This document shows positions 1 through 64,000 of a DNA stretch of 64,000 bases, piece after piece. The stretch spans positions 9,314-73,313 of the forward strand of contig JAHJTG010000008.1 of assembly GCA_018829965.1 (NCBI GenBank), in the 5' to 3' direction. This stretch comes from Patescibacteria group bacterium. Lineage in GTDB: Bacteria > Patescibacteriota > Minisyncoccia > Minisyncoccales > Staskawiczbacteraceae. Made by a program: the position numbers and the translations under genes. Every line of letters starts with the position of its first letter. Within the stretch, counting starts at the first letter, position 1. The notes under the pieces were generated by a model. The model had not been told where the DNA came from and searched no databases. It worked only from the letters and a program-made list of their open reading frames with translations.

Positions 1-206
1 TCAAAAAGCTATTTCTTGAAGCTAATAAAGCTAGAAATGATTATATTTTAGGAGATCCACTACAAAAACAGATTATTGCAAATAATCTACTTTGGAACCT
101 TGGATTTCAAGGTCAAAAAGTACTCAATTTAAGACTAAAAATGCCATACGAACGTATGGCACAAGAACCAAAACCGACTGAATTATGCGAAATGTTGCGG
201 GGCTAG
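1..206 (+). CDS. 3' end of an unidentified CDS (partial, runs off the window start)
   Basis: Frame 3 is open from nt 3 to TAG at 204-206 (...KMPYERMAQEPKPTELCEMLRG*). No motif recognised. The last ~10 nt overlap tRNA-Gln on the other strand. Confidence 0.3.
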   Translation, partial: KKLFLEANKARNDYILGDPLQKQIIANNLLWNLGFQGQKVLNLRLKMPYERMAQEPKPTELCEMLRG

Positions 207-265
207 GATTCGAACCTAAATATGCTGCGCCAAAGGCAGCTGTCCTACCATTAGACGACCCCGCA
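195..265 (-). tRNA. tRNA-Gln (anticodon UUG)
   Basis: Reverse complement folds as a cloverleaf: acceptor UGCGGGG/CCCCGCA (U1-A72), U8, anticodon stem GCUGC/GCAGC with loop CUUUGGC, T arm UUAGG-UUCGAAU-CCUAG. No encoded CCA. Confidence 0.85.
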
Positions 266-278
266 ATAATTTAAAACT

Positions 279-1382
279 CTACTCCCCTTTTATTGTTATA
301 TCCACGACCGCTAACTCTATCGGCAGTTGCTGGATTGAACTGTATTTCATCTTATTTTCTGCTCCAAGAAAGGATTCTACCATAACTTGTAAATCTTTTT
401 CTGTTAATTTCGCCACCTGCTCTTTCATTTTAACAAGCTCTTCTTGGCTTAAACCTGATGTCTCCGGCTTTAAAAAGTCAGGGTTTATCTTTAATAATAG
501 AGATTGCCTTAGATAATAAGTCAGGGTTTTGACGAATTCCTGTAAATCTGCTCCGCTGTCTACCATTGAATTGATAAATAGCACTGCTTCTTTTGTATTT
601 TTTGAAATAAGAAAATCTACGAATTTTGAAATATGTCCTATTTCAATAATTCCCAACAAGTTTTCCACACCCTCTGAAGTTATTGCCGCTGTTTTGCCGG
701 AAAAACTTAAACATTCGTCCATCAAACTTTCGGCATCTCTAAAAGACCCGCGAGCATTCAAAGCAATCAAAGATAAAGCCGCTTTATCAAACTTTATTCC
801 TTCTTTTTGTGAAATATATTCTAATTTCTGAATAATTTCGGGAACTTGCAGGCGTTTAAAATCAAATCTTTGGCAACGAGAAATAATTGTTGGTATCATT
901 TTGTGAATTTCAGTAGTAGCTAAAACAAAAACTGCGTGAGCTGGCGGCTCTTCTAATGTTTTTAACAGAGCGTTAGCGGCATCTTTGCTTAATTGATGGC
1001 ATTCGTCAATTATAAAGACCTTGTATTTTGATTTTACCGGAGCAAATTTTATTCCATCCCTTAATTCACGGATGTCATCTATCCCTCTATGAGAAGCCGC
1101 ATCTATTTCTATTAAATCCATTGAATTGCCATTTGTAATTTCCAAGCAAGACGAACATTTATCACAAGGCTCAAATTGCTCGGGTCTTCTATTTTCACAA
1201 TTAATCGCTTTTGCAAAAACTCTGGCGAAAGTTGTTTTACCGGAACCGCGAGGCCCGGTAAATAAATAGGCGTGCGAAATTGAATTTGCAGAAATCGCAT
1301 TAGTTAAAGTTTGGGCAACGTGTACTTGCCCAATAATTTCTTTAAATATCTGGGGTCTGTATTTCCGATATAGGACTGTCAT
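279..1382 (-). CDS. dnaX: DNA polymerase III subunit gamma/tau (short form)
   Basis: YRPQ.F..IIGQ, Walker A GPRGSGKTT, Zn module CxxCxxC, IIDECHQL, sensor ISRCQRF. Confidence 0.95.
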   Translation of the reverse strand: MTVLYRKYRPQIFKEIIGQVHVAQTLTNAISANSISHAYLFTGPRGSGKTTFARVFAKAINCENRRPEQFEPCDKCSSCLEITNGNSMDLIEIDAASHRGIDDIRELRDGIKFAPVKSKYKVFIIDECHQLSKDAANALLKTLEEPPAHAVFVLATTEIHKMIPTIISRCQRFDFKRLQVPEIIQKLEYISQKEGIKFDKAALSLIALNARGSFRDAESLMDECLSFSGKTAAITSEGVENLLGIIEIGHISKFVDFLISKNTKEAVLFINSMVDSGADLQEFVKTLTYYLRQSLLLKINPDFLKPETSGLSQEELVKMKEQVAKLTEKDLQVMVESFLGAENKMKYSSIQQLPIELAVVDITIKGE

Positions 1383-1386
1383 ATTT

Positions 1387-1422
1387 TTTAGGGTATAGGG
1401 TTTAGGGTTTAGGGTATAGATT
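1387..1422. repeat. Heptamer-type repeat (GGGTTTA/GGGTATA units), family C
   Basis: tagggtatagggtttagggtttagggtatag in the dnaX-gtrA spacer. Related to the CCTAAAT arrays elsewhere in the window. Confidence 0.6.
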
Positions 1423-2082
1423 TGAGTCCGTTGGCTCTGTGTCTAATATTGGAACCTCTTTTTTAAATACAATAAATTTATAGCTTAAGAAATTCCAAAC
1501 AACAGCAACAATTGCGGCTAAGATTACGCTTACTTTGATCCAGATATCTTCAGATATTCCGAATTGCGGACCGACAATTTTTGAAAAATATAAAAAAGCA
1601 CCAACATTAAATAAAAGCCCGATAAAAGTAACTATTATAAATTTTAGAAACTTCTCTTTAATTCCTTTTGAGCTCGTTTCTTCAAAAACCCAGTATTTAT
1701 TCCCTACGAACTTAAAGCAAACCGCAGTTAAATATGAAACTGCTTTAAAGGTTCCGCTAACCAAAACAATTCCTGCACCTGCACCTACTAGCCAAGCTAA
1801 AAGCTCAAAAATCTCAAGGTCTATCAATGTTGCTAAAATCCCGATTAATAAATATCTTACTAATTGTAAAACAAATTTATATTTTTTAGCTATTAAATCA
1901 GCGGCCCACAGTAGAATAATCGCTAAAACCGGCATTAAGAACAACAACACCCATTTTATAACAGAATACGGATCGTATTCTTTCACAAGATCAGCTAGAA
2001 TTAAAGCCGAAGCTTCCCCGCAGATAATTGTTAGTATAATATCTACTAATTTCATATATATTTTGTTAAGCTTATCACACAT
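1402..2082 (-). CDS. GtrA-like membrane protein
   Basis: Four or more TM helices; the GNKYWVF and WNF..YKF.VF motifs are typical of the GtrA family. Confidence 0.7.
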   Translation of the reverse strand: MCDKLNKIYMKLVDIILTIICGEASALILADLVKEYDPYSVIKWVLLFLMPVLAIILLWAADLIAKKYKFVLQLVRYLLIGILATLIDLEIFELLAWLVGAGAGIVLVSGTFKAVSYLTAVCFKFVGNKYWVFEETSSKGIKEKFLKFIIVTFIGLLFNVGAFLYFSKIVGPQFGISEDIWIKVSVILAAIVAVVWNFLSYKFIVFKKEVPILDTEPTDSNLYPKP

Positions 2083-2175
2083 AATTTCTTTTGGAAAGAT
2101 TTCTTTATTCTTTATTCTTTCTTTATTCTCTTTTATCTAATTTATGTTAAAATATGTTAATAATTAAATACTCGT

Positions 2176-2793
2176 ATGTTTTCACAGTTAAAATCATTTT
2201 TAGAAAGAATTGACTACCACAGAGATCGATTGCTTTTTCCATTCATCAGAAAGTTTTGGCCTCGATATATCTGGCCGAATCATATAACAATTCTAAGGAT
2301 TATTATATCTGTAGTAATTGTTTTCTTGTTGATATTCGGCTTCCGAGATAGATTATGGCTGCTTTCACTCTTTATCATAGGCGCTCTATTAGATATGGTA
2401 GACGGTTCTGTTGCGAGAGCATTAAAAAGAGAAACTAAAATCGGGGCATTGTTAGACTCAATGGCTGACAGAATGTTGCTTTTACCAATTGGCGTTTTTA
2501 TTTTATTTAAAAATTATGTCTGGTTACTTCTATTTCTAATGATACCGGAAATTATTACAGGAATAATGATTCTATATTGCAGAACTAAGAATAAAATTAT
2601 TACAGCCACTATTTTTGGGAAAACAAAAATGGTTATTGAGTGTGTAGCTTTATCTGTAATAATTCTTTTTGATTTTCCGGATACTCCTTCCAGTTTTCCA
2701 ATAATATTGCTTTATTTTGCCGTTGCATTCGCTTTTCTGAATGTAGTTTTGAATATTAAAGTTCTAAAAAGTAAAGATGCTCAATTTTTATAA
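2176..2793 (+). CDS. CDP-alcohol phosphatidyltransferase family protein
   Basis: D-G-x2-A-R-x8-G-x3-D-x3-D signature ([27 protein letters not shown]); polytopic membrane protein. Confidence 0.85.
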
Positions 2794-4207
2794 CACTCTT
2801 ATAAGGAAAAAACAGGAGTTCAAACCCCTAAAAGACAAGGGGGTCGGAATATACTCTTGCGGACCGACGGTATATTGGTATCAACATATCGGAAATTTAA
2901 GGTCTTATATTTTTAGCGACATTCTGAAAAGAGTTTTGGAATATGACGGATATAAAACAAAGCATGTAATGAATATTACTGATGTCGGACATCTAACCTC
3001 TGATGCTGATTCAGGCGAAGATAAAATGGAAAAAGCAGCAACAAAAGAAGGAAAAAGTGCAAAAGAGATTTCCAATTATTACTGGAAAATATTCCGCGAT
3101 GATTTTAAGAAACTGAATATTATTGAGCCAGATATCTGGTGCAAAGCAACAGAACATATAAAGGAACAGGTTGATTTAATAGAAAAACTTGAAGAAAAAG
3201 GATTTACCTATAAAACAGCTGACGGAATATATTTTGATACTTCAAAGTTTAAAAACTATGGCCAATTAGCTAAAAAAAACATCGAGGGGATAGAGTCTGG
3301 AAAAAGAGTGAAAATGCGAGATAAAAAGAATCCAACTGATTTTGCCTTATGGAAGTTTTCTGAAAAGCCAGGGATAAGGCAACAAGAATGGAAAAGTCCA
3401 TGGGGAGTAGGATTCCCAGGTTGGCATATTGAATGCTCGGCAATGTCAATGAAATACTTGGGCGAAACCTTTGATATTCACACTGGCGGAGAAGACCATA
3501 TCTCAATACACCATACAAATGAAATCGCTCAATCAGAAGCTAGCACTGGCAAGAAGTTCGTTAACTTCTGGCTACATGGCGCTTTTCTAACCTTTAAAGG
3601 AGAAAAAGTAAGCAAAAGCAAAGGCGGTCTCTATACTATTTCAGGGCTTGAGGAAAAAGGGTTCAATCCCCTCGCCTATCGCTATCTATGTTTAACCGCG
3701 CATTACAGAAGTCCTTTAGGTTTTAACTTAGACAGTTTAAAGAGCGCGGAAAACGCTTACGATAGGTTAAAAAATATCGTTCAAGAGATTAAGAATGACA
3801 AAAAGATTCACCCCGTTAGAAGTCCGATGCGCTTACGCATCGGCAGCCGCCTTTGGCGACTTACTTCTAACGGGGTAAACGAAAAATATTTAAATGATTT
3901 TAAGAACGCAATCAATGACGATTTAGATATGCCAAAAGCAATAGCTATTTTATGGAATCTAATAAGAGATAAAAATGCTGTAGGAAAATTAGGAACAATT
4001 AAAGAAATGGATAAAGTTTTAGGTTTGGATTTGCTGAAAAAAGAAAAAAAAGAAATACCGGCAGCAATTAAGAAACTAGCGATAGAAAGGGAAAAAGCAA
4101 GAAAAAACAAAGATTGGCAGAAAGCTGACGAGTTGAGAAAACAAATTGAAAAATCAGGTTATTTAATAGAAGATACTGAAAACGGACCAAAATTAAGAAG
4201 AAAATAG
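2777..4207 (+). CDS. cysS: Cysteinyl-tRNA synthetase (carries an in-frame palindromic insert at 3810-3876)
   Basis: CGPTVY, HIGN (HIGH), WHIECS, KVSKS (KMSKS), C-terminal DALR-like helix bundle. Confidence 0.95.
3810..3876. repeat. Palindromic insert (family F, CCCCGTTAGAA termini) inside cysS
   Basis: accccgttagaagt...acttctaacggggt inverted termini enclose the hairpin ccgatgcgcttacgcatcgg. Translated as [23 protein letters not shown]. Confidence 0.8.
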
Positions 4208-4230
4208 AAATTAATAATTCACACTTTTTA

Positions 4231-4265
4231 CCCTTGCCGTCTATTGGCAAGGGTTTTTGTTTTTG
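4231..4265 (+). terminator. Rho-independent terminator after cysS
   Basis: cccttgcc-gtctat-tggcaaggg hairpin followed by tttttgttttt. Confidence 0.7.
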
Positions 4266-4288
4266 ATATAGTTGGTTATAGATATATT

Positions 4289-5650
4289 ATGGCAAAGCAA
4301 GAACTCCAAGAAAAACTTCCTCCCCAAAACATTGAAGCAGAACAAAGCCTGTTAGGCTGTTTGATGTTAGATAAAGACGCCATTATCAAAGTGTCTGATT
4401 TTACCAACGCAGACGACTTCTATAAAGACACTCATAAAGAAATATATCAAGCAATGCTAGAGCTCTACCGAAGAATGGAGCCGATCGACCTTTTATCTGT
4501 AACCAGCCGGCTCCGCGAGAAGGAAGGTTTGGAAAAAATTGGCGGGTCAAGTTATTTAACCTCTTTAATTAACGCTGTTCCAACGGCTACTCATGTTTTA
4601 AATTATGCAAAAATAGTCCGAGCAAAAAAGATTTTAAGAGATTTAATCGGAGCATCAGATGAAATAGGTTTAGCAGCTTTTGATGAAGCAGAGGATGTTG
4701 ATGTTTTATTGGATAAAGCGGAAAAAACAATATTTGGCATCGGGCAAAAATCATTAACACAAAATTTTATTGCGATAAAAGATATACTACCAGATACTTT
4801 TAATAGACTAGACGAACTTTCAAAACATAAAGGCGCTTTAAGGGGACTTCCAACCGGATTCCGCGATTTAGATAATAAGCTATCGGGCTTACAAAAATCA
4901 GACCTGATTATTTTAGCTGCCAGACCAGCTATGGGTAAAACTTCTTTAGCTTTAGATATTGCAAGACAGATAGCAACTAATCAGAAAGTTCCTGTCGGTA
5001 TATTCAGCTTAGAAATGTCTAAAGACCAGCTCGTAGACAGAGTGTTATCCGCCCAATCCGGCGTTGATTCTTGGAAATTAAGGTCGGGTAATCTTTCAGC
5101 TGATGGTCCCGATAATGATTTCACTCTGCTCCAAGAAGCAATGGGTCATTTATCAGAAGCTCCAATATATATTGACGATGCTGGTATGGTGAATATACTG
5201 CAAATGAGAGCAATGGCAAGACGCTTGCAGGCAGAAAAGGGTTTAGGATTACTAATTGTTGATTATCTCCAATTAATGGATTCGACTATTAGAAACTTTT
5301 CAGCCGTTCAGCAAGTAACTGAAATCTCAAAAGCATTGAAAGCTTTAGCGAAAGAATTAAATATTCCCGTCCTAGCAATATCCCAATTATCTAGAGCAGT
5401 TGAAGGTAGAACTCCGTCGATTCCAAGATTATCTGACCTTCGCGAAAGCGGAAGTTTAGAGCAAGATAGCGATGTAGTTTTATTTATTTATCGGGAAGAC
5501 AAATATATGGAAAATCCGGAAAAAAGAAATGTTGCCAAAATCATAATTGCAAAACACAGAAATGGCCCAGTCGGCGAAATTGAGCTATACTTTGACGAAA
5601 ACAGAACAACCTTTAGAAGTTTAGAAAAGGACGAATATGCTACATCATAA
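4289..5650 (+). CDS. dnaB: Replicative DNA helicase
   Basis: PPQNIEAEQSLLGCLML N-terminus, Walker A ARPAMGKTS, IVDYLQL, SQLSR, HRNGP. ATG at 4289 is preferred over the TTG at 4244, which lies in the terminator hairpin. Confidence 0.95.
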   Translation: MAKQELQEKLPPQNIEAEQSLLGCLMLDKDAIIKVSDFTNADDFYKDTHKEIYQAMLELYRRMEPIDLLSVTSRLREKEGLEKIGGSSYLTSLINAVPTATHVLNYAKIVRAKKILRDLIGASDEIGLAAFDEAEDVDVLLDKAEKTIFGIGQKSLTQNFIAIKDILPDTFNRLDELSKHKGALRGLPTGFRDLDNKLSGLQKSDLIILAARPAMGKTSLALDIARQIATNQKVPVGIFSLEMSKDQLVDRVLSAQSGVDSWKLRSGNLSADGPDNDFTLLQEAMGHLSEAPIYIDDAGMVNILQMRAMARRLQAEKGLGLLIVDYLQLMDSTIRNFSAVQQVTEISKALKALAKELNIPVLAISQLSRAVEGRTPSIPRLSDLRESGSLEQDSDVVLFIYREDKYMENPEKRNVAKIIIAKHRNGPVGEIELYFDENRTTFRSLEKDEYATS

Positions 5651-5697
5651 AATCCTAAATCCTAATTTCTAAATCCTAAATAAATCCAAAATCCAAA
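5651..5697. repeat. Heptamer array (AATCCTA/AATCCAA units), family C
   Basis: aatcctaaatcctaatttctaaatcctaaataaatccaaaatccaa directly 5' of the recR ATG. Confidence 0.7.
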
Positions 5698-6338
5698 TGG
5701 CTAATGATCAAAGCCCGATTATTCAAAAACTAATTGATTTATTCTCTAAATTCCCCACAGTTGGACAAAGAACCGCTAGCCGGTTTGTTTTTTATTTAAT
5801 AAAACAACCTCAAGAAAAGATTGAGGAATTAATCACTTCTATCCAAAACTTAAAAAGCAAGATCAAATGTTGTTCTTTTTGTTTTAATCCCTTTGAAGCA
5901 AACGACGATGATGATTTATGCGGAATATGCAACGATATGAGACGAGACAGAACATTGCTTTGTATTATTGAAAAAGAAAATGATTTGATTTCTATCGAAA
6001 GAACAAAAAAATATAAAGGCCTTTATTTCATCCTCGGCGGTACCGTAGCTACTTTAAAAAAAGACGATATTGAAAAATTAAGAATTAAAGAATTAGAGGA
6101 GCGATTAAGAAGCCCTCAAAGTTTTGGAATAATCACCTTGCTCAAAGAAATTATTATTGCCACTAATCCTACTCCGGAAGGTAAATCAACCGCAATTTTA
6201 GTTAAAAGGACAATTAAAGAAATCCTAAAAGACGACTCTATCAAAATTACTCATTTGGGTTTGGGATTGCCAGTAGGCGGTGAGCTTGAATACGCCGACG
6301 AAGAAACTCTAGAGAATGCTCTTGGGGGAAGGAAATAA
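5697..6338 (+). CDS. recR: Recombination protein RecR
   Basis: ~200 aa; C4 zinc finger CSFC...CGIC; Toprim-like C-terminal half. Confidence 0.9.
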   Translation: MANDQSPIIQKLIDLFSKFPTVGQRTASRFVFYLIKQPQEKIEELITSIQNLKSKIKCCSFCFNPFEANDDDDLCGICNDMRRDRTLLCIIEKENDLISIERTKKYKGLYFILGGTVATLKKDDIEKLRIKELEERLRSPQSFGIITLLKEIIIATNPTPEGKSTAILVKRTIKEILKDDSIKITHLGLGLPVGGELEYADEETLENALGGRK

Positions 6339-6408
6339 CAATTTAGTGTTAAATAAAAAAAATCCCGCGAAACTTCCTCGGAATTTTTTATCTGTTTGCA
6401 CAAATTGA

Positions 6409-7233
6409 CTATTTTGAACAAGGCGAGCTTTTATCGCAAATATACGCTCTTTCAAACCTTAAATCAATATAATCTAACGCTCCCCTACTTTCTTGCGGAA
6501 TTTCTTTCTCTAAAAGTAATTTTAACTTCGTAATTTGTAAATCCATATTAGAAGATACATTAAAATATACATTCCATCCTTCGCCTGTTAAAATATTCAT
6601 TCTTTCATCAGATGCTATATTTGCTTCTTTTATGTCTACGTTAAAATTATCTTTCAAGGTTTTTTTGATTTTAATAATAGAATCGACAATATCTTTTTTA
6701 GCTGCTTCTTTCCCCAACACAATTTCTTTCTTTTCGCTTTGTCTTATAACAATAAAATCAGCGACTGTATCTGCAGTTTCTTCAAATGCTACGCCGGTTT
6801 CATCAAGAAAGAAACACTTTTCGCTTGCCTCCGAATCGCAAAAAACAACTGATGGTACACGTTCTTTAATATTAATAACTAAGGTATTAATTAATCTTCT
6901 CTGAACTTTTACCAAACCGACATTAGGAAAGTTATCTATAATTGAATTGCTAATTGCATTCGGACTTATTAAAAATATGCTTTGCGAATTAAAAAACAAT
7001 ATTGGTCTTTTTATCTTTTCTGAAACCAATGCTTCAATATCGCTTGTCGCCGCTTTTTCGTTGCCAGAGATAACAATGTTTTTAATCTGGAAATAATCAA
7101 AAAAGAAAACGAGATAAAAAATCTCTGCTAAAAGAATTGCGATTAAAACTATCCGCCAAAAAAGCGGCTTTTTCAATAAACTTTTTTTTGCCTTTATTTT
7201 ATGCGGCCTTCTTTTTATTCTTCTTTTTGTCAT
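6409..7233 (-). CDS. ftsQ: Cell division protein FtsQ/DivIB-like
   Basis: Basic N-terminus, single TM helix, then a POTRA-like F.I..I.ISGN block. Confidence 0.6.
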   Translation of the reverse strand: MTKRRIKRRPHKIKAKKSLLKKPLFWRIVLIAILLAEIFYLVFFFDYFQIKNIVISGNEKAATSDIEALVSEKIKRPILFFNSQSIFLISPNAISNSIIDNFPNVGLVKVQRRLINTLVINIKERVPSVVFCDSEASEKCFFLDETGVAFEETADTVADFIVIRQSEKKEIVLGKEAAKKDIVDSIIKIKKTLKDNFNVDIKEANIASDERMNILTGEGWNVYFNVSSNMDLQITKLKLLLEKEIPQESRGALDYIDLRFERAYICDKSSPCSK

Positions 7234-7386
7234 CCCAGTATATCAACATCCAGAGCCAAACAAGATATAATTACGTTTTCGGCTTGAATGGTGTTCAATA
7301 TTTAATAAATTGATATTCAGTAATACTAACTCTCGTAGTGAGTTTGGCATTTTATTACCGAAAACACTGGATGTTGTATTACTGGG
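7234..7386. mobile_element. Internally deleted derivative of the GIY-YIG cassette seen at 59.6 kb
   Basis: Both ends (cccagtatatcaacatccagagccaaac... and ...cactggatgttgtattactgggcat) match the ends of the 59636-59950 element. The ~95-nt interior is non-coding. Confidence 0.65.
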
Positions 7387-7388
7387 CA

Positions 7389-8501
7389 TCAGAGCCCTCT
7401 TTTGGCTTTTCTTAATTTTTCAAACAAACAAGTGAGCCAGTATTTTTTTGAAATAATATAGTCCTGCGTTTTAATAAGCTCCCGGCGATAACCGCCGAAT
7501 CCCATTTTGAATAAAGTTAAACCATCCCACGGGTGTTTTTTGTTTAAAATTTTAAATTTAGAATTTCGGATTTGTTTAGGATTTAGGATTTCGGATTTAG
7601 GATTTACATTTTTTGTGTCGACGAAAAATGGCGATATTCCCCAAAAATTATATATTTCGCATCCCATCTTCTTTGCTTCTTTTATCGCCTCCCAGTGCAA
7701 AAGATAATTGACTGGTATTTTTGAATATTTAGTTAAAGAACCGCTATGATGATAAAAAGCAATGTTTTGCCAAAAAACAAAAATAGCAACAGAGATAATC
7801 TCTCCTTTATACTTCCCGAAGAAAATCTGAATCTGGTTATCCTTATTAAACGCTGAAAATTGATTTTTTAAGTATTTGATTGGAAAAACCACGAATTTAT
7901 GGCGTTTTGCTGTTTCTAAATAAACTGGAATAAACTTATCTAAGTCATCTATATTATTGCTTTTTACAATCTGAATATCTGGATTCTTTTGCGCTTGACG
8001 GATTAAATAACGGGTTGTTTTTCGCATTCCAGCGAGAAGTTCTTCTTCGGTGATGCTAATATCTAATTCCCACGTTACTTCAGCATGCATATGAATCGGC
8101 GCTTGTCTGAAACCCAAGTCTTTAAATATTTTGATATTATTCTCATCTCTTTCCCAAAAAGGAGCAATTCTAATAAAGCTCGCTTTTTCTTCTTGCGCTA
8201 TTTCTTTAAGTTTAGTTAGTAAAATTTCTAATACCTTATTTTTGGAAATTGGAAATTGGAAATTGGAAATTATATTTGGTCCATGAGGAACAAATAAAAA
8301 CGTTCCTCGCCTCGCAGATACCTTAGCGACTAAAGCCACGCCGACTAAATTTTCGTCATCATAAACACCGAATCTCCAAATTTTGCTTTTTTGCAATATC
8401 TGAAACTCTCCCCAATCCCACGATTGGAGGAATGTCTTTTCTTTAATGCCTACAAAGAAATCCTCCCAAATCTTTTTTTCCTTAATTTCTTTTATTTCCA
8501 T
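7389..8501 (-). CDS. FemAB-family peptidoglycan bridge-formation (aminoacyl-tRNA-dependent) transferase
   Basis: Size and overall pattern of Fem/MurM-like proteins (..SWDWGEF.., ..TRY.IRQA.., ..YHHSGS..). Contains two heptamer arrays. Confidence 0.7.
   Translation of the reverse strand: MEIKEIKEKKIWEDFFVGIKEKTFLQSWDWGEFQILQKSKIWRFGVYDDENLVGVALVAKVSARRGTFLFVPHGPNIISNFQFPISKNKVLEILLTKLKEIAQEEKASFIRIAPFWERDENNIKIFKDLGFRQAPIHMHAEVTWELDISITEEELLAGMRKTTRYLIRQAQKNPDIQIVKSNNIDDLDKFIPVYLETAKRHKFVVFPIKYLKNQFSAFNKDNQIQIFFGKYKGEIISVAIFVFWQNIAFYHHSGSLTKYSKIPVNYLLHWEAIKEAKKMGCEIYNFWGISPFFVDTKNVNPKSEILNPKQIRNSKFKILNKKHPWDGLTLFKMGFGGYRRELIKTQDYIISKKYWLTCLFEKLRKAKRGL
7548..7617. repeat. Heptamer array (TTAGGAT/TTCGGAT units), family C, inside the FemAB-like CDS
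   Basis: tttagaatttcggatttgtttaggatttaggatttcggatttaggattt; translated as NPKSEILNPKQIRNSKFKILN. Confidence 0.75.
8244..8271. repeat. (GGAAATT)x4 perfect tandem heptamer inside the FemAB-like CDS
   Basis: ggaaattggaaattggaaattggaaatt. Confidence 0.9.
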
Positions 8502-9802
8502 TGTTCTAAAAACTTAACTATTTTCTCTGCGTCTTTTTTAGAGATATTAATATGTGTTGGCAAATTAAGCGTTGTTTTTGAAAGTTTTTCAGCAGTTGGA
8601 CAAGAGCCCATTTTATAACCAATGCTTTCTAAATTTGTGTCGTAAGGGATAATTGGAGAAACATACCAATCCCCCACTATTATATTTTTCTTATGCCACG
8701 CCTCATAAATTATCTCGTGGGCCTTCGGATGTTTTATCGTGAAGCGCAAAAACCCGTGCTTTATATTTCTCGCGTCTAAGCTTTCCGGCGATAAATCTTC
8801 AGATATCTCAAAAGAAGTATCTTTTAATGAATTGTAATAAAACCTGCTTAATTCTTTGCGGTGGCTATAAAACCTGTCTATTTTCTTAAACTGATTTAAC
8901 GCCAGAATAGCTAAAGCATTCGGGTATCTTTTTGGGAAATACGAAGGCTTCTTTCCTATCTTCTCTTTCCAATGAACTGCTTTTGATAATATGCCGAACC
9001 ATTGTGATAAAACTAAAAATATTTTCCCTAAGTCTAAAACATTATAAAGAGGCAGTATTACCCAATTCATTAAAACCGGGTGCAATAATTGCTGAAAAAC
9101 CCAGTAATTATTGGGACGTCCGACGTCCCAATAAACTTTTCTTATTTTTGCGGCCAATTCGTCATCATCGGTGACTACGACACCGCCATAGACTGAAGAA
9201 ATATTCTTATCCCGTGAAAAACTAAAGAAAGAAGCTTTACCAAAAGTACCTACTTTCTTCCCATTGACTTCCGCTCCTAAGGCGTGAGCGCAATCCTCGA
9301 TTAAGATTAGGTTGTAGCGCTTTGCAAGGGCTATAATTCCGTCCATATTAGCTGGCAGGCCGAATGTATGCTGAATCATTAAAACCCTGCTATTTGAGCT
9401 TATTTTACGCTCTAAATCCCCTATATCTATATTAAAAGTGTCTTTATCGCAATCCACATAAACTGGCTTTAATCCTGCTTGCCTCGCCGAAGCTCGCAAG
9501 CGAAGGCGGGACCATAAAATAGGGTCTACAGCAGCAACGCAGGTGAAGGCTTGCAACAAAACCTCGCTCCCCGGCTTCAAGCCAAGCGATCTTAGGATTG
9601 CCATTAACCCCGATCTCCCGCTATTAAAGGAAATGGCGTGTTTTACGCTGAGATAGTTTTTAAACCTTTCTTCTAATTCTAAAACTGCCTTGCCTTGTTC
9701 CCATTTCCAAGGTTGGAAAATTAATTTCAAAGCCAGCAAGACATCATCTTTTTCCGTATTCGGCGATAATGATATTGAAATCGGCTTAAGGTATTGACAC
9801 AT
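8492..9802 (-). CDS. DegT/DnrJ/EryC1/StrS-family PLP-dependent aminotransferase
   Basis: Fold-type I sugar aminotransferase pattern; FSFSRDKNIS PLP-lysine block. GC-rich in-frame insert at 9474-9512. Confidence 0.8.
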   Translation of the reverse strand: MCQYLKPISISLSPNTEKDDVLLALKLIFQPWKWEQGKAVLELEERFKNYLSVKHAISFNSGRSGLMAILRSLGLKPGSEVLLQAFTCVAAVDPILWSRLRLRASARQAGLKPVYVDCDKDTFNIDIGDLERKISSNSRVLMIQHTFGLPANMDGIIALAKRYNLILIEDCAHALGAEVNGKKVGTFGKASFFSFSRDKNISSVYGGVVVTDDDELAAKIRKVYWDVGRPNNYWVFQQLLHPVLMNWVILPLYNVLDLGKIFLVLSQWFGILSKAVHWKEKIGKKPSYFPKRYPNALAILALNQFKKIDRFYSHRKELSRFYYNSLKDTSFEISEDLSPESLDARNIKHGFLRFTIKHPKAHEIIYEAWHKKNIIVGDWYVSPIIPYDTNLESIGYKMGSCPTAEKLSKTTLNLPTHINISKKDAEKIVKFLEQWK

Positions 9803-9949
9803 AGTTATGGATATAGTATAATATGAATATAGGATGAGATAGGAAATTTATTGATTTCGTCCTTTGAAAAATAAATTGTGATTCGCGAATATGTGTTTGC
9901 GGATGTGAAAAGATATAAATGAAACTGGAAAATTTTAAGGAGATGAAAA

Positions 9950-10306
9950 ATGAAATCTAGAATATTACTTATTGTTGTTGTACTAATAATTACCACATTA
10001 TTGATATATCATTTACTATATGCCGTCAGAATTGAAGGAGAGTTAATCGCTAAAGGAGAACCGATTGGTATTAGGTTTCGCGTATTTACGAATCCTAATA
10101 AAGGTGTTTGTTTTGAGGTTGACCGCTGGTATGAAAAAAGAAGTATACAGTTTTATGACTTTGGTTTTAATGGAACACTAGATTTAGTAATTTACTGGAT
10201 CAGCGGAAAAGAATATATCCTATATCCGAATTCCATTGATTCTGATTGGAATAATTGGGAAGAAAAGTATCTAAAAATCAGAAAACAAGCTACCGAAGGG
10301 AATTAA
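9950..10306 (+). CDS. Hypothetical membrane-anchored protein
   Basis: N-terminal TM helix. One of only two genes here with an AGGAG-like sequence upstream. Confidence 0.5.
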   Translation: MKSRILLIVVVLIITTLLIYHLLYAVRIEGELIAKGEPIGIRFRVFTNPNKGVCFEVDRWYEKRSIQFYDFGFNGTLDLVIYWISGKEYILYPNSIDSDWNNWEEKYLKIRKQATEGN

Positions 10307-10409
10307 TCTCTCCCTTTAACTCCTCATTTTCCCACCAAAAATCATATCTATGTCTTCACAGGACAAAAGGAGCATCACGATCCAAACGGATTTGGTTGCT
10401 CCTCTTTTT

Positions 10410-12044
10410 TTATTTCAATAAATCAATTATCTCTTTCGGCAATCTACCTTCTAAAAGAACTGCGTCTCCTGCTTGTGTAAACTCTTTAATTTTAGCTACA
10501 ATTTCTTGCGGTCTTTCAATAAGATGTGCTCGCGGAGACTTCATTTCCACATAATACTCTTTTGTAGTAATGATTGCCAAGTCGCAAACTTCAGATATTT
10601 TCTTACCTATTTTCTGATGAACTTCTTTTGCTTTATCCCCTAGTTCAATCAAACAAGGCATTACAATAATTTTCCTTGCCCTTCCGAAGCCCGTAGGCGA
10701 AGGAGGGTTGCCAGAATAGAGTTTTAAATATTCTAAATCAGCGACTACTCCATCAGGATTTGAAGAATAGGTTGAATTAATAACAAACACTCCGTCTTTA
10801 TTCTTCGCAACTTTGAACGATGAGTTCTTTTCAGTAATTCTTTCTGAAGCTTTCTCAATTTCTTTTAAACTCATCCCTAATTCTTTTGAAACTAATATAG
10901 CGCCTAATAAGTTTAAAACATTATGCCTGCCTAGAACATCTACCTTAAAATCAATATCATCAATCGAAAAAGAAGCGAAATTCTTCCTAATATCAATATT
11001 TTTTACTTGTCCATCCGAAGTTTTAACGAAGGAGGATAGTTTTTCGTCTAACCTATAAGCAATCTTTTTAACATCTGCTTTCCTATACAACTCCATGCAA
11101 TACTCATTCTCGCCATTAACAACAAGCAATCCGTCTATTGGCAAAGATTGCAGTAATTCCCAACCGCCTTCGGCAGACAATAAATTATCAATTGAGCCGA
11201 AAAGCGACAAATGCTGAGCGTTAACACCTGTCACAATACCAATCTCTGGTTTAACGAAATCACAAATTCTTTTAATAGTTCCCTTATCGTAAGCCCCCAT
11301 TTCTACAATAAATATTTCATGCTCTGGCTTCAACTCATTCAAAATACATAATGGTATGCCTAGTTCAGTGTTTTGGTGTTCCTTGGTGCTTAAAACTTTA
11401 AACTTTGAAGATAAAATAGCTGTTAAATACTCTTTAGTTGAAGTCTTACCATAACTTCCTGTAATAGCGATTATAGTCAGGTTTTTAAAATTCTTTAGCT
11501 TTTCTTTTGCTTTTTTTTGAAGAGATAAGCGATAGTGATCGGCTATTGGTTGAAATATTAGAACAACAATAGATACGACAACGGGTAATAGAATATCTAA
11601 AGCTAGCACAATAAGAGTGAACCAAAATATATCTTTAGTTATCGTCCAAACTAAAAGAGGAAACGTAATAAAAACTAAAAGACTAATTAAAATTAAAAAC
11701 CCTGTTTTCTTAGTTAACTTTGGATGTTTTGTTTTTCCTGAGAAAATCTTTCTGAAATATAACAGGGACTCTAGAAAATATATTAAAAATAATAAAGGGG
11801 GAAGAATTAATAGATAATTACCTTGAAAAAATAAAGCGCATATAGACGCAATAATAAACAAAAATGTTTTAAAAATCTGAAGTGGTTGACGGATTAATGT
11901 TTTACCGTTTTCTGTTTTAAAGTGAGCCAAAAAACGGCCAATATGATATTGCTTCAATTGCCATAAATAAACCCAGAAAAGAATATATTTTATAGACCTT
12001 ACGAACCAAAAAGATAATAAAAATGGAACAAACGAAAAAAACAT
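10410..12044 (-). CDS. Mur ligase family protein (MurF-like) fused to an N-terminal polytopic membrane domain
   Basis: ~190-aa N-terminus with ~5-6 TM helices, then ITGSYGKTSTKE P-loop, central and C-terminal Mur ligase domains (..DAVLLEG..). Confidence 0.75.
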   Translation of the reverse strand: MFFSFVPFLLSFWFVRSIKYILFWVYLWQLKQYHIGRFLAHFKTENGKTLIRQPLQIFKTFLFIIASICALFFQGNYLLILPPLLFLIYFLESLLYFRKIFSGKTKHPKLTKKTGFLILISLLVFITFPLLVWTITKDIFWFTLIVLALDILLPVVVSIVVLIFQPIADHYRLSLQKKAKEKLKNFKNLTIIAITGSYGKTSTKEYLTAILSSKFKVLSTKEHQNTELGIPLCILNELKPEHEIFIVEMGAYDKGTIKRICDFVKPEIGIVTGVNAQHLSLFGSIDNLLSAEGGWELLQSLPIDGLLVVNGENEYCMELYRKADVKKIAYRLDEKLSSFVKTSDGQVKNIDIRKNFASFSIDDIDFKVDVLGRHNVLNLLGAILVSKELGMSLKEIEKASERITEKNSSFKVAKNKDGVFVINSTYSSNPDGVVADLEYLKLYSGNPPSPTGFGRARKIIVMPCLIELGDKAKEVHQKIGKKISEVCDLAIITTKEYYVEMKSPRAHLIERPQEIVAKIKEFTQAGDAVLLEGRLPKEIIDLLK

Positions 12045-12048
12045 ACTT

Positions 12049-12801
12049 TTAAATCTCTTTTAAAACTTCTTGTGATAAAAACTCAGGCGTTCTCCAATTT
12101 AAATCATGTCCCGCCCCGGGGATAATCACAAGTTTTGAATTTTCTATTTTTTTATTTATAAAATAAGCATCTTCTAATAAAGTCGTGCTATCTTTATCTC
12201 CCCAAACAATAACTGTTGGAACTTTTATAAATGATAAATGCTGTGACAAATCTTCAGAAATCACCCTCAAAAAGGCTTCTTTCATCACTCCATTTGTTTG
12301 CAAATAATCGCTTTTCCCAACGACAAATTTGTAAAACGCCCTTCTAATAATATCGTATGACGGAAAAAAAGAGAAAATTTTAAAAATCTTTGAAATTCTC
12401 GCTAAAAATCGTTTTTTTATAGTTTTTCTTCTAATACAGGCGGCAGCAACCAAAAATAGCTTTTTGATTTTTTGAGGATGTTTTATCGCAAACTTTGAAG
12501 CTAAGGCTCCTCCGAAAGAATGCCCTAACAAATAAAAATCTTTTGTAAGTTCTGGTATGTTTATAACAAACTGTTCTATAAAATCACAATAATTATTTAA
12601 ATTCCAAGCAGTTGACGGTAACTCTGACCCTCCAAAACCGGGCAAATCAGGAATTATTACCTTAATATTGCCTGCCGCAATAAGCTTCGTAATCTTATCC
12701 CATCTCTCGGCACAAGAACCCCAGCCATGTAAAATTAAAAGAGGTTCACCCTCTCCCATGACTATATAATTTATTTTAAGACCGTTTATAATTATCTCCA
12801 C
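12049..12801 (-). CDS. Alpha/beta hydrolase
   Basis: HGWG oxyanion region, nucleophile elbow GHSFGG, C-terminal GAGHD. Confidence 0.8.
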   Translation of the reverse strand: MEIIINGLKINYIVMGEGEPLLILHGWGSCAERWDKITKLIAAGNIKVIIPDLPGFGGSELPSTAWNLNNYCDFIEQFVINIPELTKDFYLLGHSFGGALASKFAIKHPQKIKKLFLVAAACIRRKTIKKRFLARISKIFKIFSFFPSYDIIRRAFYKFVVGKSDYLQTNGVMKEAFLRVISEDLSQHLSFIKVPTVIVWGDKDSTTLLEDAYFINKKIENSKLVIIPGAGHDLNWRTPEFLSQEVLKEI

Positions 12802-12806
12802 TGCTT

Positions 12807-14057
12807 TTAAATCCTATTTTTAATTACTTTAAATCCGCAATGTTTTTGCAAAACCTTTGGCACTTTTACACTGCCATCTTTTTGTTGGAATTGTTCTAAA
12901 ATTGCAGGTATTAAACGACTGGTGGCAAGCCCTGAGGCATTTAAGGTATGCACAAACTCATTTTTATTAGCCTTTCTATTTCTAAATTTAATATTCCCTC
13001 GTCTAGCTTGATAATCTAAGGCATTGGAAGAACTGCTGACTTCTTTATAAATAGCCATGCTTGGAATCCATACCTCAATATCAATAGTTTTTGCCATGGC
13101 TGCCGAAGCATCTTGCGCAGCCAGCAATACAGACTGAAAATGCAAACCAAGCCCTTTGACTAATTTTTCTGCGTTGCCTGTCAATTCTTCAAACGCCTCC
13201 CACGATTTATCGGGTTTAGTAAATTGGAACATTTCAATTTTATTAAATTGATGTCCCCTTATCATACCTCTCTCTTCTTTTCTGTAACTTCCTGCTTCAC
13301 GCCTGAAGCAAGTAGAATAAGCAAAATATTTTAATGGCAAATCGTTTTCGTCTAAAACCTCATCTCTATGATAATTACCAATCATCATCTCGCTGGTTGC
13401 GTTCAAACAAAACTTATCTTGAGTCCAATACAGGTCGTCTCTAAATTTCGGGAGATGCCCCGATGTATAGGCGGATTTTTCAGTTAAAAGAAATGGCGGT
13501 ATCAAAAACGTATATTTATTCTTTCTATGGAAATCTATAAAATAATTTAAAAGCGCCCATTCTAAAATCGCGCCTTCGCCTTTATATATCCAAAAACCAT
13601 TTCCTGACATTTTGGCACCTCTCTCATAATCAATAAGATTTAAATCCTCAGCCAATTGAACGTGATCTTTCGGAGTGAACTTAAATTCTGGCTTTTTCCC
13701 AAAGGTTTTAATTACTTTATTATTTTCTTTCCCCCCAGCCACAACATCATCAGCCACAATATTCGGTAAAGAAGATAATTTATCTTTCAATTCTTCTTCA
13801 ACATTTCCAATCTGGTCGTCTAAACTTTTTATCCTATCCCCCACTTCTTTCATTTCCTTAATTATCTCTGGCGTTGGTTTCTGTTTTGATTGTTTGTTTT
13901 TTTCCGCTTTCAATACTTCTACCTCGGTTAAAAGACTTTTCCTTTTATCATCTATAGAGATAATTTCATCTAAATTAAAATCACCCTCATTTAATCTTTT
14001 AAGAAGAGACTTTTTAATTTCTTCTTTATTCTCCCGGATTTTATTAATATCTAACAT
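12807..14057 (-). CDS. serS: Seryl-tRNA synthetase
   Basis: N-terminal coiled-coil arm; class II motifs (FRREAGS..., GHQF.K.E, SGLATSR). Confidence 0.95.
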   Translation of the reverse strand: MLDINKIRENKEEIKKSLLKRLNEGDFNLDEIISIDDKRKSLLTEVEVLKAEKNKQSKQKPTPEIIKEMKEVGDRIKSLDDQIGNVEEELKDKLSSLPNIVADDVVAGGKENNKVIKTFGKKPEFKFTPKDHVQLAEDLNLIDYERGAKMSGNGFWIYKGEGAILEWALLNYFIDFHRKNKYTFLIPPFLLTEKSAYTSGHLPKFRDDLYWTQDKFCLNATSEMMIGNYHRDEVLDENDLPLKYFAYSTCFRREAGSYRKEERGMIRGHQFNKIEMFQFTKPDKSWEAFEELTGNAEKLVKGLGLHFQSVLLAAQDASAAMAKTIDIEVWIPSMAIYKEVSSSSNALDYQARRGNIKFRNRKANKNEFVHTLNASGLATSRLIPAILEQFQQKDGSVKVPKVLQKHCGFKVIKNRI

Positions 14058-14060
14058 AAA

Positions 14061-14462
14061 TTATTTATTTAATTTAGACGAATGATATATTTTTGGTTTA
14101 TATGCTTTTAATCTAACAATTTTAACTTTTAAATTTAATTTCCTAAGCCTTCCTTCTAAATCATCAGTAAATGAATTTTGGTCATAACCTAAACCAATAA
14201 TATTAGGATTTATTTTACTAATAATTTCATAGGGGTCAGATAAGCCGCCCAAAACAGCCTCCCCCACTATTCCCTGATTTCTGACATTTGATAATCTCTC
14301 TTGTTCGTTTTTTAAAGGATAACGGCCTTTTAATTTTTTAATATTCTCGTCTCTACCAACGACCACTATTAAATAATCTCCGTATTTTTTGGCTTGCTTA
14401 AATAAATTTAAATGACCTTCGTGAATTCCATCAAAAGTCCCGAAAACTATTACTTTTTTCAT
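14061..14462 (-). CDS. Cytidylyltransferase-fold nucleotidyltransferase (FAD synthetase/RibL-like)
   Basis: GTFDGIHEGH (HxGH) N-terminal motif; ~130 aa. Confidence 0.65.
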   Translation of the reverse strand: MKKVIVFGTFDGIHEGHLNLFKQAKKYGDYLIVVVGRDENIKKLKGRYPLKNEQERLSNVRNQGIVGEAVLGGLSDPYEIISKINPNIIGLGYDQNSFTDDLEGRLRKLNLKVKIVRLKAYKPKIYHSSKLNK

Positions 14463-14470
14463 TTAATATT

Positions 14471-14935
14471 TTATTTTTCTTGATAAAGTTTTTCGTAGTC
14501 TTTTTCCTCTCCATCTCCATTATAATCAGTACATTTACTGGGGTTAAATCTACCTTCTTTATTTTCTAATAGAACCGCTAAAACAGACGGGGAAATATCG
14601 GCTTTCAGAAGCTTATCACACGGCCATTCATCTTCAGTTGCCGCTACTTCTTTCCATTTACCTTCTTCTTTTTTTAAAATTACCCACGCTCCACCGGGAC
14701 CATTTTCCTCGCCTATTGTTGTTAGCGCAAAATTTTCAACAATATTATATACATCGATAGACATCCCTTTTTCGTAAAGAGGGAGTATATCTTTATTAAT
14801 TTCTTGATATTCTGATTTTGACTGTTCTATATTTCCATTGCCAGAATTACTTTTTTGGAAATAATAAACTAGAATGCCAACAATTAATATGACCGTTATT
14901 AATAAAAATATAATTATGATTCTTTTTTTGTCCAT
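14471..14935 (-). CDS. Hypothetical membrane-anchored protein
   Basis: N-terminal TM helix; no recognisable domain. Confidence 0.5.
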   Translation of the reverse strand: MDKKRIIIIFLLITVILIVGILVYYFQKSNSGNGNIEQSKSEYQEINKDILPLYEKGMSIDVYNIVENFALTTIGEENGPGGAWVILKKEEGKWKEVAATEDEWPCDKLLKADISPSVLAVLLENKEGRFNPSKCTDYNGDGEEKDYEKLYQEK

Positions 14936-14945
14936 TTCTAAAATA

Positions 14946-16403
14946 TTATTTCTTTCTCATCGTCGGGAATAATATTATCTCGCGTACTGCATGAGAATTT
15001 GTTAAAAGTAGAACTAATCTATCTATCCCCATCCCCCAACCAGCCGCAGGTGGCATTCCGTATCCCAATGCTTCTATAAAATCTTCGTCCATTCTTTGAG
15101 CTTCATCAAACCCAGCTTTAAATATTTTTTCTTGCTCTAAAAATCTTTGCTTCTGTAAAATTGGATCATTTAATTCTGAAAATGCTTTTACAATTTCCAT
15201 ACCAGCCACAATCAACTGGAAACTTCCTGATTTTTTAGGATTATCATCGAGGGGTTTTGCTAACGGAAAGGCTTCTACGGGATAATGAATCACAAAAACA
15301 GGACCTTGAAGTTTTTGGCGACAAATCTTTTTAAAAATTTCGTCAGCAATTTCAGCTTTTCCGCCGATCGCCTTTATACCAAGTTTTTTTGCCTCCTTTT
15401 TTAAAGCAACAAGATTTATTTCTTCATAATTAATTCCTGAATATTTCTTTAAAACATCGGTATATTCAATGCGGGGATACGGTGGTCTAAAATTTATACT
15501 GCTGTTCTCATATTCTAAATCAAGCTTCCCGAAAATATTTTTTATTACAGTTTCAAGTAATTCCTCTGTTAATTTCATTAATTGCTTATAGTCAGAATAA
15601 GCCCAATAAAATTCCATTATTGTAAAATCAGGGTTATGCGATTTATCCATTCCTTCGTTTCTAAAACATTTTCCGATTTCGTAGACTTTTTCAAAACCGC
15701 CAGCCAAAAGACGCTTTAAATATAATTCTGGAGAAATTCTTAGGTACAAATCCAAATCTAAGGCGTTAAGGTGGGTCTTAAATGGTTTAGCTGTCGCTCC
15801 ACCATAAATTGGTTGCAAGATAGGGGTTTCCACTTCTAAAAAATCTTTACTATCCAAAAACGCCCTTATCTCTTTAATGATTTTGGTTCTTGCCTCAAAT
15901 TTATTTTTTATTTCGGGATTAAAAATTAAATCCAAATAACGCTTACGAAAACGATCTTCAACATCTTGCAAGCCATGCCATTTTTCTGGAAGTGGCAAAA
16001 TCGATTTTGCCAACATCTTAAAGTCTTGCGCCTCAATAGTTCTCTCTCCCCTTTTTGTAGTGAATAAAACCCCTCTCACGCTAATAATATCTCCAATATC
16101 AAAGTTATCCAGGAAGAAATTATATCCTTTTTCGCCTAATTTATCTTCTCTAAAATGAGCTTGAATTTTCCCCGTACCGTCTTCAATATCAAGAAACAAC
16201 ATCTTGCCATGCTCTCTTAAAGATTTAATCCTACCGACTAAAATAACTTCTTCTTGCTTGTTTGAAATATTAGAAAAATCCTCAATTGCTTTTGAAATAG
16301 TATGAGTTCTTTTAACTTCTGTCGGATACGCAGAAAAACCAGCTTTTTTAATAGCTTCTAATTTCTTAATCCTATTTTTTTGTATTTCTTTTAAAGTTTT
16401 CAT
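14946..16403 (-). CDS. lysS: Lysyl-tRNA synthetase, class II
   Basis: OB-fold anticodon-binding N-domain; class II motifs (FRNEG, ...GMGIDRL). Confidence 0.95.
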   Translation of the reverse strand: MKTLKEIQKNRIKKLEAIKKAGFSAYPTEVKRTHTISKAIEDFSNISNKQEEVILVGRIKSLREHGKMLFLDIEDGTGKIQAHFREDKLGEKGYNFFLDNFDIGDIISVRGVLFTTKRGERTIEAQDFKMLAKSILPLPEKWHGLQDVEDRFRKRYLDLIFNPEIKNKFEARTKIIKEIRAFLDSKDFLEVETPILQPIYGGATAKPFKTHLNALDLDLYLRISPELYLKRLLAGGFEKVYEIGKCFRNEGMDKSHNPDFTIMEFYWAYSDYKQLMKLTEELLETVIKNIFGKLDLEYENSSINFRPPYPRIEYTDVLKKYSGINYEEINLVALKKEAKKLGIKAIGGKAEIADEIFKKICRQKLQGPVFVIHYPVEAFPLAKPLDDNPKKSGSFQLIVAGMEIVKAFSELNDPILQKQRFLEQEKIFKAGFDEAQRMDEDFIEALGYGMPPAAGWGMGIDRLVLLLTNSHAVREIILFPTMRKK

Positions 16404-16410
16404 CTTGTAA

Positions 16411-16830
16411 TTAATTACAAGTATATACGCTTCCGCTCCCTATTTGGGTACAGTACGAAGAAGAAATTTCTATCTCCACATCCTTGCTATCAATACACCA
16501 ACTGTTACTTGATCTATTTAGCGCTGCGCAAGCAACCCAATCGCCCGACCTACTGCTACAATTATACACTCCGCTTTTCGCAATTGGCAAAACCGCTGTT
16601 TTAATTCTTTGAAAATCATCACTAAGACATACATCAGTATAAGAACTATTAATATTATGATATATCTCACCCGCCAGCTTTAAAGAGCTTACATTAATCT
16701 TTATTGTATTATCTTTTGCCTTATCCTTGATGACTTTACCGGCGCTAACTAAAACGATGCTACTTAAAACAACGATGATAGTGAGAACTATCAATAATTC
16801 AATTAGACTAAAGCCTTTTGTTTTCTGCAT
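16411..16830 (-). CDS. Type IV pilin-like protein
   Basis: Prepilin cleavage/methylation motif KG|FSLIELLIVLTII. Confidence 0.8.
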   Translation of the reverse strand: MQKTKGFSLIELLIVLTIIVVLSSIVLVSAGKVIKDKAKDNTIKINVSSLKLAGEIYHNINSSYTDVCLSDDFQRIKTAVLPIAKSGVYNCSSRSGDWVACAALNRSSNSWCIDSKDVEIEISSSYCTQIGSGSVYTCN

Positions 16831-16899
16831 TTTCTATTCTGTTTATAGAATGTAATTCATTTATTCTATATTATTTTTACAACTCGGTCAAAAAAATAT

Positions 16900-18822
16900 T
16901 TATCTCCTAAAATACCAATCCAAAACATCTCTCGCCACCATTAAAGCTGGCACATGCAATCCCTCTACATCTTCAACCATAACGACTAAAACAATTTGAG
17001 GGTCATCATATGGAGCAAAAACACTAGCCCAAATTTCATAATAATTATCTCTGCCTGTTTGGGCAGTACCAGTTTTAGACGCTGATGTCACCGACAAAGA
17101 TTGTAAAACCCGTCCTGTTCCATCAATTGCGCCTTGTCGCATACCCTCCCGAACAACTTTAAGATTTTCCGGGTCAATAAAATTTTCTCTTATAATTTTT
17201 GGCTCTATTTCTTGAACTACTTTCATCGAACCTGTCGAAGTATCAACAATTTTTTTGACAATTTCTGGTTGATAAAGAATCCCTCCATTAGCAATAGAAG
17301 CAAAGGCAGTGGCTACCTGCAACGGAGTTGCAATAAGATCTCCTTGGCCGATTGATAAATGATAAGTATCTCCATCCCACCAATTTTCTTTCTTTGTTTG
17401 TTTTTTCCAATCTGGCGAAGGAACAAATCCTTGCGCTTCTCCCTGCAAATCAATCTGATTTTTATTCCCCCAGCCAAAAAGTTCAAGATATTTCTTTATT
17501 CTAGTAGGCCCCAATCCTTCCTGATCTTTATACCCACCACCAATAGTATAAAAATAAATATTACTGGATTGAGATATTGCCTTTCTCATATCATAATAGC
17601 CCGGTTGTTCCAAACCGCTATAACGATAAACAATATTGGGGTCATACTGATTTTTAACCTCTATATAGCCGGGATCATAAATTTCTTTATCCGGAGAAAT
17701 TATTTTTTCCTGAAGAGCGGCGGAAGCAATAAATGGTTTAATTGTAGACCCTACGGGATATTGGCCAGAAATTACTCTATTAAAAAACGGCTTTGCTGAA
17801 TCATTTTGGAGTTTTTGCAAATCGCTGACTGTTATTCCGCTGCTTAGGATATTATTGTCAAAAGAAGGCAAAGAAACCAACGCTAATATTCCGCCTGTTT
17901 TCGGGTCAATGGCCACTGCCGCTGCCTTTCTAAGGTTAGTCATTTTAAGCCTGCTCTCCAATACTTCTGTAAGTTTTTTCTGCAATTCCGCGTCTATATA
18001 CAAAACCAAACTCTTGCCAGATTCTGGTAAGGAAACAATTTTTTCTCCTTTTTTATTTCCCGAAACATTTTTTTCTATTTCAATTTTACCGGGGTTACCT
18101 CTTAATACTTCCTCATAAAATTTCTCAACACCAGTTTTACCTATATAGTCGCTAACCGAATAACCTTGATAAGAGGTCAGTTCTTCTTTGTTAACTTTGC
18201 CCATAAACCCAATGGAATGACTAAAAAAAGAACCGTCTGCATATTCTCTCAATGTATTTTTATCTATTTCGAATCCAGGAAAATCTTTAATTTTTGCTTC
18301 CAATATTAATAATGTTTGGTGAGGTATATTTTCAGCAACTAAAACTTGTGATTCTTTTTCTTTCTCAATTTCTTTTTTCAAAACTTCAGGGTCCTTGCCA
18401 ATAATTTTAGCCATTTCCTCAATTTCTTTTGTAATGTCTTTTGATAAAACAGCTAAATCTCTTTTATCGCACACTAAATCAAAGGCAGAATTATTAAAAA
18501 CTAATTGTTTTAAATTACTATCATAAATTACTCCCCTCTCGCCCCTAACATATTGGATTCGAACTCTATTACCCTCGCTTAAACCTGCTAATTCTTTGCC
18601 GTGGACAACCTGTAAATAAAAAGTTTTCCCAAAAAAGGAAAGTATAATAAGGATAAAAACTCCAAAAATTATATAAGTTAATTTTTCCCGGATAGGAATT
18701 TCGAGCCTTTTTTGGGTGATACCTAAATCTATTTCTTTTTCTTTTGCAAGGTTATCCAAAAAAACTTCGTGCTGTTCAATGTTCCATTCAGAATTTTTAA
18801 CTCTATATTTATTAAAATTCAT
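16900..18822 (-). CDS. mrdA: Penicillin-binding protein 2 (transpeptidase)
   Basis: N-terminal TM helix, dimerisation domain, STIKP (SxxK), SSN, KTGTA. Lies next to mreD and mreC. Confidence 0.9.
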   Translation of the reverse strand: MNFNKYRVKNSEWNIEQHEVFLDNLAKEKEIDLGITQKRLEIPIREKLTYIIFGVFILIILSFFGKTFYLQVVHGKELAGLSEGNRVRIQYVRGERGVIYDSNLKQLVFNNSAFDLVCDKRDLAVLSKDITKEIEEMAKIIGKDPEVLKKEIEKEKESQVLVAENIPHQTLLILEAKIKDFPGFEIDKNTLREYADGSFFSHSIGFMGKVNKEELTSYQGYSVSDYIGKTGVEKFYEEVLRGNPGKIEIEKNVSGNKKGEKIVSLPESGKSLVLYIDAELQKKLTEVLESRLKMTNLRKAAAVAIDPKTGGILALVSLPSFDNNILSSGITVSDLQKLQNDSAKPFFNRVISGQYPVGSTIKPFIASAALQEKIISPDKEIYDPGYIEVKNQYDPNIVYRYSGLEQPGYYDMRKAISQSSNIYFYTIGGGYKDQEGLGPTRIKKYLELFGWGNKNQIDLQGEAQGFVPSPDWKKQTKKENWWDGDTYHLSIGQGDLIATPLQVATAFASIANGGILYQPEIVKKIVDTSTGSMKVVQEIEPKIIRENFIDPENLKVVREGMRQGAIDGTGRVLQSLSVTSASKTGTAQTGRDNYYEIWASVFAPYDDPQIVLVVMVEDVEGLHVPALMVARDVLDWYFRR

Positions 18823-19322
18823 TTTTTAACAATAAGAATTCTTTTAAATATATAAAAGAATACTAATCCGATTATCAAGTTATATATAATTCTTACTAAA
18901 AATGCACAAACGCCGAAATAAATTGGAAAAGAATGATTTAAAAATATAGAAGACAAACCAAAGAAAAGTTCATAAAAAAGCATGGTGAAAATTAAAACAA
19001 TAATAAAATATAGAAATAAATATTTGGAAGGAATATCTTTTAAATGGCAAAGAATTTCTTTTATTAAAAAATAAATGATAATTAGGGATAAAGTTGATAT
19101 TCCAATAAATGACCCCGAAAAAATATCTAAAAAAAATCCGCCAATAACAGCTGAGACAAGACCATAATAAGTTTGTGTTTTTTCAAAAAATATAAAAAGG
19201 CAAACTAAAATTAAAACTAAGTTCGGAATAACCCCAAATATGCTGAAATGAACCAAAAAACTATTCTGGATTAAAGAAATAAAATAAAAAAAGACGATTA
19301 ATATTAAAGGCTTGTAGAACAT
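18819..19322 (-). CDS. mreD: Rod shape-determining protein MreD
   Basis: ~165-aa polytopic membrane protein between mreC and PBP2. Confidence 0.7.
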   Translation of the reverse strand: MFYKPLILIVFFYFISLIQNSFLVHFSIFGVIPNLVLILVCLFIFFEKTQTYYGLVSAVIGGFFLDIFSGSFIGISTLSLIIIYFLIKEILCHLKDIPSKYLFLYFIIVLIFTMLFYELFFGLSSIFLNHSFPIYFGVCAFLVRIIYNLIIGLVFFYIFKRILIVKK

Positions 19323-19325
19323 TAG

Positions 19326-20129
19326 CTAATTTTTGAAATTAGTTATAACAAATAGGATATCAGTGTTTTTAATATCAAAAAATGGCTCTACAATTGCTGT
19401 TTGAAAAGTTTTTGTATCTTCTTTAATAATCTTTAAAGCCTTACCGACTAAAAGGTTTTTCGGAAAACTTCCCGCCAAAGAAGAGGTTATTAACACATCG
19501 CCCTCTTTTAAATCAGCATCGCGAATAATAAGGTCTAAACGAAGATTTAAATTTCCATTACCTTTAATAATCCCCAAAGTTTCATTTTGAGTTTTAACAT
19601 CAAATACGAATATTTTATCGCTGATTAAAGTGATCCTTGAGAAGTTTTTATAAACATCAGAAATATTGCCAAACAAAACCTTTTGCTGATTAATTACAGG
19701 CATATCTTTTGAAATTCCGTCTTCAGAACCCTTATTAATTAAGATAGAATCTTTTGAAGCATCTTTGCTGATAACTTCAGCTGTAATAAATTTAAAATCT
19801 TTTTGCAAATCAGTATCTAAAGCTTCTCTTAGCGTTTGATTCTCTAACTTTAACTCTTCCAATAAAAAAAGCTCTGACAATAATTGCTGATTTTTAATAT
19901 TTAATTCAGCACTCTCTGTTTTTAACTTGCCGATCATTAAAAATGGCGTAAAAAAATTAGATGATTTTTGACCTATTTGCCAAAAGATTTTTTGAAAAGG
20001 GCTTGAAATTGAATAAAAAACATTTTTTATTCCTTGGCTGAAAAAATTTAAAATAAGAAAGAATAAAAGAGCGATAAAAACCGCTATTAGAATTTTAGGA
20101 TATTTTTTCTTCTTGTAACTTATCATCAT
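19326..20129 (-). CDS. mreC: Rod shape-determining protein MreC
   Basis: N-terminal TM helix, coiled coil, beta-rich C-terminus; synteny with mreD and mrdA. Confidence 0.8.
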   Translation of the reverse strand: MMISYKKKKYPKILIAVFIALLFFLILNFFSQGIKNVFYSISSPFQKIFWQIGQKSSNFFTPFLMIGKLKTESAELNIKNQQLLSELFLLEELKLENQTLREALDTDLQKDFKFITAEVISKDASKDSILINKGSEDGISKDMPVINQQKVLFGNISDVYKNFSRITLISDKIFVFDVKTQNETLGIIKGNGNLNLRLDLIIRDADLKEGDVLITSSLAGSFPKNLLVGKALKIIKEDTKTFQTAIVEPFFDIKNTDILFVITNFKN

Positions 20130-20194
20130 AAACTAAGTTTTCGTTTAATTATTTTACCCTGTTAGAGGTTTTATGTAAACAAAAAGAGCGCTAT

Positions 20195-20305
20195 TGTGGC
20201 AACTACCTACTTTCGCGACAAAATCACTATCATCGGCCTTAGAGTATTTCACTTCCGAGTTCGGAATGGGATCGGGTGGGACAACTCTAGTATAGTCGCC
20301 ACAGC
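20195..20305 (-). rRNA. rrf: 5S rRNA
   Basis: Reverse complement reads gcuguggcgacuauacuagaguugucccacccgaucccauuccgaacucggaagugaaauacucuaaggccgaugauagu..., the canonical 5S core. Confidence 0.9.
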
Positions 20306-20697
20306 AACGCTCTTTTTTAAACCCAGTTAAATAATTTTGCTTTTTCAAAATTAATGCAAAGCATTATTTAACGAGGTAAAGAATCAAAATAAAATAATGA
20401 ATAGCTAAAATCTGTATCTATCCTTATTCTTCCGCCTAAACTTTCTTGCGAAAATCTTGGCGGAGAAGCAAAGAATTTAACAATGATTTATTAGTACTTC
20501 TCGGCTGAATGGGTTGCCCCACTTACACCTGAAGCCTATCAACCTTGTCATCTTCAAGGAATCTAGGAGTTCTAATCTTGAGGTGGGTTTCGCGCTTAGA
20601 TGCTTTCAGCGCTTATCCCTTCCTAACTTAGCTACCCAGCAATGCTCCTGGCGGAACAACTGGTACACCAGAGGTTAGTCCAACCCGGTCCTCTCGT

Positions 20698-21461
20698 CAC
20701 ATAATCTTCTATCACTAGAAGTGTAGACTATATCTTCATCCCGCCTAGCGGGAGTCGGCGTATTATGATGGGTTTAAAGCCACCATCCTTCCTTAAAATA
20801 ATGATTTTAAGAAAAAGTCGTTACGGGGTCATATCTAAAATTTTTAATAATTCTTGCTTTGTTTTCTTTTTCTTGGCTATATAGTTATCCGATTGAATGG
20901 CTATAATATAATTTACTATCTTTTTTAATTCGTTTTTTGTTAAACAATTTTTCCTTTTCTTAGAAAAAAGACAAACAGCTTTATATAGTGCTTTCGCCTG
21001 CTTTTGTTTAAAACGAATAAAAGGTATTAAATCTTTTAGGATATTTTCTATTTGCTTGAATCCATTTATTCTTAATTCACTCATTCCGTCGTTTCTTTGA
21101 GAAAAATATCCTATACCAAGTTTTTTCTTTATCCAATGGAGTGGTTTTTCGTGACGACTATCTTGATAAAAACAGATAGTAGCCATTAAGCGCCAATTTG
21201 TTTTACCATCTTTGCGCTTCTTAATTTGAAGCATTAAGCTTCCGTCTCCATCGAGAAAACCTGCGATATAAGCTAAATTTATTTTAGATTGACTTCCCAC
21301 GGTATTATCTTAATAATTATAATTTCTGGTCCTCAAGTAAATTGTACCATAATTAATGGACCGATTGCAATTATGGTTATCAACGAACCAGATATATTAA
21401 GGTTTCACCGTTATTAGCCGAATTGTCATCGTGGATTACTCCACGAAGTAGCAAATTTCTT
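20698..21461 (-). mobile_element. Group I intron in the 23S sarcin-ricin loop
   Basis: Exons rejoin as CCCUAGU|ACGAGAGGACCGG. The intron follows U and ends in G. It contains AAUACCGUGGGAAG, CCCCGUAA.., and GAUAUAGUCU (S element). Confidence 0.85.
20821..21300 (-). CDS. LAGLIDADG homing endonuclease, single-motif (I-CreI-like, presumably homodimeric); GTG start
   Basis: LAYIAGFLDGDGSL near the N-terminus; 159 aa; lies wholly inside the intron. Confidence 0.9.
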   Translation of the reverse strand: MGSQSKINLAYIAGFLDGDGSLMLQIKKRKDGKTNWRLMATICFYQDSRHEKPLHWIKKKLGIGYFSQRNDGMSELRINGFKQIENILKDLIPFIRFKQKQAKALYKAVCLFSKKRKNCLTKNELKKIVNYIIAIQSDNYIAKKKKTKQELLKILDMTP

Positions 21462-21523
21462 ACTAGGGTCAGAGCCTCTCAAAACTCTACGATCGCGGTA
21501 GATAAGGACCAACCTGTCTCACG

Positions 21524-22214
21524 CATATTTGTCATTTATTACTAAATGTATGGACTATACCACTACCCAAATTAATTGGGTAATCGACGTTTTAGCCGCC
21601 GTTAGGCGACTCCGACCGATTAAGGTCAAGTCTCTACGGGGTCGATGTATACACCTTTCGATTCTTTGAATAATTTAATTCACGAAAAGTATCAATTAAT
21701 TTAGCAAGTTTATTAAAATCTTTCTGGCATTTAACTTTACTTTTTTGAACAATAATTTTTTTCAGGAGATTTATTTGAGCTTTCTTCATTAATACATACG
21801 GGCCAACGAGTCCGATAAATTTATTTATCCCCTCTTGGGTCCCAATAATATATTCGAGAATTCCATCTTTTCTAACCCTTAAATATCCTAAATTAATTAA
21901 AGCACAAACTTTAGCAAAATTATTTTGGTTTTTCTGTGATTGGAATAACACAATGTAATTTACAACTTGGAAACCATACTTATAAGTTTTGTTTGGTTTT
22001 AGTTGCGCATATACACTACCATCCCCATCAAGAAATCCAGCCAAATATGATCTTTGTGTTTGCGAAATTAATTTTTTCATACACGACTTCCCTCGGTATT
22101 ATCCTATCATACGACAGATTATAATGAAAGGACTTCACCGATATGAGTCGATTTATTCACTGTAATATTACTATTACAGGCCGCCTAGCTTGTTAACAGA
22201 TCAAGCTTTAGTCG
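21524..22214 (-). mobile_element. Group I intron in 23S domain V (after ~U2593, the I-CreI-type site)
   Basis: Exons rejoin as GGGUUCAAACCGU|CGUGAGACAGGUUGG. Core elements AAUACCGAGGGAAG, CCCCGUAGAGACUUGAC, GGUAUAGUCC. Confidence 0.85.
21634..22080 (-). CDS. LAGLIDADG homing endonuclease, I-CreI family
   Basis: SYLAGFLDGDGSVYAQLKPNKTYKYGFQV aligns by eye with I-CreI YLAGFVDGDGSIIAQIKPNQSYKFKHQL; 148 aa. Confidence 0.9.
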   Translation of the reverse strand: MKKLISQTQRSYLAGFLDGDGSVYAQLKPNKTYKYGFQVVNYIVLFQSQKNQNNFAKVCALINLGYLRVRKDGILEYIIGTQEGINKFIGLVGPYVLMKKAQINLLKKIIVQKSKVKCQKDFNKLAKLIDTFRELNYSKNRKVYTSTP

Positions 22215-22307
22215 ACGGTTTGAACCCAGCTCACGTAACACTTTAATTGGCGAACAGCCAAACCCTTGGGAGCGGCTTCACCCCCAGGATGTGTTGAGCC
22301 GACATCG

Positions 22308-22592
22308 CTGTCGGTAATTTTTCTCTCCTTACAGAGAGGTTCGGACTATATCTTCACCCTTTCTCAATAAGAAAGGGGCTGGCGTGTTAGCTCTCCAATT
22401 TTTTGGAGAACTCCGACTATTAAAAGTCAAGTCTCTACAGGGTTATAACCCAATCTTTTTAAGAATTGAGTTAAACTTCCCACGGTATTATCGTTTAGTT
22501 TTACTAATTTTACCATATGAACTAAGTACGATTCCACCGTTATAAGCCAGATTTTTGGTATAGCATTACTGCTATAGCACCCCGATTTGTTA
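22308..22592 (-). mobile_element. ORF-less group I intron in 23S domain V (after ~U2500) with a homing-endonuclease-gene relic
   Basis: Exons rejoin as GUUCGGCACCU|CGAUGUCGGCUC. Keeps AAUACCGUGGGAAG, CCUGUAGAGACUUGAC, GAUAUAGUCC. Only an 18-codon remnant (MGSLTQFLKRLGYNPVET*) lies between them. Confidence 0.8.
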
Positions 22593-23209
22593 AGGTGCCG
22601 AACAGAGCCGTCGCTATGGACGCTCGGGCTCTACCAGCCTGTTATCCCCGGAGTAGCTTTTGGTTGATGATCTTTCGCGGTTCTAATAACCACGATCGGT
22701 TCACTAAGTTCTGGTTTCCCAACTGCGCGACATATCCGTCTTGCAGTAAAGCCGGCATTTGGCTTTGCCCTATCGCTCCGATTTCCATCCGGAGCTAGCC
22801 GACCTTATAAACGCCTCCATTACCTTTTAGGAGGCAAGTGCCCCACTTAAACTGCCCATTAAACACTGTCTCCGCCTAAGGCGGATTAGAATCAGGGTTT
22901 TTAAAGGATGGTGTTTCATCGGCGACTCCACCCTGTCCGAAAACAAGGTTTCAAAGTCTCCCATCTACGCTACGCATTAAAAACCAAAACTCAATATCTA
23001 ACTACAGTAAAGCTTCCGGGGTCTTTCCGTCTAGCCGCGATTAACCGGCATCTTCACCGGTATTGCATTTTCACCGGGCTCCTCGTTGAGACAGTTCTCT
23101 AGTCGTTAAGCCATTCATGCGGGCCGGAACTTACCCGGCAAGGGATTACGCTACCTTTGGACGGTTATAGTTACCGCCGACGTTCACTGGTGCTTCAATC
23201 AATGAGCCC

Positions 23210-23320
23210 CACTCCGCTCCTTACTTCGTAAGAGCTTCGAAGGGGCAGGTATTCTTTTTTTCAGAATACTTGTCCTGCGTAGCTTTTTTTACGAAACAAA
23301 AAGCGAAGTAGGACCCTCAA
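23210..23320 (-). repeat. 23S hairpin insertion 1 (domain IV, ~E. coli 1860 region)
   Basis: ~110 extra nt relative to E. coli, with nested hairpins (caggtattc-ttttttt-cagaatacttg). Confidence 0.6.
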
Positions 23321-23427
23321 CTTTAACATTCCAGCACTGGTCAGGCTTCACCCCCTATACATCCTCTTACGAGTTAGCAGAGAGCTGTGTTTTTGATAAA
23401 CAGTCGCTAGAGATACGTTAGCTGCGT

Positions 23428-23572
23428 CCCACCGCACCTCGCTATGCTCGGTACTACCGCGGATTAACACGGATTTTAACTGATTAACACGGATAAAATA
23501 TCCGTATGAATCCAGTCGTATCCGCATGTATCCGTGGTACCAAACGCAGTGAGGTACGGTAGGAAGGCCATA
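23428..23572 (-). repeat. 23S hairpin insertion 2 (variable helix ~E. coli 1730)
   Basis: Outer arms cctcgctatgctcgg / ccaaacgcagtgagg enclose CGGAT-rich modules (family I, also at 38245-38300). Confidence 0.7.
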
Positions 23573-24712
23573 TTGCGAACTTACGGCCGCTTTTTTGCCG
23601 AGTTCCTTAACGAGGAATCACCCGTTCATCTTGGCACACTTACGCCGACCCACCTGTGTCGGTTTACGGTACGGTTCCCATTTTTTTAACCCTACGAGCT
23701 TTTCTAGACAACGCGCTCATCCGAATCGCCAGTGCCGAAGCACCAACTTTTCTCATTCCTTAGATTACTCCTAAGAACAAGAACATAAATCCAATAATTT
23801 GCTCGGACTACTGTGTTGTGTCACTCTTCAGAAAAAAATGGAAGGGACGGAATATTAACCGTCTAACCATTAGGTACGCCTTTCGGCTTCCCCTTAGGAC
23901 CGCCTAACCCTTGGCTGATTGCCATTGCCAAGGAACCCTTGGGTTTTCGATGTCCCGGTATTTCACCGAGATTGCGGTTACTCATGCCAACATTCTCTCT
24001 TCTTAACGCTCCACCAGACCTCACAGTCTAGCTTCGCAGCGATAAGAATGCTCTCCTACCACGCATAAAAACCTGAGTTTCTATGCATCCATATCTTCGG
24101 TATTAAGCTTTAGTCCCGATGAATCTTCGGCGCACTTTGCCTATATAGGACAGTGAGTTGTTACACACTCTTTAAAAGATAGCTACCTCTAAGCTAACTT
24201 CCTGCCTGTAAAGGGCAAAATACTTCCTTAATCTACACTTAGCTTAATTTTGGGACCTTAGATGATGATCTGGACTGTTCTCCTTACGACCATGGAGCTT
24301 AGCCCCCACAGTCTAACTGCCTTTTTGACGATGCTGGTATTCGGAGTTTAATTAGAATATCTGAGCGAAGCCCAAGAAATTCTATTTAGTGCTCTACCCC
24401 CAGCACCTAAACAAAAGACGCTAGCCCTAAAGCTATGTCGGAGAGAACCAGCTATTACCAAGCTCGATTAGCTTATCACTTCTTACCACAGGTCATCCCA
24501 GAGTATTGCACGGCTCAAGGGTTCGGACCTCCCCCGCTCTTTCGAGAGGGTTCATCCTGCCCATGGCAAGCTCGCCTGGCTTCGGGTCTCAACCACTCAG
24601 CTTAATTGTTTGCGCTATTAACGCTCGCTTTCGCTATGCCTCCACCCCGTAAGGGTTTAGACTAGCTGAGTAACTGAACTCGTTGGCTCGTTCTGCAAAA
24701 AGCACGCCATCA

Positions 24713-24898
24713 CCAGCCACATCTCGCTGCGCTCGATGTGTCTGGAAACCCTAAATCCTAAATCCGAAATCCTAAACAATAACTAAAATCCAAAATCAAA
24801 AACTTATTTTAAATTTGAAATTTAGAATTTGGAATTTGTTTAGAGTTTCGTGTTTAGTGCTTAGAATTTCCGCATCGAACAAAGTGAGATGCGGCCAG
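24713..24898 (-). repeat. 23S hairpin insertion 3 (helix 25 region, ~E. coli 540)
   Basis: Outer arms catctcgctgcgctcgatg / catcgaacaaagtgagatg enclose inverted heptamer arrays of family C. Confidence 0.7.
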
Positions 24899-25286
24899 CT
24901 CTGACTCGTTGTAAGCAAATGGTTTCAGGTTCTATTTCATCGGGGTCGCCCCCCTACTTTTCACCTTTCCCTCACGGTACTGGTTCACTATCGGTAATAT
25001 TGAGTATTTAGCCTTGGCCGTATAGTTCGGCCTGATTCCTGCCAGGTTATCATTCCCGACAGTACTTAAGTAAAATAGCAAGGAGCGTAAAGTCGTTTTC
25101 GTCTACAGGACTATTACCTTCTATGGTCACCCTTTCCAGGGTTATTTGACTAACGAAAAATTTATTCTTGCAGAGCAAAAATAAATTTACACTTTACCAA
25201 AATGTTCTCCCTCGGATAGAATCCAGCACTCTTTAACGTTTCAAAAAGTACTGGATGCTCCCGACGCTAAATCCTTGCAACCCCAA

Positions 25287-25425
25287 TCGCTCGCGCCTCG
25301 CTATGCTCGTCGCTTCGCTCTCCTACCAATTACGAATTTTTTCGAATTACGAATATTCGTAATTAGTTTAAATTGGTAATTCGTAGGAAGAGTAAGTGCC
25401 GAACGCAGTAAGGCACGAACGAATG
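25287..25425 (-). repeat. 23S hairpin insertion 4 (domain I, ~E. coli 270 region)
   Basis: Outer arms gcctcgctatgctcg / cgaacgcagtaaggc enclose ACGAAT modules of family B. Confidence 0.7.
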
Positions 25426-25471
25426 GTTTGGGCTCTTCCCTTTTCGCTCGCCACTACTAAGGGAATAACTG

Positions 25472-25747
25472 GTCCTACATCTCACAAATTCCGCTAAATT
25501 TAGAAACGAAATAATGCGCTAAATTCAAGACGCGATGACGAAACGCATAAGTGAAACGATGCGTTGAGGAAGAGCCTCGCAGAAGTTAGCCATTATTTCG
25601 CTTCCCTTTCGGGCGGGCGAATTCTGGACATATTCTTTGTTGCTCGTCGCTCACGTATCGCGTTGCTTATACGCTGTCGCTCCTCGCGTCGCGAATCTGT
25701 CGCAGAATTCGCTTCGCTAAATTAGTGCAATTTGTGAGATGCAGGAC
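25472..25747 (-). repeat. 23S insertion 5: 276-nt element with 19-bp terminal inverted repeats (domain I, ~E. coli 215)
   Basis: gtcctacatctcacaaatt ... aatttgtgagatgcaggac (18/19 complementary), with an internal gcgaattctg/cagaattcgc hairpin. No ORF and no group I core. Confidence 0.75.
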
Positions 25748-26333
25748 ATTTGTTCTCTTTTCCTCTGGGTACTGTGATGTTTCGCTTCCCCAGGTCTACC
25801 CCTAACCTTGCGGTCAGGTAATCCCGTTCTGCGGGATTGGGTTGCCCCATTCAGAAACCTCCGGATCAAAGGTTGCTAGCCACCTCCCCGAAGCTTATCG
25901 CAGGCACGCCACGTCTTTCATCGCCTCAATATTCCAAGGCATCCACCATTTGCCTATAAAATTATTTTCTTTGCGTAAGTTTATTCAACAATATAAATAC
26001 TGCTGAATGAATAGATACAGATTTTAGATATCTATTACTATTATATTTTTAGATGATTCTTTACTCTGTTAAAAAAAGACCCCTGTCTAAAGTTTAACAG
26101 AGTGGCCTAATTATATCTTTTTAAAAAAAGCAAGATTATAATTAGGGTTGTATTTTCAAAGTTCTTGATAAATATACTATTCTTAAAAAATTAAAAACCG
26201 CCTAGTTAAAGCGGTCCATCAGACATATACCCGCCTGCATCGCCTGTGGCGAAAGCCACTGCGGGCAGGCAAAAACTCGGAGTTTAACCGCTTCTTTTTC
26301 TAAAAATGGTTTTAATATTTATCATGTAAGGTT

Positions 26334-26362
26334 ATATTATTCTATAAATAAAAACGTGTCAA
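26334..26362 (-). promoter_or_regulatory. Candidate sigma70-type promoter for the 23S-5S unit
   Basis: Minus strand reads TTGACA-17 nt-TAATAT, ~360 nt upstream of the 23S 5' end and upstream of the processing stem. Confidence 0.45.
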
Positions 26363-26499
26363 GCCTTTCACCCTTTAAAAGAAGGTGTAGGGCACAGACC
26401 ATTGTCCTCCTGACGCGAAACTGGATCAATAATTTATGATATTATATACAAAATCTGTCACACAATATTGGGAGACCCGACCTCCCAATTAAATTAATT

Positions 26500-26533
26500 G
26501 AAAACAAAGCCCGGTCGCCTTAGGCGACCGGGC
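26500..26533 (-). terminator. Rho-independent terminator after the 26560-27240 gene
   Basis: gcccggtcgcc-taa-ggcgaccgggc hairpin followed (minus strand) by uuuguuuu. Confidence 0.7.
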
Positions 26534-26559
26534 TAATGTTTTCAATACTGAAAATTTAT

Positions 26560-27240
26560 CTATTTAATCTTTCTCTTTAAGTTCTCAATTGCTTGAGCTG
26601 CAGCATCTTTTCCACCTAAACCGAAAGCCAACATAACCGAACCGGCAATAGCGGCAACAATACCATAAACTATACCCTTGTATAGAATCTGGACTAAATC
26701 TGATTTTGGTAATAATTGATCTAAGATCATGAATATTAAGAAAATCCAAATTGTCCATCTTACGATAGAGGCTGCTAAATGAGCGTAACCGATTTTCATT
26801 TTCTCAACTGTTGCTCTTACTAACTTTTCTACGATATCAGCAATAACTACACCGACTACAAAAATTAAAACAGCGATAATGATGTTTGGGATATAGTTTA
26901 AGATATCCCTTAGAAGTTCTCCAAATTTAGTTAAATTTAGAATATCAACTGTTAATAATAATGTGACGATTACAAATATCCATTTAACGATAGCTCCAAT
27001 AAAAGCAGACGGATCCACTTTTATATCAGCTTTCTCAATGGCTTTCTGCCAACCTTCTTTTTCAAAAAGACGGTTGAATTTTAGTCCCTTCAAAAGTTCG
27101 GTTATAAATCTGCCGATTCCGACAGAGATGATATAGCCGATAACGAAGACAATTATTGCTATTATAAGTTGAGGAAGAAACGAAACCAATTCTTTAAGAA
27201 ATGGTTGTATAATTGTTACGTACCATTCTGGTGTTACCAT
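26560..27240 (-). CDS. Polytopic membrane protein (repeated TM-helix type, possibly mechanosensitive-channel-associated)
   Basis: ~6 TM helices with internal repeats; no catalytic motif. Confidence 0.5.
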   Translation of the reverse strand: MVTPEWYVTIIQPFLKELVSFLPQLIIAIIVFVIGYIISVGIGRFITELLKGLKFNRLFEKEGWQKAIEKADIKVDPSAFIGAIVKWIFVIVTLLLTVDILNLTKFGELLRDILNYIPNIIIAVLIFVVGVVIADIVEKLVRATVEKMKIGYAHLAASIVRWTIWIFLIFMILDQLLPKSDLVQILYKGIVYGIVAAIAGSVMLAFGLGGKDAAAQAIENLKRKIK

Positions 27241-27411
27241 ATTTATTTTAGGTTTAATTATCGATTTATTAATAAATAATTCGACCTTTATAAATTAGGC
27301 TTCTTGTCTGCCTGCGGTAGATCTCCCAAAGGGAGACAACCAGCCTAATCGTTAAACATTATTTTATTATGTGCTTATCTGCCTAAGAATCAACCCCTTA
27401 TGTGGATAATT

Positions 27412-28500
27412 CTATCCATGCTTTATCTCAATCACATCTCCGTCTTGAATGATATATTCCTTTCCTTCTGTTCTTATTAATCCCCTCTCTCTTGCCTTAG
27501 AAAAACCGCCGGCTTCAATCAAATCTTTCCAATTAATAACCTCGGCTTTAACAAACGTCTTTTCAAAATCGCTATGGATTACTCCTCCTGCTTGCGGAGC
27601 CATCTCCCCTCTTTTTATTGTCCAAGCACGCGTCTCATCTGTCCCAGTTGTCAAAAAAGTAATTAGACTTAACAGCTCGTAAGATTTTTTAACTAAAATA
27701 TCTGTTTCTGACTCTGGAGGAAATCCCAAAGAGATTCTTTCTTCTTTTAAGAAACCTGCTGTTTCAAATTCTGAAGCGATGTCTACTATTAAATACGGCC
27801 AACTTGTCTCGCCAGAATTGGCTGGGTTATTCTTTTTAAAAACCTCTAAAGTATTTTGATCCACCTCCTCATCTTTTCCGTTTAAAAGATACAGCCTTGG
27901 TTTTAATGTTAATAATTGAAAACTATCCAAAATTTTCTTCTCTTCATCTGTAAAGCTTTGCTCAACTAATATTTTTTCTTCAGTTAAAAATTCTTTTGCT
28001 TTTTTTAATACTTCCATTTCCTTAATCGCCTCCTTCCTATTAGCCCTTACATCACCCTCCAAGCCATGTATTCTTTTCGTAATAGTATCTAAATCTTTTA
28101 AAATTAATTCTACGTCTAAGATCCCTTTATCTCTTAATGGACTTATTGATTCTTGCGTGTTAATAATATCGGAATTAGAAAAAGCGCGAAGGATATATAT
28201 GATTGCATCTGTTTCACGAATATTTGCTAAAAACTTGTTTCCCAAGCCTTCGCCTTCGCTCGCCCCTTTTACCAAGCCGGCGATATCAACAAACTCAATG
28301 GTTGTATAAATCTTCTTTGCAGAACTAGTTAATTCAGCTAATTTATCAACTCTTTCGTCTGGAACCAAAACAACCCCTACATTAGGGTCAATTGTACAAA
28401 AAGGATAATTAGCAATATCCACTTCCTTTTTGGTTAATGTTTTAAATAGAGTGGACTTACCTACATTCGGTAATCCTACAATGCCTATACTAAGTGCCAT
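27412..28500 (-). CDS. ychF: Ribosome-binding ATPase YchF
   Basis: G1 GLPNVGKST, NYPFCTIDPN, DIAGLV.GAS.G.GLGN.FL, C-terminal TGS-like domain. Confidence 0.95.
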   Translation of the reverse strand: MALSIGIVGLPNVGKSTLFKTLTKKEVDIANYPFCTIDPNVGVVLVPDERVDKLAELTSSAKKIYTTIEFVDIAGLVKGASEGEGLGNKFLANIRETDAIIYILRAFSNSDIINTQESISPLRDKGILDVELILKDLDTITKRIHGLEGDVRANRKEAIKEMEVLKKAKEFLTEEKILVEQSFTDEEKKILDSFQLLTLKPRLYLLNGKDEEVDQNTLEVFKKNNPANSGETSWPYLIVDIASEFETAGFLKEERISLGFPPESETDILVKKSYELLSLITFLTTGTDETRAWTIKRGEMAPQAGGVIHSDFEKTFVKAEVINWKDLIEAGGFSKARERGLIRTEGKEYIIQDGDVIEIKHG

Positions 28501-28529
28501 TTATAAATTTTTAAAATTATTTTTTTATA

Positions 28530-28883
28530 TTAAAACCTATAAATATTGCCCTCCGATGGAGTTTCAATATTAGTATTTGCTAAAACTTTTTTTATTCTCT
28601 CTGCTTCATTTTCAATTATTTCCCCGTCGTATTCTCCACTATGACTATGCGCTCCACTATTTTCATATGAAGCAAACTTCTGATCTAAATGAAGATTGAA
28701 GATAAACTCGTTATGGTCCTCATCTTTTTTTATAAACACATGGAATCTCGGGTAACCATATCCCCTGCTTAAATCCTTAACAAGGCTTTCTTCGCCGTTC
28801 TCGCTTTTTCTGCCAATCTTATATCCAATCTTCTTCGCCATATTTACAATAGTTTCGTTAGTGTTTTTAACTATAAATTTCAT
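28530..28883 (-). CDS. Hypothetical protein (117 aa; start moved to Met66 of the tracked ORF)
   Basis: The ORF-track N-terminus reads through tRNA-Ala and repeat DNA. MKFIVKN... begins 8 nt downstream of the tRNA. Confidence 0.5.
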   Translation of the reverse strand: MKFIVKNTNETIVNMAKKIGYKIGRKSENGEESLVKDLSRGYGYPRFHVFIKKDEDHNEFIFNLHLDQKFASYENSGAHSHSGEYDGEIIENEAERIKKVLANTNIETPSEGNIYRF

Positions 28884-28891
28884 ATTATTTA

Positions 28892-28962
28892 TGGACCCTG
28901 CGAGAATCGAACTCGCATCTCCTCGTTGCAAACGAGGTGTGCTACCACTATACCAAGGGCCC
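28892..28962 (-). tRNA. tRNA-Ala (anticodon UGC)
   Basis: Acceptor GGGCCCU/AGGGUCC with the G3:U70 identity pair; anticodon stem CCUCG/CGAGG with loop UUUGCAA; T arm GCGAG-UUCGAUU-CUCGC. Confidence 0.85.
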
Positions 28963-28965
28963 ACC

Positions 28966-29060
28966 AAAGCTATCGAGAATCTTCGATTTCTTTCAGAAAT
29001 CGGGACAAATGTCCCGATGGCTGTTGCCATCGCGGATGCTCGATTTTGCTCGGCAAAATC
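28966..29060. repeat. Family A module cluster (GTCCCGAT / TCGAGnATCnTCGA words)
   Basis: atcgagaatcttcgat, tttctttcagaaatcgggac, gtcccgatggctgttgccatcg, cgattttgctcggcaaaatcg: concatenated small hairpins. Confidence 0.75.
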
Positions 29061-29092
29061 GGCAAGGTGTTCTACCACTAAACTAAAGCCCC
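29061..29092 (-). pseudogene. Orphan tRNA 5' half (acceptor strand, U8, D arm, start of anticodon stem)
   Basis: GGGGCUU-UA-GUUU-AGUGGUA-GAAC-A-CCUUG then runs straight into family A repeats. No matching 3' half (CAAGG... AAGCCCC) before tRNA-Ala. Confidence 0.5.
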
Positions 29093-29093
29093 C

Positions 29094-29423
29094 CTAATTT
29101 ATCCCCCAGAATTTTATTATTTGGACATCATCTAACCCCCAAATTCTCATTAGAATAAAATCCTTGAAATCGCTTATAATTATACCCATACTCAAAAAAA
29201 TCAAAACGTATCCAACATATTTTCTGCTTTTTTTAAAAAACAAATAAGATAAACTGATAAATAACAATAACAACCCAAATATCCAATGATGCGGAATCCA
29301 TATTATCTGCCCCCCAATGATATGCCCTATTCTCCCGATAGCATATCCCATAAACACTGCGAAGGTATATATAAAATATTTTATAGACATTATTGCTCTT
29401 AATAATATCTTACCTTTTTCCAA
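29094..29423 (-). CDS. Small membrane protein
   Basis: Three predicted TM helices; 109 aa. Confidence 0.5.
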   Translation of the reverse strand: MEKGKILLRAIMSIKYFIYTFAVFMGYAIGRIGHIIGGQIIWIPHHWIFGLLLLFISLSYLFFKKSRKYVGYVLIFLSMGIIISDFKDFILMRIWGLDDVQIIKFWGIN

Positions 29424-29483
29424 TAGTTTTTCAAGCCAGCAGGCGCAGGATTGCCAAGCACTAATCTACGGATAGTGCTCGGC

Positions 29484-29512
29484 TAAAACAAAAAACCGCA
29501 TTTCACGGTTTT
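29484..29512 (-). terminator. Rho-independent terminator downstream of the 16S gene
   Basis: aaccg-ugaaau-gcgguu hairpin followed by uuuuuguuuu on the minus strand. Confidence 0.6.
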
Positions 29513-29698
29513 TTGTTTTAGTTTCTTAAAGCTGTTTCGAATATCCGATTTTGACGATTTCGTACAGTAGCAAGCTGTATGAAACATTACTTCGGTAAAC
29601 GTTTTAACTTGAAATCCAAATTTAAGACTTCAAATTAAGTCGACAAAAAAATATAAAAAAATTGATCCACGACCAGGTTCCCCTAGCCGTGCCTTGTT

Positions 29699-30477
29699 CA
29701 TGCTATTCCCCTATATCGCTATAAGGCATGGACTATATCATCATCCTTTCACAAAATATTTTTGACTTTACTGGATGGTAAGAATTTACAATTTTAGCAA
29801 ATCTCTCGTGATGTTTAGTAGAAACAAATATTCTCCAATAATCAGGGTCAACTTTTTTACTCGGATTATGGATTTTTCCAGTTTCTATCTTTAAACTTTT
29901 GAGAAGTAACTTTAATTGCTTGATTTTGCTTAAATCCTTTTGGACTAACTGAATATAAAATCTGTCTTTTGTATGAGGAACGCCACCTTCGGCGTCAAAA
30001 AATCCTTTTACATAAAACAATTTTTCATAATAGTTATCCAAATTTATAGGATTAAATTTGAAATCTAAGTCTTTACAAAGTGTCTCTAAAACATACATAT
30101 TTCTATCCTTTCCCTCTTTGTAAATCCATGATTTGCAATTAATTTTACCTAGCAAAATTTGTAAATTTTCCAACCACTGCTTATTTTTCTGGGAGAATCT
30201 AATTCTCTTTCCTTTGTTTAAAGAGGCATCATGAATCGCTCCATTTAAATAAGCTATAATCTCATATTTTGTGGTAGGAGTTCGGCGTGTAGTCTCTGAG
30301 GGGTCAATTCTAATTTTATTAGAACGACTTCCCTGCTGATTGTCTGCACTAGAAACATTTTCACTCATATTATCTTATTATAATATGAGTAGTCCTAGAT
30401 TCACAGATGTTCCAGCATACAGCCAACTTTTTCTCTAAGGGTTACCCCTATGAGGTCGCAACATGCAGATTGCACTG
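29699..30477 (-). mobile_element. Group I intron in 16S after U1498 (decoding centre, inside the 1492R primer site)
   Basis: Exons rejoin as GGGGCUAAGUCGU|AACAAGGCACGG. ACAAUCAGCAGGGAAG and CCCCUCAGAGACUAC lie 5' of most of the ORF; GAUAUAGUCC lies 3' of it. Confidence 0.85.
29733..30368 (-). CDS. LAGLIDADG homing endonuclease (double-motif)
   Basis: IIAYLNGAIHDAS and VKGFFDAEGGV motifs. The tracked N-terminus reads through intron core elements, so the true start is uncertain. Confidence 0.8.
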   Translation of the reverse strand: MSENVSSADNQQGSRSNKIRIDPSETTRRTPTTKYEIIAYLNGAIHDASLNKGKRIRFSQKNKQWLENLQILLGKINCKSWIYKEGKDRNMYVLETLCKDLDFKFNPINLDNYYEKLFYVKGFFDAEGGVPHTKDRFYIQLVQKDLSKIKQLKLLLKSLKIETGKIHNPSKKVDPDYWRIFVSTKHHERFAKIVNSYHPVKSKIFCERMMI

Positions 30478-30893
30478 ACGACTTAGCCCCTCTTATTAAG
30501 CCCAGCGTAGGATCCCGTAAACGGGACACTTCGGCTGTTCCTAACTCGCTTGGCTTGACGGGCGGTGAGTACAAGACTCAGGAACATATTCATCGCCGCA
30601 TAGCTGATCGGCGATTACTAGCGATTCCAACTTCATGAGGGCGGGTTTCAGCCCTCAATCCGAACTAAGACCGATTTTGGTGGGATTTGCTTCACCTTGC
30701 GGTTTTGCGTCCCATTGTCTCGGCCATTGTACCACGTGTGCGGCCCAAGTCATCAAAGGGCCATGCTGATTTGGCGTCATCCTCGCCTTCCTCCCAGTTG
30801 TCCCGGGCAGTCCCCTATGACATATAAAACATAGGGCAAGGGTTGCGCTCGTTACCCGAATTAACGGTACGTCTCAAGACACGAGCTGACGAC

Positions 30894-31713
30894 CATATTG
30901 ATCTATAATTTCTTATAGTATGGACTATACCATCTTCCATCCGCCTGAGGCGGATTAGGAGACCAGCGTTTAATGATAGGTTATATCATTAAGTTTTCTC
31001 GCCTTTAGAGAAAACTAAGTCTCTACGGGGTATAAAAACTAATTTTTGTAATTTTATCGAATAATTATAAATTTTTTCTAAAAATTCTCTTGCCTGGTAT
31101 CGCGAGATATAAAGGCAAAATGTCTTTGCTGTTTTGTAGTAATAAATTTTTGTATTACTAATTCCTATCCTTAAAAGAAGACTTTTATCAATTTCTGCTT
31201 CATTTTTATTTCCATATACTATCCTGCAATCATTTCTAAAGTTCTTATCGATTGAACCGTCTCCATCAAACCTTCCTGCAAAATATGCATTAATTAAATT
31301 ATCTTTTTCTAATTTAATTAAATTATTTCGTGCCTCTCTAAATTCTCTCAGGAATGGACGGCTATTAACAAAAATATGATTTCTATTAAATTTTATCCTA
31401 TCTTCAGAAAAAAACTTCAATAGAAAATCTTTAAACTTGGCTATCAAAGCAGGGTCTACATTACTTAGACCAATCGAACTTGACCACCAATAACTATCTG
31501 CACACCAAAGTCCTAAGATATAAGAATCTTCTTCTCTAGAGAAAAAATTACAAAAATTAGTTTTTATACTTCCCACGGTATTGCCATTAATTATTATATT
31601 TTAACATAATAATTAGAAGGTTTCACCGTTATGAGCTGGTTTTTTACCGTATTAAAATAAATTAGTACGGGGCATTTCACTAAAAATTACTTTTTAGTGG
31701 GTCGTTATAACAC
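30894..31713 (-). mobile_element. Group I intron in 16S helix 34 (after ~U1060)
   Basis: Exons rejoin as GGUGCUGCAUGGUU|GUCGUCAGCUCGUG. Core elements AAUACCGUGGGAAG, CCCCGUAGAGACUUAG, GGUAUAGUCC. Confidence 0.85.
30989..31576 (-). CDS. LAGLIDADG homing endonuclease (double-motif); GTG start
   Basis: YILGLWCADSYWW and AYFAGRFDGDGSI motifs; 195 aa. Confidence 0.85.
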   Translation of the reverse strand: MGSIKTNFCNFFSREEDSYILGLWCADSYWWSSSIGLSNVDPALIAKFKDFLLKFFSEDRIKFNRNHIFVNSRPFLREFREARNNLIKLEKDNLINAYFAGRFDGDGSIDKNFRNDCRIVYGNKNEAEIDKSLLLRIGISNTKIYYYKTAKTFCLYISRYQAREFLEKIYNYSIKLQKLVFIPRRDLVFSKGEKT

Positions 31714-31981
31714 AACCATGCAGCACCTGTTCTGCTGCCTTGTGGGGGGCCATCCTTTCAGACGGCTTTCAACAGAATTTCTAGACTTGGTAAGGTTCTT
31801 CGTTTGTTGTCGAATTAAGCCACATGGTCCACCGCTTGTGTGAGTCCCCGTCTATTTCTTTGAGTTTTAGCCTTGCGGCCGTACTTCCCAGGCGGATCAC
31901 TTAACGCATTAGCTTCGCCACTGACAGGGTCGACACTGCCAATAGCCAGTGATCATCGTTTACAGCGTGGACTACAAGGGT

Positions 31982-32961
31982 CATCTTGTAGTTTTTTCTT
32001 ATTTCTTCGATTACTCGAAGGATCGGACTATATCATTTTCTGAAGTTTTTCCATTTGTTTTTCTTTTCAGTAATATATTTTTCTACTACTGCTTTAGAAA
32101 AACCTGTCAATTCACTAACTTCAGAAATCCAGCGTTGTTGTAAATCATGGTCTTTGTAAATAATCAAGACCTTCGGTAGCATTTCTGCCACTTTTATATG
32201 CGGCATTATAATCCGCAAAAACTTCTTTAACTCTTCGCTTGAGCGAATCCATAAACGATAATATATTCTTTCTTCATTCATCCATTTTCTAGTTATTTTA
32301 CCAATATGAACATTTATGTCCCATACTTTTTTTAAGTAATTAGACAATAATTTTTGCTCTTCATAAGAAAAACAATCTGTACAAAATACTCCCTTCCTTC
32401 CATTACCTATTATAGATCCATCATCAAGCCACCATATCGCTAAAGATAAAGGAGTTATTGCATTAAGCCACTTACGGCTAATTTTAAATACTCCTTTTTT
32501 ATGAGTTAAATCATATAACTCTGTTAATTCTGGTATTGCTACGCTTTGATATCGCAATTTTTGACCGCCAAATCCATCTTTTATTTCTGATTTCCAAAAA
32601 TAGTTTTCCCCGGAAATTTCCTTTAATTCATTTACTTTCCAGAAAAAATATTCCTTTTGCTTGATAGAATGACGGAAAGAAAAACGAGCATTTTTATAAT
32701 TATCGTTAATCTTCAGCGATCCATCGCCTAGCAAAGAACCAAGAATAATATCTTTGCAATTTTTAGACAAAAATGAATTTTTCATTTTCTATCTTTTTGA
32801 CTTACATAGTCTCTACGGGGTCGCTATCTTAAAAAGACGCGACTTCCCTCGGGATTATCCATCCGACTAAAATGGGTTTCCCCGATACAGCTAGATGCTC
32901 ACCATATTGTCACCAATATGGAGGACACCATTTAGTCTGTTAATTTCACAGACAAGGATTT
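31982..32961 (-). mobile_element. Group I intron in the 16S 790 loop (after U793, inside the 806R primer site)
   Basis: Exons rejoin as GGAUUAGAU|ACCCUUGUAGUCCACGC. AAUCCCGAGGGAAG and CCCCGUAGAGACUAUG precede the ORF; GAUAUAGUCC follows it. Confidence 0.85.
32033..32785 (-). CDS. LAGLIDADG homing endonuclease (double-motif, with C-terminal helical extension)
   Basis: IILGSLLGDGSL and LAIWWLDDGSI motifs; 250 aa. Confidence 0.9.
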   Translation of the reverse strand: MKNSFLSKNCKDIILGSLLGDGSLKINDNYKNARFSFRHSIKQKEYFFWKVNELKEISGENYFWKSEIKDGFGGQKLRYQSVAIPELTELYDLTHKKGVFKISRKWLNAITPLSLAIWWLDDGSIIGNGRKGVFCTDCFSYEEQKLLSNYLKKVWDINVHIGKITRKWMNEERIYYRLWIRSSEELKKFLRIIMPHIKVAEMLPKVLIIYKDHDLQQRWISEVSELTGFSKAVVEKYITEKKNKWKNFRK

Positions 32962-33239
32962 ATCTAATCCTTTTTGATCCCCACGCTTTCATTCCTCAGT
33001 GTCAGAATCGTCCCAGCTAACTGCCTTCGCTTTTGGTGTTCCCGACGATATCAACGGATTTCACCCCTACACCGTCGGTTCCGTTAGCCTCTAACGTCCT
33101 CTAGTCAAATAGTATCTTTAGCAATTCAAAGGTTAAGCCGATGAGTTTTAACTAAAGACTTATTTAACCACCTACGAATCCTTTATGCCCAGTAAATCCG
33201 GGTAACGCTCGGGGGTTCTGTATTACCGCTCCTGCTGGC

Positions 33240-34072
33240 CGAATAACGAAAAATTATTCGTTTTGGACTATATCATCACCTCGCTTCAGCGAGGGTTCGG
33301 CGTCTGATGATGGGTTCAAATACCACCATCTCATCCACTTAAGGATTCAGTCTCTGAGGGGTTAAAGCACAATAAGGTAATCTTTTTGAAAAACACGAAA
33401 TAATATTCGGAGAGATCAAATTTAAAAATTTATCTCTTCCTTTTGCCCCGATATATATTTCAGGATATCTTTTGCCTCTGCAAAGAGGCGTATGAATATT
33501 GGATTCTATTCCGAAGTTTTTCTTTAAAACCTCAACCAATAATTTATTCTCTTCGACGCTAAATGCATTTGTGCAAAAAGAAAAATTATAATGGTCTTTC
33601 GGTCTGAAATCTAAACTTCCATCGTCCATATACCATACAGCTAAACTTAATGGAGAAATTAATAACTCCTGAATGTTTTTTGGAACAATTTTCTTTCCAT
33701 TTTTATAAAATATTTCTTTGTATCTAGAGATATCTTCTAAAAATTTCGTTTGAAAATACCATTGCTTATTATCTTTCCTCTGTTTTGGCGAACTTTTGCA
33801 TAAATTTTCAAAGCAAGAATATAACCAGAATACATATTCTTTATGTGCTTCTGATTGTTTTATTCTCAAGCATTTTCCATCTATCCAAGCATCGCCCAAA
33901 AGAGTGCCGATAATAATTTCGTGTTGTTTCTTTGTCATTACCTAATTATACTCAACTTCCCTGCTGATTGTCACATTAAAATTATCAACTTTGTGATAAA
34001 GGAGCATTAATGTGCTTTCCAGCATATAAGCCGAATTTTGATTCTGCGCCCGCCAACCTTCATGGGTTGGCC
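33240..34072 (-). mobile_element. Group I intron in the 16S 530 loop (after U516, inside the 515F primer site)
   Basis: Exons rejoin as CCUAAUUCUGU|GCCAGCAGGAGCGGUAAUAC. Core elements ACAAUCAGCAGGGAAG, CCCCUCAGAGACUGAAUCC, GAUAUAGUCC. Confidence 0.85.
33339..33938 (-). CDS. LAGLIDADG homing endonuclease (double-motif)
   Basis: IIIGTLLGDAWI and LAVWYMDDGSL motifs; 199 aa. Confidence 0.9.
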   Translation of the reverse strand: MTKKQHEIIIGTLLGDAWIDGKCLRIKQSEAHKEYVFWLYSCFENLCKSSPKQRKDNKQWYFQTKFLEDISRYKEIFYKNGKKIVPKNIQELLISPLSLAVWYMDDGSLDFRPKDHYNFSFCTNAFSVEENKLLVEVLKKNFGIESNIHTPLCRGKRYPEIYIGAKGRDKFLNLISPNIISCFSKRLPYCALTPQRLNP

Positions 34073-34371
34073 ACAGAATTAGGACCCCCTTATTCCTTCG
34101 GTACTGTCAGTCGCCAAAGGCGACTTCCTCCCGAAGAAAAGAACTTTACACTCCGAAGAGTTTCTTCATTCACGTAACGTCGCTCCATCAGGCTTTCGCC
34201 CATTGTGGAAGATTCTCGACTGCAGCCTCCCGTAGGAGTATGGCCCGTGTCGCAGTGCCATTGTTGGGGAACACGCTCTCACGCCCCCTACCCGTCATAG
34301 TCTTGGTAGGCCGTTACCCTGCCAACTAACTGATAGGCCGCAGGCCCATCTCAAAGTGGATTGCTCCTTTA

Positions 34372-34498
34372 CTCCTCCTTCGCTCTTCATTCCATTCAGA
34401 GCTACGACGGACGAGCCTTGCTTTACGCTTGCAAAGTATAAATACCTTGCGGCTTTGTCCATCTGAAGCTTTTTATGAAATAAAAAGCGAAAGAGGAG
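34372..34498 (-). repeat. 16S hairpin insertion (~E. coli 190-220 region)
   Basis: ~125 extra nt bounded by ctcctccttcgc / gcgaaagaggag inverted arms; no ORF. Confidence 0.65.
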
Positions 34499-34952
34499 AC
34501 TATCGGAAATTAGCCAATCTTTCGACTGGTTATGTCCGTCTTTGAGGTTGGTACCTACGTGTTACTAACCCGTTCGCCACTGACCCTTGCGGGTCCGTTT
34601 GACTTGCATGCCTTATCCACGTTACCAGCGTTCACCCTGAGCTAGAATCAAACTCTCAAAAAATTGAAGTTTGATTTAAAAGAAAATAAATTCTCTTTTG
34701 AATCTAGTTACAATGTGATAGCTTTATTCGAAACAACTTTAAAAAACTAATTATTTATCCAGTTTAAATAGGTTATTTTAAACTGGGGTGCATTATTAAT
34801 TTATCAATGTACGGGGTATTTGTTTTGAAAAACAAATCCCGAAGATATCCATCTTTACTTAAAGATAAATATCTTCGGGGTTCATTCAACCATTTTAAAT
34901 TTTAATTCTCCATCAATTTATATTTTTTATTTATTTTTTATATGCAATTACT

Positions 34953-34980
34953 ATTTTAGTGTTTTAAATCCCTTTGTCAA
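34953..34980 (-). promoter_or_regulatory. Candidate sigma70-type promoter for the 16S unit
   Basis: Minus strand reads TTGACA-16 nt-TAAAAT, ~300 nt upstream of the 16S 5' end. Confidence 0.45.
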
Positions 34981-35009
34981 TAGCTTTCTCAATAATTTTT
35001 CGTAAAAAA

Positions 35010-35081
35010 AGCCGGTGAGGTGGATCGAACACCTGGCCTACTGTTTACAAAACAGTTGCTCTACCGCTGAGCTACACCGGC
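35010..35081 (-). tRNA. tRNA-Thr (anticodon UGU)
   Basis: GCCGGUG-UA-GCUC-AGCGGUA-GAGC-A-ACUGU-UUUGUAA-ACAGU-AGGCC-AGGUG-UUCGAUC-CACCU-CACCGGC-U. Confidence 0.9.
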
Positions 35082-35413
35082 GTAATTGGTGGAGTTGTTG
35101 GTGAATTATTCTCTTCTTTTTTAACTTCCTCCTGCTTCTTCACAATCTTTTTTCTCGTTTTCTGTAAATGATTATCAATAAACTTTTCTATCTTCAAAAT
35201 AAACACTCTTGTTTTTGAAAGAGTCTTTAAGAATATTAACTTATCAAAACTAATACTTTTAACTTTCTTTTTAAATAAGCCTACAATGTTTTCTCTTTGA
35301 ACGCCTTCGTGAACTTCCGGCATCTGAATTAAAACCGGAATCTTCTTCCACAAAATAATCCCTATCCCAATTAAACTTAAGAATAAAATTATTGATGCTA
35401 TTAATACTGCCAT
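35072..35413 (-). CDS. Hypothetical membrane-anchored protein
   Basis: N-terminal TM helix, Lys/Glu-rich body. The last 3 codons overlap the tRNA-Thr 5' end. Confidence 0.45.
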   Translation of the reverse strand: MAVLIASIILFLSLIGIGIILWKKIPVLIQMPEVHEGVQRENIVGLFKKKVKSISFDKLIFLKTLSKTRVFILKIEKFIDNHLQKTRKKIVKKQEEVKKEENNSPTTPPITPV

Positions 35414-35415
35414 AT

Positions 35416-36000
35416 TTATATCTCGTACCTAGTAAATTTCTTTACTTCTATGTTTTCTCCAATTTTAGCAATGGCCTCTTCAATTAGATTTTTAATGGTT
35501 TTTGAGTCATCTTTTATCCATAGTTGAGACAATAAAGAAACTCCTTCTTTATATTTCTTTAGCTTCCCTTCAATTATTTGATCGACTATCTTTTGAGGTT
35601 TGCCAGAATCTTTTACCTGTTCTTGGTAAATTTTCTTTTCTCCGTCTATAAACTCCTCAGGGATATCTTCCTCTTTTACAAAAAAGGGCTTCATAGCTGC
35701 AATTTGCAAAGCTATCTCATGAGCTAGTTTCTTAAACTCTTCTGAGTTAGCAACAAAATCGGATTCACACCTAATATCTAATAAAACTCCTGTTTTTGAA
35801 TTTAAATGGATATATCCTTCAATCAATCCGCTCTTTACTTCTCTTGTAACCTTTTTATTAGCAACCGTCTTCCCCCATATTCTTAAGAGCTCTTTTGCTT
35901 TTTCAACATCACCCTTTGCTTCTGTTAAGGCTTTCTTGCATTCTGTTGGAGAAACTCCAGTTTCTTCCCTAAGTTGTTTAATTTCTTCTATAGTAGTCAT
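35416..36000 (-). CDS. tsf: Elongation factor Ts (short form)
   Basis: UBA-like N-terminus IKQLREETG....CKKAL.EA.GD.EKA...LR. Confidence 0.9.
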   Translation of the reverse strand: MTTIEEIKQLREETGVSPTECKKALTEAKGDVEKAKELLRIWGKTVANKKVTREVKSGLIEGYIHLNSKTGVLLDIRCESDFVANSEEFKKLAHEIALQIAAMKPFFVKEEDIPEEFIDGEKKIYQEQVKDSGKPQKIVDQIIEGKLKKYKEGVSLLSQLWIKDDSKTIKNLIEEAIAKIGENIEVKKFTRYEI

Positions 36001-36006
36001 AGAATT

Positions 36007-36726
36007 TTATTCTTTTACTCTCTTATTCTCAACTTCTTCTTTAGCTTTTAACACAACCTCTTTAATCTTCTCTAAAATATATTTTGCAGAACTTATAGAG
36101 TCATCGTTGGCTGGAATAGGATAGTCAGCTAAAGAAGGATCAATATTAGTATCGCAAACTGCAATAATCTTAATCCCCTTTCTTTTTGCTTCTCTGGCAG
36201 CCAAGCCATCTTTATTCATATCTAATACTAAAACTGCTTCAGGCAATTTTTGCATATCTTTTACTCCTTCAAACTTTATGCGAAGAGATTCAATCTCTTT
36301 TTCAATTTTCATTTTTTCCTTCTTAGTATATTTTTCTAACCCCCCGACTTCTTTCTGCTTTAATAAGTCCTTAAAATGAGTAACTCTTTTTAAAATTGTT
36401 TCAAAATTAGTAAAGGCACCACCCAACCATCTTTCATTTACATAAGGCAATCCGCAAATTTCAGCGTTTTCTTTTATTAACGCTTTTATTGGAACCTTTG
36501 TTCCGACAAGAAGCATATTCTTACCTTCAGAGATAAGAGCTTCAATAAACTTTAGTGCTTCATCAAACTCTTCTACAGTTTTCTCAAGATCAATAGTATG
36601 AACTGAGTTTTTTATACCTGAAACATACTGTTTCATCTTTGGATGAAGTTTAGAAACACGGTGCCCGAATTGGACATTCGCCTTTTCCATATCTTGGATA
36701 TTTAAACTAAACAAGTTTTTTACCAT
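36007..36726 (-). CDS. rpsB: 30S ribosomal protein S2
   Basis: GHRVSKLHPKM, ...NERWLGG..TN, ...D.N..AV.EA.K.GIP; adjacent to tsf. Confidence 0.95.
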   Translation of the reverse strand: MVKNLFSLNIQDMEKANVQFGHRVSKLHPKMKQYVSGIKNSVHTIDLEKTVEEFDEALKFIEALISEGKNMLLVGTKVPIKALIKENAEICGLPYVNERWLGGAFTNFETILKRVTHFKDLLKQKEVGGLEKYTKKEKMKIEKEIESLRIKFEGVKDMQKLPEAVLVLDMNKDGLAAREAKRKGIKIIAVCDTNIDPSLADYPIPANDDSISSAKYILEKIKEVVLKAKEEVENKRVKE

Positions 36727-36737
36727 ATTTTAATTGA

Positions 36738-36843
36738 ACGCGATACTAATCTACGAATAACATACCAATTATACGAATAACTTATAGTGAGTTTATTGAA
36801 CCATTTGTATTATTGGTATGCGAATTAGTATCATTGGTATCGC
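36738..36843. repeat. 106-nt structured repeat (copy 1 of 2) filling the rpmE-rpsB spacer
   Basis: ~80% identical to 51380-51486. Imperfect long inverted arms gcgatactaatctacgaataacataccaat / attggtatgcgaattagtatcattggtatcgc. Confidence 0.85.
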
Positions 36844-37056
36844 TTATTTTTTCTTTTTCTTAGCCATTCTGTCTTTAAACTTCTGCACCTGACCTAAGGT
36901 ATCAATAACCTTTTCCTTGCCGGTATAGAAAGGATGACAGTTAGCACAAATTTCTGTCTCAATAAACTCTTTAGTTGAGCCAATATTAAAAGAAGCGCCA
37001 CAGGCACAAGTGGCTTTTGTTTTCGGATAATAAATAGGATGTATATTTTTCTTCAT
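36844..37056 (-). CDS. rpmE: 50S ribosomal protein L31
   Basis: [10 protein letters not shown]...C.CG...CHPFYTGK; start moved to Met71 of the tracked ORF. The upstream part is repeat DNA. Confidence 0.9.
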
Positions 37057-37067
37057 ATTTGTATATT

Positions 37068-37235
37068 TTGTCCCGATTTTCGGTCTGCCGAAAATCGAGA
37101 ATCCTCGATTTATTTTTAATTTAAAAAATAAACCGGGAGATGAATGTCTTTCTTCATGTTTCCTACGAATTACGAATATTTTCGAATTACGAATTCGTAA
37201 CATTACATAAAATTCGTAAATTTGAATTATGTTTA
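37068..37235. repeat. Family A plus family B modules in the rpmE-prfA divergent spacer
   Basis: gtcccgattttcggtctgccgaaaatcgagaatcctcgat, then cctacgaattacgaatattttcgaattacgaattcgtaa. Confidence 0.75.
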
Positions 37236-37290
37236 TTATATTACCAAACCCTCTTCTTAAAATCAATAGGTTATGATATAAAGATAAAAT

Positions 37291-38133
37291 ATGAACGAAG
37301 AAATTATAAAAAGCGGGGGGCTAGGAAAAAGTCCCACTTCGCCTGATGGCTTCGCGGGACAACAATCACAGCAAGCTGTAATTGTTGAAATCCGGGCAGG
37401 AACTGGCGGAGACGAAGCTAGCTTATTTGCTAGGGATTTGTTTCGTATGTACTCAAGATTCAGCCAAAATCAAGGATGGAGCCAGAAGATTTTAGATTCT
37501 AGTTTAAACGATTTAGGCGGGTATAAAGAAATCATTTTTGAGTTATCAGGTCCCAATGTCTATGAAAGTATGAAATATGAAGGTGGAGTACATCGCGTCC
37601 AAAGAATTCCCAAAACAGAAAAGCAAGGCAGGGTTCATACATCAACAACAACCGTAGCGGTTTTAAAAAAGCCAAAGAAAACAGAAATTAATATCAGCCC
37701 AAGCGATTTAAAAATTACTACTTACAAAGCTTCTGGTCCTGGAGGACAATATGTTAACAAAACAGAGTCAGCTATAAGAATCGTTCATATTCCAACAGGA
37801 CTTGTGGTTACTTCTCAATCTGAAAGGAACCAACTCCAAAATAAAGAAAGCGCTATGACTATTTTAGCAGCAAGATTACTGGAAAAAAAACAAAAAGAAG
37901 AACAATTGCAGATTACAGGAGCGCGACGCGAACAAATCGGTTGGGCAAAAAGAGCTGAGAAGATGAGAACATATAACTTCCCTCAAGATAGGATAACAGA
38001 CCATAGAATAAATAAGTCTTGGCATAATTTAGAAAATATATTAAATGGAAATTTAGAACCGATCATAAAAGCATTTAAAAAGACAAATCCTGGTCCCGAT
38101 GCCGCAAACGGCGGCATCGAGGATCCTCGATAA
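37291..38133 (+). CDS. prfA: Peptide chain release factor 1 lacking most of domain 1
   Basis: RAGTGGDEA, tripeptide PKT (PxT) in [37 protein letters not shown]. Only ~34 aa precede RAGTGG, against ~105 in E. coli RF1. Confidence 0.85.
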
Positions 38134-38300
38134 CTCCGATTGCGTCGTGAGTCCACGACTTTGTCGGGACTTCGTTATCGGGACACGATATAGAAAGTAT
38201 AATGGACGGCAAAATGGAAGGAATCGTCAAGGCGTTCAAAAAAGCGGAAACCGCAGATTAATACGGATTTATAGCGGATTTATAGCGGATTTACACAGAT
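38093..38300. repeat. Family A modules, then CGGAT tandem units (family I), spanning the prfA 3' end
   Basis: ggtcccgatgccgcaaacggcggcatcgaggatcctcgat...gtcgggac...atcgggac; cggatttatagcggatttatagcggattt. Confidence 0.75.
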
Positions 38301-38303
38301 ATT

Positions 38304-38333
38304 AAAAAACCAGAGGTAACCTCGGGTTTTTTA
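38304..38333. terminator. Bidirectional terminator between the convergent prfA and the 38350-39783 gene
   Basis: aaaaaa-ccagagg-uaa-ccucggg-uuuuuu. Confidence 0.65.
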
Positions 38334-38349
38334 ATTACAAAATAACTAT

Positions 38350-39783
38350 TTAATTCTCCAAAGCTGCGATATCATCTGTATAACCAGTAGCAATTGCCAA
38401 TACTGATCTCCCGTAAAACTCTTCTGACTTTCTCCAATATGACCCAGAAAAATACATCATAACTGCTTTAAATTCTTTTGATTTAACATTAGCGCCATTA
38501 TCCTTTAAAAGAATAGCTGCTGCTAAAAACGCGTCTCTTATATCCCAAGGATCTGCAGTTTTGCCGGTTATCGCTTCTACTTTTTTATCGTAACCATATT
38601 TTGACCAAGTTGATGGGATAAACTGAGCTGGACCCATTGCACCGCCATACCCGCCGACACTGGCTATTGGGCAAGATACAGGAGTCTCAAACGGATCTCT
38701 TTCCAAGCCCTTACTTTTGTTCAACTTATCAATAATATTTAGGAAATAAGGGATTGAAGTCATACTCATTACGTGAGAAACACTTTTCCCAGTCTTAATA
38801 AACACTCCACTGCCATTCTTTGTATCTTTTAAATAACATTGTCCTACTTGTTTACCAATATTTGATTCTTGAGTTAATACAGCCAATATTAAAGCGACCC
38901 TAACGCCAGTTATACTTGAAGCATATTTTGCAATTTCGTATGCTTCACCAAAAGTCGGAGCCTTTGAGACACCGAGCAAATCAAAAATTCTCGCCCTAAT
39001 TGTAGCTGATTTTTTCTGCGCTTCTTGTTTTTCTTTAAGTTGTTTTTGGTATTCTGCCTCCGTTAATTTCAAAAGGCCCTCTTGCTGTTTTTTACTAGAT
39101 TCTGATTCTTGCTTTTGAAGAGACTGTACCTTTATCGCCCTTTCTGTTTGCGATTTTTCATCATCCATTTTAACTTCTTGTCCTTCAAGATACAACTTCA
39201 AATCTTGTGTGTTTTTCAAAAGGTCTCTAAGTTTCGTATTTAATCCCTCAAGATATACTAGATTATTAAAAAAAGCAGAAAGATTCCCCTCAATTAAAAT
39301 TTCTATGGATGACTTTTGGTCTTCTTCGTTTATTGTTCTTAAGACATTTGAAATTTGATATTTTGATTCTTCTATTTGCAATATAATTTTACCAATAGAA
39401 GATTTAGTTTCTTTTATTTGTAATGTTAAATCTTTAATAATAATATTTCCCTGTTTAATCTCATATCCTAATCCTTGGACTTTCTTTTTTAATGTGGTGA
39501 TTTGGCTCTGAAGTGTTTTCTTCTCTTTTTCGGTTTTTGTTATATCTTGAGCGATTCTATCTGATTCTTCTTCATAAAAAGTAGCGCATTTCTCAAGCAA
39601 TATACGACAATCTGACCCCGTCATACCGCCACAATTGAAATCGTTCTCGGCAATTTGAAGACAAGTTTGTTCTAAATTTTCTTCAGCTAAAACCGTGCCT
39701 ACCGGTAAGTAAACAAATGTCGATAAAATTAAAATCGAAATAAGTGTAAATAATACAATTAATTTTGAGAGAAAATAATTCAT
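38350..39783 (-). CDS. Secreted coiled-coil protein with C-terminal lytic transglycosylase (MltB/SLT-like) domain
   Basis: Signal/TM N-terminus, ~230 aa of heptad-rich sequence, then LTQESN (catalytic Glu) and GAMGPAQFIPSTW. Confidence 0.7.
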   Translation of the reverse strand: MNYFLSKLIVLFTLISILILSTFVYLPVGTVLAEENLEQTCLQIAENDFNCGGMTGSDCRILLEKCATFYEEESDRIAQDITKTEKEKKTLQSQITTLKKKVQGLGYEIKQGNIIIKDLTLQIKETKSSIGKIILQIEESKYQISNVLRTINEEDQKSSIEILIEGNLSAFFNNLVYLEGLNTKLRDLLKNTQDLKLYLEGQEVKMDDEKSQTERAIKVQSLQKQESESSKKQQEGLLKLTEAEYQKQLKEKQEAQKKSATIRARIFDLLGVSKAPTFGEAYEIAKYASSITGVRVALILAVLTQESNIGKQVGQCYLKDTKNGSGVFIKTGKSVSHVMSMTSIPYFLNIIDKLNKSKGLERDPFETPVSCPIASVGGYGGAMGPAQFIPSTWSKYGYDKKVEAITGKTADPWDIRDAFLAAAILLKDNGANVKSKEFKAVMMYFSGSYWRKSEEFYGRSVLAIATGYTDDIAALEN

Positions 39784-39814
39784 TTTAAATATAACAAAAG
39801 TGAAAAGTTAAAGG

Positions 39815-40194
39815 TTGTACTATCTATTATCTCTTTTTTTTTGTAAAAAAACCAGCCCTATGTCGCCTCCTCCTCCGCATAAAGCTACGGAGGACAAAGT
39901 AAGGCGATTGGGCTGGCACAAGAATTTCTATTTTGTAGCTTTCTTTTGTTCTACTGGCTTTGCCTCGCCGGTTTGTCCCGCCGAAGCCTTGGCAGAGGCG
40001 GAAGCTTTAGCGGAGGCGGGTTTCTCTTCATCAATCTCTTCTTCTTTAATTTTTCCCAGTAGTAGGTCGCCTGAAGCGACCACTACGGGACTAACCCCGT
40101 ACCAGAATAAGCACGGCACGGGACTCTGTCCAGTAGAATAATTTTGGCTTATTTATAAAAAGATTTTTCGGAGAAAAATACTGCCAAAATTATT
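39815..40194. repeat. Repeat-saturated 380-nt spacer downstream of rplY
   Basis: Nested hairpins ccagccc...gggctgg; GC-rich gccgaagccttggcagaggcggaagctttagcggaggcggg; an 18-bp perfect inverted repeat cagtagaataattttggc/gccaaaattattctactg. Confidence 0.7.
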
Positions 40195-40884
40195 CTACTG
40201 GGCTTTTCTTTCTGTTGGCTTAATTTCCGGTTCTTTATCGTCCACCACCTCTTCCTCTTTTTTCTCCTTTACTACCTTTTCTACATCTTCCACTTTTTCT
40301 TCAATCGGTTCTTCTAATTCCTCTTCAATCTTAGTTTGAGGAATAACCTTAGCAACAATTTCATCTAATCCTTTCAAAACCTTAACATCAGAAGAAAATT
40401 TTAAATCTTTAACAAAAATTTCATCTTCAAAAGTATTTAAAACACTAATATCAATCTTAACATCGTGAGGTAGGTTTTGAGGAAGAGCTTTCACTTTAAT
40501 TTCCTGAATTTCTTTAACTAGTGTCCCTCCTAAGTCTTTAACGGCAAGAGAAATACCTTCAAAAATTATAGGAATTGCAACTTCTACTTCTTGTTTCATT
40601 GAAGCTTGATAAAAATCAATATGTATAAATTTATCAGTGACATAGTCATGTTGAATTTCGTGAATTAAAACTGGCCTTTCTTTACTATCCCCTTCTATCT
40701 TTAAAGAAACCAAAGAACTTTCTCCAGTTTGAGAAAATATTTTTCTAAATTCTTCGTAATCTACTTCTATTGAAACACTTTTAACACCAGGGCCATAAAC
40801 TACTGCTGGAATTTTTCCTTGTTTCTTAATAGATTTAGTTTTCTTGCCAATCTCTTTTCTAATTTTTGCGTTTAAAGTAAGCAT
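40195..40884 (-). CDS. rplY: 50S ribosomal protein L25 (Ctc form)
   Basis: R...GK...K.....G.IPAV.YG N-terminus, two-domain length, acidic C-terminal tail. Confidence 0.9.
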   Translation of the reverse strand: MLTLNAKIRKEIGKKTKSIKKQGKIPAVVYGPGVKSVSIEVDYEEFRKIFSQTGESSLVSLKIEGDSKERPVLIHEIQHDYVTDKFIHIDFYQASMKQEVEVAIPIIFEGISLAVKDLGGTLVKEIQEIKVKALPQNLPHDVKIDISVLNTFEDEIFVKDLKFSSDVKVLKGLDEIVAKVIPQTKIEEELEEPIEEKVEDVEKVVKEKKEEEVVDDKEPEIKPTERKAQ

Positions 40885-40892
40885 AAAAAATG

Positions 40893-40950
40893 AAAATTCT
40901 AAATTCTAAGCACTAAATCCTAAATAAATTCAAAATTCAAATATTTAAAT
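40893..40950. repeat. Heptamer array, family C
   Basis: aaattctaaattctaagcactaaatcctaaataaattcaaaattcaaat; shares tttagtgcttagaattt with the 23S insertion at 24.86 kb. Confidence 0.7.
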
Positions 40951-40973
40951 TATTGTGGCATTGCCACATAATC

Positions 40974-41063
40974 ATTTCGCTCGGTTGAAATGAAAATTTC
41001 GGTTGTCAAAAATAAAAGTAAATTTTTATTTTCTCCTTTCTCAATTTTCATTTTTCCTCACTC
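40974..41063 (+). repeat. Family E element (AAAGTAAATTT core), copy in + orientation
   Basis: ~85% identical to the reverse complement of 43321-43408. Confidence 0.85.
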
Positions 41064-41080
41064 ATGATTATAAACACTTT

Positions 41081-41141
41081 TGGATTTTGGGTTTTGAAAT
41101 TTGGGCTTATTTAGAGTTTAGAATTTGGGATTTGGGATTTA
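41081..41141. repeat. Heptamer array, family C (supplies the ferredoxin C-terminus)
   Basis: tggattttgggttttgaaatttgggcttatttagagtttagaatttgggatttgggattt. Confidence 0.7.
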
Positions 41142-41356
41142 ATAATGTGGATACATTGGACGGGACAACTATCAACTGCGGCTGTCGCGCACTCAATTTT
41201 ATCTGTTTCTAATTCTTCATTACCTGTTTTAGGGTCTCTTTTCCCGTTCTTTAAAGATGCCTTCCCATCGTCAATAACTTCAAAGTATTTTGGGCAAAGA
41301 GCGACGCAGGAACCGCATCCTATACATTTTTCTCTTTCAATAATAATTTTGCTCAT
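41111..41356 (-). CDS. 4Fe-4S ferredoxin
   Basis: CIGCGSCVALCP plus a distal C...CP motif; 81 aa. The last ~8 residues are encoded by the heptamer array. Confidence 0.8.
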   Translation of the reverse strand: MSKIIIEREKCIGCGSCVALCPKYFEVIDDGKASLKNGKRDPKTGNEELETDKIECATAAVDSCPVQCIHIIKSQIPNSKL

Positions 41357-41375
41357 ATAATGTATAAAAAAATAA

Positions 41376-42239
41376 TTATACCTTATTTTTACTATTAAAC
41401 AACCTTATCTTATCCTCAACCACCCCTTTCACTGCTTTTACTGTTTCGGGCAAATATTTATATGGTGTAATCTCTTTAGGGTTTTCTTTTAAAAATTTCT
41501 TTAAAGTATCTGTATAAATTAGCCTTAATTCTGTATTAATATTAATTTTAACTATTCCTAATTTTATTGCTTTTTTAATATCTTTTTTCGGAGTCCCTGA
41601 CCCACCATGTAAAACCAGAAAGCTATCCTTTATATTTTTTTTAATATCTTTTAATTTTTCGAAATTCAAATTTGGATTACTCTCTGTACTTACACCGTGA
41701 AAACTACCGATACTTACGGCCAAACAATCAACCCCTGTTTCTTTTATATACTCTACGGCTTCTTTTAGATTGGTCAAATTTTTTTCTTCAATTTCAAATT
41801 TTCCCTCATAAACCTTGGATACATCAGTTCCTATTATCCCAATTTCACCCTCAACTAAAACTCCAAATTTTTTTGCATATTTTACAACCTCTTTTGTAGT
41901 TGAAATATTTTCTTTAAGAGAAAGCTTTGAGCCATCAAAGTGCACCATATCATAACCTAATTCAATTGCTTTCTTTATATAATCAAAAGATTTACCATGA
42001 TCTAGATTTAAAAAAATTGGCAAGCCAGTTTCCATCTGATAAGCCTTTTTCAAAGCCACTGCCTGCTTTAACCCTAAAAACCTACTTTCTCCCTCAGAAG
42101 TCCCCAAAATTATTGGGGAGTGCATTTCTTTTGCCGCCTCAATTATTCCTTCAAGTTGAGGTAGTTCAGAAAAATTAAATTGGCCTATCGCCCATTTCTC
42201 CCTTTTTGCTTTTTTAAAATAATATTCTAGGCTCTTCAT
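41376..42239 (-). CDS. fba: Class II fructose-bisphosphate aldolase
   Basis: NLDHG, FDGS, LVLHGGSG, INTE blocks. Confidence 0.9.
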   Translation of the reverse strand: MKSLEYYFKKAKREKWAIGQFNFSELPQLEGIIEAAKEMHSPIILGTSEGESRFLGLKQAVALKKAYQMETGLPIFLNLDHGKSFDYIKKAIELGYDMVHFDGSKLSLKENISTTKEVVKYAKKFGVLVEGEIGIIGTDVSKVYEGKFEIEEKNLTNLKEAVEYIKETGVDCLAVSIGSFHGVSTESNPNLNFEKLKDIKKNIKDSFLVLHGGSGTPKKDIKKAIKLGIVKININTELRLIYTDTLKKFLKENPKEITPYKYLPETVKAVKGVVEDKIRLFNSKNKV

Positions 42240-42315
42240 ATCCTACGAATTACGCTGGACCCCGCAGGGGACTCCCCGAAGGGTTGCTTAAATCGAATTA
42301 CGAATTTCTAATACT
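42240..42315. repeat. Family B (ACGAAT) module with a GC-rich hairpin
   Basis: tcctacgaattacgctggaccccgcaggggactccccgaagggttgcttaaatcgaattacgaatttc. Confidence 0.7.
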
Positions 42316-42318
42316 GAT

Positions 42319-43293
42319 TTATATTTTGGATTTTGTAATCTTCACCTTACCGAATTTCTCATTTTTTTTCAAGAGTCCAGTCTTCGCACCGATTTTTTTA
42401 AGACAAGAAACATTGTTGGCCATACCTAATTGCTCAGCATATTCTATATCGCCTTTTGATTTTATAAACCCGGAAACAAATCCAGAATTGCCAGCATCGC
42501 CAGCGCCGGTCCTGTCAAGCACTTTTATTTTCGGCACCTCGGCATAATAGATATATTTCCCATCAGAAGCCACTCCCCTTTTACTATTTCCCATCATAAC
42601 AATCCCCGGGCAAAACTCATCTAATTTCTTAAATATTTCTTTTTCTTTTTGATAAGGGACTTTTGTCAAAAAAGACGCTTCTTCCTGATTTAAAAACAAT
42701 ATGTCCACTTTTTTGAGTATTTTCTCCAATCTTTTAATCGGTAGATTAAGTTGACAATTGCCTGGATTCAAAGCCACCTTAATCTTATTCTTATATGCAA
42801 AATCAATTATCTCTCCGAATTTACTGCATAATGAACCTGAAAGCGGAGCAATATAAAACCATTTTGCCTGAAGTTTTTTCCAGGAAATATCTTGTTTTTT
42901 TAATTCTCCCGATGCTCCGCGGTAAACAAATGCCGTCCTCTCTCCTTTAGAGTCGATAAAGATTATAGAGTGATTTGTCGGTTTTTCTTTCTTAATAATA
43001 AAATTAGTATCGACGCCGAACCCGTCAAGTTCTTCAATTATCTCCTTGCCTGCTAAATCATCTCCAACAGCTCCACAATAAGCAACCTTAAACCCTTGGT
43101 TTGCAAAAGTTGCCGCAGTGTTTGTCCCGCCTCCTCCAGAAGAAAAAAATATTTCCTCAATATCAATTTTAGAACCAAGATTAAAACAAACTCCTTTTCC
43201 GGTAACAAAACCCTTCCCACTCGCTGTTTTTAATTTATCTGTCTTTAAAAATATATCTTTCGCAGCGGAACCAAACGTTATGATATCGTACAT
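42319..43293 (-). CDS. PfkB-family carbohydrate kinase
   Basis: GGGGTN, ...DRTGAGDA... signature. Start moved to MYDIITFGSA; the tracked N-terminus is family E repeat DNA. Confidence 0.85.
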   Translation of the reverse strand: MYDIITFGSAAKDIFLKTDKLKTASGKGFVTGKGVCFNLGSKIDIEEIFFSSGGGGTNTAATFANQGFKVAYCGAVGDDLAGKEIIEELDGFGVDTNFIIKKEKPTNHSIIFIDSKGERTAFVYRGASGELKKQDISWKKLQAKWFYIAPLSGSLCSKFGEIIDFAYKNKIKVALNPGNCQLNLPIKRLEKILKKVDILFLNQEEASFLTKVPYQKEKEIFKKLDEFCPGIVMMGNSKRGVASDGKYIYYAEVPKIKVLDRTGAGDAGNSGFVSGFIKSKGDIEYAEQLGMANNVSCLKKIGAKTGLLKKNEKFGKVKITKSKI

Positions 43294-43320
43294 AATATGA
43301 AAATTTTTAATAATTGGCAG

Positions 43321-43408
43321 CGAGTAAGGAATGAAAACTGAGGGAGGAAAAAATAAAAATTTACTTTCATTTTTGACAACCGAAATTTTCATTCCGAGCG
43401 AGCGAACC
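43321..43408 (-). repeat. Family E element, copy in - orientation
   Basis: Reverse complement ttcgctcgctcggaatgaaaatttcggttgtcaaaaatgaaagtaaatttttatttttt... matches 40974-41063. Confidence 0.85.
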
Positions 43409-43438
43409 AATTATATAGATTATTTATAATCTCTATTT

Positions 43439-43639
43439 TTAATTAATTTCAAATTTTTCAACTAAATTCTCTTGTTTTTTGGAATATTCAACAGGATTAA
43501 TTTCTTTTCCATTTATAAAACTTTCGTCTTCAAGTCCCACAGCAACCCAACGCCATTGCTTTTTTCCGTTGATAATACATTTTATCGCCTGCAAATGTGT
43601 ACCAGTAGAAAAAATTGTCATATTTTTAATTTTTGACAT
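43439..43639 (-). CDS. Small hypothetical protein downstream of the R-M pair
   Basis: 66 aa, no HTH recognisable; 13 nt from the methyltransferase stop. Confidence 0.4.
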   Translation of the reverse strand: MSKIKNMTIFSTGTHLQAIKCIINGKKQWRWVAVGLEDESFINGKEINPVEYSKKQENLVEKFEIN

Positions 43640-43652
43640 ATTTTTATAATTA

Positions 43653-44555
43653 TCAATTGAATAATGTATTTTGTTCTTGCAAAAATTTTTTTATTCTTTG
43701 CCCAGATAAATCACAATATTTTCTATCTATATCATAACCGACATACTTTCTATTAGTTTTTAGAGCAGCGATACAGGTTGTCCCAGCTCCAACGAAAGGA
43801 TCCAACACGACATCTCCTTCAAAAGTATAAAGTTGAATTACGCGATAAGGTAAATCAACTGGAAATGGTGCGGGGTGTCCAATTTTTCTTGCCCTTTCAG
43901 CTGAAAATCTCCAAATACTTTTTGTAAATTCCAAAAATTCTTCCTTACTTATAGTGCTCTTTTTTTTCTGTAAATTAGAACGACTAAATGTATCCTTGCA
44001 GAAAACAAGAATATATTCATGGACATCCCGCAACACAGGATTGTTTGCTTTTAAATAAGACCCCCAAGCAGTGGACGGACTTGCGCTGTTTCCTTTATCC
44101 CAAAGAATTTCGCCACGCATCAAGAAACCCAATGCATTCATATCTTCAACAATATAAGAGTGAAGTGGCAAATATGGTTTTCTGCCCAAATTAGCAACAT
44201 TTATGCATACCCTACCGCCAGGAACTAAAACTCGGTGCGTCTCTTTAAATACTCTTTTTAATAATTCTCTATATTCTTTGAGAGATAAATTTTTATCGTA
44301 TTCTTTCCCAACATTATACGGAGGGGAAGTAACCATCAGATGGACACTATTATCTGGAAGTTCTGTCATCGCCTCACTACTTTTACAAAAAATTTTGTTT
44401 ATATTTTGAGGAAGAATTTGATTTTCAATATAATCAACATCTTTTCCGTTATTCAACCCCTCATATAATCGACCTGCATAAAATACAGCAGAATCGTGAT
44501 TTATTTTTGCAGGAGCGCCGAATGAACTTGTTTTAGAGCCGTTAGTAATTTTCAT
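43653..44555 (-). CDS. Type II DNA methyltransferase, beta-class (N4-cytosine or N6-adenine)
   Basis: TSPPYN (motif IV) is N-terminal to DPFVGAGTT (motif I), the circular permutation of beta-class amino-methyltransferases. Confidence 0.85.
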   Translation of the reverse strand: MKITNGSKTSSFGAPAKINHDSAVFYAGRLYEGLNNGKDVDYIENQILPQNINKIFCKSSEAMTELPDNSVHLMVTSPPYNVGKEYDKNLSLKEYRELLKRVFKETHRVLVPGGRVCINVANLGRKPYLPLHSYIVEDMNALGFLMRGEILWDKGNSASPSTAWGSYLKANNPVLRDVHEYILVFCKDTFSRSNLQKKKSTISKEEFLEFTKSIWRFSAERARKIGHPAPFPVDLPYRVIQLYTFEGDVVLDPFVGAGTTCIAALKTNRKYVGYDIDRKYCDLSGQRIKKFLQEQNTLFN

Positions 44556-44577
44556 TTATATTTATATTTTAATTTTA

Positions 44578-45207
44578 TTATTCCTTCCAATAATCAACCC
44601 ATTTTTTATATGGATCATAATCTAATTTGGTCTTTTGCCATGTTATTTTAATAAAATTTGTTCCTTCAGAATCAACTATTTTTGATAACGCCTCTTTTGT
44701 AATTTCAACCCCTCTTGGGTTTGTACCGGGTTTAGGAAGTTTGATATATTTTTTACGACCCATTTCTCCAAATATCTTTTTCTGAATTTCTAATGGAATA
44801 TAATAAAATCCACCGACAGAACCCCAATTTATTTGAATCAATAAAATATCACAATTAGGATAATAATTCTCGCGAAACTCTTTCGCTTTTTGAGCGTCTA
44901 CTGTCCAAACTAATTTAACACCGCTAAATCCCTTACCTGTAATTGTTTTTATAGAAATTGGTTCACCAAATAATTCAACATCAATTTCTGCTTTAGTAAT
45001 TGGGATATCTGTTTTCACATTTTCCTCTCCAAATCTATGAATTAACAGGGCGACTAGCATTCTTTCTCGAAGAGAACCTACTTCCATTCCAACCTTACCA
45101 GCTCTTGAGCTTTCTATTTCGGCAATTTGAAATAAATATGGTAAACGTTTTTTAATTTTATCTATGAGCTCTTGGTCCTCAAATATTTTTACTAAATGAT
45201 TTATCAT
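44578..45207 (-). CDS. Putative type II restriction endonuclease
   Basis: 209-aa ORF immediately upstream of and co-oriented with the methyltransferase. E..E/K-rich core. Family not identifiable by eye. Confidence 0.55.
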   Translation of the reverse strand: MINHLVKIFEDQELIDKIKKRLPYLFQIAEIESSRAGKVGMEVGSLRERMLVALLIHRFGEENVKTDIPITKAEIDVELFGEPISIKTITGKGFSGVKLVWTVDAQKAKEFRENYYPNCDILLIQINWGSVGGFYYIPLEIQKKIFGEMGRKKYIKLPKPGTNPRGVEITKEALSKIVDSEGTNFIKITWQKTKLDYDPYKKWVDYWKE

Positions 45208-45228
45208 TTTTAATTTTTTAATTTTAAG

Positions 45229-45461
45229 CTGTCGAGCGAGGCGACGAGTTTGAAAGTAAATTTCGCAGGCTCAATTCCTAAACTGTCGAGCGAGGCAATA
45301 ATGTATACGGGAGCACTTCGAATAGTTAAGCAAGGTAGTAGTTATAAAAGTGCCTCTCGCAGGCGATTTTGCATGGTCCACCGCCAAAGCGGGGGAAAAT
45401 CGCCGAGAGTGGAGATGACCAAACCTCGCAGGGGTTTGGATTATCGCCACTTTTATGGCTA
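45229..45461. repeat. Family E composite element (GTTTGAAAGTAAATTTCGCAGGC) with nested hairpins
   Basis: Shares tgtcgagcga, g(t)ttSaaagtaaatttcgcaggc and cgcaggcNNtt...aaNNgccgaga hairpins with 53780-53971. Confidence 0.8.
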
Positions 45462-47900
45462 CTACCGAGCGCCCTTCTCTTTCTCCGCAACAATCAAATG
45501 GGTTTTTAAAACTACATTTGGGCTTAAAGACATTGACTCAATACCCTCTTCTATTAAAAATTCAACAAATTCAGGATAATTAGACGGCGCCTCGCCACAT
45601 ATCCCGATATATTTCCCTTTTTCCTTACATACTCTGATTGCTTCTGAAATCATTTCTAAAACTGATTCGTTTCTTTCATCGCCGATGTAAGCAATTCCTC
45701 CATTGTCCCTGTCTAATCCCAAAGTCAATTGAGTCAAATCATTGCTACCGATTGAAAAACCATCAAATATTTCCAAGAACTTATCTGCCATAATAACATT
45801 AGACGGGATTTCGCACATGACAAAAATCTTAAGATTTTTGTCATCCCGCGAAGCTCCATCTTGCGGAGCGGAGTGGGATTCTCTTTTTAATCCCGTTTTC
45901 TCTATCAATTCTACCACTTTTTTGCCTTCTTCAACGGTTCTGCAGAAAGGAACCATTACATTTACATTTTTTAAACCAAACACATCCCTTACCCTTTTTA
46001 TTGCCACGCATTCCATTAAAAATGCCGGCTGGTATTTTTCTGAAATATACCTGCAGGCTCCCCGAAATCCGAGCATTGGATTTGCCTCCCCCTCTTCATA
46101 AAGAGAACCTCCTATTAAATTTTTGTACTCATTAGTTTTAAAATCAGAAAACCTTACAATAATTTCTTTTGGATAAACTGCGGCAGCTATTTGAGCAATA
46201 CCCTCTGCTAATTCTTTAACAAAGAATTCTTTTTTGTTTTTATGCTCAATTGTAATTTCTTGGATTTTCTTCTTTAATTTTGCGTCTTTTATTTTTTCAA
46301 AATTATAAAGAGCCATCGGATGAACCTTAATTTTTTCAGCAATTATAAACTCTTCTCTTGCTAATCCGATTCCCTCATTTGGCAAAAACGACGCTTTAAA
46401 AGCTGTTTGAGGGTCACCGATGTTCATCATTATTTTAGTTTTAATCTTCGGGATGCTGGATAAATTTGTTTTCTTAACCTCAAAAGGAACGTTTCCTGAA
46501 AATACTCTTCCTTTCATACCTTGCGTACAATCAACTGTCACAATTTGTCCAGTCTTCAGAATTTTTGTAGCTGTTCTACTACCAACAATCGCAGGAACTC
46601 CCAACTCCCTGCTAACTATTGCCGCATGACAAGTTTTTCCACCCTCATCTGTTATAATTGCTGAAGCAATTCTCATTACAGGAACCCAATCAGGGTCTGT
46701 CATTTTAGTTACTAAAACATTGCCGGGTTTGAACTGACTAATTTTTGAAGCGTCTTTAATTATTTGAACCTTGCCAACTCCTATTTTTTCACCAATTGCT
46801 ATACCTGATAAAATTGGCGGTTTATCGGTTTTTATTTGATACTCTTCTAAAACTCTCTCACCTTTAGGCATATGAACGGTTTCCGGCCTTGATTGAACGA
46901 TATATAGCTGGCCAGTTTTACCATCTTTTGCCCATTCAATATCTTGAGGCATCCATTTTTTAAATTTTGCAGAATAATGGTCCTCTATAATCACCGCCCA
47001 TTTAGCTAAAGTTAAAATTTCCTCATCATTTAAAGAAAATTTTAATTGCTCTGATGGCTTAACTTTGATTTCTTTTAATCCTCCTTTCTGCGAATAAATA
47101 TCTTTTATTGTTTTCCTTCCTAAATTCTTTACAATTATAGGATTGAATCCTTTTTTCAGCGTAGGCTTGAAAACATAAAATTCGTCTGGGGTAATTCTCC
47201 CTTTAACAATTAATTCTCCAATTCCCCATATTGAGTTTATAAGAACGATATTGGGGAATCCTGTTTCAGTATCTAACGTAAACATTATCCCAGAAGAAGC
47301 TAAGTCAGATCTTATCATCTTTAAAACCCCGACCGATAAACCGAACTCTAATTGATTTATCTTTTTCTCATCCCTATAGGCAATCGCCCTGTCGGTAAAA
47401 GTTGAAACAATGCTTTTTCTTACTGCATCCAACAATTCTTCGTTTCCTCTTACATTAAGATATGTTTCAAATTGACCGGCAAACGAAGCATTAGGCATAT
47501 CTTCGGCAACGCCAGACGTTCTGACAGCAATATCCGGATCTGGACCGAACTTTTCAGCTAATTTTGCATAAGCCCCGAGAACCTCTGCCTTCAAATTATC
47601 TGGGAATACACCTTTTAAAATAGCCTCTCTGGATAATCTGCCAACCTCCTGAATACTTTCTATTTTTTGAGGATTCAAATTTTTAAATATTCCTTCAAGA
47701 ACCTTGTTTAACCCGTTCGCCTTCAGAAAGTTCCAATAGAAATTAGTTGTCAAAGCAAACCCTTCGGGCAAGTTCACGCCTTTTGGAACGAGATTAACAT
47801 ACATTTCCCCCAATGAAGCATTCTTGCCTCCGACTAATGGAACATCTTCAATTCCAATTTCTGATAACCATAAAATATTTTTTTGTGATTTTTCTACCAT
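45462..47900 (-). CDS. ppsA: Phosphoenolpyruvate synthase (pyruvate, water dikinase)
   Basis: ATP-grasp N-domain, phosphohistidine GGKTCHAAIVSRELG, PEP-utilising C-domain SIGSNDLTQ. Confidence 0.95.
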   Translation of the reverse strand: MVEKSQKNILWLSEIGIEDVPLVGGKNASLGEMYVNLVPKGVNLPEGFALTTNFYWNFLKANGLNKVLEGIFKNLNPQKIESIQEVGRLSREAILKGVFPDNLKAEVLGAYAKLAEKFGPDPDIAVRTSGVAEDMPNASFAGQFETYLNVRGNEELLDAVRKSIVSTFTDRAIAYRDEKKINQLEFGLSVGVLKMIRSDLASSGIMFTLDTETGFPNIVLINSIWGIGELIVKGRITPDEFYVFKPTLKKGFNPIIVKNLGRKTIKDIYSQKGGLKEIKVKPSEQLKFSLNDEEILTLAKWAVIIEDHYSAKFKKWMPQDIEWAKDGKTGQLYIVQSRPETVHMPKGERVLEEYQIKTDKPPILSGIAIGEKIGVGKVQIIKDASKISQFKPGNVLVTKMTDPDWVPVMRIASAIITDEGGKTCHAAIVSRELGVPAIVGSRTATKILKTGQIVTVDCTQGMKGRVFSGNVPFEVKKTNLSSIPKIKTKIMMNIGDPQTAFKASFLPNEGIGLAREEFIIAEKIKVHPMALYNFEKIKDAKLKKKIQEITIEHKNKKEFFVKELAEGIAQIAAAVYPKEIIVRFSDFKTNEYKNLIGGSLYEEGEANPMLGFRGACRYISEKYQPAFLMECVAIKRVRDVFGLKNVNVMVPFCRTVEEGKKVVELIEKTGLKRESHSAPQDGASRDDKNLKIFVMCEIPSNVIMADKFLEIFDGFSIGSNDLTQLTLGLDRDNGGIAYIGDERNESVLEMISEAIRVCKEKGKYIGICGEAPSNYPEFVEFLIEEGIESMSLSPNVVLKTHLIVAEKEKGAR

Positions 47901-47902
47901 AA

Positions 47903-49258
47903 TTAATAACGAGTTAACGCCCGAAGGGCGATGATTCCTCTTTTTAATTCTCCGTAGTTAGGAATATTATTATCTTCCAAAAATTTAATCGCTTCAGAAG
48001 ACATTTTTCCGCCTAAAAAGAAGCAAACGATTGGCTTTTTCGGAAAAAGCCGCTTAGCTTCTACAATTATTTTAGCATTTTCCAAAGGGTCTGTCATAAT
48101 CTGCGGTGTTTGTATAATTATCAATCCTCTAATGTTTTTCTGGCTTAAAACCGCCTCAATAGCAACTTTGTAGCGCGCCGGTGAAGCATCTCCGACAATA
48201 TCAATTGGATTAGATTTAGACCAGAGAGAAGGCATCTCCGCAGAACCAGAAATTCTAGAGATGGTATCCTTTGAAAGTTCGGCTAAATTAATTCCCTGGC
48301 TTTTGCAATAATCTGCGGCTAAGACTCCGCATCCTCCCCCATTTGTAATTATTGCTACGGAGTTTTCGCACTTCGACTCTAAAGCTAAAATCTTTGAAAC
48401 ATCTAAAAGCTCTTCCAGGGAATCAGTTTCTATAACCCCTGACTGTTTAAAAGCAGATTTATAGACTTGGTAATCCCCGGCCATTGTTCCGGTGTGACTT
48501 TTAATAGCTCTCTGCCCTTCGTAATTCTTCCCAGCCTTTATGACAATTATTGGCTTTTTAGACACAATTCTCTTTGCTATTTCCATAAACTTTCTGCCGT
48601 CTTTCAGCCCTTCCAGATATAACGCTATGACTTTGGTTTCTACGTCTTCAGCAAACGATTTCAAGAAATCAGTTAGAGTAACGCCAGCTTCATTGCCGTA
48701 AGAAACCATGGAGGAAATTCCGTAATTCTCTTCTGCCGCCTTATCCGCTAAAATATCAAGGATTGCTCCTGATTGGGAAATGAGGGCGACATTTCCCTTA
48801 GGCGGAGTTGCTGGAGCAAAAGAAGCATTAAGATTGTTTTTCGTATTAATAATTCCCAGGCAATTGGGCCCGACAAGAGCTATTCCCGCCCTGCACGTCA
48901 TTTCCGCTAATTCATTCTGGATTTTTTCTCCTTTGCTTCCAATCTCGCTGAAACCGGCTGAAATAACTATTATGCCTCCTACCTTTTTTTTACAGCAATC
49001 TTCAACCACTTTAAGAACAATGGAAGCAGGAACCGCGACAATTGCCAAATCAACCACTTCGGGAATATCTGTAATTATAGGGAAAGTTTTTCTGCCGAAA
49101 ATTTCATTCTGATTCGGATTAACTAAAAAAACTTTCCTTTCTCCTTCTCCTAAAAGCATATTTTTAACAAGACCTGCACCGACAGATCCGATTCTGTCCG
49201 TCGCCCCTATAATCGCCGCTGTCCGCGGATTAAAAATTCTTCCTAATTTATTTACCAT
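47903..49258 (-). CDS. ADP-forming acetyl-CoA synthetase, CoA-binding/ligase (alpha-like) subunit
   Basis: Rossmann CoA-binding N-terminus AIIGATDR.GSVG; succinyl-CoA-ligase-like fold with GHTG-type SHTGTMAG. Confidence 0.8.
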   Translation of the reverse strand: MVNKLGRIFNPRTAAIIGATDRIGSVGAGLVKNMLLGEGERKVFLVNPNQNEIFGRKTFPIITDIPEVVDLAIVAVPASIVLKVVEDCCKKKVGGIIVISAGFSEIGSKGEKIQNELAEMTCRAGIALVGPNCLGIINTKNNLNASFAPATPPKGNVALISQSGAILDILADKAAEENYGISSMVSYGNEAGVTLTDFLKSFAEDVETKVIALYLEGLKDGRKFMEIAKRIVSKKPIIVIKAGKNYEGQRAIKSHTGTMAGDYQVYKSAFKQSGVIETDSLEELLDVSKILALESKCENSVAIITNGGGCGVLAADYCKSQGINLAELSKDTISRISGSAEMPSLWSKSNPIDIVGDASPARYKVAIEAVLSQKNIRGLIIIQTPQIMTDPLENAKIIVEAKRLFPKKPIVCFFLGGKMSSEAIKFLEDNNIPNYGELKRGIIALRALTRY

Positions 49259-49874
49259 AAGATAATATTTTAAAATCAACTGCTAGCACCTTCTTCTCGT
49301 TGGCTATAACAGGATTCAGGTCTATTTCTTCTATTTCCTTCTCTTTTATTAAAAGATTTGAAACGCTGACAACAATAGAAACTAATGATTTAAAATTTAT
49401 CGGCTTTTCTCCCCGAGAACCAGCTAAATAATCATATCCCTGCAATTCTTTCAACATCAATCTGGCTTCGACTGCTGATACCGGAGCAACTCTTAACGAA
49501 AAATCTTTGATTATCTCTGTGAATATTCCGCCAAGACCCACTAAAACAACAGGGCCGAATTGAGAATCCCTTTTTGCGCCGATTATAATTTCTTTTCCAA
49601 AAATTGTTTCTTGTACAAGAACACCTTTTGCTTTTTTCATTAATTTTTTAAAAGAAGACTTCAATTCTTTTTCATTGTTTATCCCTCCAATCACTCCTTT
49701 TATATCCGTCCTATGAAGAATATCTTTCCCATAAGCTTTTAAAAACACTGGGTAGCCTATTTTTTCAGCCGCAATCAAAGCTTCTTTCTCCGAAACAACA
49801 AAAAAAGTTCGGCAAATTGGAATTTTGTATTTAAAAAGAATTTTTTCAGCGGATTGAAAATTAATTAATCCCAT
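49248..49874 (-). CDS. ADP-forming acetyl-CoA synthetase, ATP-grasp (beta-like) subunit
   Basis: ATP-grasp_5-like pattern (GYPV.LK......HK.D.GGV); adjacent to the CoA-binding subunit. Confidence 0.75.
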   Translation of the reverse strand: MGLINFQSAEKILFKYKIPICRTFFVVSEKEALIAAEKIGYPVFLKAYGKDILHRTDIKGVIGGINNEKELKSSFKKLMKKAKGVLVQETIFGKEIIIGAKRDSQFGPVVLVGLGGIFTEIIKDFSLRVAPVSAVEARLMLKELQGYDYLAGSRGEKPINFKSLVSIVVSVSNLLIKEKEIEEIDLNPVIANEKKVLAVDFKILSYGK

Positions 49875-49877
49875 AAT

Positions 49878-50288
49878 TTAACTTGCTTTTGATAAATAAA
49901 ACATATAATATATCGCTAAACCTACTACATACAGAAACCAATAACCAATAGCTGTATTATAAATAATCTTCTTTTCATTTTTTGATATGGTTTTTAAGAC
50001 AGACTTCTTCCCCTTCTTCTGTTTTTTGGCAAAAAAACTAATAAGCCTTAAAAATAAATATATTAAAATCGGGAAAACAGTAAATCCTAAAATTAGATAA
50101 AATACAAAAAATAGGATATTAAAAAAACTCTGAACTTGAACGTGAGTTTCGCTATCAATTATCAAGAATGTATCGTAAAAGGTAAAAAGAAGCCAGAAAA
50201 AAGATAGGGTAATCACAACCGCCACAAAACTTGCCGAACAATACCCCACTAACTTAGGTATCTTTTTTAATTTTCTCGCTGTTGCCAT
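49878..50288 (-). CDS. Hypothetical membrane protein
   Basis: Four predicted TM helices. Confidence 0.45.
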   Translation of the reverse strand: MATARKLKKIPKLVGYCSASFVAVVITLSFFWLLFTFYDTFLIIDSETHVQVQSFFNILFFVFYLILGFTVFPILIYLFLRLISFFAKKQKKGKKSVLKTISKNEKKIIYNTAIGYWFLYVVGLAIYYMFYLSKAS

Positions 50289-50329
50289 AATTATTTCTTT
50301 ATTATACCCCGTAGAATAAATTTAACAAA

Positions 50330-50362
50330 CTAAAAAGGCCCACACATGCAGGCCTTTTTTTA
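50330..50362. terminator. Terminator after gap
   Basis: aaaaaggcc-cacacaugc-aggccuuuuuuu; reads as a hairpin plus U-run on both strands. Confidence 0.65.
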
Positions 50363-50371
50363 TTTACAAAC

Positions 50372-51376
50372 TTATATCTTCTTCCCCACAAACTCCGCAA
50401 ACTCAGCTATTCTACAGGCGTAAGCAAACTCGTTATCATACCAACCAACCACTTTAATCATATTCTCCTTTACCATCGTAAGAGACTTATCGACAATTGC
50501 CGATAAAGGATTGCCAATGTAATCAGAAGAAACTAGTTGTTCTTTTTCTATGCCTAATATCCCTTTCATCTGCTTCTGGCTGGCTTTTTCAAATTCTTTA
50601 TTCACCTCTTCAATGCTTGCTGATTTTTCAACCTCAACAATCAAATCTAAAACCGAAACAGTCGCTGTAGGAACTCTCATTGCAATCCCATCTAATTTTC
50701 CTTTTAATTCAGGGATTACTTTGCCCAACGCTTTTGCCGCACCAGTAGAAGTCGGAATTATATTTAAAGCGGCTGCTCTTGCCCTTCTTAAATCCTTATG
50801 GGGCAAATCTAAAATCTTCTGATCATTAGTATAACTATGGACAGTGGTCATAAATCCTTTCACAATTTTAAAATTATCGTTTAAAATTTTTGCTATCGGC
50901 GCTATGCAGTTTGTCGTGCAAGAACCCATATCTATAATCTTGTCTTTTCCAGGATTAAATTTTTGTTCGTTAACCCCTAAAACATAGCTTGGGATTTCAA
51001 CATCTTTTGCCGGAGCTGAGATAATAACTTGTTTGGCTCCTACTTTTATGTGTTTCTCCGCTCCTTTCAAGTCGGTAAATAATCCAGTGCATTCTAAAAC
51101 TATATCTATCCCCAATTTACCCCATGGCAAATTCTCAGGGTCTTTTTCAGCGAAAACTTTTATCTCTTTCCCGCCTACTATCAAACTATTTTCCGTAAAA
51201 GAAACTTCTTTGTCGTAATTACGATAAATAGAATCGTGCTTTAAAAGATGGGCTAAGGTTTTTGTGTCGGTTAAGTCATTAATCGCAACAACATCCAAAT
51301 CTGGATGATTTTTTAAAATCCTCCGTAAAACAGGCCTTCCTATTCTACCAAAACCATTTATTGCTACTTTTATCAT
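50372..51376 (-). CDS. gap: Glyceraldehyde-3-phosphate dehydrogenase
   Basis: INGFGRIGR, SCTTNC active site, WYDNE. Confidence 0.97.
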   Translation of the reverse strand: MIKVAINGFGRIGRPVLRRILKNHPDLDVVAINDLTDTKTLAHLLKHDSIYRNYDKEVSFTENSLIVGGKEIKVFAEKDPENLPWGKLGIDIVLECTGLFTDLKGAEKHIKVGAKQVIISAPAKDVEIPSYVLGVNEQKFNPGKDKIIDMGSCTTNCIAPIAKILNDNFKIVKGFMTTVHSYTNDQKILDLPHKDLRRARAAALNIIPTSTGAAKALGKVIPELKGKLDGIAMRVPTATVSVLDLIVEVEKSASIEEVNKEFEKASQKQMKGILGIEKEQLVSSDYIGNPLSAIVDKSLTMVKENMIKVVGWYDNEFAYACRIAEFAEFVGKKI

Positions 51377-51379
51377 GAT

Positions 51380-51486
51380 AACGCGATACTAATCTACGAA
51401 TAACATACCAATTATACGAATAATTTATGGTGAACTTATCGAAACATTAGTATCATTGGTATGCGAATTAGTATTATTGGTATCGC
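51380..51486. repeat. 106-nt structured repeat (copy 2 of 2) filling the grx-gap spacer
   Basis: Matches 36738-36843; ends 3 nt from the gap ATG. Confidence 0.85.
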
Positions 51487-51490
51487 TTTT

Positions 51491-51730
51491 TTACTCTATT
51501 ATTTTTAATAACTCATTAATTCTTTTTTTATCAAACCCAACTATAAATTCTCCATTAATATCTATAACAGGCACTGACATTTGTTCGGACTTTTCAATCA
51601 TCTCATTTAGAGCCTGTTCGTCCAAGCTTACATCAATATATTCAAAAGAAATATTATGGCTTTTTAAATATTCTTTTAATGTAACGCAATAGACGCAGCT
51701 TGGAGTGGAAAAAATTCTTACCTTTGGCAT
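51491..51730 (-). CDS. Glutaredoxin/NrdH-like thioredoxin-fold protein
   Basis: 79 aa; CVYC redox motif near the N-terminus; ..VP...I.G..I.G. Confidence 0.75.
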   Translation of the reverse strand: MPKVRIFSTPSCVYCVTLKEYLKSHNISFEYIDVSLDEQALNEMIEKSEQMSVPVIDINGEFIVGFDKKRINELLKIIE

Positions 51731-51869
51731 ACCTTGTTAGAAGTCCTTGAAGAAAAAATTTAATTATAAATTTTTTCTTTGGCTAATAAATAAATTATTT
51801 AGTAAAAAGACATTTCGCTCCATTAAGATTGTCTGTTTTAATGCGCCAGACTTCTAGCGTGGCATATAT

Positions 51870-52940
51870 TTACTCTCCGCAACTGGCATCGCTGTTTGAT
51901 GTTGAATCAGAAACATAGGCTGTAGAAAAACCAGATGTGGCTGATTCTTTAGATAATTCCTTTGAGCAGTAATCTGCTTGGTTATTAGATGCGCAACAAA
52001 TTATTGATTTTAATGCATCCTCTGTCCTGCCACCAAAAGAAAATTCGTCTATTTTATCGTTTCCTAAAATTAATGTCGGCGAACCAGCTACCTCATACTG
52101 CGCCGAAAGGTCAAAATCTGTTTTAGCGTATTCTAACCCGCGAGAAGCATCTTTTACACAAGTATCAAGATTGGTTTTATCAACTCCTACTGAAGCTAAA
52201 CAAGAATCTGATTTTCCTTCTGCAATATAGCAAGAAATATAATTCCAATATTTAGTACTTTGTTCCTCTCTTAAGCAAATCTGTCTTAAATTTTCTTGCG
52301 CTTCTTCGTCCCCATGCATAGATTCTATTTTGCCATTAGTAATAGACCCGATATATCTTACTTTTATATTCTCCTTTGTAACTGACTCATCTTTTACTAA
52401 TTTTGCAATGATTCTCTGCATTTGGAGACCATATGGACATTGACTCACAACAAAAGCATCTAAAAAAGGCTTATCTGCTTTTTTAATTGACTCGCAAGAT
52501 GTTATTTGGCTACCAGCATCTGCAGTCTCCGCCAGTTTTTCGTCTAAATTAATAGGGACGCCCTGCATTTCTGGAAATGCATACTTCCCATCTTTAGTAA
52601 GATAAATTATTTCATCTTGACTTTCAGTTTGACCTGTCATAGTTAATTTAAATACAACCTTATACAAGGTGCTAAATTCGGCAGCTTCTTTTAACTCGGC
52701 CTTACCAGCATCTTTTAGATAATTTTCGTTAATAAAACTTACAACTTTCTGGCCTGCCTCGTTAGCTGAAATAGTTTTTTCAAAATTTTTCTCAAAATAA
52801 AGCTTGTAAACTAATAAACCTGCGAGCGCTAAAATAATAATAATGATAATAACTACTATTCTGATAATATTTTTCTTGGTAGATTGCCAAGTGTCTTGAA
52901 AAGCCCTTTTTATTACATTCTTTATATTCTCTATATTCAT
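51870..52940 (-). CDS. Membrane-anchored Cys-rich protein with DsbA/thioredoxin-like domain (tentative)
   Basis: N-terminal TM helix; FVVSQCPYG where DsbA-like proteins have CxxC; many paired Cys. Confidence 0.35.
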   Translation of the reverse strand: MNIENIKNVIKRAFQDTWQSTKKNIIRIVVIIIIIILALAGLLVYKLYFEKNFEKTISANEAGQKVVSFINENYLKDAGKAELKEAAEFSTLYKVVFKLTMTGQTESQDEIIYLTKDGKYAFPEMQGVPINLDEKLAETADAGSQITSCESIKKADKPFLDAFVVSQCPYGLQMQRIIAKLVKDESVTKENIKVRYIGSITNGKIESMHGDEEAQENLRQICLREEQSTKYWNYISCYIAEGKSDSCLASVGVDKTNLDTCVKDASRGLEYAKTDFDLSAQYEVAGSPTLILGNDKIDEFSFGGRTEDALKSIICCASNNQADYCSKELSKESATSGFSTAYVSDSTSNSDASCGE

Positions 52941-53042
52941 AATTTTTTACTTGTCCGCCTAAGTTTTAAGATTAAAATTTTGGCGGATTATTATTTAATT
53001 ATAATATTAATATCTTACCACAAAAAAATAAACTGCAACAAC

Positions 53043-53738
53043 TCACCCTGTTGAATCCCAATCAACCTTTTTATTTTGCAGTTTTAATTTTTCATCAAAA
53101 TCATATTTGATCAACCCGGCATAAGGAATTTCCAAATCAATAATTTTATCATCAGCTATCTTCTCAATATATTTTACTATTGCTCTCAAGGCATTATGGC
53201 TAGCTACGATTAAAACGTTGCTACCTTTTTTTAAATCTTTCTCTATATATTTTTTATAAAATGGAATTGCTCTTTTAAAAACATCTTTCAAACTTTCTCC
53301 TCCTGGCGGAGCTATAGCATAACTTCTTCTCCAAAGATGCACTTTCTCTTCTCCATATTTTTTTATTGTTTCTTCTTTATCCATACCCTGTAATTTTCCG
53401 TAATATCTTTCGTTTAAATTATTTGAAATGTAGACAGGGACATCATTATCGCTGATATCAATGAAATGACCCCGTCTTTTCTCTTTGCTCTTATCAAGAT
53501 GTAAAAATATCGGATATTTTTTGTTGCCAAACTCAAACATTCTAGTTATTGTGTCTTGGTTTCTAAAAAGCGACGAACAATAAATTTTACCTATCTTAAA
53601 TTTATTTACTGTTTTATCCGCCAAAGATTTGGCGTCATTAATTTCATTTTCATCAAGAGGAACATCCATCCAACCACTAAATCTGCTTTCTTCATTCCAT
53701 TGCGATTTTATATGTCTTAGTAAAAATAGTTTTGGCAT
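53043..53738 (-). CDS. gpmA: Histidine-phosphatase-family phosphoglycerate mutase
   Basis: LLRH..S.WN N-terminal catalytic-His motif, later ..SHNA(L)RA. Lies in the glycolytic block. Confidence 0.75.
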   Translation of the reverse strand: MPKLFLLRHIKSQWNEESRFSGWMDVPLDENEINDAKSLADKTVNKFKIGKIYCSSLFRNQDTITRMFEFGNKKYPIFLHLDKSKEKRRGHFIDISDNDVPVYISNNLNERYYGKLQGMDKEETIKKYGEEKVHLWRRSYAIAPPGGESLKDVFKRAIPFYKKYIEKDLKKGSNVLIVASHNALRAIVKYIEKIADDKIIDLEIPYAGLIKYDFDEKLKLQNKKVDWDSTG

Positions 53739-53779
53739 AAATTTATTTTGTAGTAAGTAATAGATAAAAAATGCTATTA

Positions 53780-53971
53780 AAGTGAGGCAACAAGTTCAAA
53801 AGTAAATTTCGCAGGCAATTTAACATGGTGTCGCCTTAGGCGACTAAATTGCCGAGAATTTAGATAGCAAAACCTCGTCCCGATTTCTGAAAGAAATCGA
53901 GGATGCTCGATTGTTATACAATCGGCACTGGGAATTTTGACTATCGGTATTTTTAAACTTATTGTCGAGCG
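53780..53971. repeat. Family E plus family A composite element in the eno-gpmA spacer
   Basis: gttcaaaagtaaatttcgcaggcaattt...aaattgccgaga; cgtcccgatttctgaaagaaatcgaggatgctcgattgttatacaatcg; ends in tgtcgagcg. Confidence 0.8.
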
Positions 53972-55345
53972 TTAATGCCGAGCGATATCTTCTTCAATCT
54001 CCAACAACCTGTTATATTTTACCATTCTTTCCGGAGTTATAGGAGCTCCAGCTTTAATAAATTCTGCCCCTATTCCAACCGCCAAATCTGCGATAAAATC
54101 ATCCGTTGTTTCTCCCGACCTATGGGCAACGAGGATTTTCCAATCAGCTGCTCTTGCTAATTTCACCGCTTCTAAGGTTTCCGTAACCGTGCCTATTTGG
54201 TTTGGTTTTAGGATAAGACCATTGCAAGCTAACTTTGCCTGTGCTTCTTTAATTCTTTTGATATTAGTAGTCAAAAGGTCGTCGCCGAATATAATTATTT
54301 TATCAGATAATTCTTTAGTAATTTCTTCAAATCCCTGCCAATCATCTTCTGCAAATGCATCTTCAATAAAAATAATTGGAAATTTATCAATTAAATCTTT
54401 GTAGAAACCTAGTAATTCGCTCCTATTTAATTCTTGATTTTCAATCTTATATCTCCCATCTTGGTAAAATTGAGATACTGCGGCATCTAAGCCGATCTTA
54501 GTATCAGGATGCTTTTCTATGGCGCTTTTTATTAGATAGAGCGCTTGCTCTGTTTTTGAAACTTGGGGAGCAAAACCTTTCTCATCCCCTATTTTTAAAT
54601 TATTTTTACCAAAGTTCTTAATTAATATTTCTTTTAAACTTTGGAATATCTCGCTGCCAACTCTAAAATTATCTCTAAAATTTTGCTTTTGAGGGATTAC
54701 CATAAACTCCTGTATGTCTAAACTACCATCCGTCCCGACTTTGTCGAGTCCCGACTTTGTCGAGGATCCTCGATTTAATCGGGAGATCCTCAACGGCTCT
54801 ACCATCGGGACATGCGCTCCTCCTTCAATAATATTAAAACAGGGTTTAGGCAGATTTAGCGGGTTTCTTAAACCCGCTAGCTGAGCTATATATTTATAAA
54901 GAGGCAGATTTTGGTCAGTAGCTAACGCCCTACATGCTGCCACAGAAACCGGCAAAATCGCGTTTACTCCCAGCCGTGATTTATTTTCCGTTCCATCAAG
55001 TTTTATTAAAAAGTCATCAACCTCTCTTTGATTAGAAAATTCTTTATCTTTTAGGGCTGGAGCGACAATTTTCTTAATATTACTTATCGCTTTCTTCACC
55101 CCTTTCCCGTCTTCATCTCTTAATTCTAGGGCTTCGTATTTTCCTTTTGATTTCCCTGAAGGAACTGATGCTAAAAAATTGCCGTTATTTGTCCCGACTC
55201 TGTTGAGTCCCGACTTTGTCGAGGATCCTCGATGAAATCGGGAGATCCTCGATGGTTTTACCATCGGGATTTCTAATTCAACTTCAATAGTCGGATTCCC
55301 ACGCGAGTCCAAAATCTCTCTTGGTATTATATTTCTAATCTTCAT
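53972..55345 (-). CDS. eno: Enolase with two in-frame copies of a family A repeat
   Basis: EILDSRGNPT, SVPSGKSKG, LDGTENKS, DIQEFM, IEDAFAEDDW, GDDL..TN, LKPNQIGT.TE, SHRSGET. Confidence 0.95.
   Translation of the reverse strand: MKIRNIIPREILDSRGNPTIEVELEIPMVKPSRISRFHRGSSTKSGLNRVGTNNGNFLASVPSGKSKGKYEALELRDEDGKGVKKAISNIKKIVAPALKDKEFSNQREVDDFLIKLDGTENKSRLGVNAILPVSVAACRALATDQNLPLYKYIAQLAGLRNPLNLPKPCFNIIEGGAHVPMVEPLRISRLNRGSSTKSGLDKVGTDGSLDIQEFMVIPQKQNFRDNFRVGSEIFQSLKEILIKNFGKNNLKIGDEKGFAPQVSKTEQALYLIKSAIEKHPDTKIGLDAAVSQFYQDGRYKIENQELNRSELLGFYKDLIDKFPIIFIEDAFAEDDWQGFEEITKELSDKIIIFGDDLLTTNIKRIKEAQAKLACNGLILKPNQIGTVTETLEAVKLARAADWKILVAHRSGETTDDFIADLAVGIGAEFIKAGAPITPERMVKYNRLLEIEEDIARH
54732..54811. 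repeat. Family A element inside eno (copy encoding ...VPMVEPLRISRLNRGSSTKSGLDKVGT...)
   Basis: gtcccgactttgtcgagtcccgactttgtcgaggatcctcgatttaatcgggagatcctcaacggctctaccatcgggac. Confidence 0.9.
55191..55269. repeat. Family A element inside eno (copy encoding ...PMVKPSRISRFHRGSSTKSGLNRVGT...)
   Basis: gtcccgactctgttgagtcccgactttgtcgaggatcctcgatgaaatcgggagatcctcgatggttttaccatcggga; ~90% identical to 54732-54811, same orientation. Confidence 0.9.
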
Positions 55346-55382
55346 TTTAATTTTTAATTAGATAAAACACTTATTAGTTTTT

Positions 55383-55455
55383 TAATCAGAGCACTTAAAT
55401 GAGCTTAAGTGCTCGACCGAGCACTAATTTATGAGATTAGTGCTCTGGTTTTTTA
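55383..55455. repeat. Family G double-hairpin element (CCAGAGCACTAA)
   Basis: cagagcacttaaatgagcttaagtgctcgaccgagcactaatttatgagattagtgctctgg; a related copy is at 61523-61585. Confidence 0.8.
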
Positions 55456-55489
55456 CTTTTATATTTTTAACCTTCATTATATTTTAAAA

Positions 55490-56341
55490 TTACTTCTCGG
55501 CTAATAATCCTTTCTTTTTCGCTCCTTCAACATAGTGTTGTTGAATTTGAGCTAAGGTCAGAGATTTGCCATAAATACGGATTTCGTCTAAATTCCCTTT
55601 AAAAAAATACGCTGTTACCATTCCTCCTCTACCGATTCTTAATGGATAATTGTTAGGAGTAATCGGAGTAGAATAATTAGCGCTGCTTACTTCCGCACCA
55701 TTGATATAATATCTGACTTGATTGGAAGTTTTGTTTCTGTTGTAAGTAACGGTAACATGATACCAACGATTATCTGAAATTACTTCTCCGCTATTTCCTG
55801 CCAATTTGCCATTTAAATTAAGAAATATATATTTTCCATAATTGACTAAAGCATACTGATAACTCCACCAATTTGCGCCGCTTTTTGCCAAGACATAACG
55901 AGTGCCTGTGGAGGGCTGCTTGTATATCCAAGCTTCAATAGTAATTTCATCGCCCGAGATATTTAGACTAGGACTACTCCCACATATTGCGGCATTACTT
56001 GAGCCATTAAAATTAAGCGCTACGCCTAAATTATCAGATGCGGTGTTATCGAGATAAGTCGGTCCCGCACCAGACCAATCACAATTATTACCATTCCCTG
56101 AGCTGTCATAAAGATTATTCTCAAAACTCCATTCTCCTACCAACTCATCTCCTATACCGTTTTTTATATTTTGACTGAATTGTAAACCAGCGGCAATTCT
56201 CGCTTTTTCTCTGACACCGCCTACACCAGCTACAACGATAGAAACAAGAATGCCAAAAATAACCATCGCTGCAGCGAGTTCAACTAAAGTAAACCCCGTT
56301 AGAAGTTTGTTTTTCTCTTTTTTTATTTCTTTATTTCCCAT
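55490..56341 (-). CDS. Pilin-like protein with LamG/concanavalin-type lectin domain
   Basis: Prepilin motif G|FTLVELAAAMVIFGIL; the C-terminal ..LDEIRIY.. is typical of LamG jelly-roll domains. Confidence 0.75.
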   Translation of the reverse strand: MGNKEIKKEKNKLLTGFTLVELAAAMVIFGILVSIVVAGVGGVREKARIAAGLQFSQNIKNGIGDELVGEWSFENNLYDSSGNGNNCDWSGAGPTYLDNTASDNLGVALNFNGSSNAAICGSSPSLNISGDEITIEAWIYKQPSTGTRYVLAKSGANWWSYQYALVNYGKYIFLNLNGKLAGNSGEVISDNRWYHVTVTYNRNKTSNQVRYYINGAEVSSANYSTPITPNNYPLRIGRGGMVTAYFFKGNLDEIRIYGKSLTLAQIQQHYVEGAKKKGLLAEK

Positions 56342-56464
56342 AAATAATTAATGGTTTAGATACCCGCAAAGCACGTAAAGATTTTTGAATTCAAAAATCT
56401 TTACCAAAAACTTCTAACGGGGTAAACCCCCCCTCTTTTTGATGAAATAAAAGTTTTTTCTCTT

Positions 56465-57400
56465 TTATATTTTTTGCTTATGAACATATTCGTAGGCGGC
56501 CAAGGCAGCTTTACACCCTTCTCCTGCCGCTGTAACTATTTGTTTGTATTTCCCGACATTTACGTCGCCGACCGCAAATAAACCCGATGTTTTTGTTTGA
56601 AAAGTTTCAAATTCCACTTTAATTTCATCCCTTTCGTTAAAATCAACAAGCCCCTTTGCCAATGCTGTTGCTGGTTGAGAGCCAATTTCAACGAAAACTC
56701 CCTGAATATCTAAGGTTTTTATTTTTTTAGTAGCTAAATCTTCATAAACCAAAGCATTCACTATCTTATCCCCTTTTATTTCTTTTACTTCGGCATTGGT
56801 AATTATTTCAATTTTTCCAAATTTTTTTGCTTCTTCTTGGTTTTCTGCGTCTGCCATTGCCTTTAATCCGCATTCTAAAATATAAATATTATCTGCGTAG
56901 TTTACCATAAAAATCGCTGCCTCAAATCCAGCATTTCCTCCGCCAATAACTACTATGTCTTTGTTTTTAAAAACTGGGCCGTCGCAAGTAACACAATAAC
57001 TTAGGCCACGACCAATAAACTCTTTTTCTCCGGGAACTTCCAACGGTCTTGGGTCGGCGCCTGTTGCGATAATCACAGATTTGGCATAAATTTTCTCTTT
57101 TTCAGTCGTGATAACAATAAAATTTTCTTTATCTTTTTCTATTTTTCCTACTTCAGCAAACTTTTTCTCAATAAACTCTTGAACATCCAAATGGTCTACA
57201 AACTTTTTTATTAACTTTTGTCCTCCAATTTTACCAAACCCGGGATAATTACAAACTTCGGTGGCTTTTTTCCCCATCTGACCACCATATTCTTTAGTAA
57301 TAAGCAAGGTTTTCATCCTTTGGCGAGTAACGTAGATACCCGCTGTAATACCAGCGGGACCACCTCCTATTATAATAATATCATAAATGTTTTCTTTCAT
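56465..57400 (-). CDS. trxB: Thioredoxin reductase
   Basis: YDIIIIGGGPAG, redox CVTCDG, second GGGNAGFEAA dinucleotide fold, GDV. Start set at MKENIYD. Confidence 0.9.
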   Translation of the reverse strand: MKENIYDIIIIGGGPAGITAGIYVTRQRMKTLLITKEYGGQMGKKATEVCNYPGFGKIGGQKLIKKFVDHLDVQEFIEKKFAEVGKIEKDKENFIVITTEKEKIYAKSVIIATGADPRPLEVPGEKEFIGRGLSYCVTCDGPVFKNKDIVVIGGGNAGFEAAIFMVNYADNIYILECGLKAMADAENQEEAKKFGKIEIITNAEVKEIKGDKIVNALVYEDLATKKIKTLDIQGVFVEIGSQPATALAKGLVDFNERDEIKVEFETFQTKTSGLFAVGDVNVGKYKQIVTAAGEGCKAALAAYEYVHKQKI

Positions 57401-57415
57401 ATGAAACAGCATAAA

Positions 57416-57481
57416 CCCCCACACCAAACAAGTACAAATTTATTTTTTGTGCGGAGCACAGTGCTTGTTATGGTGTGGGGG
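57416..57481. repeat. 66-nt palindromic element between trxB and a duplicated trxB-like 5' fragment
   Basis: cccccacaccaaacaagtac ... gtgcttgttatggtgtggggg (18/20 complementary arms). Confidence 0.8.
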
Positions 57482-57537
57482 TAAATAGCTGCAGTGATAC
57501 CTCCTGCTCCACCACCGATAATTATTAAATCGTACAT
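57481..57537 (-). pseudogene. Orphan 19-codon FAD-Rossmann N-terminus (MYDLIIIGGGAGGITAAIY)
   Basis: ATG at 57537; the reading frame runs into the palindromic element and stops at the trxB start region. Confidence 0.6.
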
Positions 57538-57601
57538 TATTAATTAATTAATAGTAATTCTATTATTTTACTAAATTTTCAATCATTACGCAAAATTATC
57601 T

Positions 57602-57671
57602 CCTGCCCGCAATGTTTCGCCCGCCAGAAACGCTGTATTTACTGCGGGCTGGCATAGCGATGCAGGCGGGC
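57602..57671. repeat. Family D GC-rich element (CCCGCCAG...GCGGGCTGG)
   Basis: cctgcccgcaatgtttcgcccgccagaaacgctgtatttactgcgggctggcatagcgatgcaggcgggc; homologous to the ftsZ-internal copy at 61793-61865. Confidence 0.8.
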
Positions 57672-57790
57672 TGAAAGGCAAAAATCGCTTAGAGGCGATT
57701 TTTATCTTAAGCCATTAGACCTGTTGCTTAATAATTTTCGCAACGAAAATTATTAAGCAACAGATCTATTATACTAACTGTATTATTTCT

Positions 57791-58021
57791 TTAGAATTCA
57801 TGCCAATCAATCTCAAAAACCTTGTTCCGCGAAGAAGCGCCGGAGATAAGTAAGATATCCGACCAGCCAATATTAAAATACTCTGTAATGACTTTCATAA
57901 CTGCCATATTCGCCTTGCCATTTTCAGGCGGTTCTTTTACCCATATTATGAAATGAGCGTCGTCAACCTTTTCTATTTTCTCTTGCTTCGCCTTAGGTTT
58001 TACCTTAACGAAGATTTTCAT
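57791..58021 (-). CDS. DUF167 (YggU-like) protein
   Basis: 76 aa; ...P.NGKAN..... pattern of the UPF0235 family. Confidence 0.65.
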   Translation of the reverse strand: MKIFVKVKPKAKQEKIEKVDDAHFIIWVKEPPENGKANMAVMKVITEYFNIGWSDILLISGASSRNKVFEIDWHEF

Positions 58022-58121
58022 AATTATAAACGAGGAAGGAATATGAAAATTTATTTTTATATTCCGACCGAGAGATTAATTATATAAATTGCTTCAGCAA
58101 TTTCTATAAATATAATACTGA

Positions 58122-58808
58122 TTAGTCTAAAATACTTTTTGGTCTTAATTTTTTTATAATCTTTTTTATAGCTTTGCTTATTAAAGAAAAAATTAGGATA
58201 ATTATTATTAATAACGCCACCAACACCATTGCACCGATTAATACAAATGGAGTTTTAAAAAACTCTATGATTGGAGTTTTAAAAAAGTATATTTTTAATT
58301 GCGGTAAAACCCAATAAACTTTCAAAATTTCTTCTGGCGTGAATTTTTCCTCTTTTCCGATAGCCAAAACATATTTCCCTTGATTATCATTCCCAGAGAT
58401 AACAATCTTATAACTCCCCGCTTCTACCTGTTTTTCAAACTCAGGTCCTTTGAAATAAAAATCTCTGCCGAAATCTTCCCAATATTCTTGCCACTTTATT
58501 GCCACGCCATCAACAAAAACGACTAATTCTTCTTTCCCGTCCTTTATTTGAAATATATTTGCAGAATATCTTCCATCTGGGTTAGAAGATTCTGGCACTA
58601 ATAGATTGATATATAGATTAAAGCTGGCATCTGAGTTAATTAAATACTCTGCAGGTTTTCCTTGTAACTCGGCATAAAACGCCTGCGACACTTCTGGAGT
58701 TTGAATAATAACACTCTCCCCATTTACGATTCTTGGCAAATGAGCAGAAGCACTACTTGCCACTCCTAGAAATATGACTATAGATAAAATTAAAACTATT
58801 TTTTTCAT
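58122..58808 (-). CDS. Hypothetical secreted protein with C-terminal membrane anchor
   Basis: Signal peptide ...ASSASA|H, C-terminal TM helix plus basic tail. Confidence 0.5.
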   Translation of the reverse strand: MKKIVLILSIVIFLGVASSASAHLPRIVNGESVIIQTPEVSQAFYAELQGKPAEYLINSDASFNLYINLLVPESSNPDGRYSANIFQIKDGKEELVVFVDGVAIKWQEYWEDFGRDFYFKGPEFEKQVEAGSYKIVISGNDNQGKYVLAIGKEEKFTPEEILKVYWVLPQLKIYFFKTPIIEFFKTPFVLIGAMVLVALLIIIILIFSLISKAIKKIIKKLRPKSILD

Positions 58809-58812
58809 TATT

Positions 58813-59055
58813 TTATTCTTGTTTTTCTTTTGGTTGCTCTTGCGTCTGCTCTTTCGGCTCTTCTTTGTTAATTGGCTCTTCTTTATTTTGTTTTTTGGAA
58901 AAATATAATATTAGATCGATGAGTCCAACAAGTATCATAACAGCTGCGATAATACGAATAAAAATCGCAAGAAAAGCTATCAACCATAGGACTATCCATA
59001 AGATAAGCCCTGTTGGCAATAGAAATTCCCATTTTATATATTTTTTGTAATCCAT
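58813..59055 (-). CDS. Small membrane protein
   Basis: Two TM helices; Glu/Lys/Pro-rich tail. Confidence 0.45.
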   Translation of the reverse strand: MDYKKYIKWEFLLPTGLILWIVLWLIAFLAIFIRIIAAVMILVGLIDLILYFSKKQNKEEPINKEEPKEQTQEQPKEKQE

Positions 59056-59067
59056 ATTTTTTATTAA

Positions 59068-59634
59068 TTATTTATTATTCTTAAACATCGGACCGTGGCC
59101 TGGAATTATCCAATCGGCTATCTCTAAAATCTTTTTACGGCTCTCTTCTAATCTTTGTGGATCATCAGCATAAGAATCTTTTTCAGGAAGATTTTCTTTC
59201 CAGAAAACATCTCCGCAAATAGCAACCAAGCCTTTATTTGTTTTTACTAATAAGCTTAAAGATGTTTTGTCGTGCCCCGGAGTTTCAATAATTCTGATGT
59301 TTTCTGTGAATTGTTCTTCCCTATCCTCAATTGTGTTTTTATCCCAAATCCCAAAATACTCTAAAGTTTTAGCCTTCGGAAACATTCCGATATTTCTGTA
59401 ATGGTCTAGATGAGAATGAGTTATAAAAACAAAGTTTACATCATTAACCGTCAAACCTTCTTTTTTCAGCTCTTTAATTAATATTTTTTGGTCTTCTAAA
59501 ATTCCTGGGTCCACAACCATTACAATATCTTTATCGCGCACTAAACTAATTGTAGCACAAGTTTTTTCTTCGCCATTATTATTAATTGAATCTGCAGTTG
59601 TATAACCTTCAGCTAAAATTTTAACTTCTGCCAT
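59068..59634 (-). CDS. MBL-fold metallo-hydrolase
   Basis: THSHLDH metal motif. Start set at MAEVKI, because upstream codons lie in the GIY-YIG element terminus. Confidence 0.8.
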   Translation of the reverse strand: MAEVKILAEGYTTADSINNNGEEKTCATISLVRDKDIVMVVDPGILEDQKILIKELKKEGLTVNDVNFVFITHSHLDHYRNIGMFPKAKTLEYFGIWDKNTIEDREEQFTENIRIIETPGHDKTSLSLLVKTNKGLVAICGDVFWKENLPEKDSYADDPQRLEESRKKILEIADWIIPGHGPMFKNNK

Positions 59635-59644
59635 ACCCAATATA

Positions 59645-59950
59645 TCAACTTCCAGAGCCAAACGTTGTTTTATGACGCTTGTATTCTTGAAGTCTTAAAC
59701 CTAAAAATCTCCGACCTTGAGTAGTTTTTAAATAATTTTCTCTACGTTTGGCATCTTCCATATTCTTACATCCTTCAAAATAAATAAGTTGAATGGGTAA
59801 TTTTATCTTTGTAGAAAAAGATAATCATTTATTATGTTCTTCTAATCTTCTCCTAAGGTTGTTGGTATATCCGATATATCTATCACCATCTTTTTGACTT
59901 TCCAAAACATAGATATAGAAGAACGTACTGGAAGTTGTATTACTGGGCAT
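59645..59950 (-). pseudogene. GIY-YIG nuclease gene (URI/YhbQ-like, 101 codons) with an in-frame TGA at codon 42
   Basis: FFYIYVLES..DGDRYIGYTNNLRRRLEEHNK-TGA-LSFSTKIKLPIQLIYFEGCKNMEDAKRRENYLKT..GRR. The TGA (59825-59827) sits where the family has Gly (HN.G). Confidence 0.75.
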
Positions 59951-60518
59951 ATTATTTTGACTTTTTACCGCTTACATTACTGTGTTCTAGCCGAGTTGCG
60001 TTGCCCCAAAACCGATTTACTGTTTTCGGTTTAGGAGCTTTCCGGTTCTTTTTATTTTTTTGATTTAATTTTGAAAAATTATTTTTCATATATTTATTAT
60101 TACTTCATTGTACACTCAAGAACACCTGTTGCAAGAGAACACAATTAAAAACACAACCTACTTAAATAGATAGTGGATAACTTTATATTGACCGTCTTTC
60201 TATAATTATCTATAATTAAAGCGTAACAAAGACTCTTCTTTGTTATCCGCAACAAATAGCTCTTTGAAATCGTACAATTATGATTTCTAAATAACACCTA
60301 CTCAATAATAAATTTATGTAACACACGCAGGGCAAATTCACTGCCTTATACTTGGACAATTTTGTCTATTAACATAAATAAAAAAAAGGCGTTGTGAATC
60401 ACACCGAATCACTAAACCACAAAAACAACCCGCAATAAAAATCTTCTAAAAAGTACCAACAAAAAAATCTCCTAAAAAAACCAAAGCCCTAATAACGTAA
60501 ATGTTATATTGAAATCAT

Positions 60519-60557
60519 AAAAAAAATAAAGCCTCTGGAAAACCTCCGAGGCTTTTT
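60519..60557. terminator. Terminator after galU (bidirectional hairpin)
   Basis: aaaaaaaauaaa-gccucugg-aaaacc-uccgaggc-uuuuu. Confidence 0.7.
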
Positions 60558-60631
60558 CATTTACCTAAAATTAAAAAGGCGGCCATGCCACCCATTTTAA
60601 CAAAAAGTTAAAAAATGATTAATAAAAATAA

Positions 60632-61510
60632 TTATTTAATATCTTTTAAATATTTTCTTAAATCCGGACCAAACCGATTATCTTTCATCGCAAAATATAA
60701 AAATGATTTTAGCCATTTTAATTTATCACCGCATTCCAACCATTTGCCTTTAAATTCATACCCATAAATTACTTTTCCGTCCATTAACATTTTTTCAAAA
60801 ACTTCAGCTAAAATTATTTCTCCTTTTTTTGATGGCCTTGCTTTCTTTAAATACGCGAACACTTCCGGAGTTAAAATATATTTTCCGACAATTACCAAAT
60901 CAGAAGGAGCTTCTCCTAAAGCCGGCTTCTCAATAATCTTTTTTACCTTATAAAGACGGCTAGCAATTTTCTCTACGCCTGCTACTCCATAGGCAGGCAG
61001 TTTTTCGTTCGGCAATCTATTCAAAGCTATTACTGGGGCGTTGCAAGTTCTATAAATATCTATTAATTGGGAAATAGCCGGAGTTTCTCCATCTACAATA
61101 TCGTCCGAGAATAAAACAGCTACGGGCTCGTTGTTAATAAGTTTTTCTGCCTGTAAGATTGCGTGGCCATCGCCCATTGGCTTTCTCTGTATAACAAAAT
61201 GAATCGTAAGATCATTTAAGATTGATTCAAATTCTTTTAATTCCTTTAAGAGTTCCTCTTTTTTCTTTTTTGTTAAAATCTTTTCTAATTCTTTAGCTGG
61301 CTTGAAATAATTCAGTATCATCTTCTGAGTAGGACTGATAACAAAAATCAATTCAGTGATGCCTGATTTTTTTGCTTCTTCTACAATATATTGAATTATT
61401 GGCTTATCAACTATAGGAAAAAATTCCTTTGGCAATATTTTAGAAAGAGGCAAAAACCTGGTACCTAGACCAGCAACAGGAATAATAGCTTTTTTAATTT
61501 CGTTAGACAT
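60632..61510 (-). CDS. galU: UTP-glucose-1-phosphate uridylyltransferase
   Basis: AIIPVAGLGTRFLP.SK..PKE, ...EKP motif (IIEKPALGEAPS). Confidence 0.9.
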   Translation of the reverse strand: MSNEIKKAIIPVAGLGTRFLPLSKILPKEFFPIVDKPIIQYIVEEAKKSGITELIFVISPTQKMILNYFKPAKELEKILTKKKKEELLKELKEFESILNDLTIHFVIQRKPMGDGHAILQAEKLINNEPVAVLFSDDIVDGETPAISQLIDIYRTCNAPVIALNRLPNEKLPAYGVAGVEKIASRLYKVKKIIEKPALGEAPSDLVIVGKYILTPEVFAYLKKARPSKKGEIILAEVFEKMLMDGKVIYGYEFKGKWLECGDKLKWLKSFLYFAMKDNRFGPDLRKYLKDIK

Positions 61511-61522
61511 ATTTTATGTTTT

Positions 61523-61585
61523 AAACCAGAACACATATTCTATGTGCTCGGTCGAGCACTAAATTTTATTTAGTGCTCTGGTTTC
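61523..61585. repeat. Family G double-hairpin element; supplies the ftsZ stop and last codons
   Basis: aaccagaacacatattctatgtgctcggtcgagcactaaattttatttagtgctctgg. Confidence 0.8.
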
Positions 61586-63117
61586 ATTCTTCTTAAAAAA
61601 GCTGGGATTTCCCATTCAGCTTCCTGATTTATTCTTTTATTCTCTTCCAACTCTTGAGCTGTTTTAACTTCTAAAGCGTTTCTTCTAATCATTCCTTTTT
61701 TATCTTCTGTCTTGTCAGTTGAAGACGAAACCACTATTGGGACTGATGTTTTTATAACTGGCGCGTGAAATGATTGTTTTTTTATTTTCTTCCCCGCCTG
61801 CAACTCTTTGCCCGCCAGCAACGCTTTGCGTAGCGATGCGGGCTGGCGTAGCAATGCGGGTAGGTTTTTTTCTATTTTCATTTTAATCTTTTTCTTAGGG
61901 ACTTTCTTCTTTTCTTCTTTTTTTACAATAATAGGTTTCTTTATCTCAACAGGCTCTGGCGTAGGAGCAAATGATGGACCAGTAATTAAAAGCGTTGTTT
62001 TAATTTTATTTTTTGATTTTGTATTTTTGGAAATGCCAAAAATTATTTTTGCTTTAGGGTTTAAAATAGATATGCTTTTGCTAATTTTTTCAACTTCTAT
62101 CATGCCAAGATTCTTTCCGCCCGAGATATTAAATAACATTTTTTCCGCTTTTATATTACTGTTATATAAAGGGTTATTAAGGATATTTTGTACTACTTCT
62201 TCTGCTCTATTTTTACCAGTAGCTTCAGCGCTGTTCAAAAATGCCATCATTCCCCTGCCTTTTAATATTGTTCTTACATCGGCAAAATCAATATTAATTA
62301 ACCCGGGGTTATAAATTAAATCAATTAAACTTTCTAAAGATTCTATAAGATTTTTATTCACTAATGAAAAAGCTTCTGTAATAGAAGTTTTCTCGCCGAT
62401 AATTTTAAAAATTCTTTCGTTAGGAATTACGATTAAAGCGTTCAAACATTCTCTTATATCCCGAACAGATTTTGAACTAATTTTTGATTTTTTCTTACCT
62501 TCAAAACGAAATGGCAAGGTAAAGATTCCCAAAGTAACATTACCCAATTTTTGGCTCAACTCGGCAAAAACAGGAGTAGCGCCAGAGCCCAGCCCTCCAC
62601 CCAAAGACGAAACAAGAATAATAATATCTTGACCCTCTAAGAGTTTTGTAATTTTTTCTTTTTCTTTTTCGGCTGCTTGGCGCGCTAATTCTGGATTCAT
62701 TCCAGTTCCCAAGCCGTGAGTTACATCTTTACCAAAATAAAAATATTTAATTCCAGGTTTTTTCCCTATTGCCCTTATATCAGTATCGGCAATTACAAAA
62801 CTGGCTTTTTCTAAAGACCTGCCGATTTCAGAAACAATTGACCCTCCACCACCACCAACTCCAATAACTCTTATTTTGGGCCTAAAAATTGCGTTAGCAG
62901 ATAAATCAAACTTTTGAGGTTTGTGAAAAACCATTTTTTGTTTATCCGTCCGTAACCCAGAGGCGAAGGAGGGTTTTTTTATCTTTACTGCCCTTCTCAC
63001 CTTCACCTTCTTTGCTTTTTTCACAATCTTAACTCTCTTTGCCCTTTTTGCCTTTTTAACTCTTCTTATCTTTTTAGCCCTTTTTATCTTTTTTATGTAA
63101 GTTTTCTTTTTTTTCAT
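61570..63117 (-). CDS. ftsZ: Cell division protein FtsZ with Lys-rich N-terminal extension and long repeat-containing C-terminal linker
   Basis: GVGGGGGS, GGLGSGATP (tubulin signature GGGTGSG variant), NERIF/LIN.DFADV blocks; ~80-aa KKAKR-rich N-terminus. Confidence 0.9.
   Translation of the reverse strand: MKKKKTYIKKIKRAKKIRRVKKAKRAKRVKIVKKAKKVKVRRAVKIKKPSFASGLRTDKQKMVFHKPQKFDLSANAIFRPKIRVIGVGGGGGSIVSEIGRSLEKASFVIADTDIRAIGKKPGIKYFYFGKDVTHGLGTGMNPELARQAAEKEKEKITKLLEGQDIIILVSSLGGGLGSGATPVFAELSQKLGNVTLGIFTLPFRFEGKKKSKISSKSVRDIRECLNALIVIPNERIFKIIGEKTSITEAFSLVNKNLIESLESLIDLIYNPGLINIDFADVRTILKGRGMMAFLNSAEATGKNRAEEVVQNILNNPLYNSNIKAEKMLFNISGGKNLGMIEVEKISKSISILNPKAKIIFGISKNTKSKNKIKTTLLITGPSFAPTPEPVEIKKPIIVKKEEKKKVPKKKIKMKIEKNLPALLRQPASLRKALLAGKELQAGKKIKKQSFHAPVIKTSVPIVVSSSTDKTEDKKGMIRRNALEVKTAQELEENKRINQEAEWEIPAFLRRMKPEH
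61793..61865. repeat. Family D GC-rich element inside the ftsZ linker
   Basis: cccgcctgcaactctttgcccgccagcaacgctttgcgtagcgatgcgggctggcgtagcaatgcgggtagg; translated as LPALLRQPASLRKALLAGKELQAGK. Confidence 0.85.
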
Positions 63118-63262
63118 TAAGTTTAGTTTACCCCGTTAGAAATTTTTATCAAGACCCTATCCTGCATATATTGATTTTTTCAGCTTTATGTTGTAAACAG
63201 AATACGATATATGGAATTGTGTTTCTTTAAAGAAATCGAAAAACTATTGAAAGGAGGGGAAA

Positions 63263-63862
63263 ATGTCCCAGTGGCTCTTTAAAAATTTCGCTAATTTTAT
63301 TACTGTTTTTGGGGTAATCACAACTATTTTATTTTTGATTGTGGGAATAAGCTATCCCAATATGCTCTGGCTACTTTTGATATTAGGAATCTTGACAAGC
63401 CTTTCTGATTTTTTTGATGGGAATATTGCTCGTCGGTTCAGCATAACATTGTTCGGAACTGCATTAGACAGGTTGAGAGATAAATTTTTTGTTTGCTCCG
63501 CCCTAGCTTTGCTCTTCTGGCAGTATTGGCCGACTGATAAAAGCATTATTATCACTATTTTTACTGAATTGCTTGTAATATTAGTAATCTCCTTTGAATT
63601 ACTTATAAACTCCACGTGGCTTTATGCATTGATAAAGAAACTTGACGCTACGACTAGTAAAGATGGCAAAATCAAAGTAACCTGCGAATTTTTTGCAATA
63701 GCAATTTGGCTGACTTCTCTTAATATCGATAAATATTGTATTGCCGATACTCTAAGTATCTCAATATTCTTTATTGATCTTTTGCTGATCGTCTCATTTT
63801 ACTTTCAAGTCAGAAGTTTCGGCTATTACTATTTAAAGTACAGTAGAAACAACAAGCAATAA
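63263..63862 (+). CDS. CDP-alcohol phosphatidyltransferase-like membrane protein
   Basis: DFFDGNIARRFSITLFGTALDRLRD signature; GGAGG 8 nt upstream of the ATG. Confidence 0.7.
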   Translation: MSQWLFKNFANFITVFGVITTILFLIVGISYPNMLWLLLILGILTSLSDFFDGNIARRFSITLFGTALDRLRDKFFVCSALALLFWQYWPTDKSIIITIFTELLVILVISFELLINSTWLYALIKKLDATTSKDGKIKVTCEFFAIAIWLTSLNIDKYCIADTLSISIFFIDLLLIVSFYFQVRSFGYYYLKYSRNNKQ

Positions 63863-63895
63863 AAACCGCGGAGGTTATCCCCGCGGTTTTGTTTT
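63861..63895. terminator. Bidirectional terminator between convergent genes
   Basis: aaaaa-ccgcgg-aggttatcc-ccgcgg-ttttgtttt. Confidence 0.75.
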
Positions 63896-63901
63896 GAAAA
63901 T

Positions 63902-64000
63902 CTATTTTTCTGCCCAATATACTTTAGCTTCCTCTTCCAATTTATCTAAACGAGTATAATAATCTGAGAACTCATTCAAATGAGCCAAAGCAATCTTGCC
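63902..64000 (-). CDS. 3' end of an unidentified CDS (partial, runs off the window end)
   Basis: 33 open codons ending ...EEEAKVYWAEK-TAG. Confidence 0.35.
   Translation of the reverse strand, partial: GKIALAHLNEFSDYYTRLDKLEEEAKVYWAEK

Follow-up and report, generated by a model that had tools for sequence, protein, structure and literature searches.

In an uncultured Staskawiczbacteria-like bacterium (Parcubacteria, CPR), the 23S rRNA gene is interrupted by an insertion that carries a LAGLIDADG open reading frame and lies at the rRNA position occupied by the I-CreI intron of chloroplasts. This raises the questions of whether the insertion is a bacterial member of the same intron/endonuclease lineage, what function maintains its protein in a cell with an apparently single rRNA operon, and whether it records an exchange between organelles and bacteria. 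We analyzed a window of 64,000 nt, to which all coordinates below refer. Taken together, the results make it highly probable that the host's only 23S rRNA gene harbors a mobile group I intron belonging to the L2593 lineage.

Insertion site and splice junctions

The insertion comprises 691 nt (21524-22214, minus strand, as are all features described here) and splits the 23S rRNA gene between the equivalents of E. coli U2593 and C2594. The exons were mapped by BLASTN against E. coli rrlH. E. coli 2501-2595 corresponded to window positions 22307-22213, with 87% identity, and 2594-2660 to 21523-21458. U2585 and A2602 served as landmarks for a direct check that E. coli has U at 2593 and C at 2594. 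Accordingly, the upstream exon (E. coli 2501-2593) occupies 22215-22307, and the downstream exon (E. coli 2594 to about 2656) occupies 21459-21523. The rejoined exons read ...GGGUUCAAACCGU|CGUGAGACAGGUUGG, and the junctions in the gene read ...GGGTTCAAACCGT | CGACTAAAGC...AATATG | CGTGAGACAGGTTGG. As the dinucleotide CG is present at both intron ends, the boundary is ambiguous by 0-2 nt when read from the letters alone. The group I rules, which place a U before the 5' splice site and a G as the last intron base, set it exactly at 22214 and 21524. Three introns disrupt the alignment of an Rfam LSU match (22161-25969, model 1-2925), which therefore gave a wrong 3' end for the 23S gene; its coordinates were discarded in favor of the BLASTN mapping.

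The insertion point falls in the GU|CGUGAGACAG segment, a conserved single strand of domain V in the peptidyl-transferase region. Related loci were collected by a single-sequence scan of genome contigs (6 loci) and an alignment-based metagenome scan (80 loci). The insertion point was identical in 70 of the 71 loci for which both exon anchors were found; these loci show 42-92% protein identity and include genomes of Staskawiczbacteria and Nealsonbacteria. The L2593 site is likewise used in loci L002-L006 and in the I-CreI-type loci L089-L094. Sequence reading and exon mapping thus reproduced the coordinates, strand, junction, and peptide of a preliminary description of this locus, and alignment to the E. 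coli gene placed the insertion after U2593, in the segment named there and not elsewhere.

The endonuclease gene and its predicted homing cycle

The P6 loop of the intron contains a homing endonuclease gene of the I-CreI family (21634-22080), which encodes a single-motif LAGLIDADG protein of 148 aa. Its product, which includes SYLAGFLDGDGSVYAQLKPNKTYKYGFQV, matched Pfam LAGLIDADG_1 with 39.7 bits (9.8e-10; cut-off 23.1 bits). Among PDB sequences, it matched I-CreI with 3.5e-19 (residues 11-146), I-MsoI with 5e-13, and I-CvuI with 1e-10, all far beyond chance. The protein is 34% identical to and colinear with I-CreI, and the MAFFT alignment contains a single one-residue indel up to the longer C-terminal tail of I-CreI. 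AlphaFold2 predicted the fold with a mean pLDDT of 87 (helices 7-20, 49-62, and 82-95; strands 21-29, 37-47, 66-69, and 75-79). In Foldseek, the predicted fold reached TM scores of 0.82-0.84 to I-CreI, I-MsoI, and I-CvuI. The top 46 PDB hits consisted of I-CreI (including engineered derivatives and the E-DreI chimera), I-MsoI, and I-CvuI, with full-length chains at TM 0.79-0.84. According to the predicted model, the 148-aa product has the fold and length of an I-CreI-type enzyme, and protein size, single motif, and location of the ORF in the P6 loop are likewise those of the I-CreI group.

The only LAGLIDADG motif, SYLAGFLDGDGS, carries the catalytic D20 and was invariant both in 34 and in 69 homologues. 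Residues D20, K28, N30, Y33, Q38, Q47, R68, R70, K98 (here K99), and K139 are shared with I-CreI, and the catalytic and most DNA-reading residues are invariant across the 69 homologues. Other I-CreI residues are replaced, namely Q44 by V, S40 by V, T46 by F, I24 by Y, R51 by N, and D75 by E76. In I-CreI, K28, N30, Y33, Q38, and S40 read positions +/-8-10, and Q44, R68, and R70 read positions +/-3-5 (PMC1702487). Since Q44, S40, T46, I24, and R51 are replaced, the contacts at some positions must differ from those of I-CreI.

The 148-aa frame is intact and free of frameshifts. Within the family, dN/dS amounts to 0.06-0.17, including pairs with an unsaturated dS of 0.36-0.43. We conclude that the ORF is under strong purifying selection. 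A chance ORF was considered and rejected, and so was an assembly artefact: a 100% identical protein (P0001) is encoded on four other contigs, the longest being an 80-kb ENA contig, where the locus shows the same adjacent LAGLIDADG_1 gene pair.

By homology, the pre-rRNA would fold, P7 would bind guanosine, and two transesterifications would excise the intron and yield an intact 23S rRNA; in CPR, rRNA insertions are described as absent from transcripts (PMC11270868). The protein would act as a homodimer on the intron-less DNA 5'-CAAACCGTCGTGAGACAGGTTG-3', the left part of which is formed by the last 8 nt of the upstream exon, CAAACCGU, and the right part by the first 14 nt of the downstream exon, CGUGAGACAGGUUG. 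I-CreI cuts across a central GTGA and leaves 4-nt 3' overhangs. By analogy, the present enzyme is predicted to cut across its central GTGA with overhangs of the same kind, the cuts being placed 5 nt downstream of the insertion point in the top strand and 1 nt downstream of it in the bottom strand. Repair of the cut allele by recombination with a copy that carries the intron would then transfer the intron, and the protein may also aid intron folding. Because the rRNA operon is apparently single-copy, only another cell or incoming DNA could supply the recipient allele. The predicted target differs from the I-CreI site (CAAAACGTCGTGAGACAGTTTG) at -7 (A>C) and +8 (U>G). The preliminary description regarded the enzyme as a natural specificity variant with different flanks; differences exist indeed, but they are confined to these two positions, and most loci of the bacterial clade (46/69) have this target.

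The gene and the ribozyme share nucleotides. The 5' strand of P6 overlaps the AUG start codon, its 3' strand consists of the final ORF codons, and the UAG stop lies inside P7, with its G as the first P7 base. The ORF lies at the same site in 70 related loci, and the C-terminus ends in ...LTP-stop in 112 of 120 relatives. This physical interlocking through P6 and P7 would also suit a protein that is kept mainly as a maturase, with homing no longer the selected function and nuclease activity possibly residual. A dN/dS near 0.1 points the same way, since genomes of this lineage usually have a single rRNA operon (PMC11270868) and hence no intron-less allele in the cell. With no resident empty site, purifying selection on a nuclease needs frequent horizontal encounters or a second function. 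Moreover, a review attributes maturase-like activity to a LAGLIDADG protein from a 23S intron of Thermotoga (PMC3984707). However, the residues that are invariant in the 69 homologues comprise all catalytic and most DNA-reading positions, which are unneeded for RNA binding. In addition, Tsurumaki et al. concluded that homing has spread such elements horizontally between CPR hosts, and I-ShaI, a LAGLIDADG enzyme encoded at a different 23S site in CPR, dimerises and cleaves its insertion site (PMC11270868). A protein retained mainly as a maturase is thus rather unlikely. That the endonuclease gene is a decaying, non-functional remnant and only the ribozyme matters would conform to the degeneration expected of such genes after intron fixation (gain-degeneration-loss cycle) and to ORF-less group I introns in the same gene, such as that at L2500, but the intact 148-aa frame, the low dN/dS, the invariant catalytic residues, and the confident fold prediction already make this very improbable.

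The group I ribozyme

In an alignment of 58 distinct homologues, six helices of the intron RNA were backed by covariation. Canonical pairs made up 90% in P2, 86% in P3, 100% in P4, 96% in P6, 100% in P7, and 94% in P9 versus 1-49% in shifted controls, and compensatory changes were seen in P2, P3, P4, P6, and P9. The internal guide sequence GGCGGC (22180-22185; intron 30-35) is nearly invariant in the aligned homologues. In P1, the exon sequence CCGU pairs with GCGG (intron 31-34), including a U.G wobble at the splice site. Nearly all of 70 homologous introns have the 5' exon U paired with the guide G and a terminal intron guanosine (omega-G, 21524). The P2 hairpin with its GUAA tetraloop (22160-22179; intron 36-55) exceeded its shifted controls (37-42%) and showed double-sided changes in seven of eight pairs. 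P3 is formed by AAUCGAC (22147-22153; intron 62-68) and GUCGAUU (21582-21588), with five compensatory pairs and controls at 2-36%. The P4-P5 domain (22093-22141; intron 74-122) consists of P4 (UCGGU/ACCGA) and P5 (UCCUUUCA/UGAUAGGA); P5 is canonical to 72% overall, with its four outer pairs conserved.

P6 joins the 5' strand GUCGUGUAU (22079-22087; intron 128-136) with the 3' strand AUACA(U)CGAC (21641-21650; intron 565-574), which provides the ORF codons ...YTST. It rests on a manual structure and on covariation, with seven compensatory pairs and controls at 21-48%. A pairing of P6 as AAGUC/GACUU was dropped because GACU belongs to P7, a canonical bulged-A helix that is invariant. The P7 5' strand G(A)GACU, with the bulged A, lies at 21629-21634, where ACCCCGUAGAGACU is nearly invariant across homologues. 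Its 3' strand AGUCC is located at 21552-21556, preceded by J8/7, and GGUAUAGUCC is nearly invariant here. The peripheral hairpins P7.1 (GACC/GGUC) and P7.2 (AGUCGCC/GGCGGCU) at 21594-21627 were read from the sequence; most homologues have them in differing lengths, and about ten lack them. A weak 'leuA-Halobacteria' match at 21594-21611 corresponded merely to the P7.2 hairpin. P8, ACCCAA...UUGGGU (21565-21581), is visible as covarying hairpins in the homologues. Its column counts were 62%, and 84% at shift -1, but register shifts in the alignment weaken these counts, and for P7.1, P7.2, and P8 column-based covariation is uninformative, as MAFFT misaligns length-variable hairpins. The P9 hairpin, again with a GUAA tetraloop (21533-21548), showed five compensatory pairs, with controls at 27-39%. 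P10 is weak in this intron. Besides the guide sequence and GGUAUAGUCC, CCCGUAGAGACU is near-invariant among the homologues.

The Rfam model RF00028 (Intron_gpI) matched the 3' part of the intron only and, at 21.2 bits, stayed below the gathering score of 50, as the ORF of 447 nt in L6 interrupts the model; at L2500 in the same gene, an ORF-less intron scored 65.9 bits. The low score would also fit an intervening sequence that is removed by RNase III without ligation, leaving a fragmented 23S rRNA, or an insertion retained in the rRNA. Intervening sequences are known in bacterial 23S genes and probably occur in CPR too; they are stem-loop extensions that take the place of a variable helix tip and lack a ribozyme core. 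They lie at other sites, however (23IS2, 23IS4), whereas the present site is a strictly conserved peptidyl-transferase strand and no variable helix tip, and a complete, conserved, and covarying group I core with a U.G splice-site pair and a terminal G speaks against this reading, which we consider highly unlikely. As judged from its sequence and covariation, the insertion is a true group I intron, with P1-P9, P7.1/P7.2, the U.G splice-site pair, and the terminal G. The intron is real and looks functional.

The core motifs UAUAUCGGUGAA, CCGAGGGAAG, CCCGUAGAGACU, AUAGUCC, and the terminal G are common to this intron and the I-CreI-type introns. In the I-CreI-type introns (L089-L094), the guide GCGU faces the exon sequence ACGU, whereas the corresponding elements here are GCGG and CCGU, a compensatory change. 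A further difference concerns the stop codon, which lies inside P7 here (..TP-stop); I-CreI-type ORFs either stop earlier or read the same RNA element as PVET in another frame.

Relatives of the intron and their meaning

The insertion point is shared with the Cr.LSU intron of the Chlamydomonas reinhardtii chloroplast 23S gene (L2593), which encodes I-CreI, and with I-MsoI and I-CvuI, the host being a CPR bacterium here and a chloroplast in the case of I-CreI. Hundreds of relatives with 42-92% identity occur in 23S genes with the same bacterial-type exon sequence, those with names belonging to Staskawiczbacteria, Nealsonbacteria, and other Parcubacteria. A search with I-CreI as the query did not return the CPR clade, which we attribute to the word prefilter, since both groups clearly align. 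The present protein is 27% identical to the L2657 enzyme from the same gene and 16-24% identical to L19xx enzymes. The L2657 endonuclease also has I-CreI as its best PDB match; thus, PDB rank alone is not diagnostic. In neighbor joining (NJ), a group of L2593, L2532, and L2657 enzymes received 100% bootstrap support and a clade of all L2593 enzymes 17-42%, a weak value that should not be over-read because the numpy implementation is a crude distance method. The ORF does not fall among unrelated LAGLIDADG clades but groups with I-CreI, I-MsoI, and I-CvuI in sequence, predicted fold, and residues. The central proposal, a bacterial member of the I-CreI intron/endonuclease lineage at the same site, is supported by site, protein, and shared ribozyme core.

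Within this lineage, the bacterial L2593 proteins form a large group of their own (67% bootstrap in NJ), with the clade-specific features V44, A/V40, Y24, F/Y46, E75, and the C-terminal LTP-stop overlap. These features, the many relatives in 23S genes of bacterial type, and an identity to I-CreI of only 34% weigh against a recent transfer from a green-algal chloroplast or the reverse. Such a transfer could be suspected from the site, the ribozyme core, and the ORF location, all as in I-CreI-type introns, and from the mixing of bacteria and organelles in phylogenies at each rDNA site (PMC1995217); nevertheless, we deem it most improbable. The 34% identity points to an old divergence and gives no evidence of recent organelle-bacterium exchange. 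The suggested use of the intron for tracing such exchange raises no new question, as the divergence is old and the pattern was described in 2007 (PMC1995217).

In that year, Haugen et al. described L2593 introns with single-motif LAGLIDADG genes in the cyanobacteria Thermosynechococcus elongatus, Synechococcus sp. C9, and S. lividus C1, and the bacterial L2593 LAGLIDADG introns clustered with those of chloroplasts (PMC1995217). Compared by description, they share with the present intron a bacterial host, the site, a short P5, a P7.1/P7.2 extension, and a short P2; they measure 744-748 nt versus 691 nt here. Their single-motif endonucleases comprise 159-189 aa versus 148 aa here, and the host belongs to a different phylum. 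The class of CPR 23S insertions at position 2593 was reportedly first noted by Brown et al. in 2015. Position 2593 is one of six CPR 23S sites at which LAGLIDADG_1 genes predominate (Tsurumaki et al., 2024, PMC11270868). The class '23IS12' of that study (position 2593, LAGLIDADG_1) is that of the present element, with a CPR host, a group-I-like insertion, and a single-domain ORF. The host carries six homing endonuclease genes in its rRNA genes, and the companion insertions, in the 23S gene at about 2500 and 2657 and in the 16S gene with LAGLIDADG_2 and _3 genes, fit the same catalogue. I-ShaI, the enzyme characterised by Tsurumaki et al., derives from site 23IS7 (one of 1917, 1931, and 1952) and resembles I-CeuI; their assays included no enzyme of the 2593 class (PMC11270868). 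As this intron type is already documented at L2593 in cyanobacteria and CPR, the element is one more ordinary representative of a known class.

With hundreds of relatives already in public assemblies, the class is well populated, and the locus contributes a further intact member. In practical terms, it is of modest use: its enzyme, a natural member of the I-CreI family with CAAACCGTCGTGAGACAGGTTG as its probable target, could provide a comparison point for meganuclease specificity work. V44 occurs naturally here; the engineered Q44V variant of I-CreI has already been characterised. The family alignment, in turn, documents the sharing of nucleotides between an endonuclease ORF and a ribozyme core. 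We tentatively propose, as possible rather than probable, that the bacterial CPR L2593 enzymes are a distinct variant of the I-CreI scaffold, with an ORF hard-wired into the ribozyme and a specificity set of their own. If so, V44, A40, Y24, F46, and E75 would represent a natural specificity set unlike that of I-CreI on a near-identical target. Translation of the ORF would require the ribosome to melt P6 and P7; it would thus exclude splicing, and vice versa, which would couple the two processes. Alternatively, the protein would double as an essential maturase. Either coupling or a maturase role could explain a dN/dS of about 0.1 in the presence of a single rRNA operon.

The insertion at position 2593 of the 23S rRNA gene

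The rRNA genes of the window lie on the minus strand, with the 5S rRNA at 20194-20303, the 23S rRNA at ~20450 to 25969, and pieces of the 16S rRNA at ~30450 to ~34650. We mapped the 23S exons by BLASTN of E. coli rrlH (L001) against this region. The minus-strand blocks were colinear, with E. coli positions 1878-2500 matching 23207-22593, 2501-2595 matching 22307-22213, 2594-2660 matching 21523-21458, and 2657-2800 matching 20697-20554. Thus, the segment 21524-22214(-) is inserted after E. coli U2593 and before C2594 (site L2593), and the numbering was verified directly with the landmarks U2585 and A2602. The junctions read ...GGGTTCAAACCGT | CGACTAAAGC......ACAAATATG | CGTGAGACAGGTTGG... Since a CG dinucleotide occurs at both intron ends, the boundary is ambiguous by up to 2 nt from sequence alone; a U preceding the 5′ splice site and a G at the intron's final position, as required of group I introns, select exactly 21524-22214. 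The position assigned in the preliminary description is therefore correct. The host exons are ~90% identical to those of a Staskawiczbacteria genome (L003) and 72% to E. coli. The Rfam LSU_rRNA_bacteria match at 22161-25969(-), nominally covering the full model (1-2925), was rejected as the extent of the gene: its end at 22161 falls within the L2593 intron, and the actual 3′ third runs on to ~20450 through three introns. In the Rfam LSU alignment, domain I contains additional insertions of ~279 nt, ~128 nt, and roughly 100 nt.

A group I intron of 285 nt without an ORF (22308-22592(-)) follows E. coli U2500 in the same gene, with the exons GGCACCU|CGAUGUCGG, a final G, and an Rfam Intron_gpI score of 65.9 bits, above the threshold. 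The I-CreI-type loci L089-L094 also carry an insertion at 2500/2501, with a LAGLIDADG_2 ORF. The third 23S intron (~20698-21457(-)) lies inside the sarcin-ricin loop. Its exons, ...CCCUAGU|ACGAGAGGACC by the U/G rule, place it after U2656, and its name in the literature is 2657; it encodes a 159-aa LAGLIDADG_1 protein (20821-21300(-)) and is shared by L003. In the 16S region, ORFs of the LAGLIDADG_2 (33339-33938(-) and 32033-32785(-)) and LAGLIDADG_3 (30989-31576(-)) families occupy large gaps between exon blocks, and a further LAGLIDADG_3 ORF (29733-30368(-)), possibly also inside the gene, lies just past the block that ends the mapped 16S exons (E. coli 1420, window 30544). With these four, the rRNA genes thus contain six endonuclease genes. 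The 16S and 23S genes are not adjacent; between them lie genes for tRNA-Ala(UGC) (28891-28963(-)), a ychF-type GTPase (27412-28500(-)), and a protein with a mechanosensitive-channel TM helix domain (26560-27240(-)).

Ribozyme structure and its overlap with the reading frame

Because the ORF interrupts the Rfam group I model, only the 3′ part of the intron was matched (21532-21712; 21.2 bits, threshold 50 bits). The structure was therefore derived manually from the sequence and then tested on homologues. P1 pairs the exon CCGU with GCGG at intron positions 31-34, has a U.G wobble at the splice site, and includes an extension hairpin. P2 (intron 36-55) carries a GUAA loop, followed by P3 (AAUCGAC/GUCGAUU), P4 (UCGGU/ACCGA), and P5. 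P6 (GUCGUGUAU/AUACA(U)CGAC) is the helix closing the ORF, and P7 (G(A)GACU/AGUCC) has the classic bulged A. P7.1, P7.2, P8, P9 (GUAA loop), and the terminal G follow in this order. The published cyanobacterial L2593 intron has the same architecture, in which P5 and P2 are short and P7.1/P7.2 form an extension (PMC1995217).

Canonical pairs were found in 58 distinct homologous introns at frequencies of 90% (P2), 86% (P3), 100% (P4), 96% (P6), 100% (P7), and 94% (P9), compared to 1-49% in a control with the 3′ partner moved by 1-2 columns. Double-sided compensatory pairs numbered 7 in P2, 5 in P3, 2 in P4, 7 in P6, and 5 in P9. Column counts for P7.1, P7.2, and P8 are uninformative because the length varies and the alignment is wrong there; covarying hairpins are discernible by eye. 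The guide sequence GGCGGC, ACCCCGUAGAGACU, and GGUAUAGUCC are near-invariant. A leuA-Halobacteria match in Rfam (21594-21611(-), 12.6 bits, E = 7.8) is spurious and corresponds to the P7.2 hairpin AGUCGCCUAACGGCGGCU.

The 148-aa ORF (21634-22080(-)), which includes the peptide quoted in the preliminary description, is interlocked with the ribozyme. Its start codon overlaps the end of the P6 5′ strand, the P6 3′ strand and J6/7 consist of its final codons (..Y T S T P), and P7 begins with the G of its UAG stop codon. In ACC CCG UAG|AGACU (within 21629-21650(-)), the same nucleotides encode T-P-stop and constitute J6/7 and P7. The LTP-stop C-terminus is present in 112 of 120 relatives, whereas in several I-CreI-type proteins, and in L057 and L068, this RNA element is read in the adjacent frame as P-V-E-T, with the ORF continuing beyond it.

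The endonuclease and its relation to I-CreI

The ORF matched LAGLIDADG_1 in Pfam (9.8e-10). Its best natural match among PDB sequences was I-CreI (3.5e-19, residues 11-146 on 10-145), followed by I-MsoI (~5e-13) and I-CvuI (~1e-10), with the two-domain enzymes I-PanMI and I-SmaMI far below. The alignment to I-CreI that had been made by eye thus holds: the proteins are 34% identical, and MAFFT introduced one single-residue indel only, until the longer C-terminal tail of I-CreI. For the predicted fold, the top 46 Foldseek matches in the PDB were I-CreI (including engineered derivatives and the E-DreI chimera), I-MsoI, and I-CvuI; full-length chains among these had TM scores of 0.79-0.84, compared to ~0.70 for the next family. 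I-CreI and all or nearly all bacterial relatives keep D20, K28, N30, Y33, Q38, Q47, R68, R70, K98 (K99 in the window), S138, K139, and K142. In I-CreI, K28/N30/Y33/Q38/S40 contact base pairs ±8 to ±10 and Q44/R68/R70 base pairs ±3 to ±5 (PMC1702487). The whole bacterial clade differs from I-CreI in having V44, A/V40, Y24, F/Y46, and E75 and in lacking an arginine at position 51. The Q44V variant of I-CreI has been characterised and retains cleavage of the wild-type site (PMC1635285). Among family members, dN/dS was 0.06-0.17 (Nei-Gojobori), with an omega of 0.12 for pairs with unsaturated dS (0.36-0.43). Strong purifying selection thus acts on the protein.

A search with I-CreI as the query yielded 64 I-CreI-type proteins, the named ones from Chlamydomonas and Carteria, and five loci were retrieved for three of these, whose identity to I-CreI is 80%, 58%, and 62%. 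The exons, GGGTTCAAAACGT|CGTGAGACAGTTTGG, represent the I-CreI homing site and are interrupted at L2593 by an intron of 871-1169 nt, confirming that both systems occupy the same rRNA segment. These introns share with the window intron the core elements UAUAUCGGUGAA (P4/J4-5), CCGAGGGAAG, CCCGUAGAGACU (J6/7-P7), and AUAGUCC (P7), a P2 hairpin with a GUAA loop, an ORF after the P6 5′ strand, and the terminal G. Guide and exon read GCGU/ACGU in the I-CreI type and GCGG/CCGU in the bacterial introns, a compensatory change in P1 at the sole 5′-exon position differing between the two hosts. From the shared core and this change, we conclude that intron and endonuclease are both homologous to the I-CreI system.

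In a neighbour-joining distance tree, the L2593, L2532, and L2657 enzymes were split from the L19xx enzymes with 100% bootstrap support, and the bacterial L2593 group received 67%. An L2593-only clade reached 17%, or 42% with the long-branched L2532 enzyme added. The L2657 protein of the window, 27% identical to the L2593 protein, likewise matches I-CreI and I-MsoI best in the PDB (~3e-14); thus, a top match to I-CreI is not L2593-specific. With these caveats, membership in the I-CreI lineage, as originally proposed, is supported by the combination of insertion site, higher identity, conserved contact residues, and shared ribozyme.

Relatives, target site, and predicted homing

Among 90%-identity clusters, 503 relatives of the ORF were found at E ≤ 1e-5. 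An identical protein among them is recorded on four additional contigs, of which an 80-kb ENA metagenome contig is the longest; many relatives share the length of 148 aa and show 60-89% identity, and the named ones belong to Candidatus Staskawiczbacteria and other Parcubacteria. We compared six loci from species-representative genomes and 80 from metagenomes. Both exon anchors were found in 71 loci, and in 70 of these the insertion holding the ORF interrupts exactly ...ACCGT|CGTGAGACAG; nearly all of these introns end in G. In some close relatives, L003 (2948-3629), L008, and L010, the L2593 intron measures 1.2 kb, with ~550 extra nt 3′ of the ORF, which in L003 include an antisense 101-aa ORF (3114-3419). 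Two MAG contigs are labelled 'uncultured Pseudomonadales' (L005) and 'uncultured Gammaproteobacteria' (L006), and have multi-intron 23S genes (L2532+L2593 and L1931+L1952+L2593, respectively). Their exons are ~71-76% identical to E. coli over longer blocks, compared to 70-72% for the window exons over comparable blocks, and both labels look doubtful.

The predicted 22-bp target, CAAACCGTCGTGAGACAGGTTG, matches the I-CreI site, CAAAACGTCGTGAGACAGTTTG, everywhere except at -7 (A>C) and +8 (T>G), which specifies the flank differences noticed previously. Most loci of the bacterial clade (46 of 69) have this target, and CAGACC...GGTCGG and similar variants are seen in other hosts. I-CreI leaves 4-nt 3′ overhangs across GTGA, cutting 5 and 1 nt downstream of the insertion point.

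Single-motif LAGLIDADG genes in L2593 introns have been reported from Thermosynechococcus elongatus, Synechococcus sp. C9, and S. lividus C1, and the cyanobacterial introns group with chloroplast and mitochondrial ones by insertion site (PMC1995217). In CPR bacteria, 82% of the 23S genes contain insertions, LAGLIDADG_1 genes predominate at sites 1917, 1931, 1952, 2593, 2604, and 2657, and same-site proteins cluster together despite distant hosts (PMC11270868). The window element is a typical, uncharacterised member of the CPR 2593 class, and hence of a known rather than a new kind.

By homology, guanosine-initiated self-splicing would restore the 23S rRNA; CPR rRNA insertions are reported to be removed from transcripts (PMC11270868). 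The homodimeric enzyme would cleave intron-less alleles, and recombinational repair would copy the intron into the cut allele. I-ShaI, a CPR LAGLIDADG enzyme of a different 23S site, cuts its own insertion site and dimerises (PMC11270868). A maturase role of the protein is a live alternative that does not exclude homing. As CPR genomes usually have one rRNA operon (PMC11270868), the target for the predicted homing must come from outside the cell.

Follow-up and report, generated by a model that had tools for sequence, protein, structure and literature searches.

Bacteria of the CPR possess single-copy rRNA genes that are unusually rich in insertions, and the short ORF-less inserts among these have been left uncharacterized. 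Brown and colleagues reportedly also encountered, in 2015, short insertions lacking ORFs in the rRNA genes of these organisms. Palindromic repeats of the REP, BIME and MITE types, along with the Rickettsia palindromic elements (RPEs) said to have been described by Ogata and colleagues in 2000 and 2002, reside in intergenic DNA, in genes for structural RNAs and at in-frame sites of protein-coding genes, and are assembled as mosaics of modules. Among eukaryotes, the expansion segments of rRNA are said by Hancock and Dover to exhibit cryptic simplicity.

Bacterial 23S rRNAs can carry intervening sequences (IVSs), which are stem-loops that stand in place of tetraloops, occur sporadically and are cut by RNase III, with helix 25 (H25) as a classic site (PMC4990558). 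Descent of these IVSs from mobile elements has been suspected (PMC4990558, PMC2801512). According to Tsurumaki et al. (2024, PMC11270868), the 23S genes of CPR bacteria often contain short ORF-less insertions other than introns, which these authors suspect of being IVSs; CPR rRNA insertions are given there as mostly shorter than 200 bp, with 100 bp serving as the cut-off of that study. Repeats within the LSU rRNA coding region are also known from organelles. The L8 module of Volvox carteri mitochondrial DNA is a genome-wide palindromic repeat that is present inside this region (PMC2670323), and the hairpin elements of sponge mitochondria likewise include repeats in it, according to the accessible part of that report (PMC2800124).

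Five hairpin inserts in one 23S rRNA gene

The window, by which we mean the whole 64-kb stretch of DNA analysed, derives from a Parcubacteria-type CPR bacterium (Patescibacteria) whose nearest named genomes, as judged by taxonomy and synteny, are Candidatus Staskawiczbacteria and Nealsonbacteria. Split rRNA genes and LAGLIDADG ORFs initially suggested an algal chloroplast, an origin ruled out by the bacterial gene content (MreC, PBP2, EF-Ts and YchF) and by relatives in the CPR. DNA runs and assemblies of this organism are ERZ27247117, ERR2191545 and SRR6514730, and the locus tags of its NCBI proteins begin with KJ786_. The 23S gene is interrupted by three introns, one of which matches the Rfam group I model and two of which contain LAGLIDADG ORFs. 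Matches to the group I model (RF00028) in the 23S gene are found at 22322-22602 only, which is outside the five blocks described below.

A sequence-only reading of this locus had proposed that the 23S gene includes five extra blocks without ORFs, amounting to about 860 nt relative to E. coli. Comparison with the E. coli 23S confirms extra sequence at all five places (B1 to B5, Table 1), with a net excess of about 890 nt, and no ORF of more than 59 aa overlaps any of the blocks. Each insertion is located at the tip of a peripheral surface helix and folds as one long hairpin (z from -7.3 to -10.7). In the region of B4 (Ec270-305, where Ec denotes E. coli numbering), 289 nt are present compared with 34 nt in E. 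coli. The B4 block accounts for 139 nt of this total, and the remaining excess resides largely in the H16-18 region and is present in relatives too, in variable form. No Rfam families beyond generic hairpins were detected in the blocks. A permissive Rfam search of the B4-B5 region and of six loci with the arm unit described below yielded only sub-threshold matches to miRNA-like hairpins, and the 23S gene of the window carries no inserts at H45 or H9.

The related 23S loci have a neighbouring gene for YchF or an MscS-like protein whose product is 70-86% identical to that of the window; no relative with an MscS-like protein above 86% identity was present in the protein collection searched. The comparison set consisted of L002, L003/L207, L029, L030, L206, L208/209, L210 and L212, plus partial genes. 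None of the related 23S genes that reach the sites (approximately 9-15 per site) carries a homologue of B1-B4, and B1-B3 are found at their sites in the window only. Where the window exhibits hairpins of 100-190 nt, these relatives have short hairpins, mostly with GCAA- or TCGG-type tetraloop caps. For example, the H25 tip that bears B3 in the window is GCAA in L002 and L003, the H68 tip that bears B1 is a short GCAA-capped hairpin in relatives, and the Ec271 hairpin that bears B4 is short with a small loop. Four of the five inserts (B1-B4) are recent. Because their homologues are missing in relatives, B1-B4 behave like young IVS-type elements and not like conserved expansion segments, as far as sequence comparison can tell.

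The inserts share with the known 23S IVSs of Salmonella, Campylobacter, Leptospira, Coxiella and alpha-proteobacteria an extended stem-loop that replaces the tetraloop of a helix tip, terminal inverted repeats and sporadic occurrence among close relatives. One site is identical, in that B3 occupies H25, which the earlier reading had correctly singled out as a classic IVS site (PMC4990558). They differ in that five are present in a single gene, four of them outside H9, H25 and H45, and in being composites whose cargo belongs to repeat families of the same genome. Furthermore, the S23p/23S_rRNA_IVP ORF that is optional in IVSs is not found in the blocks of the window, and RNase III removes IVSs, a fate that is putative for the inserts of the window. 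The insertions reported for CPR rRNAs share both lineage and class with those examined here (defined against E. coli, with no match to an intron model and no ORF). However, the accessible portion of that study describes no shared arm unit, no cargo of intergenic or coding repeats and no structured element at Ec227/233, and B1 and B2, whose excess over E. coli is only some 90 nt each, fall just below its 100-bp cut-off (PMC11270868).

Unlike B1-B4, the fifth insert has counterparts in relatives. B5 adopts a Y shape, in which an outer stem of about 30 bp supports two long inner hairpins (MFE -125, z -9.6), and is conserved in L003/L207 and in L009, such that three of approximately 13 species carry it. 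BLAST identity to the copies of these relatives is 93% and 79%. When aligned with L003, B5 is 90.6% identical, compared with 83.2% for the aligned 23S columns, and 15 of its 99 pairs exhibit compensatory changes. B5 is cleanly absent from L002, L029, L206, L208, L210 and L212. Its sequence suggests that B5, which no fewer than two further species also carry, is older than B1-B4 and under constraint. The proposal that the blocks are not ordinary expansion segments consequently stands for B1-B4, which are absent in relatives, but not for B5, which relatives also carry at this position, with compensatory covariation and without likeness to non-rRNA DNA. We also considered whether B5 and B4, with the 46-nt piece between them, correspond to the spacers separating the chloroplast 7S, 3S and 23S rRNAs of Chlamydomonas, which is ruled out by the fact that 3S forms H19-H20 (PMC13481248).

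Table 1. Positions of rRNA features, inserts, arm units and repeat copies in the window (Ec, E. coli 23S numbering).
Feature	Position	Strand	Description
23S rRNA main body	22161..25969	minus	E. coli positions 1 to ~2595, by E. coli mapping; Rfam LSU_rRNA_bacteria, 1844.7 bits
Further 23S exons	downstream, to ~20470	minus	
5S	20303..20194		
B1	23210..23320	minus	H68 tip, Ec1861/1878; 106 nt vs 16 nt in E. coli; z -7.3
B2	23428..23572	minus	Replaces H63, Ec1704/1770; 159 nt vs 65 nt in E. coli; z -8.0
B3	24713..24898	minus	Replaces H25 tetraloop, Ec540/548; 179 nt vs 7 nt in E. coli; z -10.5
B4	25287..25425	minus	Tip of small hairpin near Ec271 (Rfam model ~274-300); z -10.7
B5	25472..25747	minus	276-nt insert between Ec227 and Ec233; 283 nt vs 5 nt in E. 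coli
B2 arm units	23540-23554 and 23437-23451		
B4 arm units	25399-25413 and 25296-25310		
B3 diverged arm units	loops 24877-24887 and 24724-24734		Local stems of 6-7 bp
B3 inner stem	~24808-24872 and 24746-24805		Two inverted heptamer modules; shared with 5650, 7543, 40894 and 41078
B4 core	25321-25388		ACGAAT palindrome; matches 37161-37194, 94% over 34 nt
CCCTAAA-type short heptamer array	1389..1419	minus	Directly 5' of dnaX ATG; overlaps stop codon of upstream gene
Heptamer copy m1	5650..5696	plus	Fills whole 46-nt dnaB-recR spacer, ending at recR ATG; 86-88% to copies at 40893 and 7563
Heptamer copy m2	7543..7606	minus	In frame in FemAB-family gene; ~19 aa added to variable loop
ACGAAT module copy	37160..37235	plus	Divergent rpmE-prfA spacer; best match to B4 core
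Intergenic mosaic element	40894..41141	unassigned	Inverted heptamer modules 40894-40951 (plus) and 41078-41141 (minus)
Second repeat family inside mosaic	40976-41052		Between the heptamer modules; also at 43330-43406
Second ACGAAT-word hairpin	42240..42315	plus	Abuts class II aldolase start codon; weaker, 13-14-nt words only

Arm units and cargo

Three of the blocks had been claimed to share an outer arm pair. This pair, CCTCACTGCGTTYGG / CCGAGCATAGCGAGG, is found at no more than one mismatch in B2 and B4 only within the whole 64 kb, whereas B3 carries a diverged copy and the outer stem of B1, read by eye, resembles the arm words in a degenerate form with one base deleted. The arm is a small hairpin unit of approximately 20-25 nt composed of a short variable stem and an 11-nt loop, GAGCRNAGYGA or its complement. 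This loop is GAGCGNAGCGA, and the unit takes the form GTCATTCC-GAGCGNAGCGA-GGAATC in other phyla. Arm-type 23S inserts were observed in the window, L005 and L130 only, and the cargo differs in the latter two. L005 has arms like those of B2 and B4 at Ec227 and Ec271, and in L130 the arm word of B2 also occupies H63, where it lies on the strand opposite to the rRNA.

In the window and 1.2 Mb of DNA from relatives, the arms are nearly confined to 23S inserts. Elsewhere, the same hairpin unit is common as an intergenic inverted-pair repeat across many unrelated phyla. When metagenomes were screened for the word of the 5' arm, at least 120 matches were obtained, most of which represent this cross-phylum repeat and not CPR rRNA, and among the matches listed L130 alone is a 23S insert; the word is a 15-mer, which is short for the size of the collection, and some of the matches may be due to chance. 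The idea that the arms are termini of transposase elements, or of classical elements encoding an IVS protein (PF05635), is unsupported, given that the 150 ORFs neighbouring the unit elsewhere are diverse housekeeping genes, with no IVP match, no enrichment of nuclease or IVS-protein genes, no transposase and only two or three small GIY-YIG genes. A literature search by repeat sequence returned nothing relevant. Near-confinement of the arm to rRNA inserts, as seen in this lineage, is as compatible with a role specific to rRNA as with mobility. A more far-reaching proposal, which we regard as doubtful, is that the arm unit marks the terminus of a so far overlooked and very widespread non-autonomous element, or else acts as a conserved signal for cleavage, and that in the CPR the unit specifically colonises 23S helix-tip loops and picks up local repeat modules as interchangeable cargo. 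If true, this would constitute a modular IVS system with a defined recognition hairpin used across phyla.

Short, partly palindromic repeats of several interspersed families are present in the window, where they reside in intergenic spacers and in frame within protein genes, namely once in a FemAB-family gene and twice in the enolase gene. Two of these families are included in B3 and B4, at 89-94% identity. Within the 64 kb to which these copy numbers apply, the heptamer family is present at five loci and the ACGAAT family at two or three, with 86-94% identity over 34-65 nt. The earlier claims that the CCTAAAT and ACGAAT cargos recur elsewhere were borne out. Heptamer words gave 16 matches at the five loci compared with 0.51 expected (0 of 100 shuffles), the ACGAAT word gave three compared with 0.04 expected, and a 17-mer is common verbatim to the 23S insert cargo and the copy at 40.9 kb. 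Likewise, the best non-rRNA match scores 50 bits for B3 and 52 bits for B4, versus shuffle maxima of 36 and 34, respectively. The CGGAT cargo of B2 fared differently, because its purported likeness to 38245-38300 was equalled in 17 of 100 shuffles and is not significant. The best non-rRNA matches of B1 and B5 were reached by 5 and 94 of 100 shuffles, respectively, and are not meaningful. Cargo sharing with non-rRNA DNA is therefore significant only for B3 (heptamer) and B4 (ACGAAT). The idea of genome-wide hairpin modules finds support in the cargo of these two inserts, but not in that of B1 and B2, whose sharing is not above chance, nor in the arms, which are nearly restricted to 23S inserts in this lineage.

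No cargo modules were found in 1.2 Mb of related genomes. The insert in the FemAB-family protein is lacking in 11 of 12 aligned homologs, which are 345-350 aa in length versus 370 aa here. Orthologous sites in both empty and filled states were thus seen at rRNA helix tips and in the FemAB loop. The presence of in-frame modules in the FemAB-family gene and in enolase indicates that the repeats insert into functional genes. In addition, the final codons of a ferredoxin gene extend into the intergenic mosaic.

As with RPEs and the palindromes of the REP, BIME and MITE types, these are short palindromic repeats that occupy such sites in mosaic combinations, and the heptamer and ACGAAT families (but not the cargos of B1, B2 and B5) share the property of several dispersed copies with high identity. 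Their sequences are unrelated, however, and no associated transposase was identified here, with repeat copies counted in 64 kb. The Volvox and sponge repeats belong to organelles, whereas here a bacterial chromosome carries several discrete helix-tip inserts with a conserved arm pair.

Origin and fate of the inserts

The explanation that we favour, and consider reasonably probable, is that B1-B4 are young composite IVS-type hairpins at helix tips, probably derived from palindromic DNA elements, and that B5 is an older, constrained insert. At H68, H63, H25 and the Ec271 hairpin alike, a stem-loop of 100-190 nt would have taken the place of the small loop at the helix end. B1-B4 would each be composite, with an outer inverted pair of arm units and an inner variable cargo, which in B3 and B4 belongs to interspersed repeat families that are also present in spacers and protein genes of the genome. 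Most likely, small non-autonomous palindromic DNA elements insert into the DNA of helix-tip loops, or recombination copies them there, and the inserts may survive at these places because the hairpin would merely lengthen a solvent-exposed helix. Their long imperfect duplexes are good candidates for cleavage by RNase III without religation, and removal of all five would leave the 23S rRNA in six pieces of roughly 222, 46, 388, 1140, 107 and 1000 nt. A scan for the RNase III signature found none in the 64 kb or in related loci, a result that says nothing about the whole genome. Nested insertion, as envisaged by the sequence-only reading, is plausible; in the alignments the flanking stems are diverged, and no target-site duplication, discrete element boundary or intermediate form was found.

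Alternatively, the inserts might have grown in place by replication slippage at helix tips and inverted duplication of simple words, in the manner of the cryptic simplicity of expansion segments, with the same mutational bias generating similar heptamer and ACGAAT arrays elsewhere in the genome and nothing having moved. The B3 cargo is indeed a low-complexity series of tandem heptamers, intergenic copies are often single arms rather than hairpins, and other heptamer-periodic 23S hairpins exist in L212 (at a different site) and L005. The lack of target-site duplications and the species-specific nature of the cargo families also accord with growth in place. We nevertheless consider it unlikely, as the copies retain an irregular order of units (four heptamers, AAAYAAATCC, AAAATCC), share the non-canonical unit AAGCACT at the same place and maintain their identity over tens of nucleotides, and the ACGAAT core does not consist of plain tandem repeats. 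Moreover, slippage cannot yield the arm pair, which reappears almost unaltered in different species, at different sites and in either orientation. Some of the inserts, B5 above all, could instead be functional expansion segments that are retained in mature 23S rRNA for a structural or binding role. This is a less probable reading. In its favour, B5 is conserved, with compensatory pairs, in three species, its rate of evolution does not exceed that of the rRNA as a whole, and H25 and H63 are the sites of eukaryotic ES7L and ES27L. Eukaryotic expansion segments also resemble these inserts in that those at H25 and H63 comprise short repeated words common to several segments, but they stay in the rRNA and keep their position throughout large clades. 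In contrast, B1-B4 lack homologues in every related 23S examined, the arm-type inserts of L005 and L130 carry other cargo, and even B5 is missing from six relatives and has a conserved long perfect outer stem that would suit a processing signal equally.

Two further explanations appear very improbable. A chimeric or mis-joined metagenome contig might be suspected because Logan unitigs of the same organism break in the rRNA region (L204 stops 12 nt before B4, and L001 in the 5S region), but each of the five blocks coincides precisely with a helix tip and has its flanking stems intact, B5 has the same sequence in a separate Logan assembly of another run and homologues in other genomes, and the arm type recurs in independent MAGs. 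Equally hard to credit is that the blocks are degenerate group I or group II introns that are spliced with exon ligation. Although the same 23S gene holds three introns and CPR rRNA genes are intron-rich, the one search to cover the B4-B5 region gave nothing for intron models at E values as high as 5, the folds are plain hairpins, and the helix-tip loops of variable regions are unlike the conserved-core sites typical of rRNA introns.

Implications for CPR ribosomal RNAs

Short ORF-less insertions in CPR 23S genes have already been published (PMC11270868), and what this locus adds is that such inserts can be composites assembled from repeats of the genome. Our claim is a modest one, since insertions of this general kind have been described before and fragmentation of the RNA is a putative step. 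The locus shows that some CPR 23S inserts are very young, and that they share an arm hairpin whose position within the 23S varies from species to species. It also shows that inserts can carry repeats of their own genome, which are present in frame in enolase and a FemAB-family enzyme as well. These findings point to palindromic mobile DNA as a concrete source of bacterial IVSs, and the arm hairpin provides a defined motif for asking whether, and how, CPR rRNAs are fragmented.

Insertions in the 23S rRNA gene and their setting

Alignment with E. coli 23S rRNA (positions prefixed Ec; helices, H) recovers all five blocks of extra sequence, B1 to B5, that the sequence-only reading had marked in the minus-strand gene. 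As first marked, B4 covers 139 of the 289 nt at Ec270-305, and relatives share much of the remainder, though its form varies. The blocks are ORF-less as described, with no overlapping ORF longer than 59 aa, and contain no Rfam family besides sub-threshold hairpin models. Each folds as a single long hairpin that is far stabler than its own shuffles (z of -9.6 for B5, -10.7 for B4, -10.5 for B3, -8.0 for B2 and -7.3 for B1). A sixth, small hairpin of ~38 nt in the H16-18 region (window ~25160-25199) varies by lineage: the related locus L002 lacks it, and L003 and L212 have different sequences in its place. The L212 hairpin neighbouring this site consists of TAGTTCT-type heptamers.

Positions of the rRNA features, insertions and repeats discussed in the text
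Feature	Window position	Site or strand	Details
LSU rRNA, bacterial type	25969..22161	minus	Rfam
5S rRNA	20303..20194		Rfam
16S rRNA, in pieces	34663..30456		Rfam
B5	25472-25747	Ec227/233	283 nt vs 5 in E. coli
B4	25287-25425	Ec270-305 region	region 289 nt vs 34 in E. coli; arm unit GTGCC-TTACTGCGTTC-GGCAC
B3	24713-24898	Ec540/548, H25 tip	179 nt vs 7 in E. coli; arm units GCATC-TCACTTTGTTC-GATGC and CATC-GAGCGCAGCGA-GATG
B2	23428-23572	Ec1704/1770, H63	159 nt vs 65 in E. coli; arm unit GTACC-TCACTGCGTTT-GGTAC
B1	23210-23320	Ec1861/1878, H68 tip	106 nt vs 16 in E. coli
23S gap		after Ec2500	285 nt, ORF-less; matches RF00028
23S gap		near Ec2594	689 nt; LAGLIDADG_1 ORF
23S gap		near Ec2658	760 nt; LAGLIDADG_1 ORF
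16S-insertion LAGLIDADG ORFs	33938..33339, 32785..32033, 31576..30989, 30368..29733		
Heptamer module	5650-5696		fills dnaB-recR spacer
Heptamer module	7543-7606		in frame, FemAB-family gene
Heptamer module, inverted pair	40894-41141		flanks another repeat
Heptamer module, short form	1389-1419		upstream of dnaX
Enolase 79-nt repeats	54732-54810, 55191-55269	minus-strand gene	90% identical

The window is ~34% GC and densely packed with genes, including Pfam matches to MreC, PBP2, EF-Ts, YchF and an MscS-like protein. Because a YchF protein scan, with one genome per species, returned only Patescibacteria/Parcubacteria MAGs (best matches 81-82% identical; nearest named, Ca. Staskawiczbacteria and Nealsonbacteria), the sequence identifies the organism as a bacterium of the Patescibacteria group (CPR) and not an organelle. 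The gene order YchF, MscS-like, 23S, 5S, MreC is kept in near relatives. Rfam detects tRNA-Ala in the window, where no tRNA-Ile was found; the YchF and MscS-like genes lie between tRNA-Ala and 23S. A 35-nt repeat (94% identical) occurs just upstream of tRNA-Ala (28972-29006) and just downstream of enolase (53877-53911). The window sequence is present identically in an ENA assembly (L203) and also in Logan assemblies of two runs. One independent unitig of this organism (L204, Logan ERR2191545, window 30350..25437) is 100% identical through B5 and ends 12 nt before B4, and another (L001) ends in the 5S region; short-read assemblies may be broken by the hairpin inserts.

The rRNA genes also contain LAGLIDADG ORFs (Pfam). 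Three gaps in the 3' part of 23S (window 20400-22600) are read as introns, with an intron-model match for the 285-nt gap only, and their sites coincide with frequent CPR intron sites in PMC11270868. The 16S region (29733-34663) carries several large insertions with LAGLIDADG_2 and LAGLIDADG_3 ORFs.

A conserved element and four lineage-specific blocks

The related 23S genes or 5' parts first taken for comparison were L002, L003, L005, L006, L007, L009, L029, L030 and L036, and a second round added L206-L212. At the B5 site, L003 and L207 carry a 286-nt insert. The L003 insert is 93% identical to B5 over 258 nt (BLAST) and 90.6% identical over aligned B5 columns, compared with 83.2% for all aligned 23S columns; the L009 insert is 79% identical. 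The consensus fold of the three species comprises an outer stem of ~30 bp and two long inner hairpins. Compensatory changes affect 15 of 99 pairs, as in the outer stem, where the three species have CATCTCAC/GTGAGATG, CACTTCAC/GTGAAGTG and CAACTTAC/GTAAGTTG, respectively. All blocks were compared with the window from which 23S had been removed, using 100 dinucleotide shuffles, and B5 has no match there above chance (94/100 shuffles). The proposal that all five blocks are nested insertions of genome-wide mobile hairpin modules therefore fails for B5, which relatives carry at the same site with covarying pairs and which lacks a match outside rRNA. B5 is better described, from these comparisons, as a conserved, structured element, whose long, near-perfect, covarying outer stem would be equally consistent with structural function and with a processing signal that has been maintained. 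It is cleanly missing in L002, L029, L206, L208, L210 and L212, and other loci have something else at its site: in L005 the insert is of another, arm-type kind, and those of L030 (~110 nt) and L007 (~27 nt) are unrelated.

No homologous insert was found at H25, H63 or H68 in any related 23S reaching these sites. In the alignment, relatives have a short tetraloop-capped helix at H25 (e.g. GATCC-GCAA-GGATC in L002), CC-GCAA-GG (L002) or T-TCGG-A (L003) at H63, GCC-GCAA-GGT at H68 and a short, small-looped hairpin near Ec271; the H25 insert of L009, ~75 nt long, is unrelated. This pattern indicates that B1-B4 are recent and lineage-specific, and it bears out the view that they are not ordinary expansion segments. 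Bacterial intervening sequences (IVSs) are defined by replacement of a tetraloop with an extended stem-loop and by sporadic distribution (PMC4990558), and B1-B4 resemble them in both respects.

Arm units and cargo

The arm pair thought to be common to three blocks is indeed shared: when up to one mismatch is allowed, CCTCACTGCGTTYGG and CCGAGCATAGCGAGG are confined to B2 and B4 across the whole window, and B3 has diverged arm hairpin units. Each arm is a small hairpin with a short stem and an 11-nt loop, and the outer stem of B1 is, by eye, a degenerate copy. The same pair as in B2/B4 flanks the L005 inserts at Ec227/233 and Ec271, which enclose different inner sequence (cargo), and it recurs at H63 of another CPR 23S (L130), where it is on the opposite strand and the cargo differs once more. 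That the pair is found in both orientations with respect to the rRNA favours a palindromic element at the DNA level over an RNA motif tied to one strand.

Within 1.2 Mb of related CPR loci, arm units with stems of at least 4 bp otherwise form one intergenic inverted pair only (L015). A metagenome scan for the arm 15-mer gave at least 120 matches, some possibly due to chance. Most of the matches listed share one context, (A)GAT[TC]CCTCACTGCGTTCGG[AG]ATGAC; among them, contigs with arm units span 28-72% GC, and the units, which lie between housekeeping genes that are unrelated, often form inverted pairs enclosing a GC-rich hairpin. The metagenome unit among the matches listed (L083-L202) is a 25-nt hairpin, GTCATTCC-GAACGCAGTGA-GGAATC, with general loop GAGCGNAGCGA (e.g. 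L200:1147-1272, L128:795-868, L161 and L116), for which neither an Rfam family nor a published description was found. The arms are thus part of a small hairpin repeat that spans phyla. The unit also forms tandem arrays: L169 (~7350-7646) has three copies spaced 119 nt apart, and L119 (~900-1000) has three variants in succession. A relative (L208/L209) has a ~110-nt insert of unrelated sequence, lacking the arm unit, between Ec129 and Ec182 (~11895-12058, L208 coordinates); this helix 9-10 region is the classical alpha-proteobacterial IVS site.

Cargo shared with non-rRNA DNA, proposed for several blocks, is upheld for B3 (best match 50 bits; shuffle maximum 36) and B4 (52 bits; maximum 34) and not for B2, whose best match, like that of B1, does not exceed chance (17/100 and 5/100 shuffles, respectively). 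The B4 core matches 37161-37194 (94% over 34 nt). Both sides of the B3 inner stem are made of a heptamer module of fixed order, four AAATCCT-type units followed by AAAYAAATCC and AAAATCC, and an 18-nt heptamer word has 16 matches in the window versus 0.51 expected. As first reported, the heptamers also occupy intergenic DNA and a protein gene. In the latter (ORF 7389..8501, minus), which encodes a FemAB-family peptidoglycan-bridge enzyme, the module lies in frame in a variable loop, precisely where the protein is ~19-20 aa longer than 11 of the 12 homologs in the alignment; among the homologs, P0007 carries a related but shorter extension. The enolase gene (53972-55345, minus) has two in-frame copies of another, palindromic repeat, each adding ~25 aa (PMV.P.RISR..RGSSTKSGL..VGT) to a protein whose surrounding sequence is recognisable. 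Since both genes carry in-frame modules, this genome tolerates short repeats within essential genes, much as Rickettsia tolerates RPEs. The sampled related genomes yielded no copy of the heptamer, B4-core or enolase repeat families.

Several other repeats were observed. The prfA 3' end (38105-38180) has words related to the enolase repeat (GGATCCTCGAT, GACTTTGTCGGGAC). A small 4Fe-4S ferredoxin-like ORF (41150-41365, minus) ends within a heptamer module, its final ~9 codons (KSQIPNSKL) being repeat-derived. An imperfectly palindromic 77-nt repeat (40976-41052 and 43330-43406, 90% identical) has one copy nested between the heptamer arms at 40.9-41.1 kb, a BIME-like mosaic. A 113-nt intergenic hairpin repeat, GCGATACCAAT...ATTGGTAT...GTATCGC (36737-36849 and 51380-51492, 91% identical), includes the words ACCAAT and ATTCGTA, which resemble the B4 core.

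Proposed origin and possible consequences of the insertions

B1-B4 are best read as insertions of IVS type that descend from small palindromic DNA elements. In this reading, variable cargo, taken in two cases from the genome's own interspersed repeats, would be carried by an arm pair of the widespread hairpin-unit family, and such elements would become fixed at helix tips because an added hairpin merely lengthens a surface helix. Their composite structure may reflect nested insertion, recombination or local growth, and for the heptamer parts slippage in place is a real rival explanation.

The general kind of insertion is already known. Tsurumaki et al. 2024 (PMC11270868) report insertions in 82% of CPR 23S genes, including a short, ORF-less class that is not intron-like, lies partly at known IVS sites and is suggested to be of IVS nature; in Volvox mitochondria, genome-wide palindromic repeats occur inside an LSU rRNA coding module (PMC2670323). 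What appears to be new is the shared arm unit, the cargo from genome repeats and the conserved B5 element. Judging from anatomy and precedent, the blocks may be excised by RNase III, as the sequence-only reading had suggested, and removal of all five would leave the 23S rRNA of this organism in six pieces.

Follow-up and report, generated by a model that had tools for sequence, protein, structure and literature searches.

The 16S rRNA gene in the 64,000-nt stretch of DNA analysed here (the window) is very probably a working gene of a CPR (Parcubacteria-type) bacterium that has been invaded by four mobile group I introns at conserved sites, namely the 530 loop, the 790 loop, helix 34, and the decoding site. 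Comparative analysis confirmed the four inserts as group I introns with intact, predicted two-motif LAGLIDADG ORFs. The first-pass annotation had proposed such introns at positions 516, 793, 1060, and 1498, each with one intact ORF, and the full cores, the covariation in relatives, and four matches to Pfam LAGLIDADG families bear this proposal out. Its attribution to CPR bacteria also fits, as the best relatives are Parcubacteria/Patescibacteria MAGs.

A cmscan of the window detected one bacterial SSU rRNA, which lies in pieces on the minus strand. The gene runs from 34663 to ~29660 and consists of five exons and four inserts (Table 1). When the joined exons were aligned to E. coli rrsH using MAFFT, the breaks fell after U516, U793, U1060, and U1498, and the universal 16S sequence was restored at all four joins: CUAAUUCUGU/GCCAGCAGG (after 516), GGAUUAGAU/ACCCUUGUAGUCC (after 793), GCAUGGUU/GUCGUCAGCUCG (after 1060), and AAGUCGU/AACAAGG (after 1498). 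The cmscan pieces and the alignment agree on the five-exon layout that had been claimed, and the alignment gives the same break positions, the third of which had been placed at ~U1060. From the sequence alone, junctions 1 and 2 could each shift by 1 nt and junction 3 by as many as 2 nt, and there is no positional ambiguity at junction 4. The exact positions given earlier for the ambiguous junctions were selected by the rule that an exon U precedes each insert and a G is its last base, a pattern we observed in all four. The introns sum to 3412 nt, as had been estimated (~3.4 kb), whereas the exons, put at ~1.47 kb, were understated: they amount to ~1592 nt (~1.59 kb) with the 105-nt expansion of exon 1 counted in.

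Table 1. Coordinates in the window of the 16S exons, the assigned group I introns, and their predicted ORFs.
Feature	Positions	Strand	Basis
16S exon 1 (E. coli 1-516)	34073-34663	-	cmscan SSU_rRNA_bacteria 379 bits; MAFFT alignment ends at U516
Exon 1 105-nt expansion	~34385-34490	-	
Intron 1 (S516), group I, 833 nt	33240-34072	-	helices read from sequence; homologues
ORF1, 199 aa, LAGLIDADG_2, I-SceI type	33339-33938	-	Pfam PF03161
16S exon 2 (E. coli 517-793)	32962-33239	-	alignment to E. coli
Intron 2 (S793), group I, 980 nt	31982-32961	-	partial Rfam hit; ORF-less relatives
ORF2, 250 aa, LAGLIDADG_2	32033-32785	-	Pfam PF03161, E 3.6e-39
16S exon 3 (E. coli 794-1060)	31714-31981	-	cmscan pieces + alignment to E. 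coli
Intron 3 (S1060), group I, 820 nt	30894-31713	-	covariation test
ORF3, 195 aa, LAGLIDADG_3, two motifs	30989-31576	-	Pfam PF14528, E 1.1e-12, two stretches
16S exon 4 (E. coli 1061-1498)	30478-30893	-	cmscan 355 bits + alignment to E. coli
Intron 4 (S1498), group I, 779 nt	29699-30477	-	Rfam Intron_gpI hit; homologues
ORF4, 211 aa, LAGLIDADG_3	29733-30368	-	Pfam PF14528, E 1.7e-16, two stretches
16S exon 5 (E. coli 1499 to ~1537)	29660-29698	-	alignment to E. coli; 29660 end approximate

The 16S gene looks functional, judging from the 530-loop pseudoknot, which is kept complementary across intron 1: nucleotides 524-526 of exon 2 (GGA) pair with nucleotides 505-507 of exon 1 (UCC). Four versions of this pairing, all complementary, occur in intron-bearing relatives (GGC/GCC, UGC/GCA, UCC/GGA, and UAC/GUA). 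The rRNA genes lie in the normal order of 16S, tRNA-Ala, 23S, and 5S on one strand. Exon 5 terminates in GGAUCAAUUUUUUU, and a reading of its end found the CCUCC anti-Shine-Dalgarno sequence to be absent.

In every intron we located P1, P10, the P3-P7 pseudoknot, the P4-P6 domain, P7 with a bulged nucleotide, P8, P9, and the terminal G. The suggested check of helices P1-P9 thus recovered the core helices in all four introns, with P1 of intron 2 as a candidate only: P1 with its splice-site U·G comprises 5-7 bp in introns 1, 3, and 4 and a 3-bp candidate (GAU/GUC) in intron 2. Exon and guide sequence covary in relatives for S516, S1060, and S1498. The core words quoted in the first-pass annotation are present, except that intron 3 reads GGUAUAGUCC rather than GAUAUAGUCC; for intron 2, the corrected reading is AAUCCCGAGGGAAG. 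The proposed cmscan check succeeded in part. It returned the SSU pieces and matches to Rfam Intron_gpI (RF00028) in introns 2 (partial, 32006-32125, 27.2 bits, E 5.8e-4), 3 (14 bits), and 4 (30280-30472, 43.4 bits, E 8e-9), but all of them lie under the gathering threshold of 50 bits, and intron 1 had no Intron_gpI match in the window. The scores fall below the threshold because the ORFs interrupt the cores. Relatives with contiguous cores exceed it at S1498 (86.7 bits, the ORF-less homologue in locus L018), S793 (70.3 bits, L126), and S516 (68.9 bits, the homologous core in L015). Dozens of public CPR contigs have homologous introns, with compensatory base changes, at these four sites, and in distant hosts a given 16S site repeatedly carries endonucleases of the same lineage. 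Each of the four ORFs matches a LAGLIDADG family profile and contains two motifs with an acidic catalytic residue, which read in translation as LLGDAWI and WYMDDGS (ORF1), LLGDGSL and WWLDDGS (ORF2), LWCADSY and RFDGDGS (ORF3), and AIHDASL and FFDAEGG (ORF4).

A formal covariation test was run for S1060, in which the proposed structure was evaluated in an alignment of 24 homologues (A1) against 500 shuffles and slid controls. Paired cells made up 93.4%, compared with 36-47% in the slid controls, and none of the 500 shuffles scored as high. Both sides had changed in 53 of the 89 pairs; all five pairs of P3 were compensatory, P7 was invariant, and the splice-site U·G was found in 24/24 sequences. 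In intron 3 itself, P1 is GGUUGU/ACGACC (guide at 31705-31700) with P10 as GU/AC, followed by P2 with a GUAA loop, P3 (CCAGC/GCUGG), P7.1, P7.2, P8, and P9, and a 16-bp P6a stem encloses the ORF. Nearly all of the 49 relatives of ORF3 in metagenome contigs reside at the same 16S site.

Intron 1 forms P1 as AUUCUGU/GCAGAAU (guide at 34047-34041), P3 as UUCGGC/GCCGAA, and P10 as GCC/GGC; the P6 loop houses the ORF, and two hairpins lie between P7 and P3'. Across 14 S516 homologues, P1 and P3 are kept by compensatory changes, with four exon variants and matching guides (UUCUGU/GCAGAA, CUCUGU/GCAGAG, CUACGU/GCGUAG, and CCUCGU/GCGAGG) and seven variants of P3, nearly all fully paired. Between the window and locus L002, intron 1 is 90.6% identical and exon 1 78.9%. 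ORF1 matched PF03161 with an E-value of 1.4e-40 over model positions 2-164 of 168 and I-SceI (PDB 5a0m) over its full length (E 3.8e-15), with both LAGLIDADG motifs aligned. Like I-SceI, ORF1 is a monomeric two-motif enzyme by this comparison, and the frame of each lies in a loop of a group I intron in rRNA. I-SceI belongs to the yeast mitochondrial LSU rRNA and thus differs in gene, site, and host, and the sequence similarity is distant.

In intron 4, P1 (GUCGU/GCGAC, 30459-30455) adjoins P10 (AACA/UGUU, 30463-30460); P2 has a GUAA loop, P3 is UUGGC/GCCGA, and P9 has a GCGA loop. The guide GCGAC is common to 22 introns of the S1498 family, most of them with UGUU upstream as in the window, and in one homologue a C-to-U change in the exon is matched by G-to-A in the guide. 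The ORF occupies P8: its frame starts in P5 and reads through P4', P6, P7, and P3' into P8.

In intron 2, the candidate guide sequence GGUGUC (32929-32924) would form P10 as GGU/ACC and P1 as GUC/GAU, only 3 + 3 bp. GGUGUC is invariant in the S793 family, and P1 is beyond covariation testing because the exon does not vary. Both ends of the intron can also pair with the flanking exons in competing hairpins. The core, which was delimited using ORF-less relatives (L104 and L126), includes P3 as AUCUAGC (32896)/GCUGGAU (32133) and P8 as UCUGAAGUU (32125)/AACUUCAGA (32047). P3 is kept in the family through the variants AUCUAGC, AUCCAGC, AUCCAAC/GUUGGAU, and AUUCAGC, and P8 and P9 are swapped for different complementary helices among relatives. 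The ORF lies between P7-5' and P3', and its last ~40 codons overlap the ribozyme, encoding strands P3' and P8 as well.

On this basis, the 16S gene would be transcribed into a ~5 kb precursor, in which each intron would adopt the group I core fold. The guide sequence would form P1 with the final bases of the upstream exon, placing the U·G at the splice site, and a free guanosine would attack the 5' splice site. The guide would then align the downstream exon through P10, and the terminal G of the intron would direct the ligation restoring the universal 16S sequence. Each two-motif LAGLIDADG homing endonuclease is expected to cut intron-less copies of its site, thereby spreading the intron, and may also aid RNA folding. 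For such cleavage, the recurrence of protein lineages at one 16S site and the greater identity of intron 1 than of exon 1 between the window and L002 are indirect evidence. We infer splicing in vivo, its self- or protein-assisted mode, and the endonuclease activity from sequence features. The inserts of CPR bacteria are removed from transcripts according to Brown et al. (2015), as summarised in PMC11270868, and in vitro self-splicing was shown for group I introns in Patescibacteria tRNAs (PMC13011429). Ribosome biogenesis in this organism would presumably depend on four 16S splicing events, and on at least seven for the whole ribosome, because the neighbouring 23S gene has three further group I introns.

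Could the inserts instead be intervening sequences (IVSs) excised by RNase III, leaving a 16S rRNA of five unligated pieces? IVSs that stay unligated are known from bacteria with reduced genomes and probably occur in CPR bacteria as well (PMC11270868), the ends of intron 2 do pair with both flanking exons, and the window's 16S introns fall short of the Rfam threshold. We nevertheless regard this as extremely improbable, since the group I core is complete in all four inserts and covaries in relatives, the relatives pass the group I model, and the splice-site U·G, the terminal G, and the adjacent P10 are features that an RNase III substrate does not need. The 23S IVSs processed by RNase III resemble the window's inserts as additional rRNA-gene sequence missing from the mature RNA, but they are short insertions at helix tips that have no ribozyme core and whose removal fragments the rRNA. 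The 16S inserts are 779-980 nt long, carry full group I cores, and interrupt universally conserved single-stranded functional loops, and we rejected them as RNase III-type IVSs. Just as improbable is a decaying or silent rRNA copy serving as a sink for mobile introns, with an intact intron-less operon elsewhere making the ribosomes. The window covers only 64 kb of the genome, and four 16S introns plus three in the 23S gene are a heavy load. Against this, the exons retain every universal block, their structure fits together across the introns, the 505-507/524-526 pseudoknot included, and the ordered operon with tRNA-Ala, 23S, and 5S on one strand is preserved. Each rRNA gene is usually present once per CPR genome, and half of these genes bear inserts (PMC11270868); the same multi-intron arrangement is found again in many independent contigs.

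A working, intron-invaded gene is also compatible with cores that are not all autonomous, so that at least one intron would be removed with the LAGLIDADG protein as a maturase or with host factors. This is rather unlikely: LAGLIDADG proteins with such a role would fit several observations. LAGLIDADG proteins with maturase activity are known (PMC11270868), P1 of intron 2 is very short, and the overlap of ORF2 and ORF4 with core helices could compromise the protein or the ribozyme. The cores are, on the other hand, complete and conserved, and ORF-less relatives of 251-296 nt persist at S793 and S1498; these must be spliced with no help, at least in cis, from a protein of their own. We find it very unlikely that the introns are maintained by selection rather than by homing alone, acting as a checkpoint or timer in which a set order of splicing, together with translation of the intron-encoded proteins, would gate ribosome assembly. 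That idea rests on the seven group I introns in functional centres of both rRNAs in a tiny genome. It also draws on the S793 family, where base pairing between the intron ends and the adjoining exons mimics helix 24 and where the endonuclease frame at the same time supplies strands P3' and P8.

Four introns in one gene had been called extreme, which the comparison contradicts: a multi-intron 16S gene is a well-documented habit of CPR bacteria and no record. Inserts occur in 48% of CPR 16S genes, with up to 5627 bp in a single gene (Tsurumaki et al., 2024, PMC11270868). Among the loci we fetched, L106 (Ga0210057_1010594) has five inserts of at least 200 nt (3956 nt in total), four at or near the window's sites and one near 1405, although the first could be placed only roughly, near 471; L078 and L004 have four inserts each. 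The CPR rRNA inserts described before (Brown et al., 2015; Tsurumaki et al., 2024, J Bacteriol, PMC11270868) match the window in the host group and in lying in conserved 16S regions. The latter survey also reports group I cores paired with LAGLIDADG_2 or LAGLIDADG_3 ORFs in 16S, multiple inserts per gene, position 1498 explicitly, and introns at the 3' end of 23S (2593, 2657). The window does not differ in kind; its four recurrent sites are occupied together, with all ORFs intact. A gammaproteobacterial 16S gene (2012, PNAS) likewise bears several introns, some with LAGLIDADG ORFs, and causes PCR bias; self-splicing was shown for it by experiment, and its set includes, unlike the window, a group II intron, besides group I introns reported as subclasses IA3, ID, and IC1.

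The map presented here leaves the knowledge of rRNA introns in CPR bacteria unchanged and adds a clean case, mapped in full, of a known trait, with exact junctions, guide sequences, core helices, and comparative support for the S516, S793, S1060, and S1498 families, which helps in choosing constructs for splicing or endonuclease assays. It also bears on primer and probe design. The sequence directly supports the earlier claim that the introns cut the 515F, 806R, and 1492R sites. In both 806R and 1492R, the seven bases at the 3' end would face intron sequence, making priming on this gene impossible for both, and 515F encounters two further lineage-specific mismatches at positions 525-526. For annotation, the map is of value where cmscan alone fragments the 16S gene and mis-ends the 23S gene. 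The ORF-less group I intron in the 23S gene of the window scores 65.9 bits against Intron_gpI, above the threshold. The 23S gene also has an ORF-less insert of ~280 nt near position 230 (25466-25750), which may be of the IVS kind.

One bacterial small-subunit rRNA was found by cmscan in the window, on the minus strand and in fragments (33974-34663, 31895-31964 and 30456-31890), together with 23S and 5S rRNAs and three tRNAs; tRNA-Ala(UGC), 23S and 5S lie downstream of the 16S gene on the same strand. Joining the exons at their junction strings gave a sequence with 68% identity to E. coli rrsH in the alignment, in which the final exon bases are E. coli 516, 793, 1060 and 1498 and the universal sequence is regained at every join. 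The rrsH alignment and the restored joins bear out the first-pass annotation, which had described five exons split by four inserts at these positions. The uninterrupted junction sequence also matches in intron-less relatives, such as the public locus L003, where GGATTAGAT runs directly into ACCCTTGTAGTCC. The inserts, introns 1 to 4 at sites S516, S793, S1060 and S1498, measure 833, 980, 820 and 779 nt (3412 nt in sum), and the exons add up to about 1592 nt, not to the approximately 1.47 kb first given. The sequence alone leaves a slack of 1 nt at junctions 1 and 2 and of up to 2 nt at junction 3, with junction 4 unique; we chose the boundaries by the rule that a U precedes the intron and a G ends it, which returns the positions of the first-pass annotation.

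Coordinates and structural elements of the rRNA features in the window
Feature	Position	Strand	Remarks
16S exon 1	34663-34073	-	junction strings located
Intron 1 (S516)	33240-34072	-	P1 AUUCUGU/GCAGAAU; P10 GCC/GGC; P3 UUCGGC/GCCGAA; ORF in P6 loop; two hairpins, P7 to P3'
16S exon 2	33239-32962	-	junction strings located
Intron 2 (S793)	31982-32961	-	candidate P1 GAU/GUC; P10 ACC/GGU; P3 AUCUAGC/GCUGGAU; P8 UCUGAAGUU/AACUUCAGA; ORF between P7-5' and P3'
16S exon 3	31981-31714	-	junction strings located
Intron 3 (S1060)		-	P1 GGUUGU/ACGACC; P10 GU/AC; P3 CCAGC/GCUGG; ORF inside 16-bp P6a stem; P7.1 and P7.2 present
16S exon 4	30893-30478	-	junction strings located
Intron 4 (S1498)		-	P1 GUCGU/GCGAC; adjacent P10 AACA/UGUU; P3 UUGGC/GCCGA; ORF in P8; GNRA-capped P2 and P9
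16S exon 5	29698 to about 29660	-	junction strings located
tRNA-Ala(UGC)	28891-28963	-	between 16S and 23S
YchF-like GTPase ORF	27412-28500	-	between 16S and 23S
23S ORF-less group I intron, 285 nt	about 22308-22592	-	Rfam 65.9 bits
23S intron with LAGLIDADG ORF	21634-22080	-	break vs E. coli 23S
23S intron with LAGLIDADG ORF	20821-21300	-	break vs E. coli 23S

The 530-loop pseudoknot (505-507 with 524-526), split by intron 1, remains complementary in the window (UCC/GGA) and covaries among intron-bearing relatives (GGC/GCC, UGC/GCA, UAC/GUA), which argues that these exons act jointly in one folded RNA. The earlier remark that the introns split amplicon primer sites is also sound: 806R and 1492R would each have their 3' seven bases against intron sequence, and 515F, besides two 5' bases lost to the intron, has two further mismatches at positions 525-526. 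This primer effect of such inserts has already been stated in the literature.

Each of the four inserts contains a group I core whose helices could be located in canonical order, the P1 of intron 2 being a candidate, and all four end in G. Judged from sequence, they are group I introns, and we infer that they are spliced, intron 2 perhaps with the aid of a protein. In the cmscan search with the Rfam Intron_gpI model, intron 4 (43.4 bits, E 8e-9), intron 2 (27.2 bits, E 5.8e-4) and intron 3 (14 bits) all stayed below threshold and intron 1 gave no match, as expected because an ORF of 600-750 nt interrupts each core. The gathering score was exceeded by relatives with a contiguous core, namely L018 at S1498 (86.7 bits), L126 at S793 (70.3 bits) and L015 at S516 (68.9 bits), as well as by the ORF-less 23S intron of the window (65.9 bits).

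Comparison with related loci, on which the spliced 16S sequence was mapped, revealed that the four sites are repeatedly occupied. For S1060, we excised the ORF from the P6 loop, aligned 24 introns and counted the pairs of the proposed structure. Paired cells amounted to 93.4%, compared with 36-47% for slid partners, both sides had changed in 53 of 89 pairs, and shuffling 500 times never yielded values as high as these. All 24 sequences have the splice-site U·G, the exon pair at U1059-A changes to C-G in step with the guide (the internal sequence pairing with both exons in P1 and P10), and P3 is compensatory at five of five pairs. MAFFT misaligned the P1-extension hairpin and P8; the former was excluded and the latter retained, with only 69% pairing. 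Treating P3 and P7 as nested brackets was rejected, with just 21% and 38% pairing; the two helices cross as a pseudoknot, and with separate brackets each is 100% paired.

At S516, four exon variants each have a complementary guide, and almost all of seven P3 variants are fully paired. At S1498, the guide GCGAC is common to 22 introns of 251-995 nt, most of which, like that of the window, have UGUU upstream, and the exon AAGUUGU of L005 is matched by the guide GUAAC. The S516 introns of L004, L005, L009 and L015 lack a terminal G if the boundary is set after U516. Those of L004 and L009 begin with G, and a one-base shift (after G517) provides a terminal G but leaves G as the preceding base; for L005, such a shift is impossible. 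L014, L016 and L019, contigs labelled Gammaproteobacteria, Blastocatellia and Anaerolineae, likewise have group I introns at S516. Some related 16S genes contain a group II-like element, which the window 16S lacks (Rfam group-II-D1D4-1 matches in L015, 5703-5784, and L018, 4737-4834), and other relatives have an insert near position 1400-1405.

The core of the S793 family could be read from its members L104 (284 nt) and L126 (296 nt), which have no ORF. P3 is preserved across AUCUAGC, AUCCAGC, AUCCAAC/GUUGGAU and AUUCAGC, and P8 and P9 are swapped for other complementary helices among relatives. In intron 2, the true P3' (GCUGGAU) and P8 fall within the last ~40 codons of ORF2, its LAGLIDADG frame; placing P3' directly after P7, or at GCUAGG in the LLGDG-coding stretch, was rejected because the pairing is lost in relatives. 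Only the invariant GGUGUC is plausible as guide, a candidate that forms just 3 + 3 bp with an exon that never varies. GUCUG was rejected as guide, since it forms the 5' side of a hairpin that covaries between the window (GUCUGU/ACAGAC) and L078 (GUGUGC/GCAUAC), and ACUAAAU, which follows this hairpin, shows no conservation. S793 introns begin with AAAUCCUUGU, which resembles the 3' exon ACCCUUGU and can pair with the exon AAGGAUU (window, L083, L084, L104 and L126), and the last bases, CUACAAG, pair with the exon CUUGUAG; both splice sites would therefore lie in small hairpin loops mimicking 16S helix 24. Where the exon side has changed, in L005 and L006, the intron has a matching change.

The LAGLIDADG ORFs reported for the introns were confirmed in all four. 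ORF1 and ORF2 (numbered as their introns) match Pfam LAGLIDADG_2 (E 1e-40 and 4e-39), ORF3 and ORF4 match LAGLIDADG_3 in two stretches each, and every translation has two motifs with an acidic residue. ORF1 and I-SceI align over their full length, and ORF3 had no meaningful match among PDB sequences. The ORF4 frame opens in P5 and passes P4', P6, P7 and P3'. Scanning one genome per species recovered more than 470 relatives of ORF1, chiefly in Parcubacteria/Patescibacteria MAGs, a metagenome scan recovered 49 of ORF3, and a contig-level search with ORF1 only two short encoding contigs. Nucleotide identity between intron 1 and the S516 intron of L002 (JAUSNC010000014.1, another Parcubacteria MAG) is 90.6%, and protein identity for ORF1 is 93%, whereas the flanking 16S exon 1 reaches only 78.9%. 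The intron being closer to L002 than its host gene is, these identities point to horizontal transfer of intron 1 by homing.

The retrieved loci include 23 near-complete 16S genes, which form a biased sample. Counting inserts of at least 200 nt, most of these genes have one to three, and single genes have none, four or five. The gene with five, in L106, has 3956 nt of inserts near 471 (placed roughly), 794, 1061, 1406 and 1499. Inserts occur in 48% of 16S genes of the candidate phyla radiation (CPR) and reach 5627 bp in one gene, and group I cores with LAGLIDADG_2 and LAGLIDADG_3 ORFs have been reported, with position 1498 named (Tsurumaki et al., 2024, PMC11270868). The first-pass interpretation is right in kind, and its view that four introns in one gene are extreme overstated the rarity: the window's 16S introns are a further case of a recognised CPR trait. 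Insert removal from transcripts is credited to Brown et al. (2015) in Tsurumaki et al. (2024). In vitro self-splicing has been shown for Patescibacteria tRNA group I introns (PMC13011429) and, according to citing papers, for 16S introns of giant sulfur bacteria (Salman et al., 2012); no such test of CPR rRNA introns was found in the literature searched.

The 16S 3' end (29655-29675, minus strand) reads GGAUCAAUUUUUUU, without the CCUCC anti-Shine-Dalgarno. We sought a fifth intron bearing the missing tail downstream of 29660 and found none; a terminator-like hairpin follows the gene. Shine-Dalgarno-like words are nearly absent before long ORFs (GGAG in 2 of 52, AGGA in 1 of 52). CCUCC is also absent in L005 and L009 and retained in L003 and L008, and its loss in a Parcubacteria subgroup has been reported (PMC9297842).

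The 23S gene (minus strand, region 20450-25969) extends past the cmscan call of 22161-25969. Set against E. coli 23S, it is interrupted behind positions of about 2500, 2594 and 2657-2660, where the three tabulated 23S introns lie, and its last exon reaches about 20554 or beyond. With 16S and 23S taken together, the rRNA genes of the window thus have no fewer than seven group I introns and six endonuclease ORFs. The two genes are non-adjacent, separated by about 3.7 kb (26000-29660) holding further ORFs besides those tabulated, all on the same strand. Two ORF-less extra segments on the minus strand are not group I introns. In 16S exon 1, the region near E. coli 200 is enlarged by 105 nt (34385-34490), and near position 230 the 23S gene has about 280 nt of inserted sequence (25466-25750). 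Either may be an expansion segment or an intervening sequence of the RNase III type.
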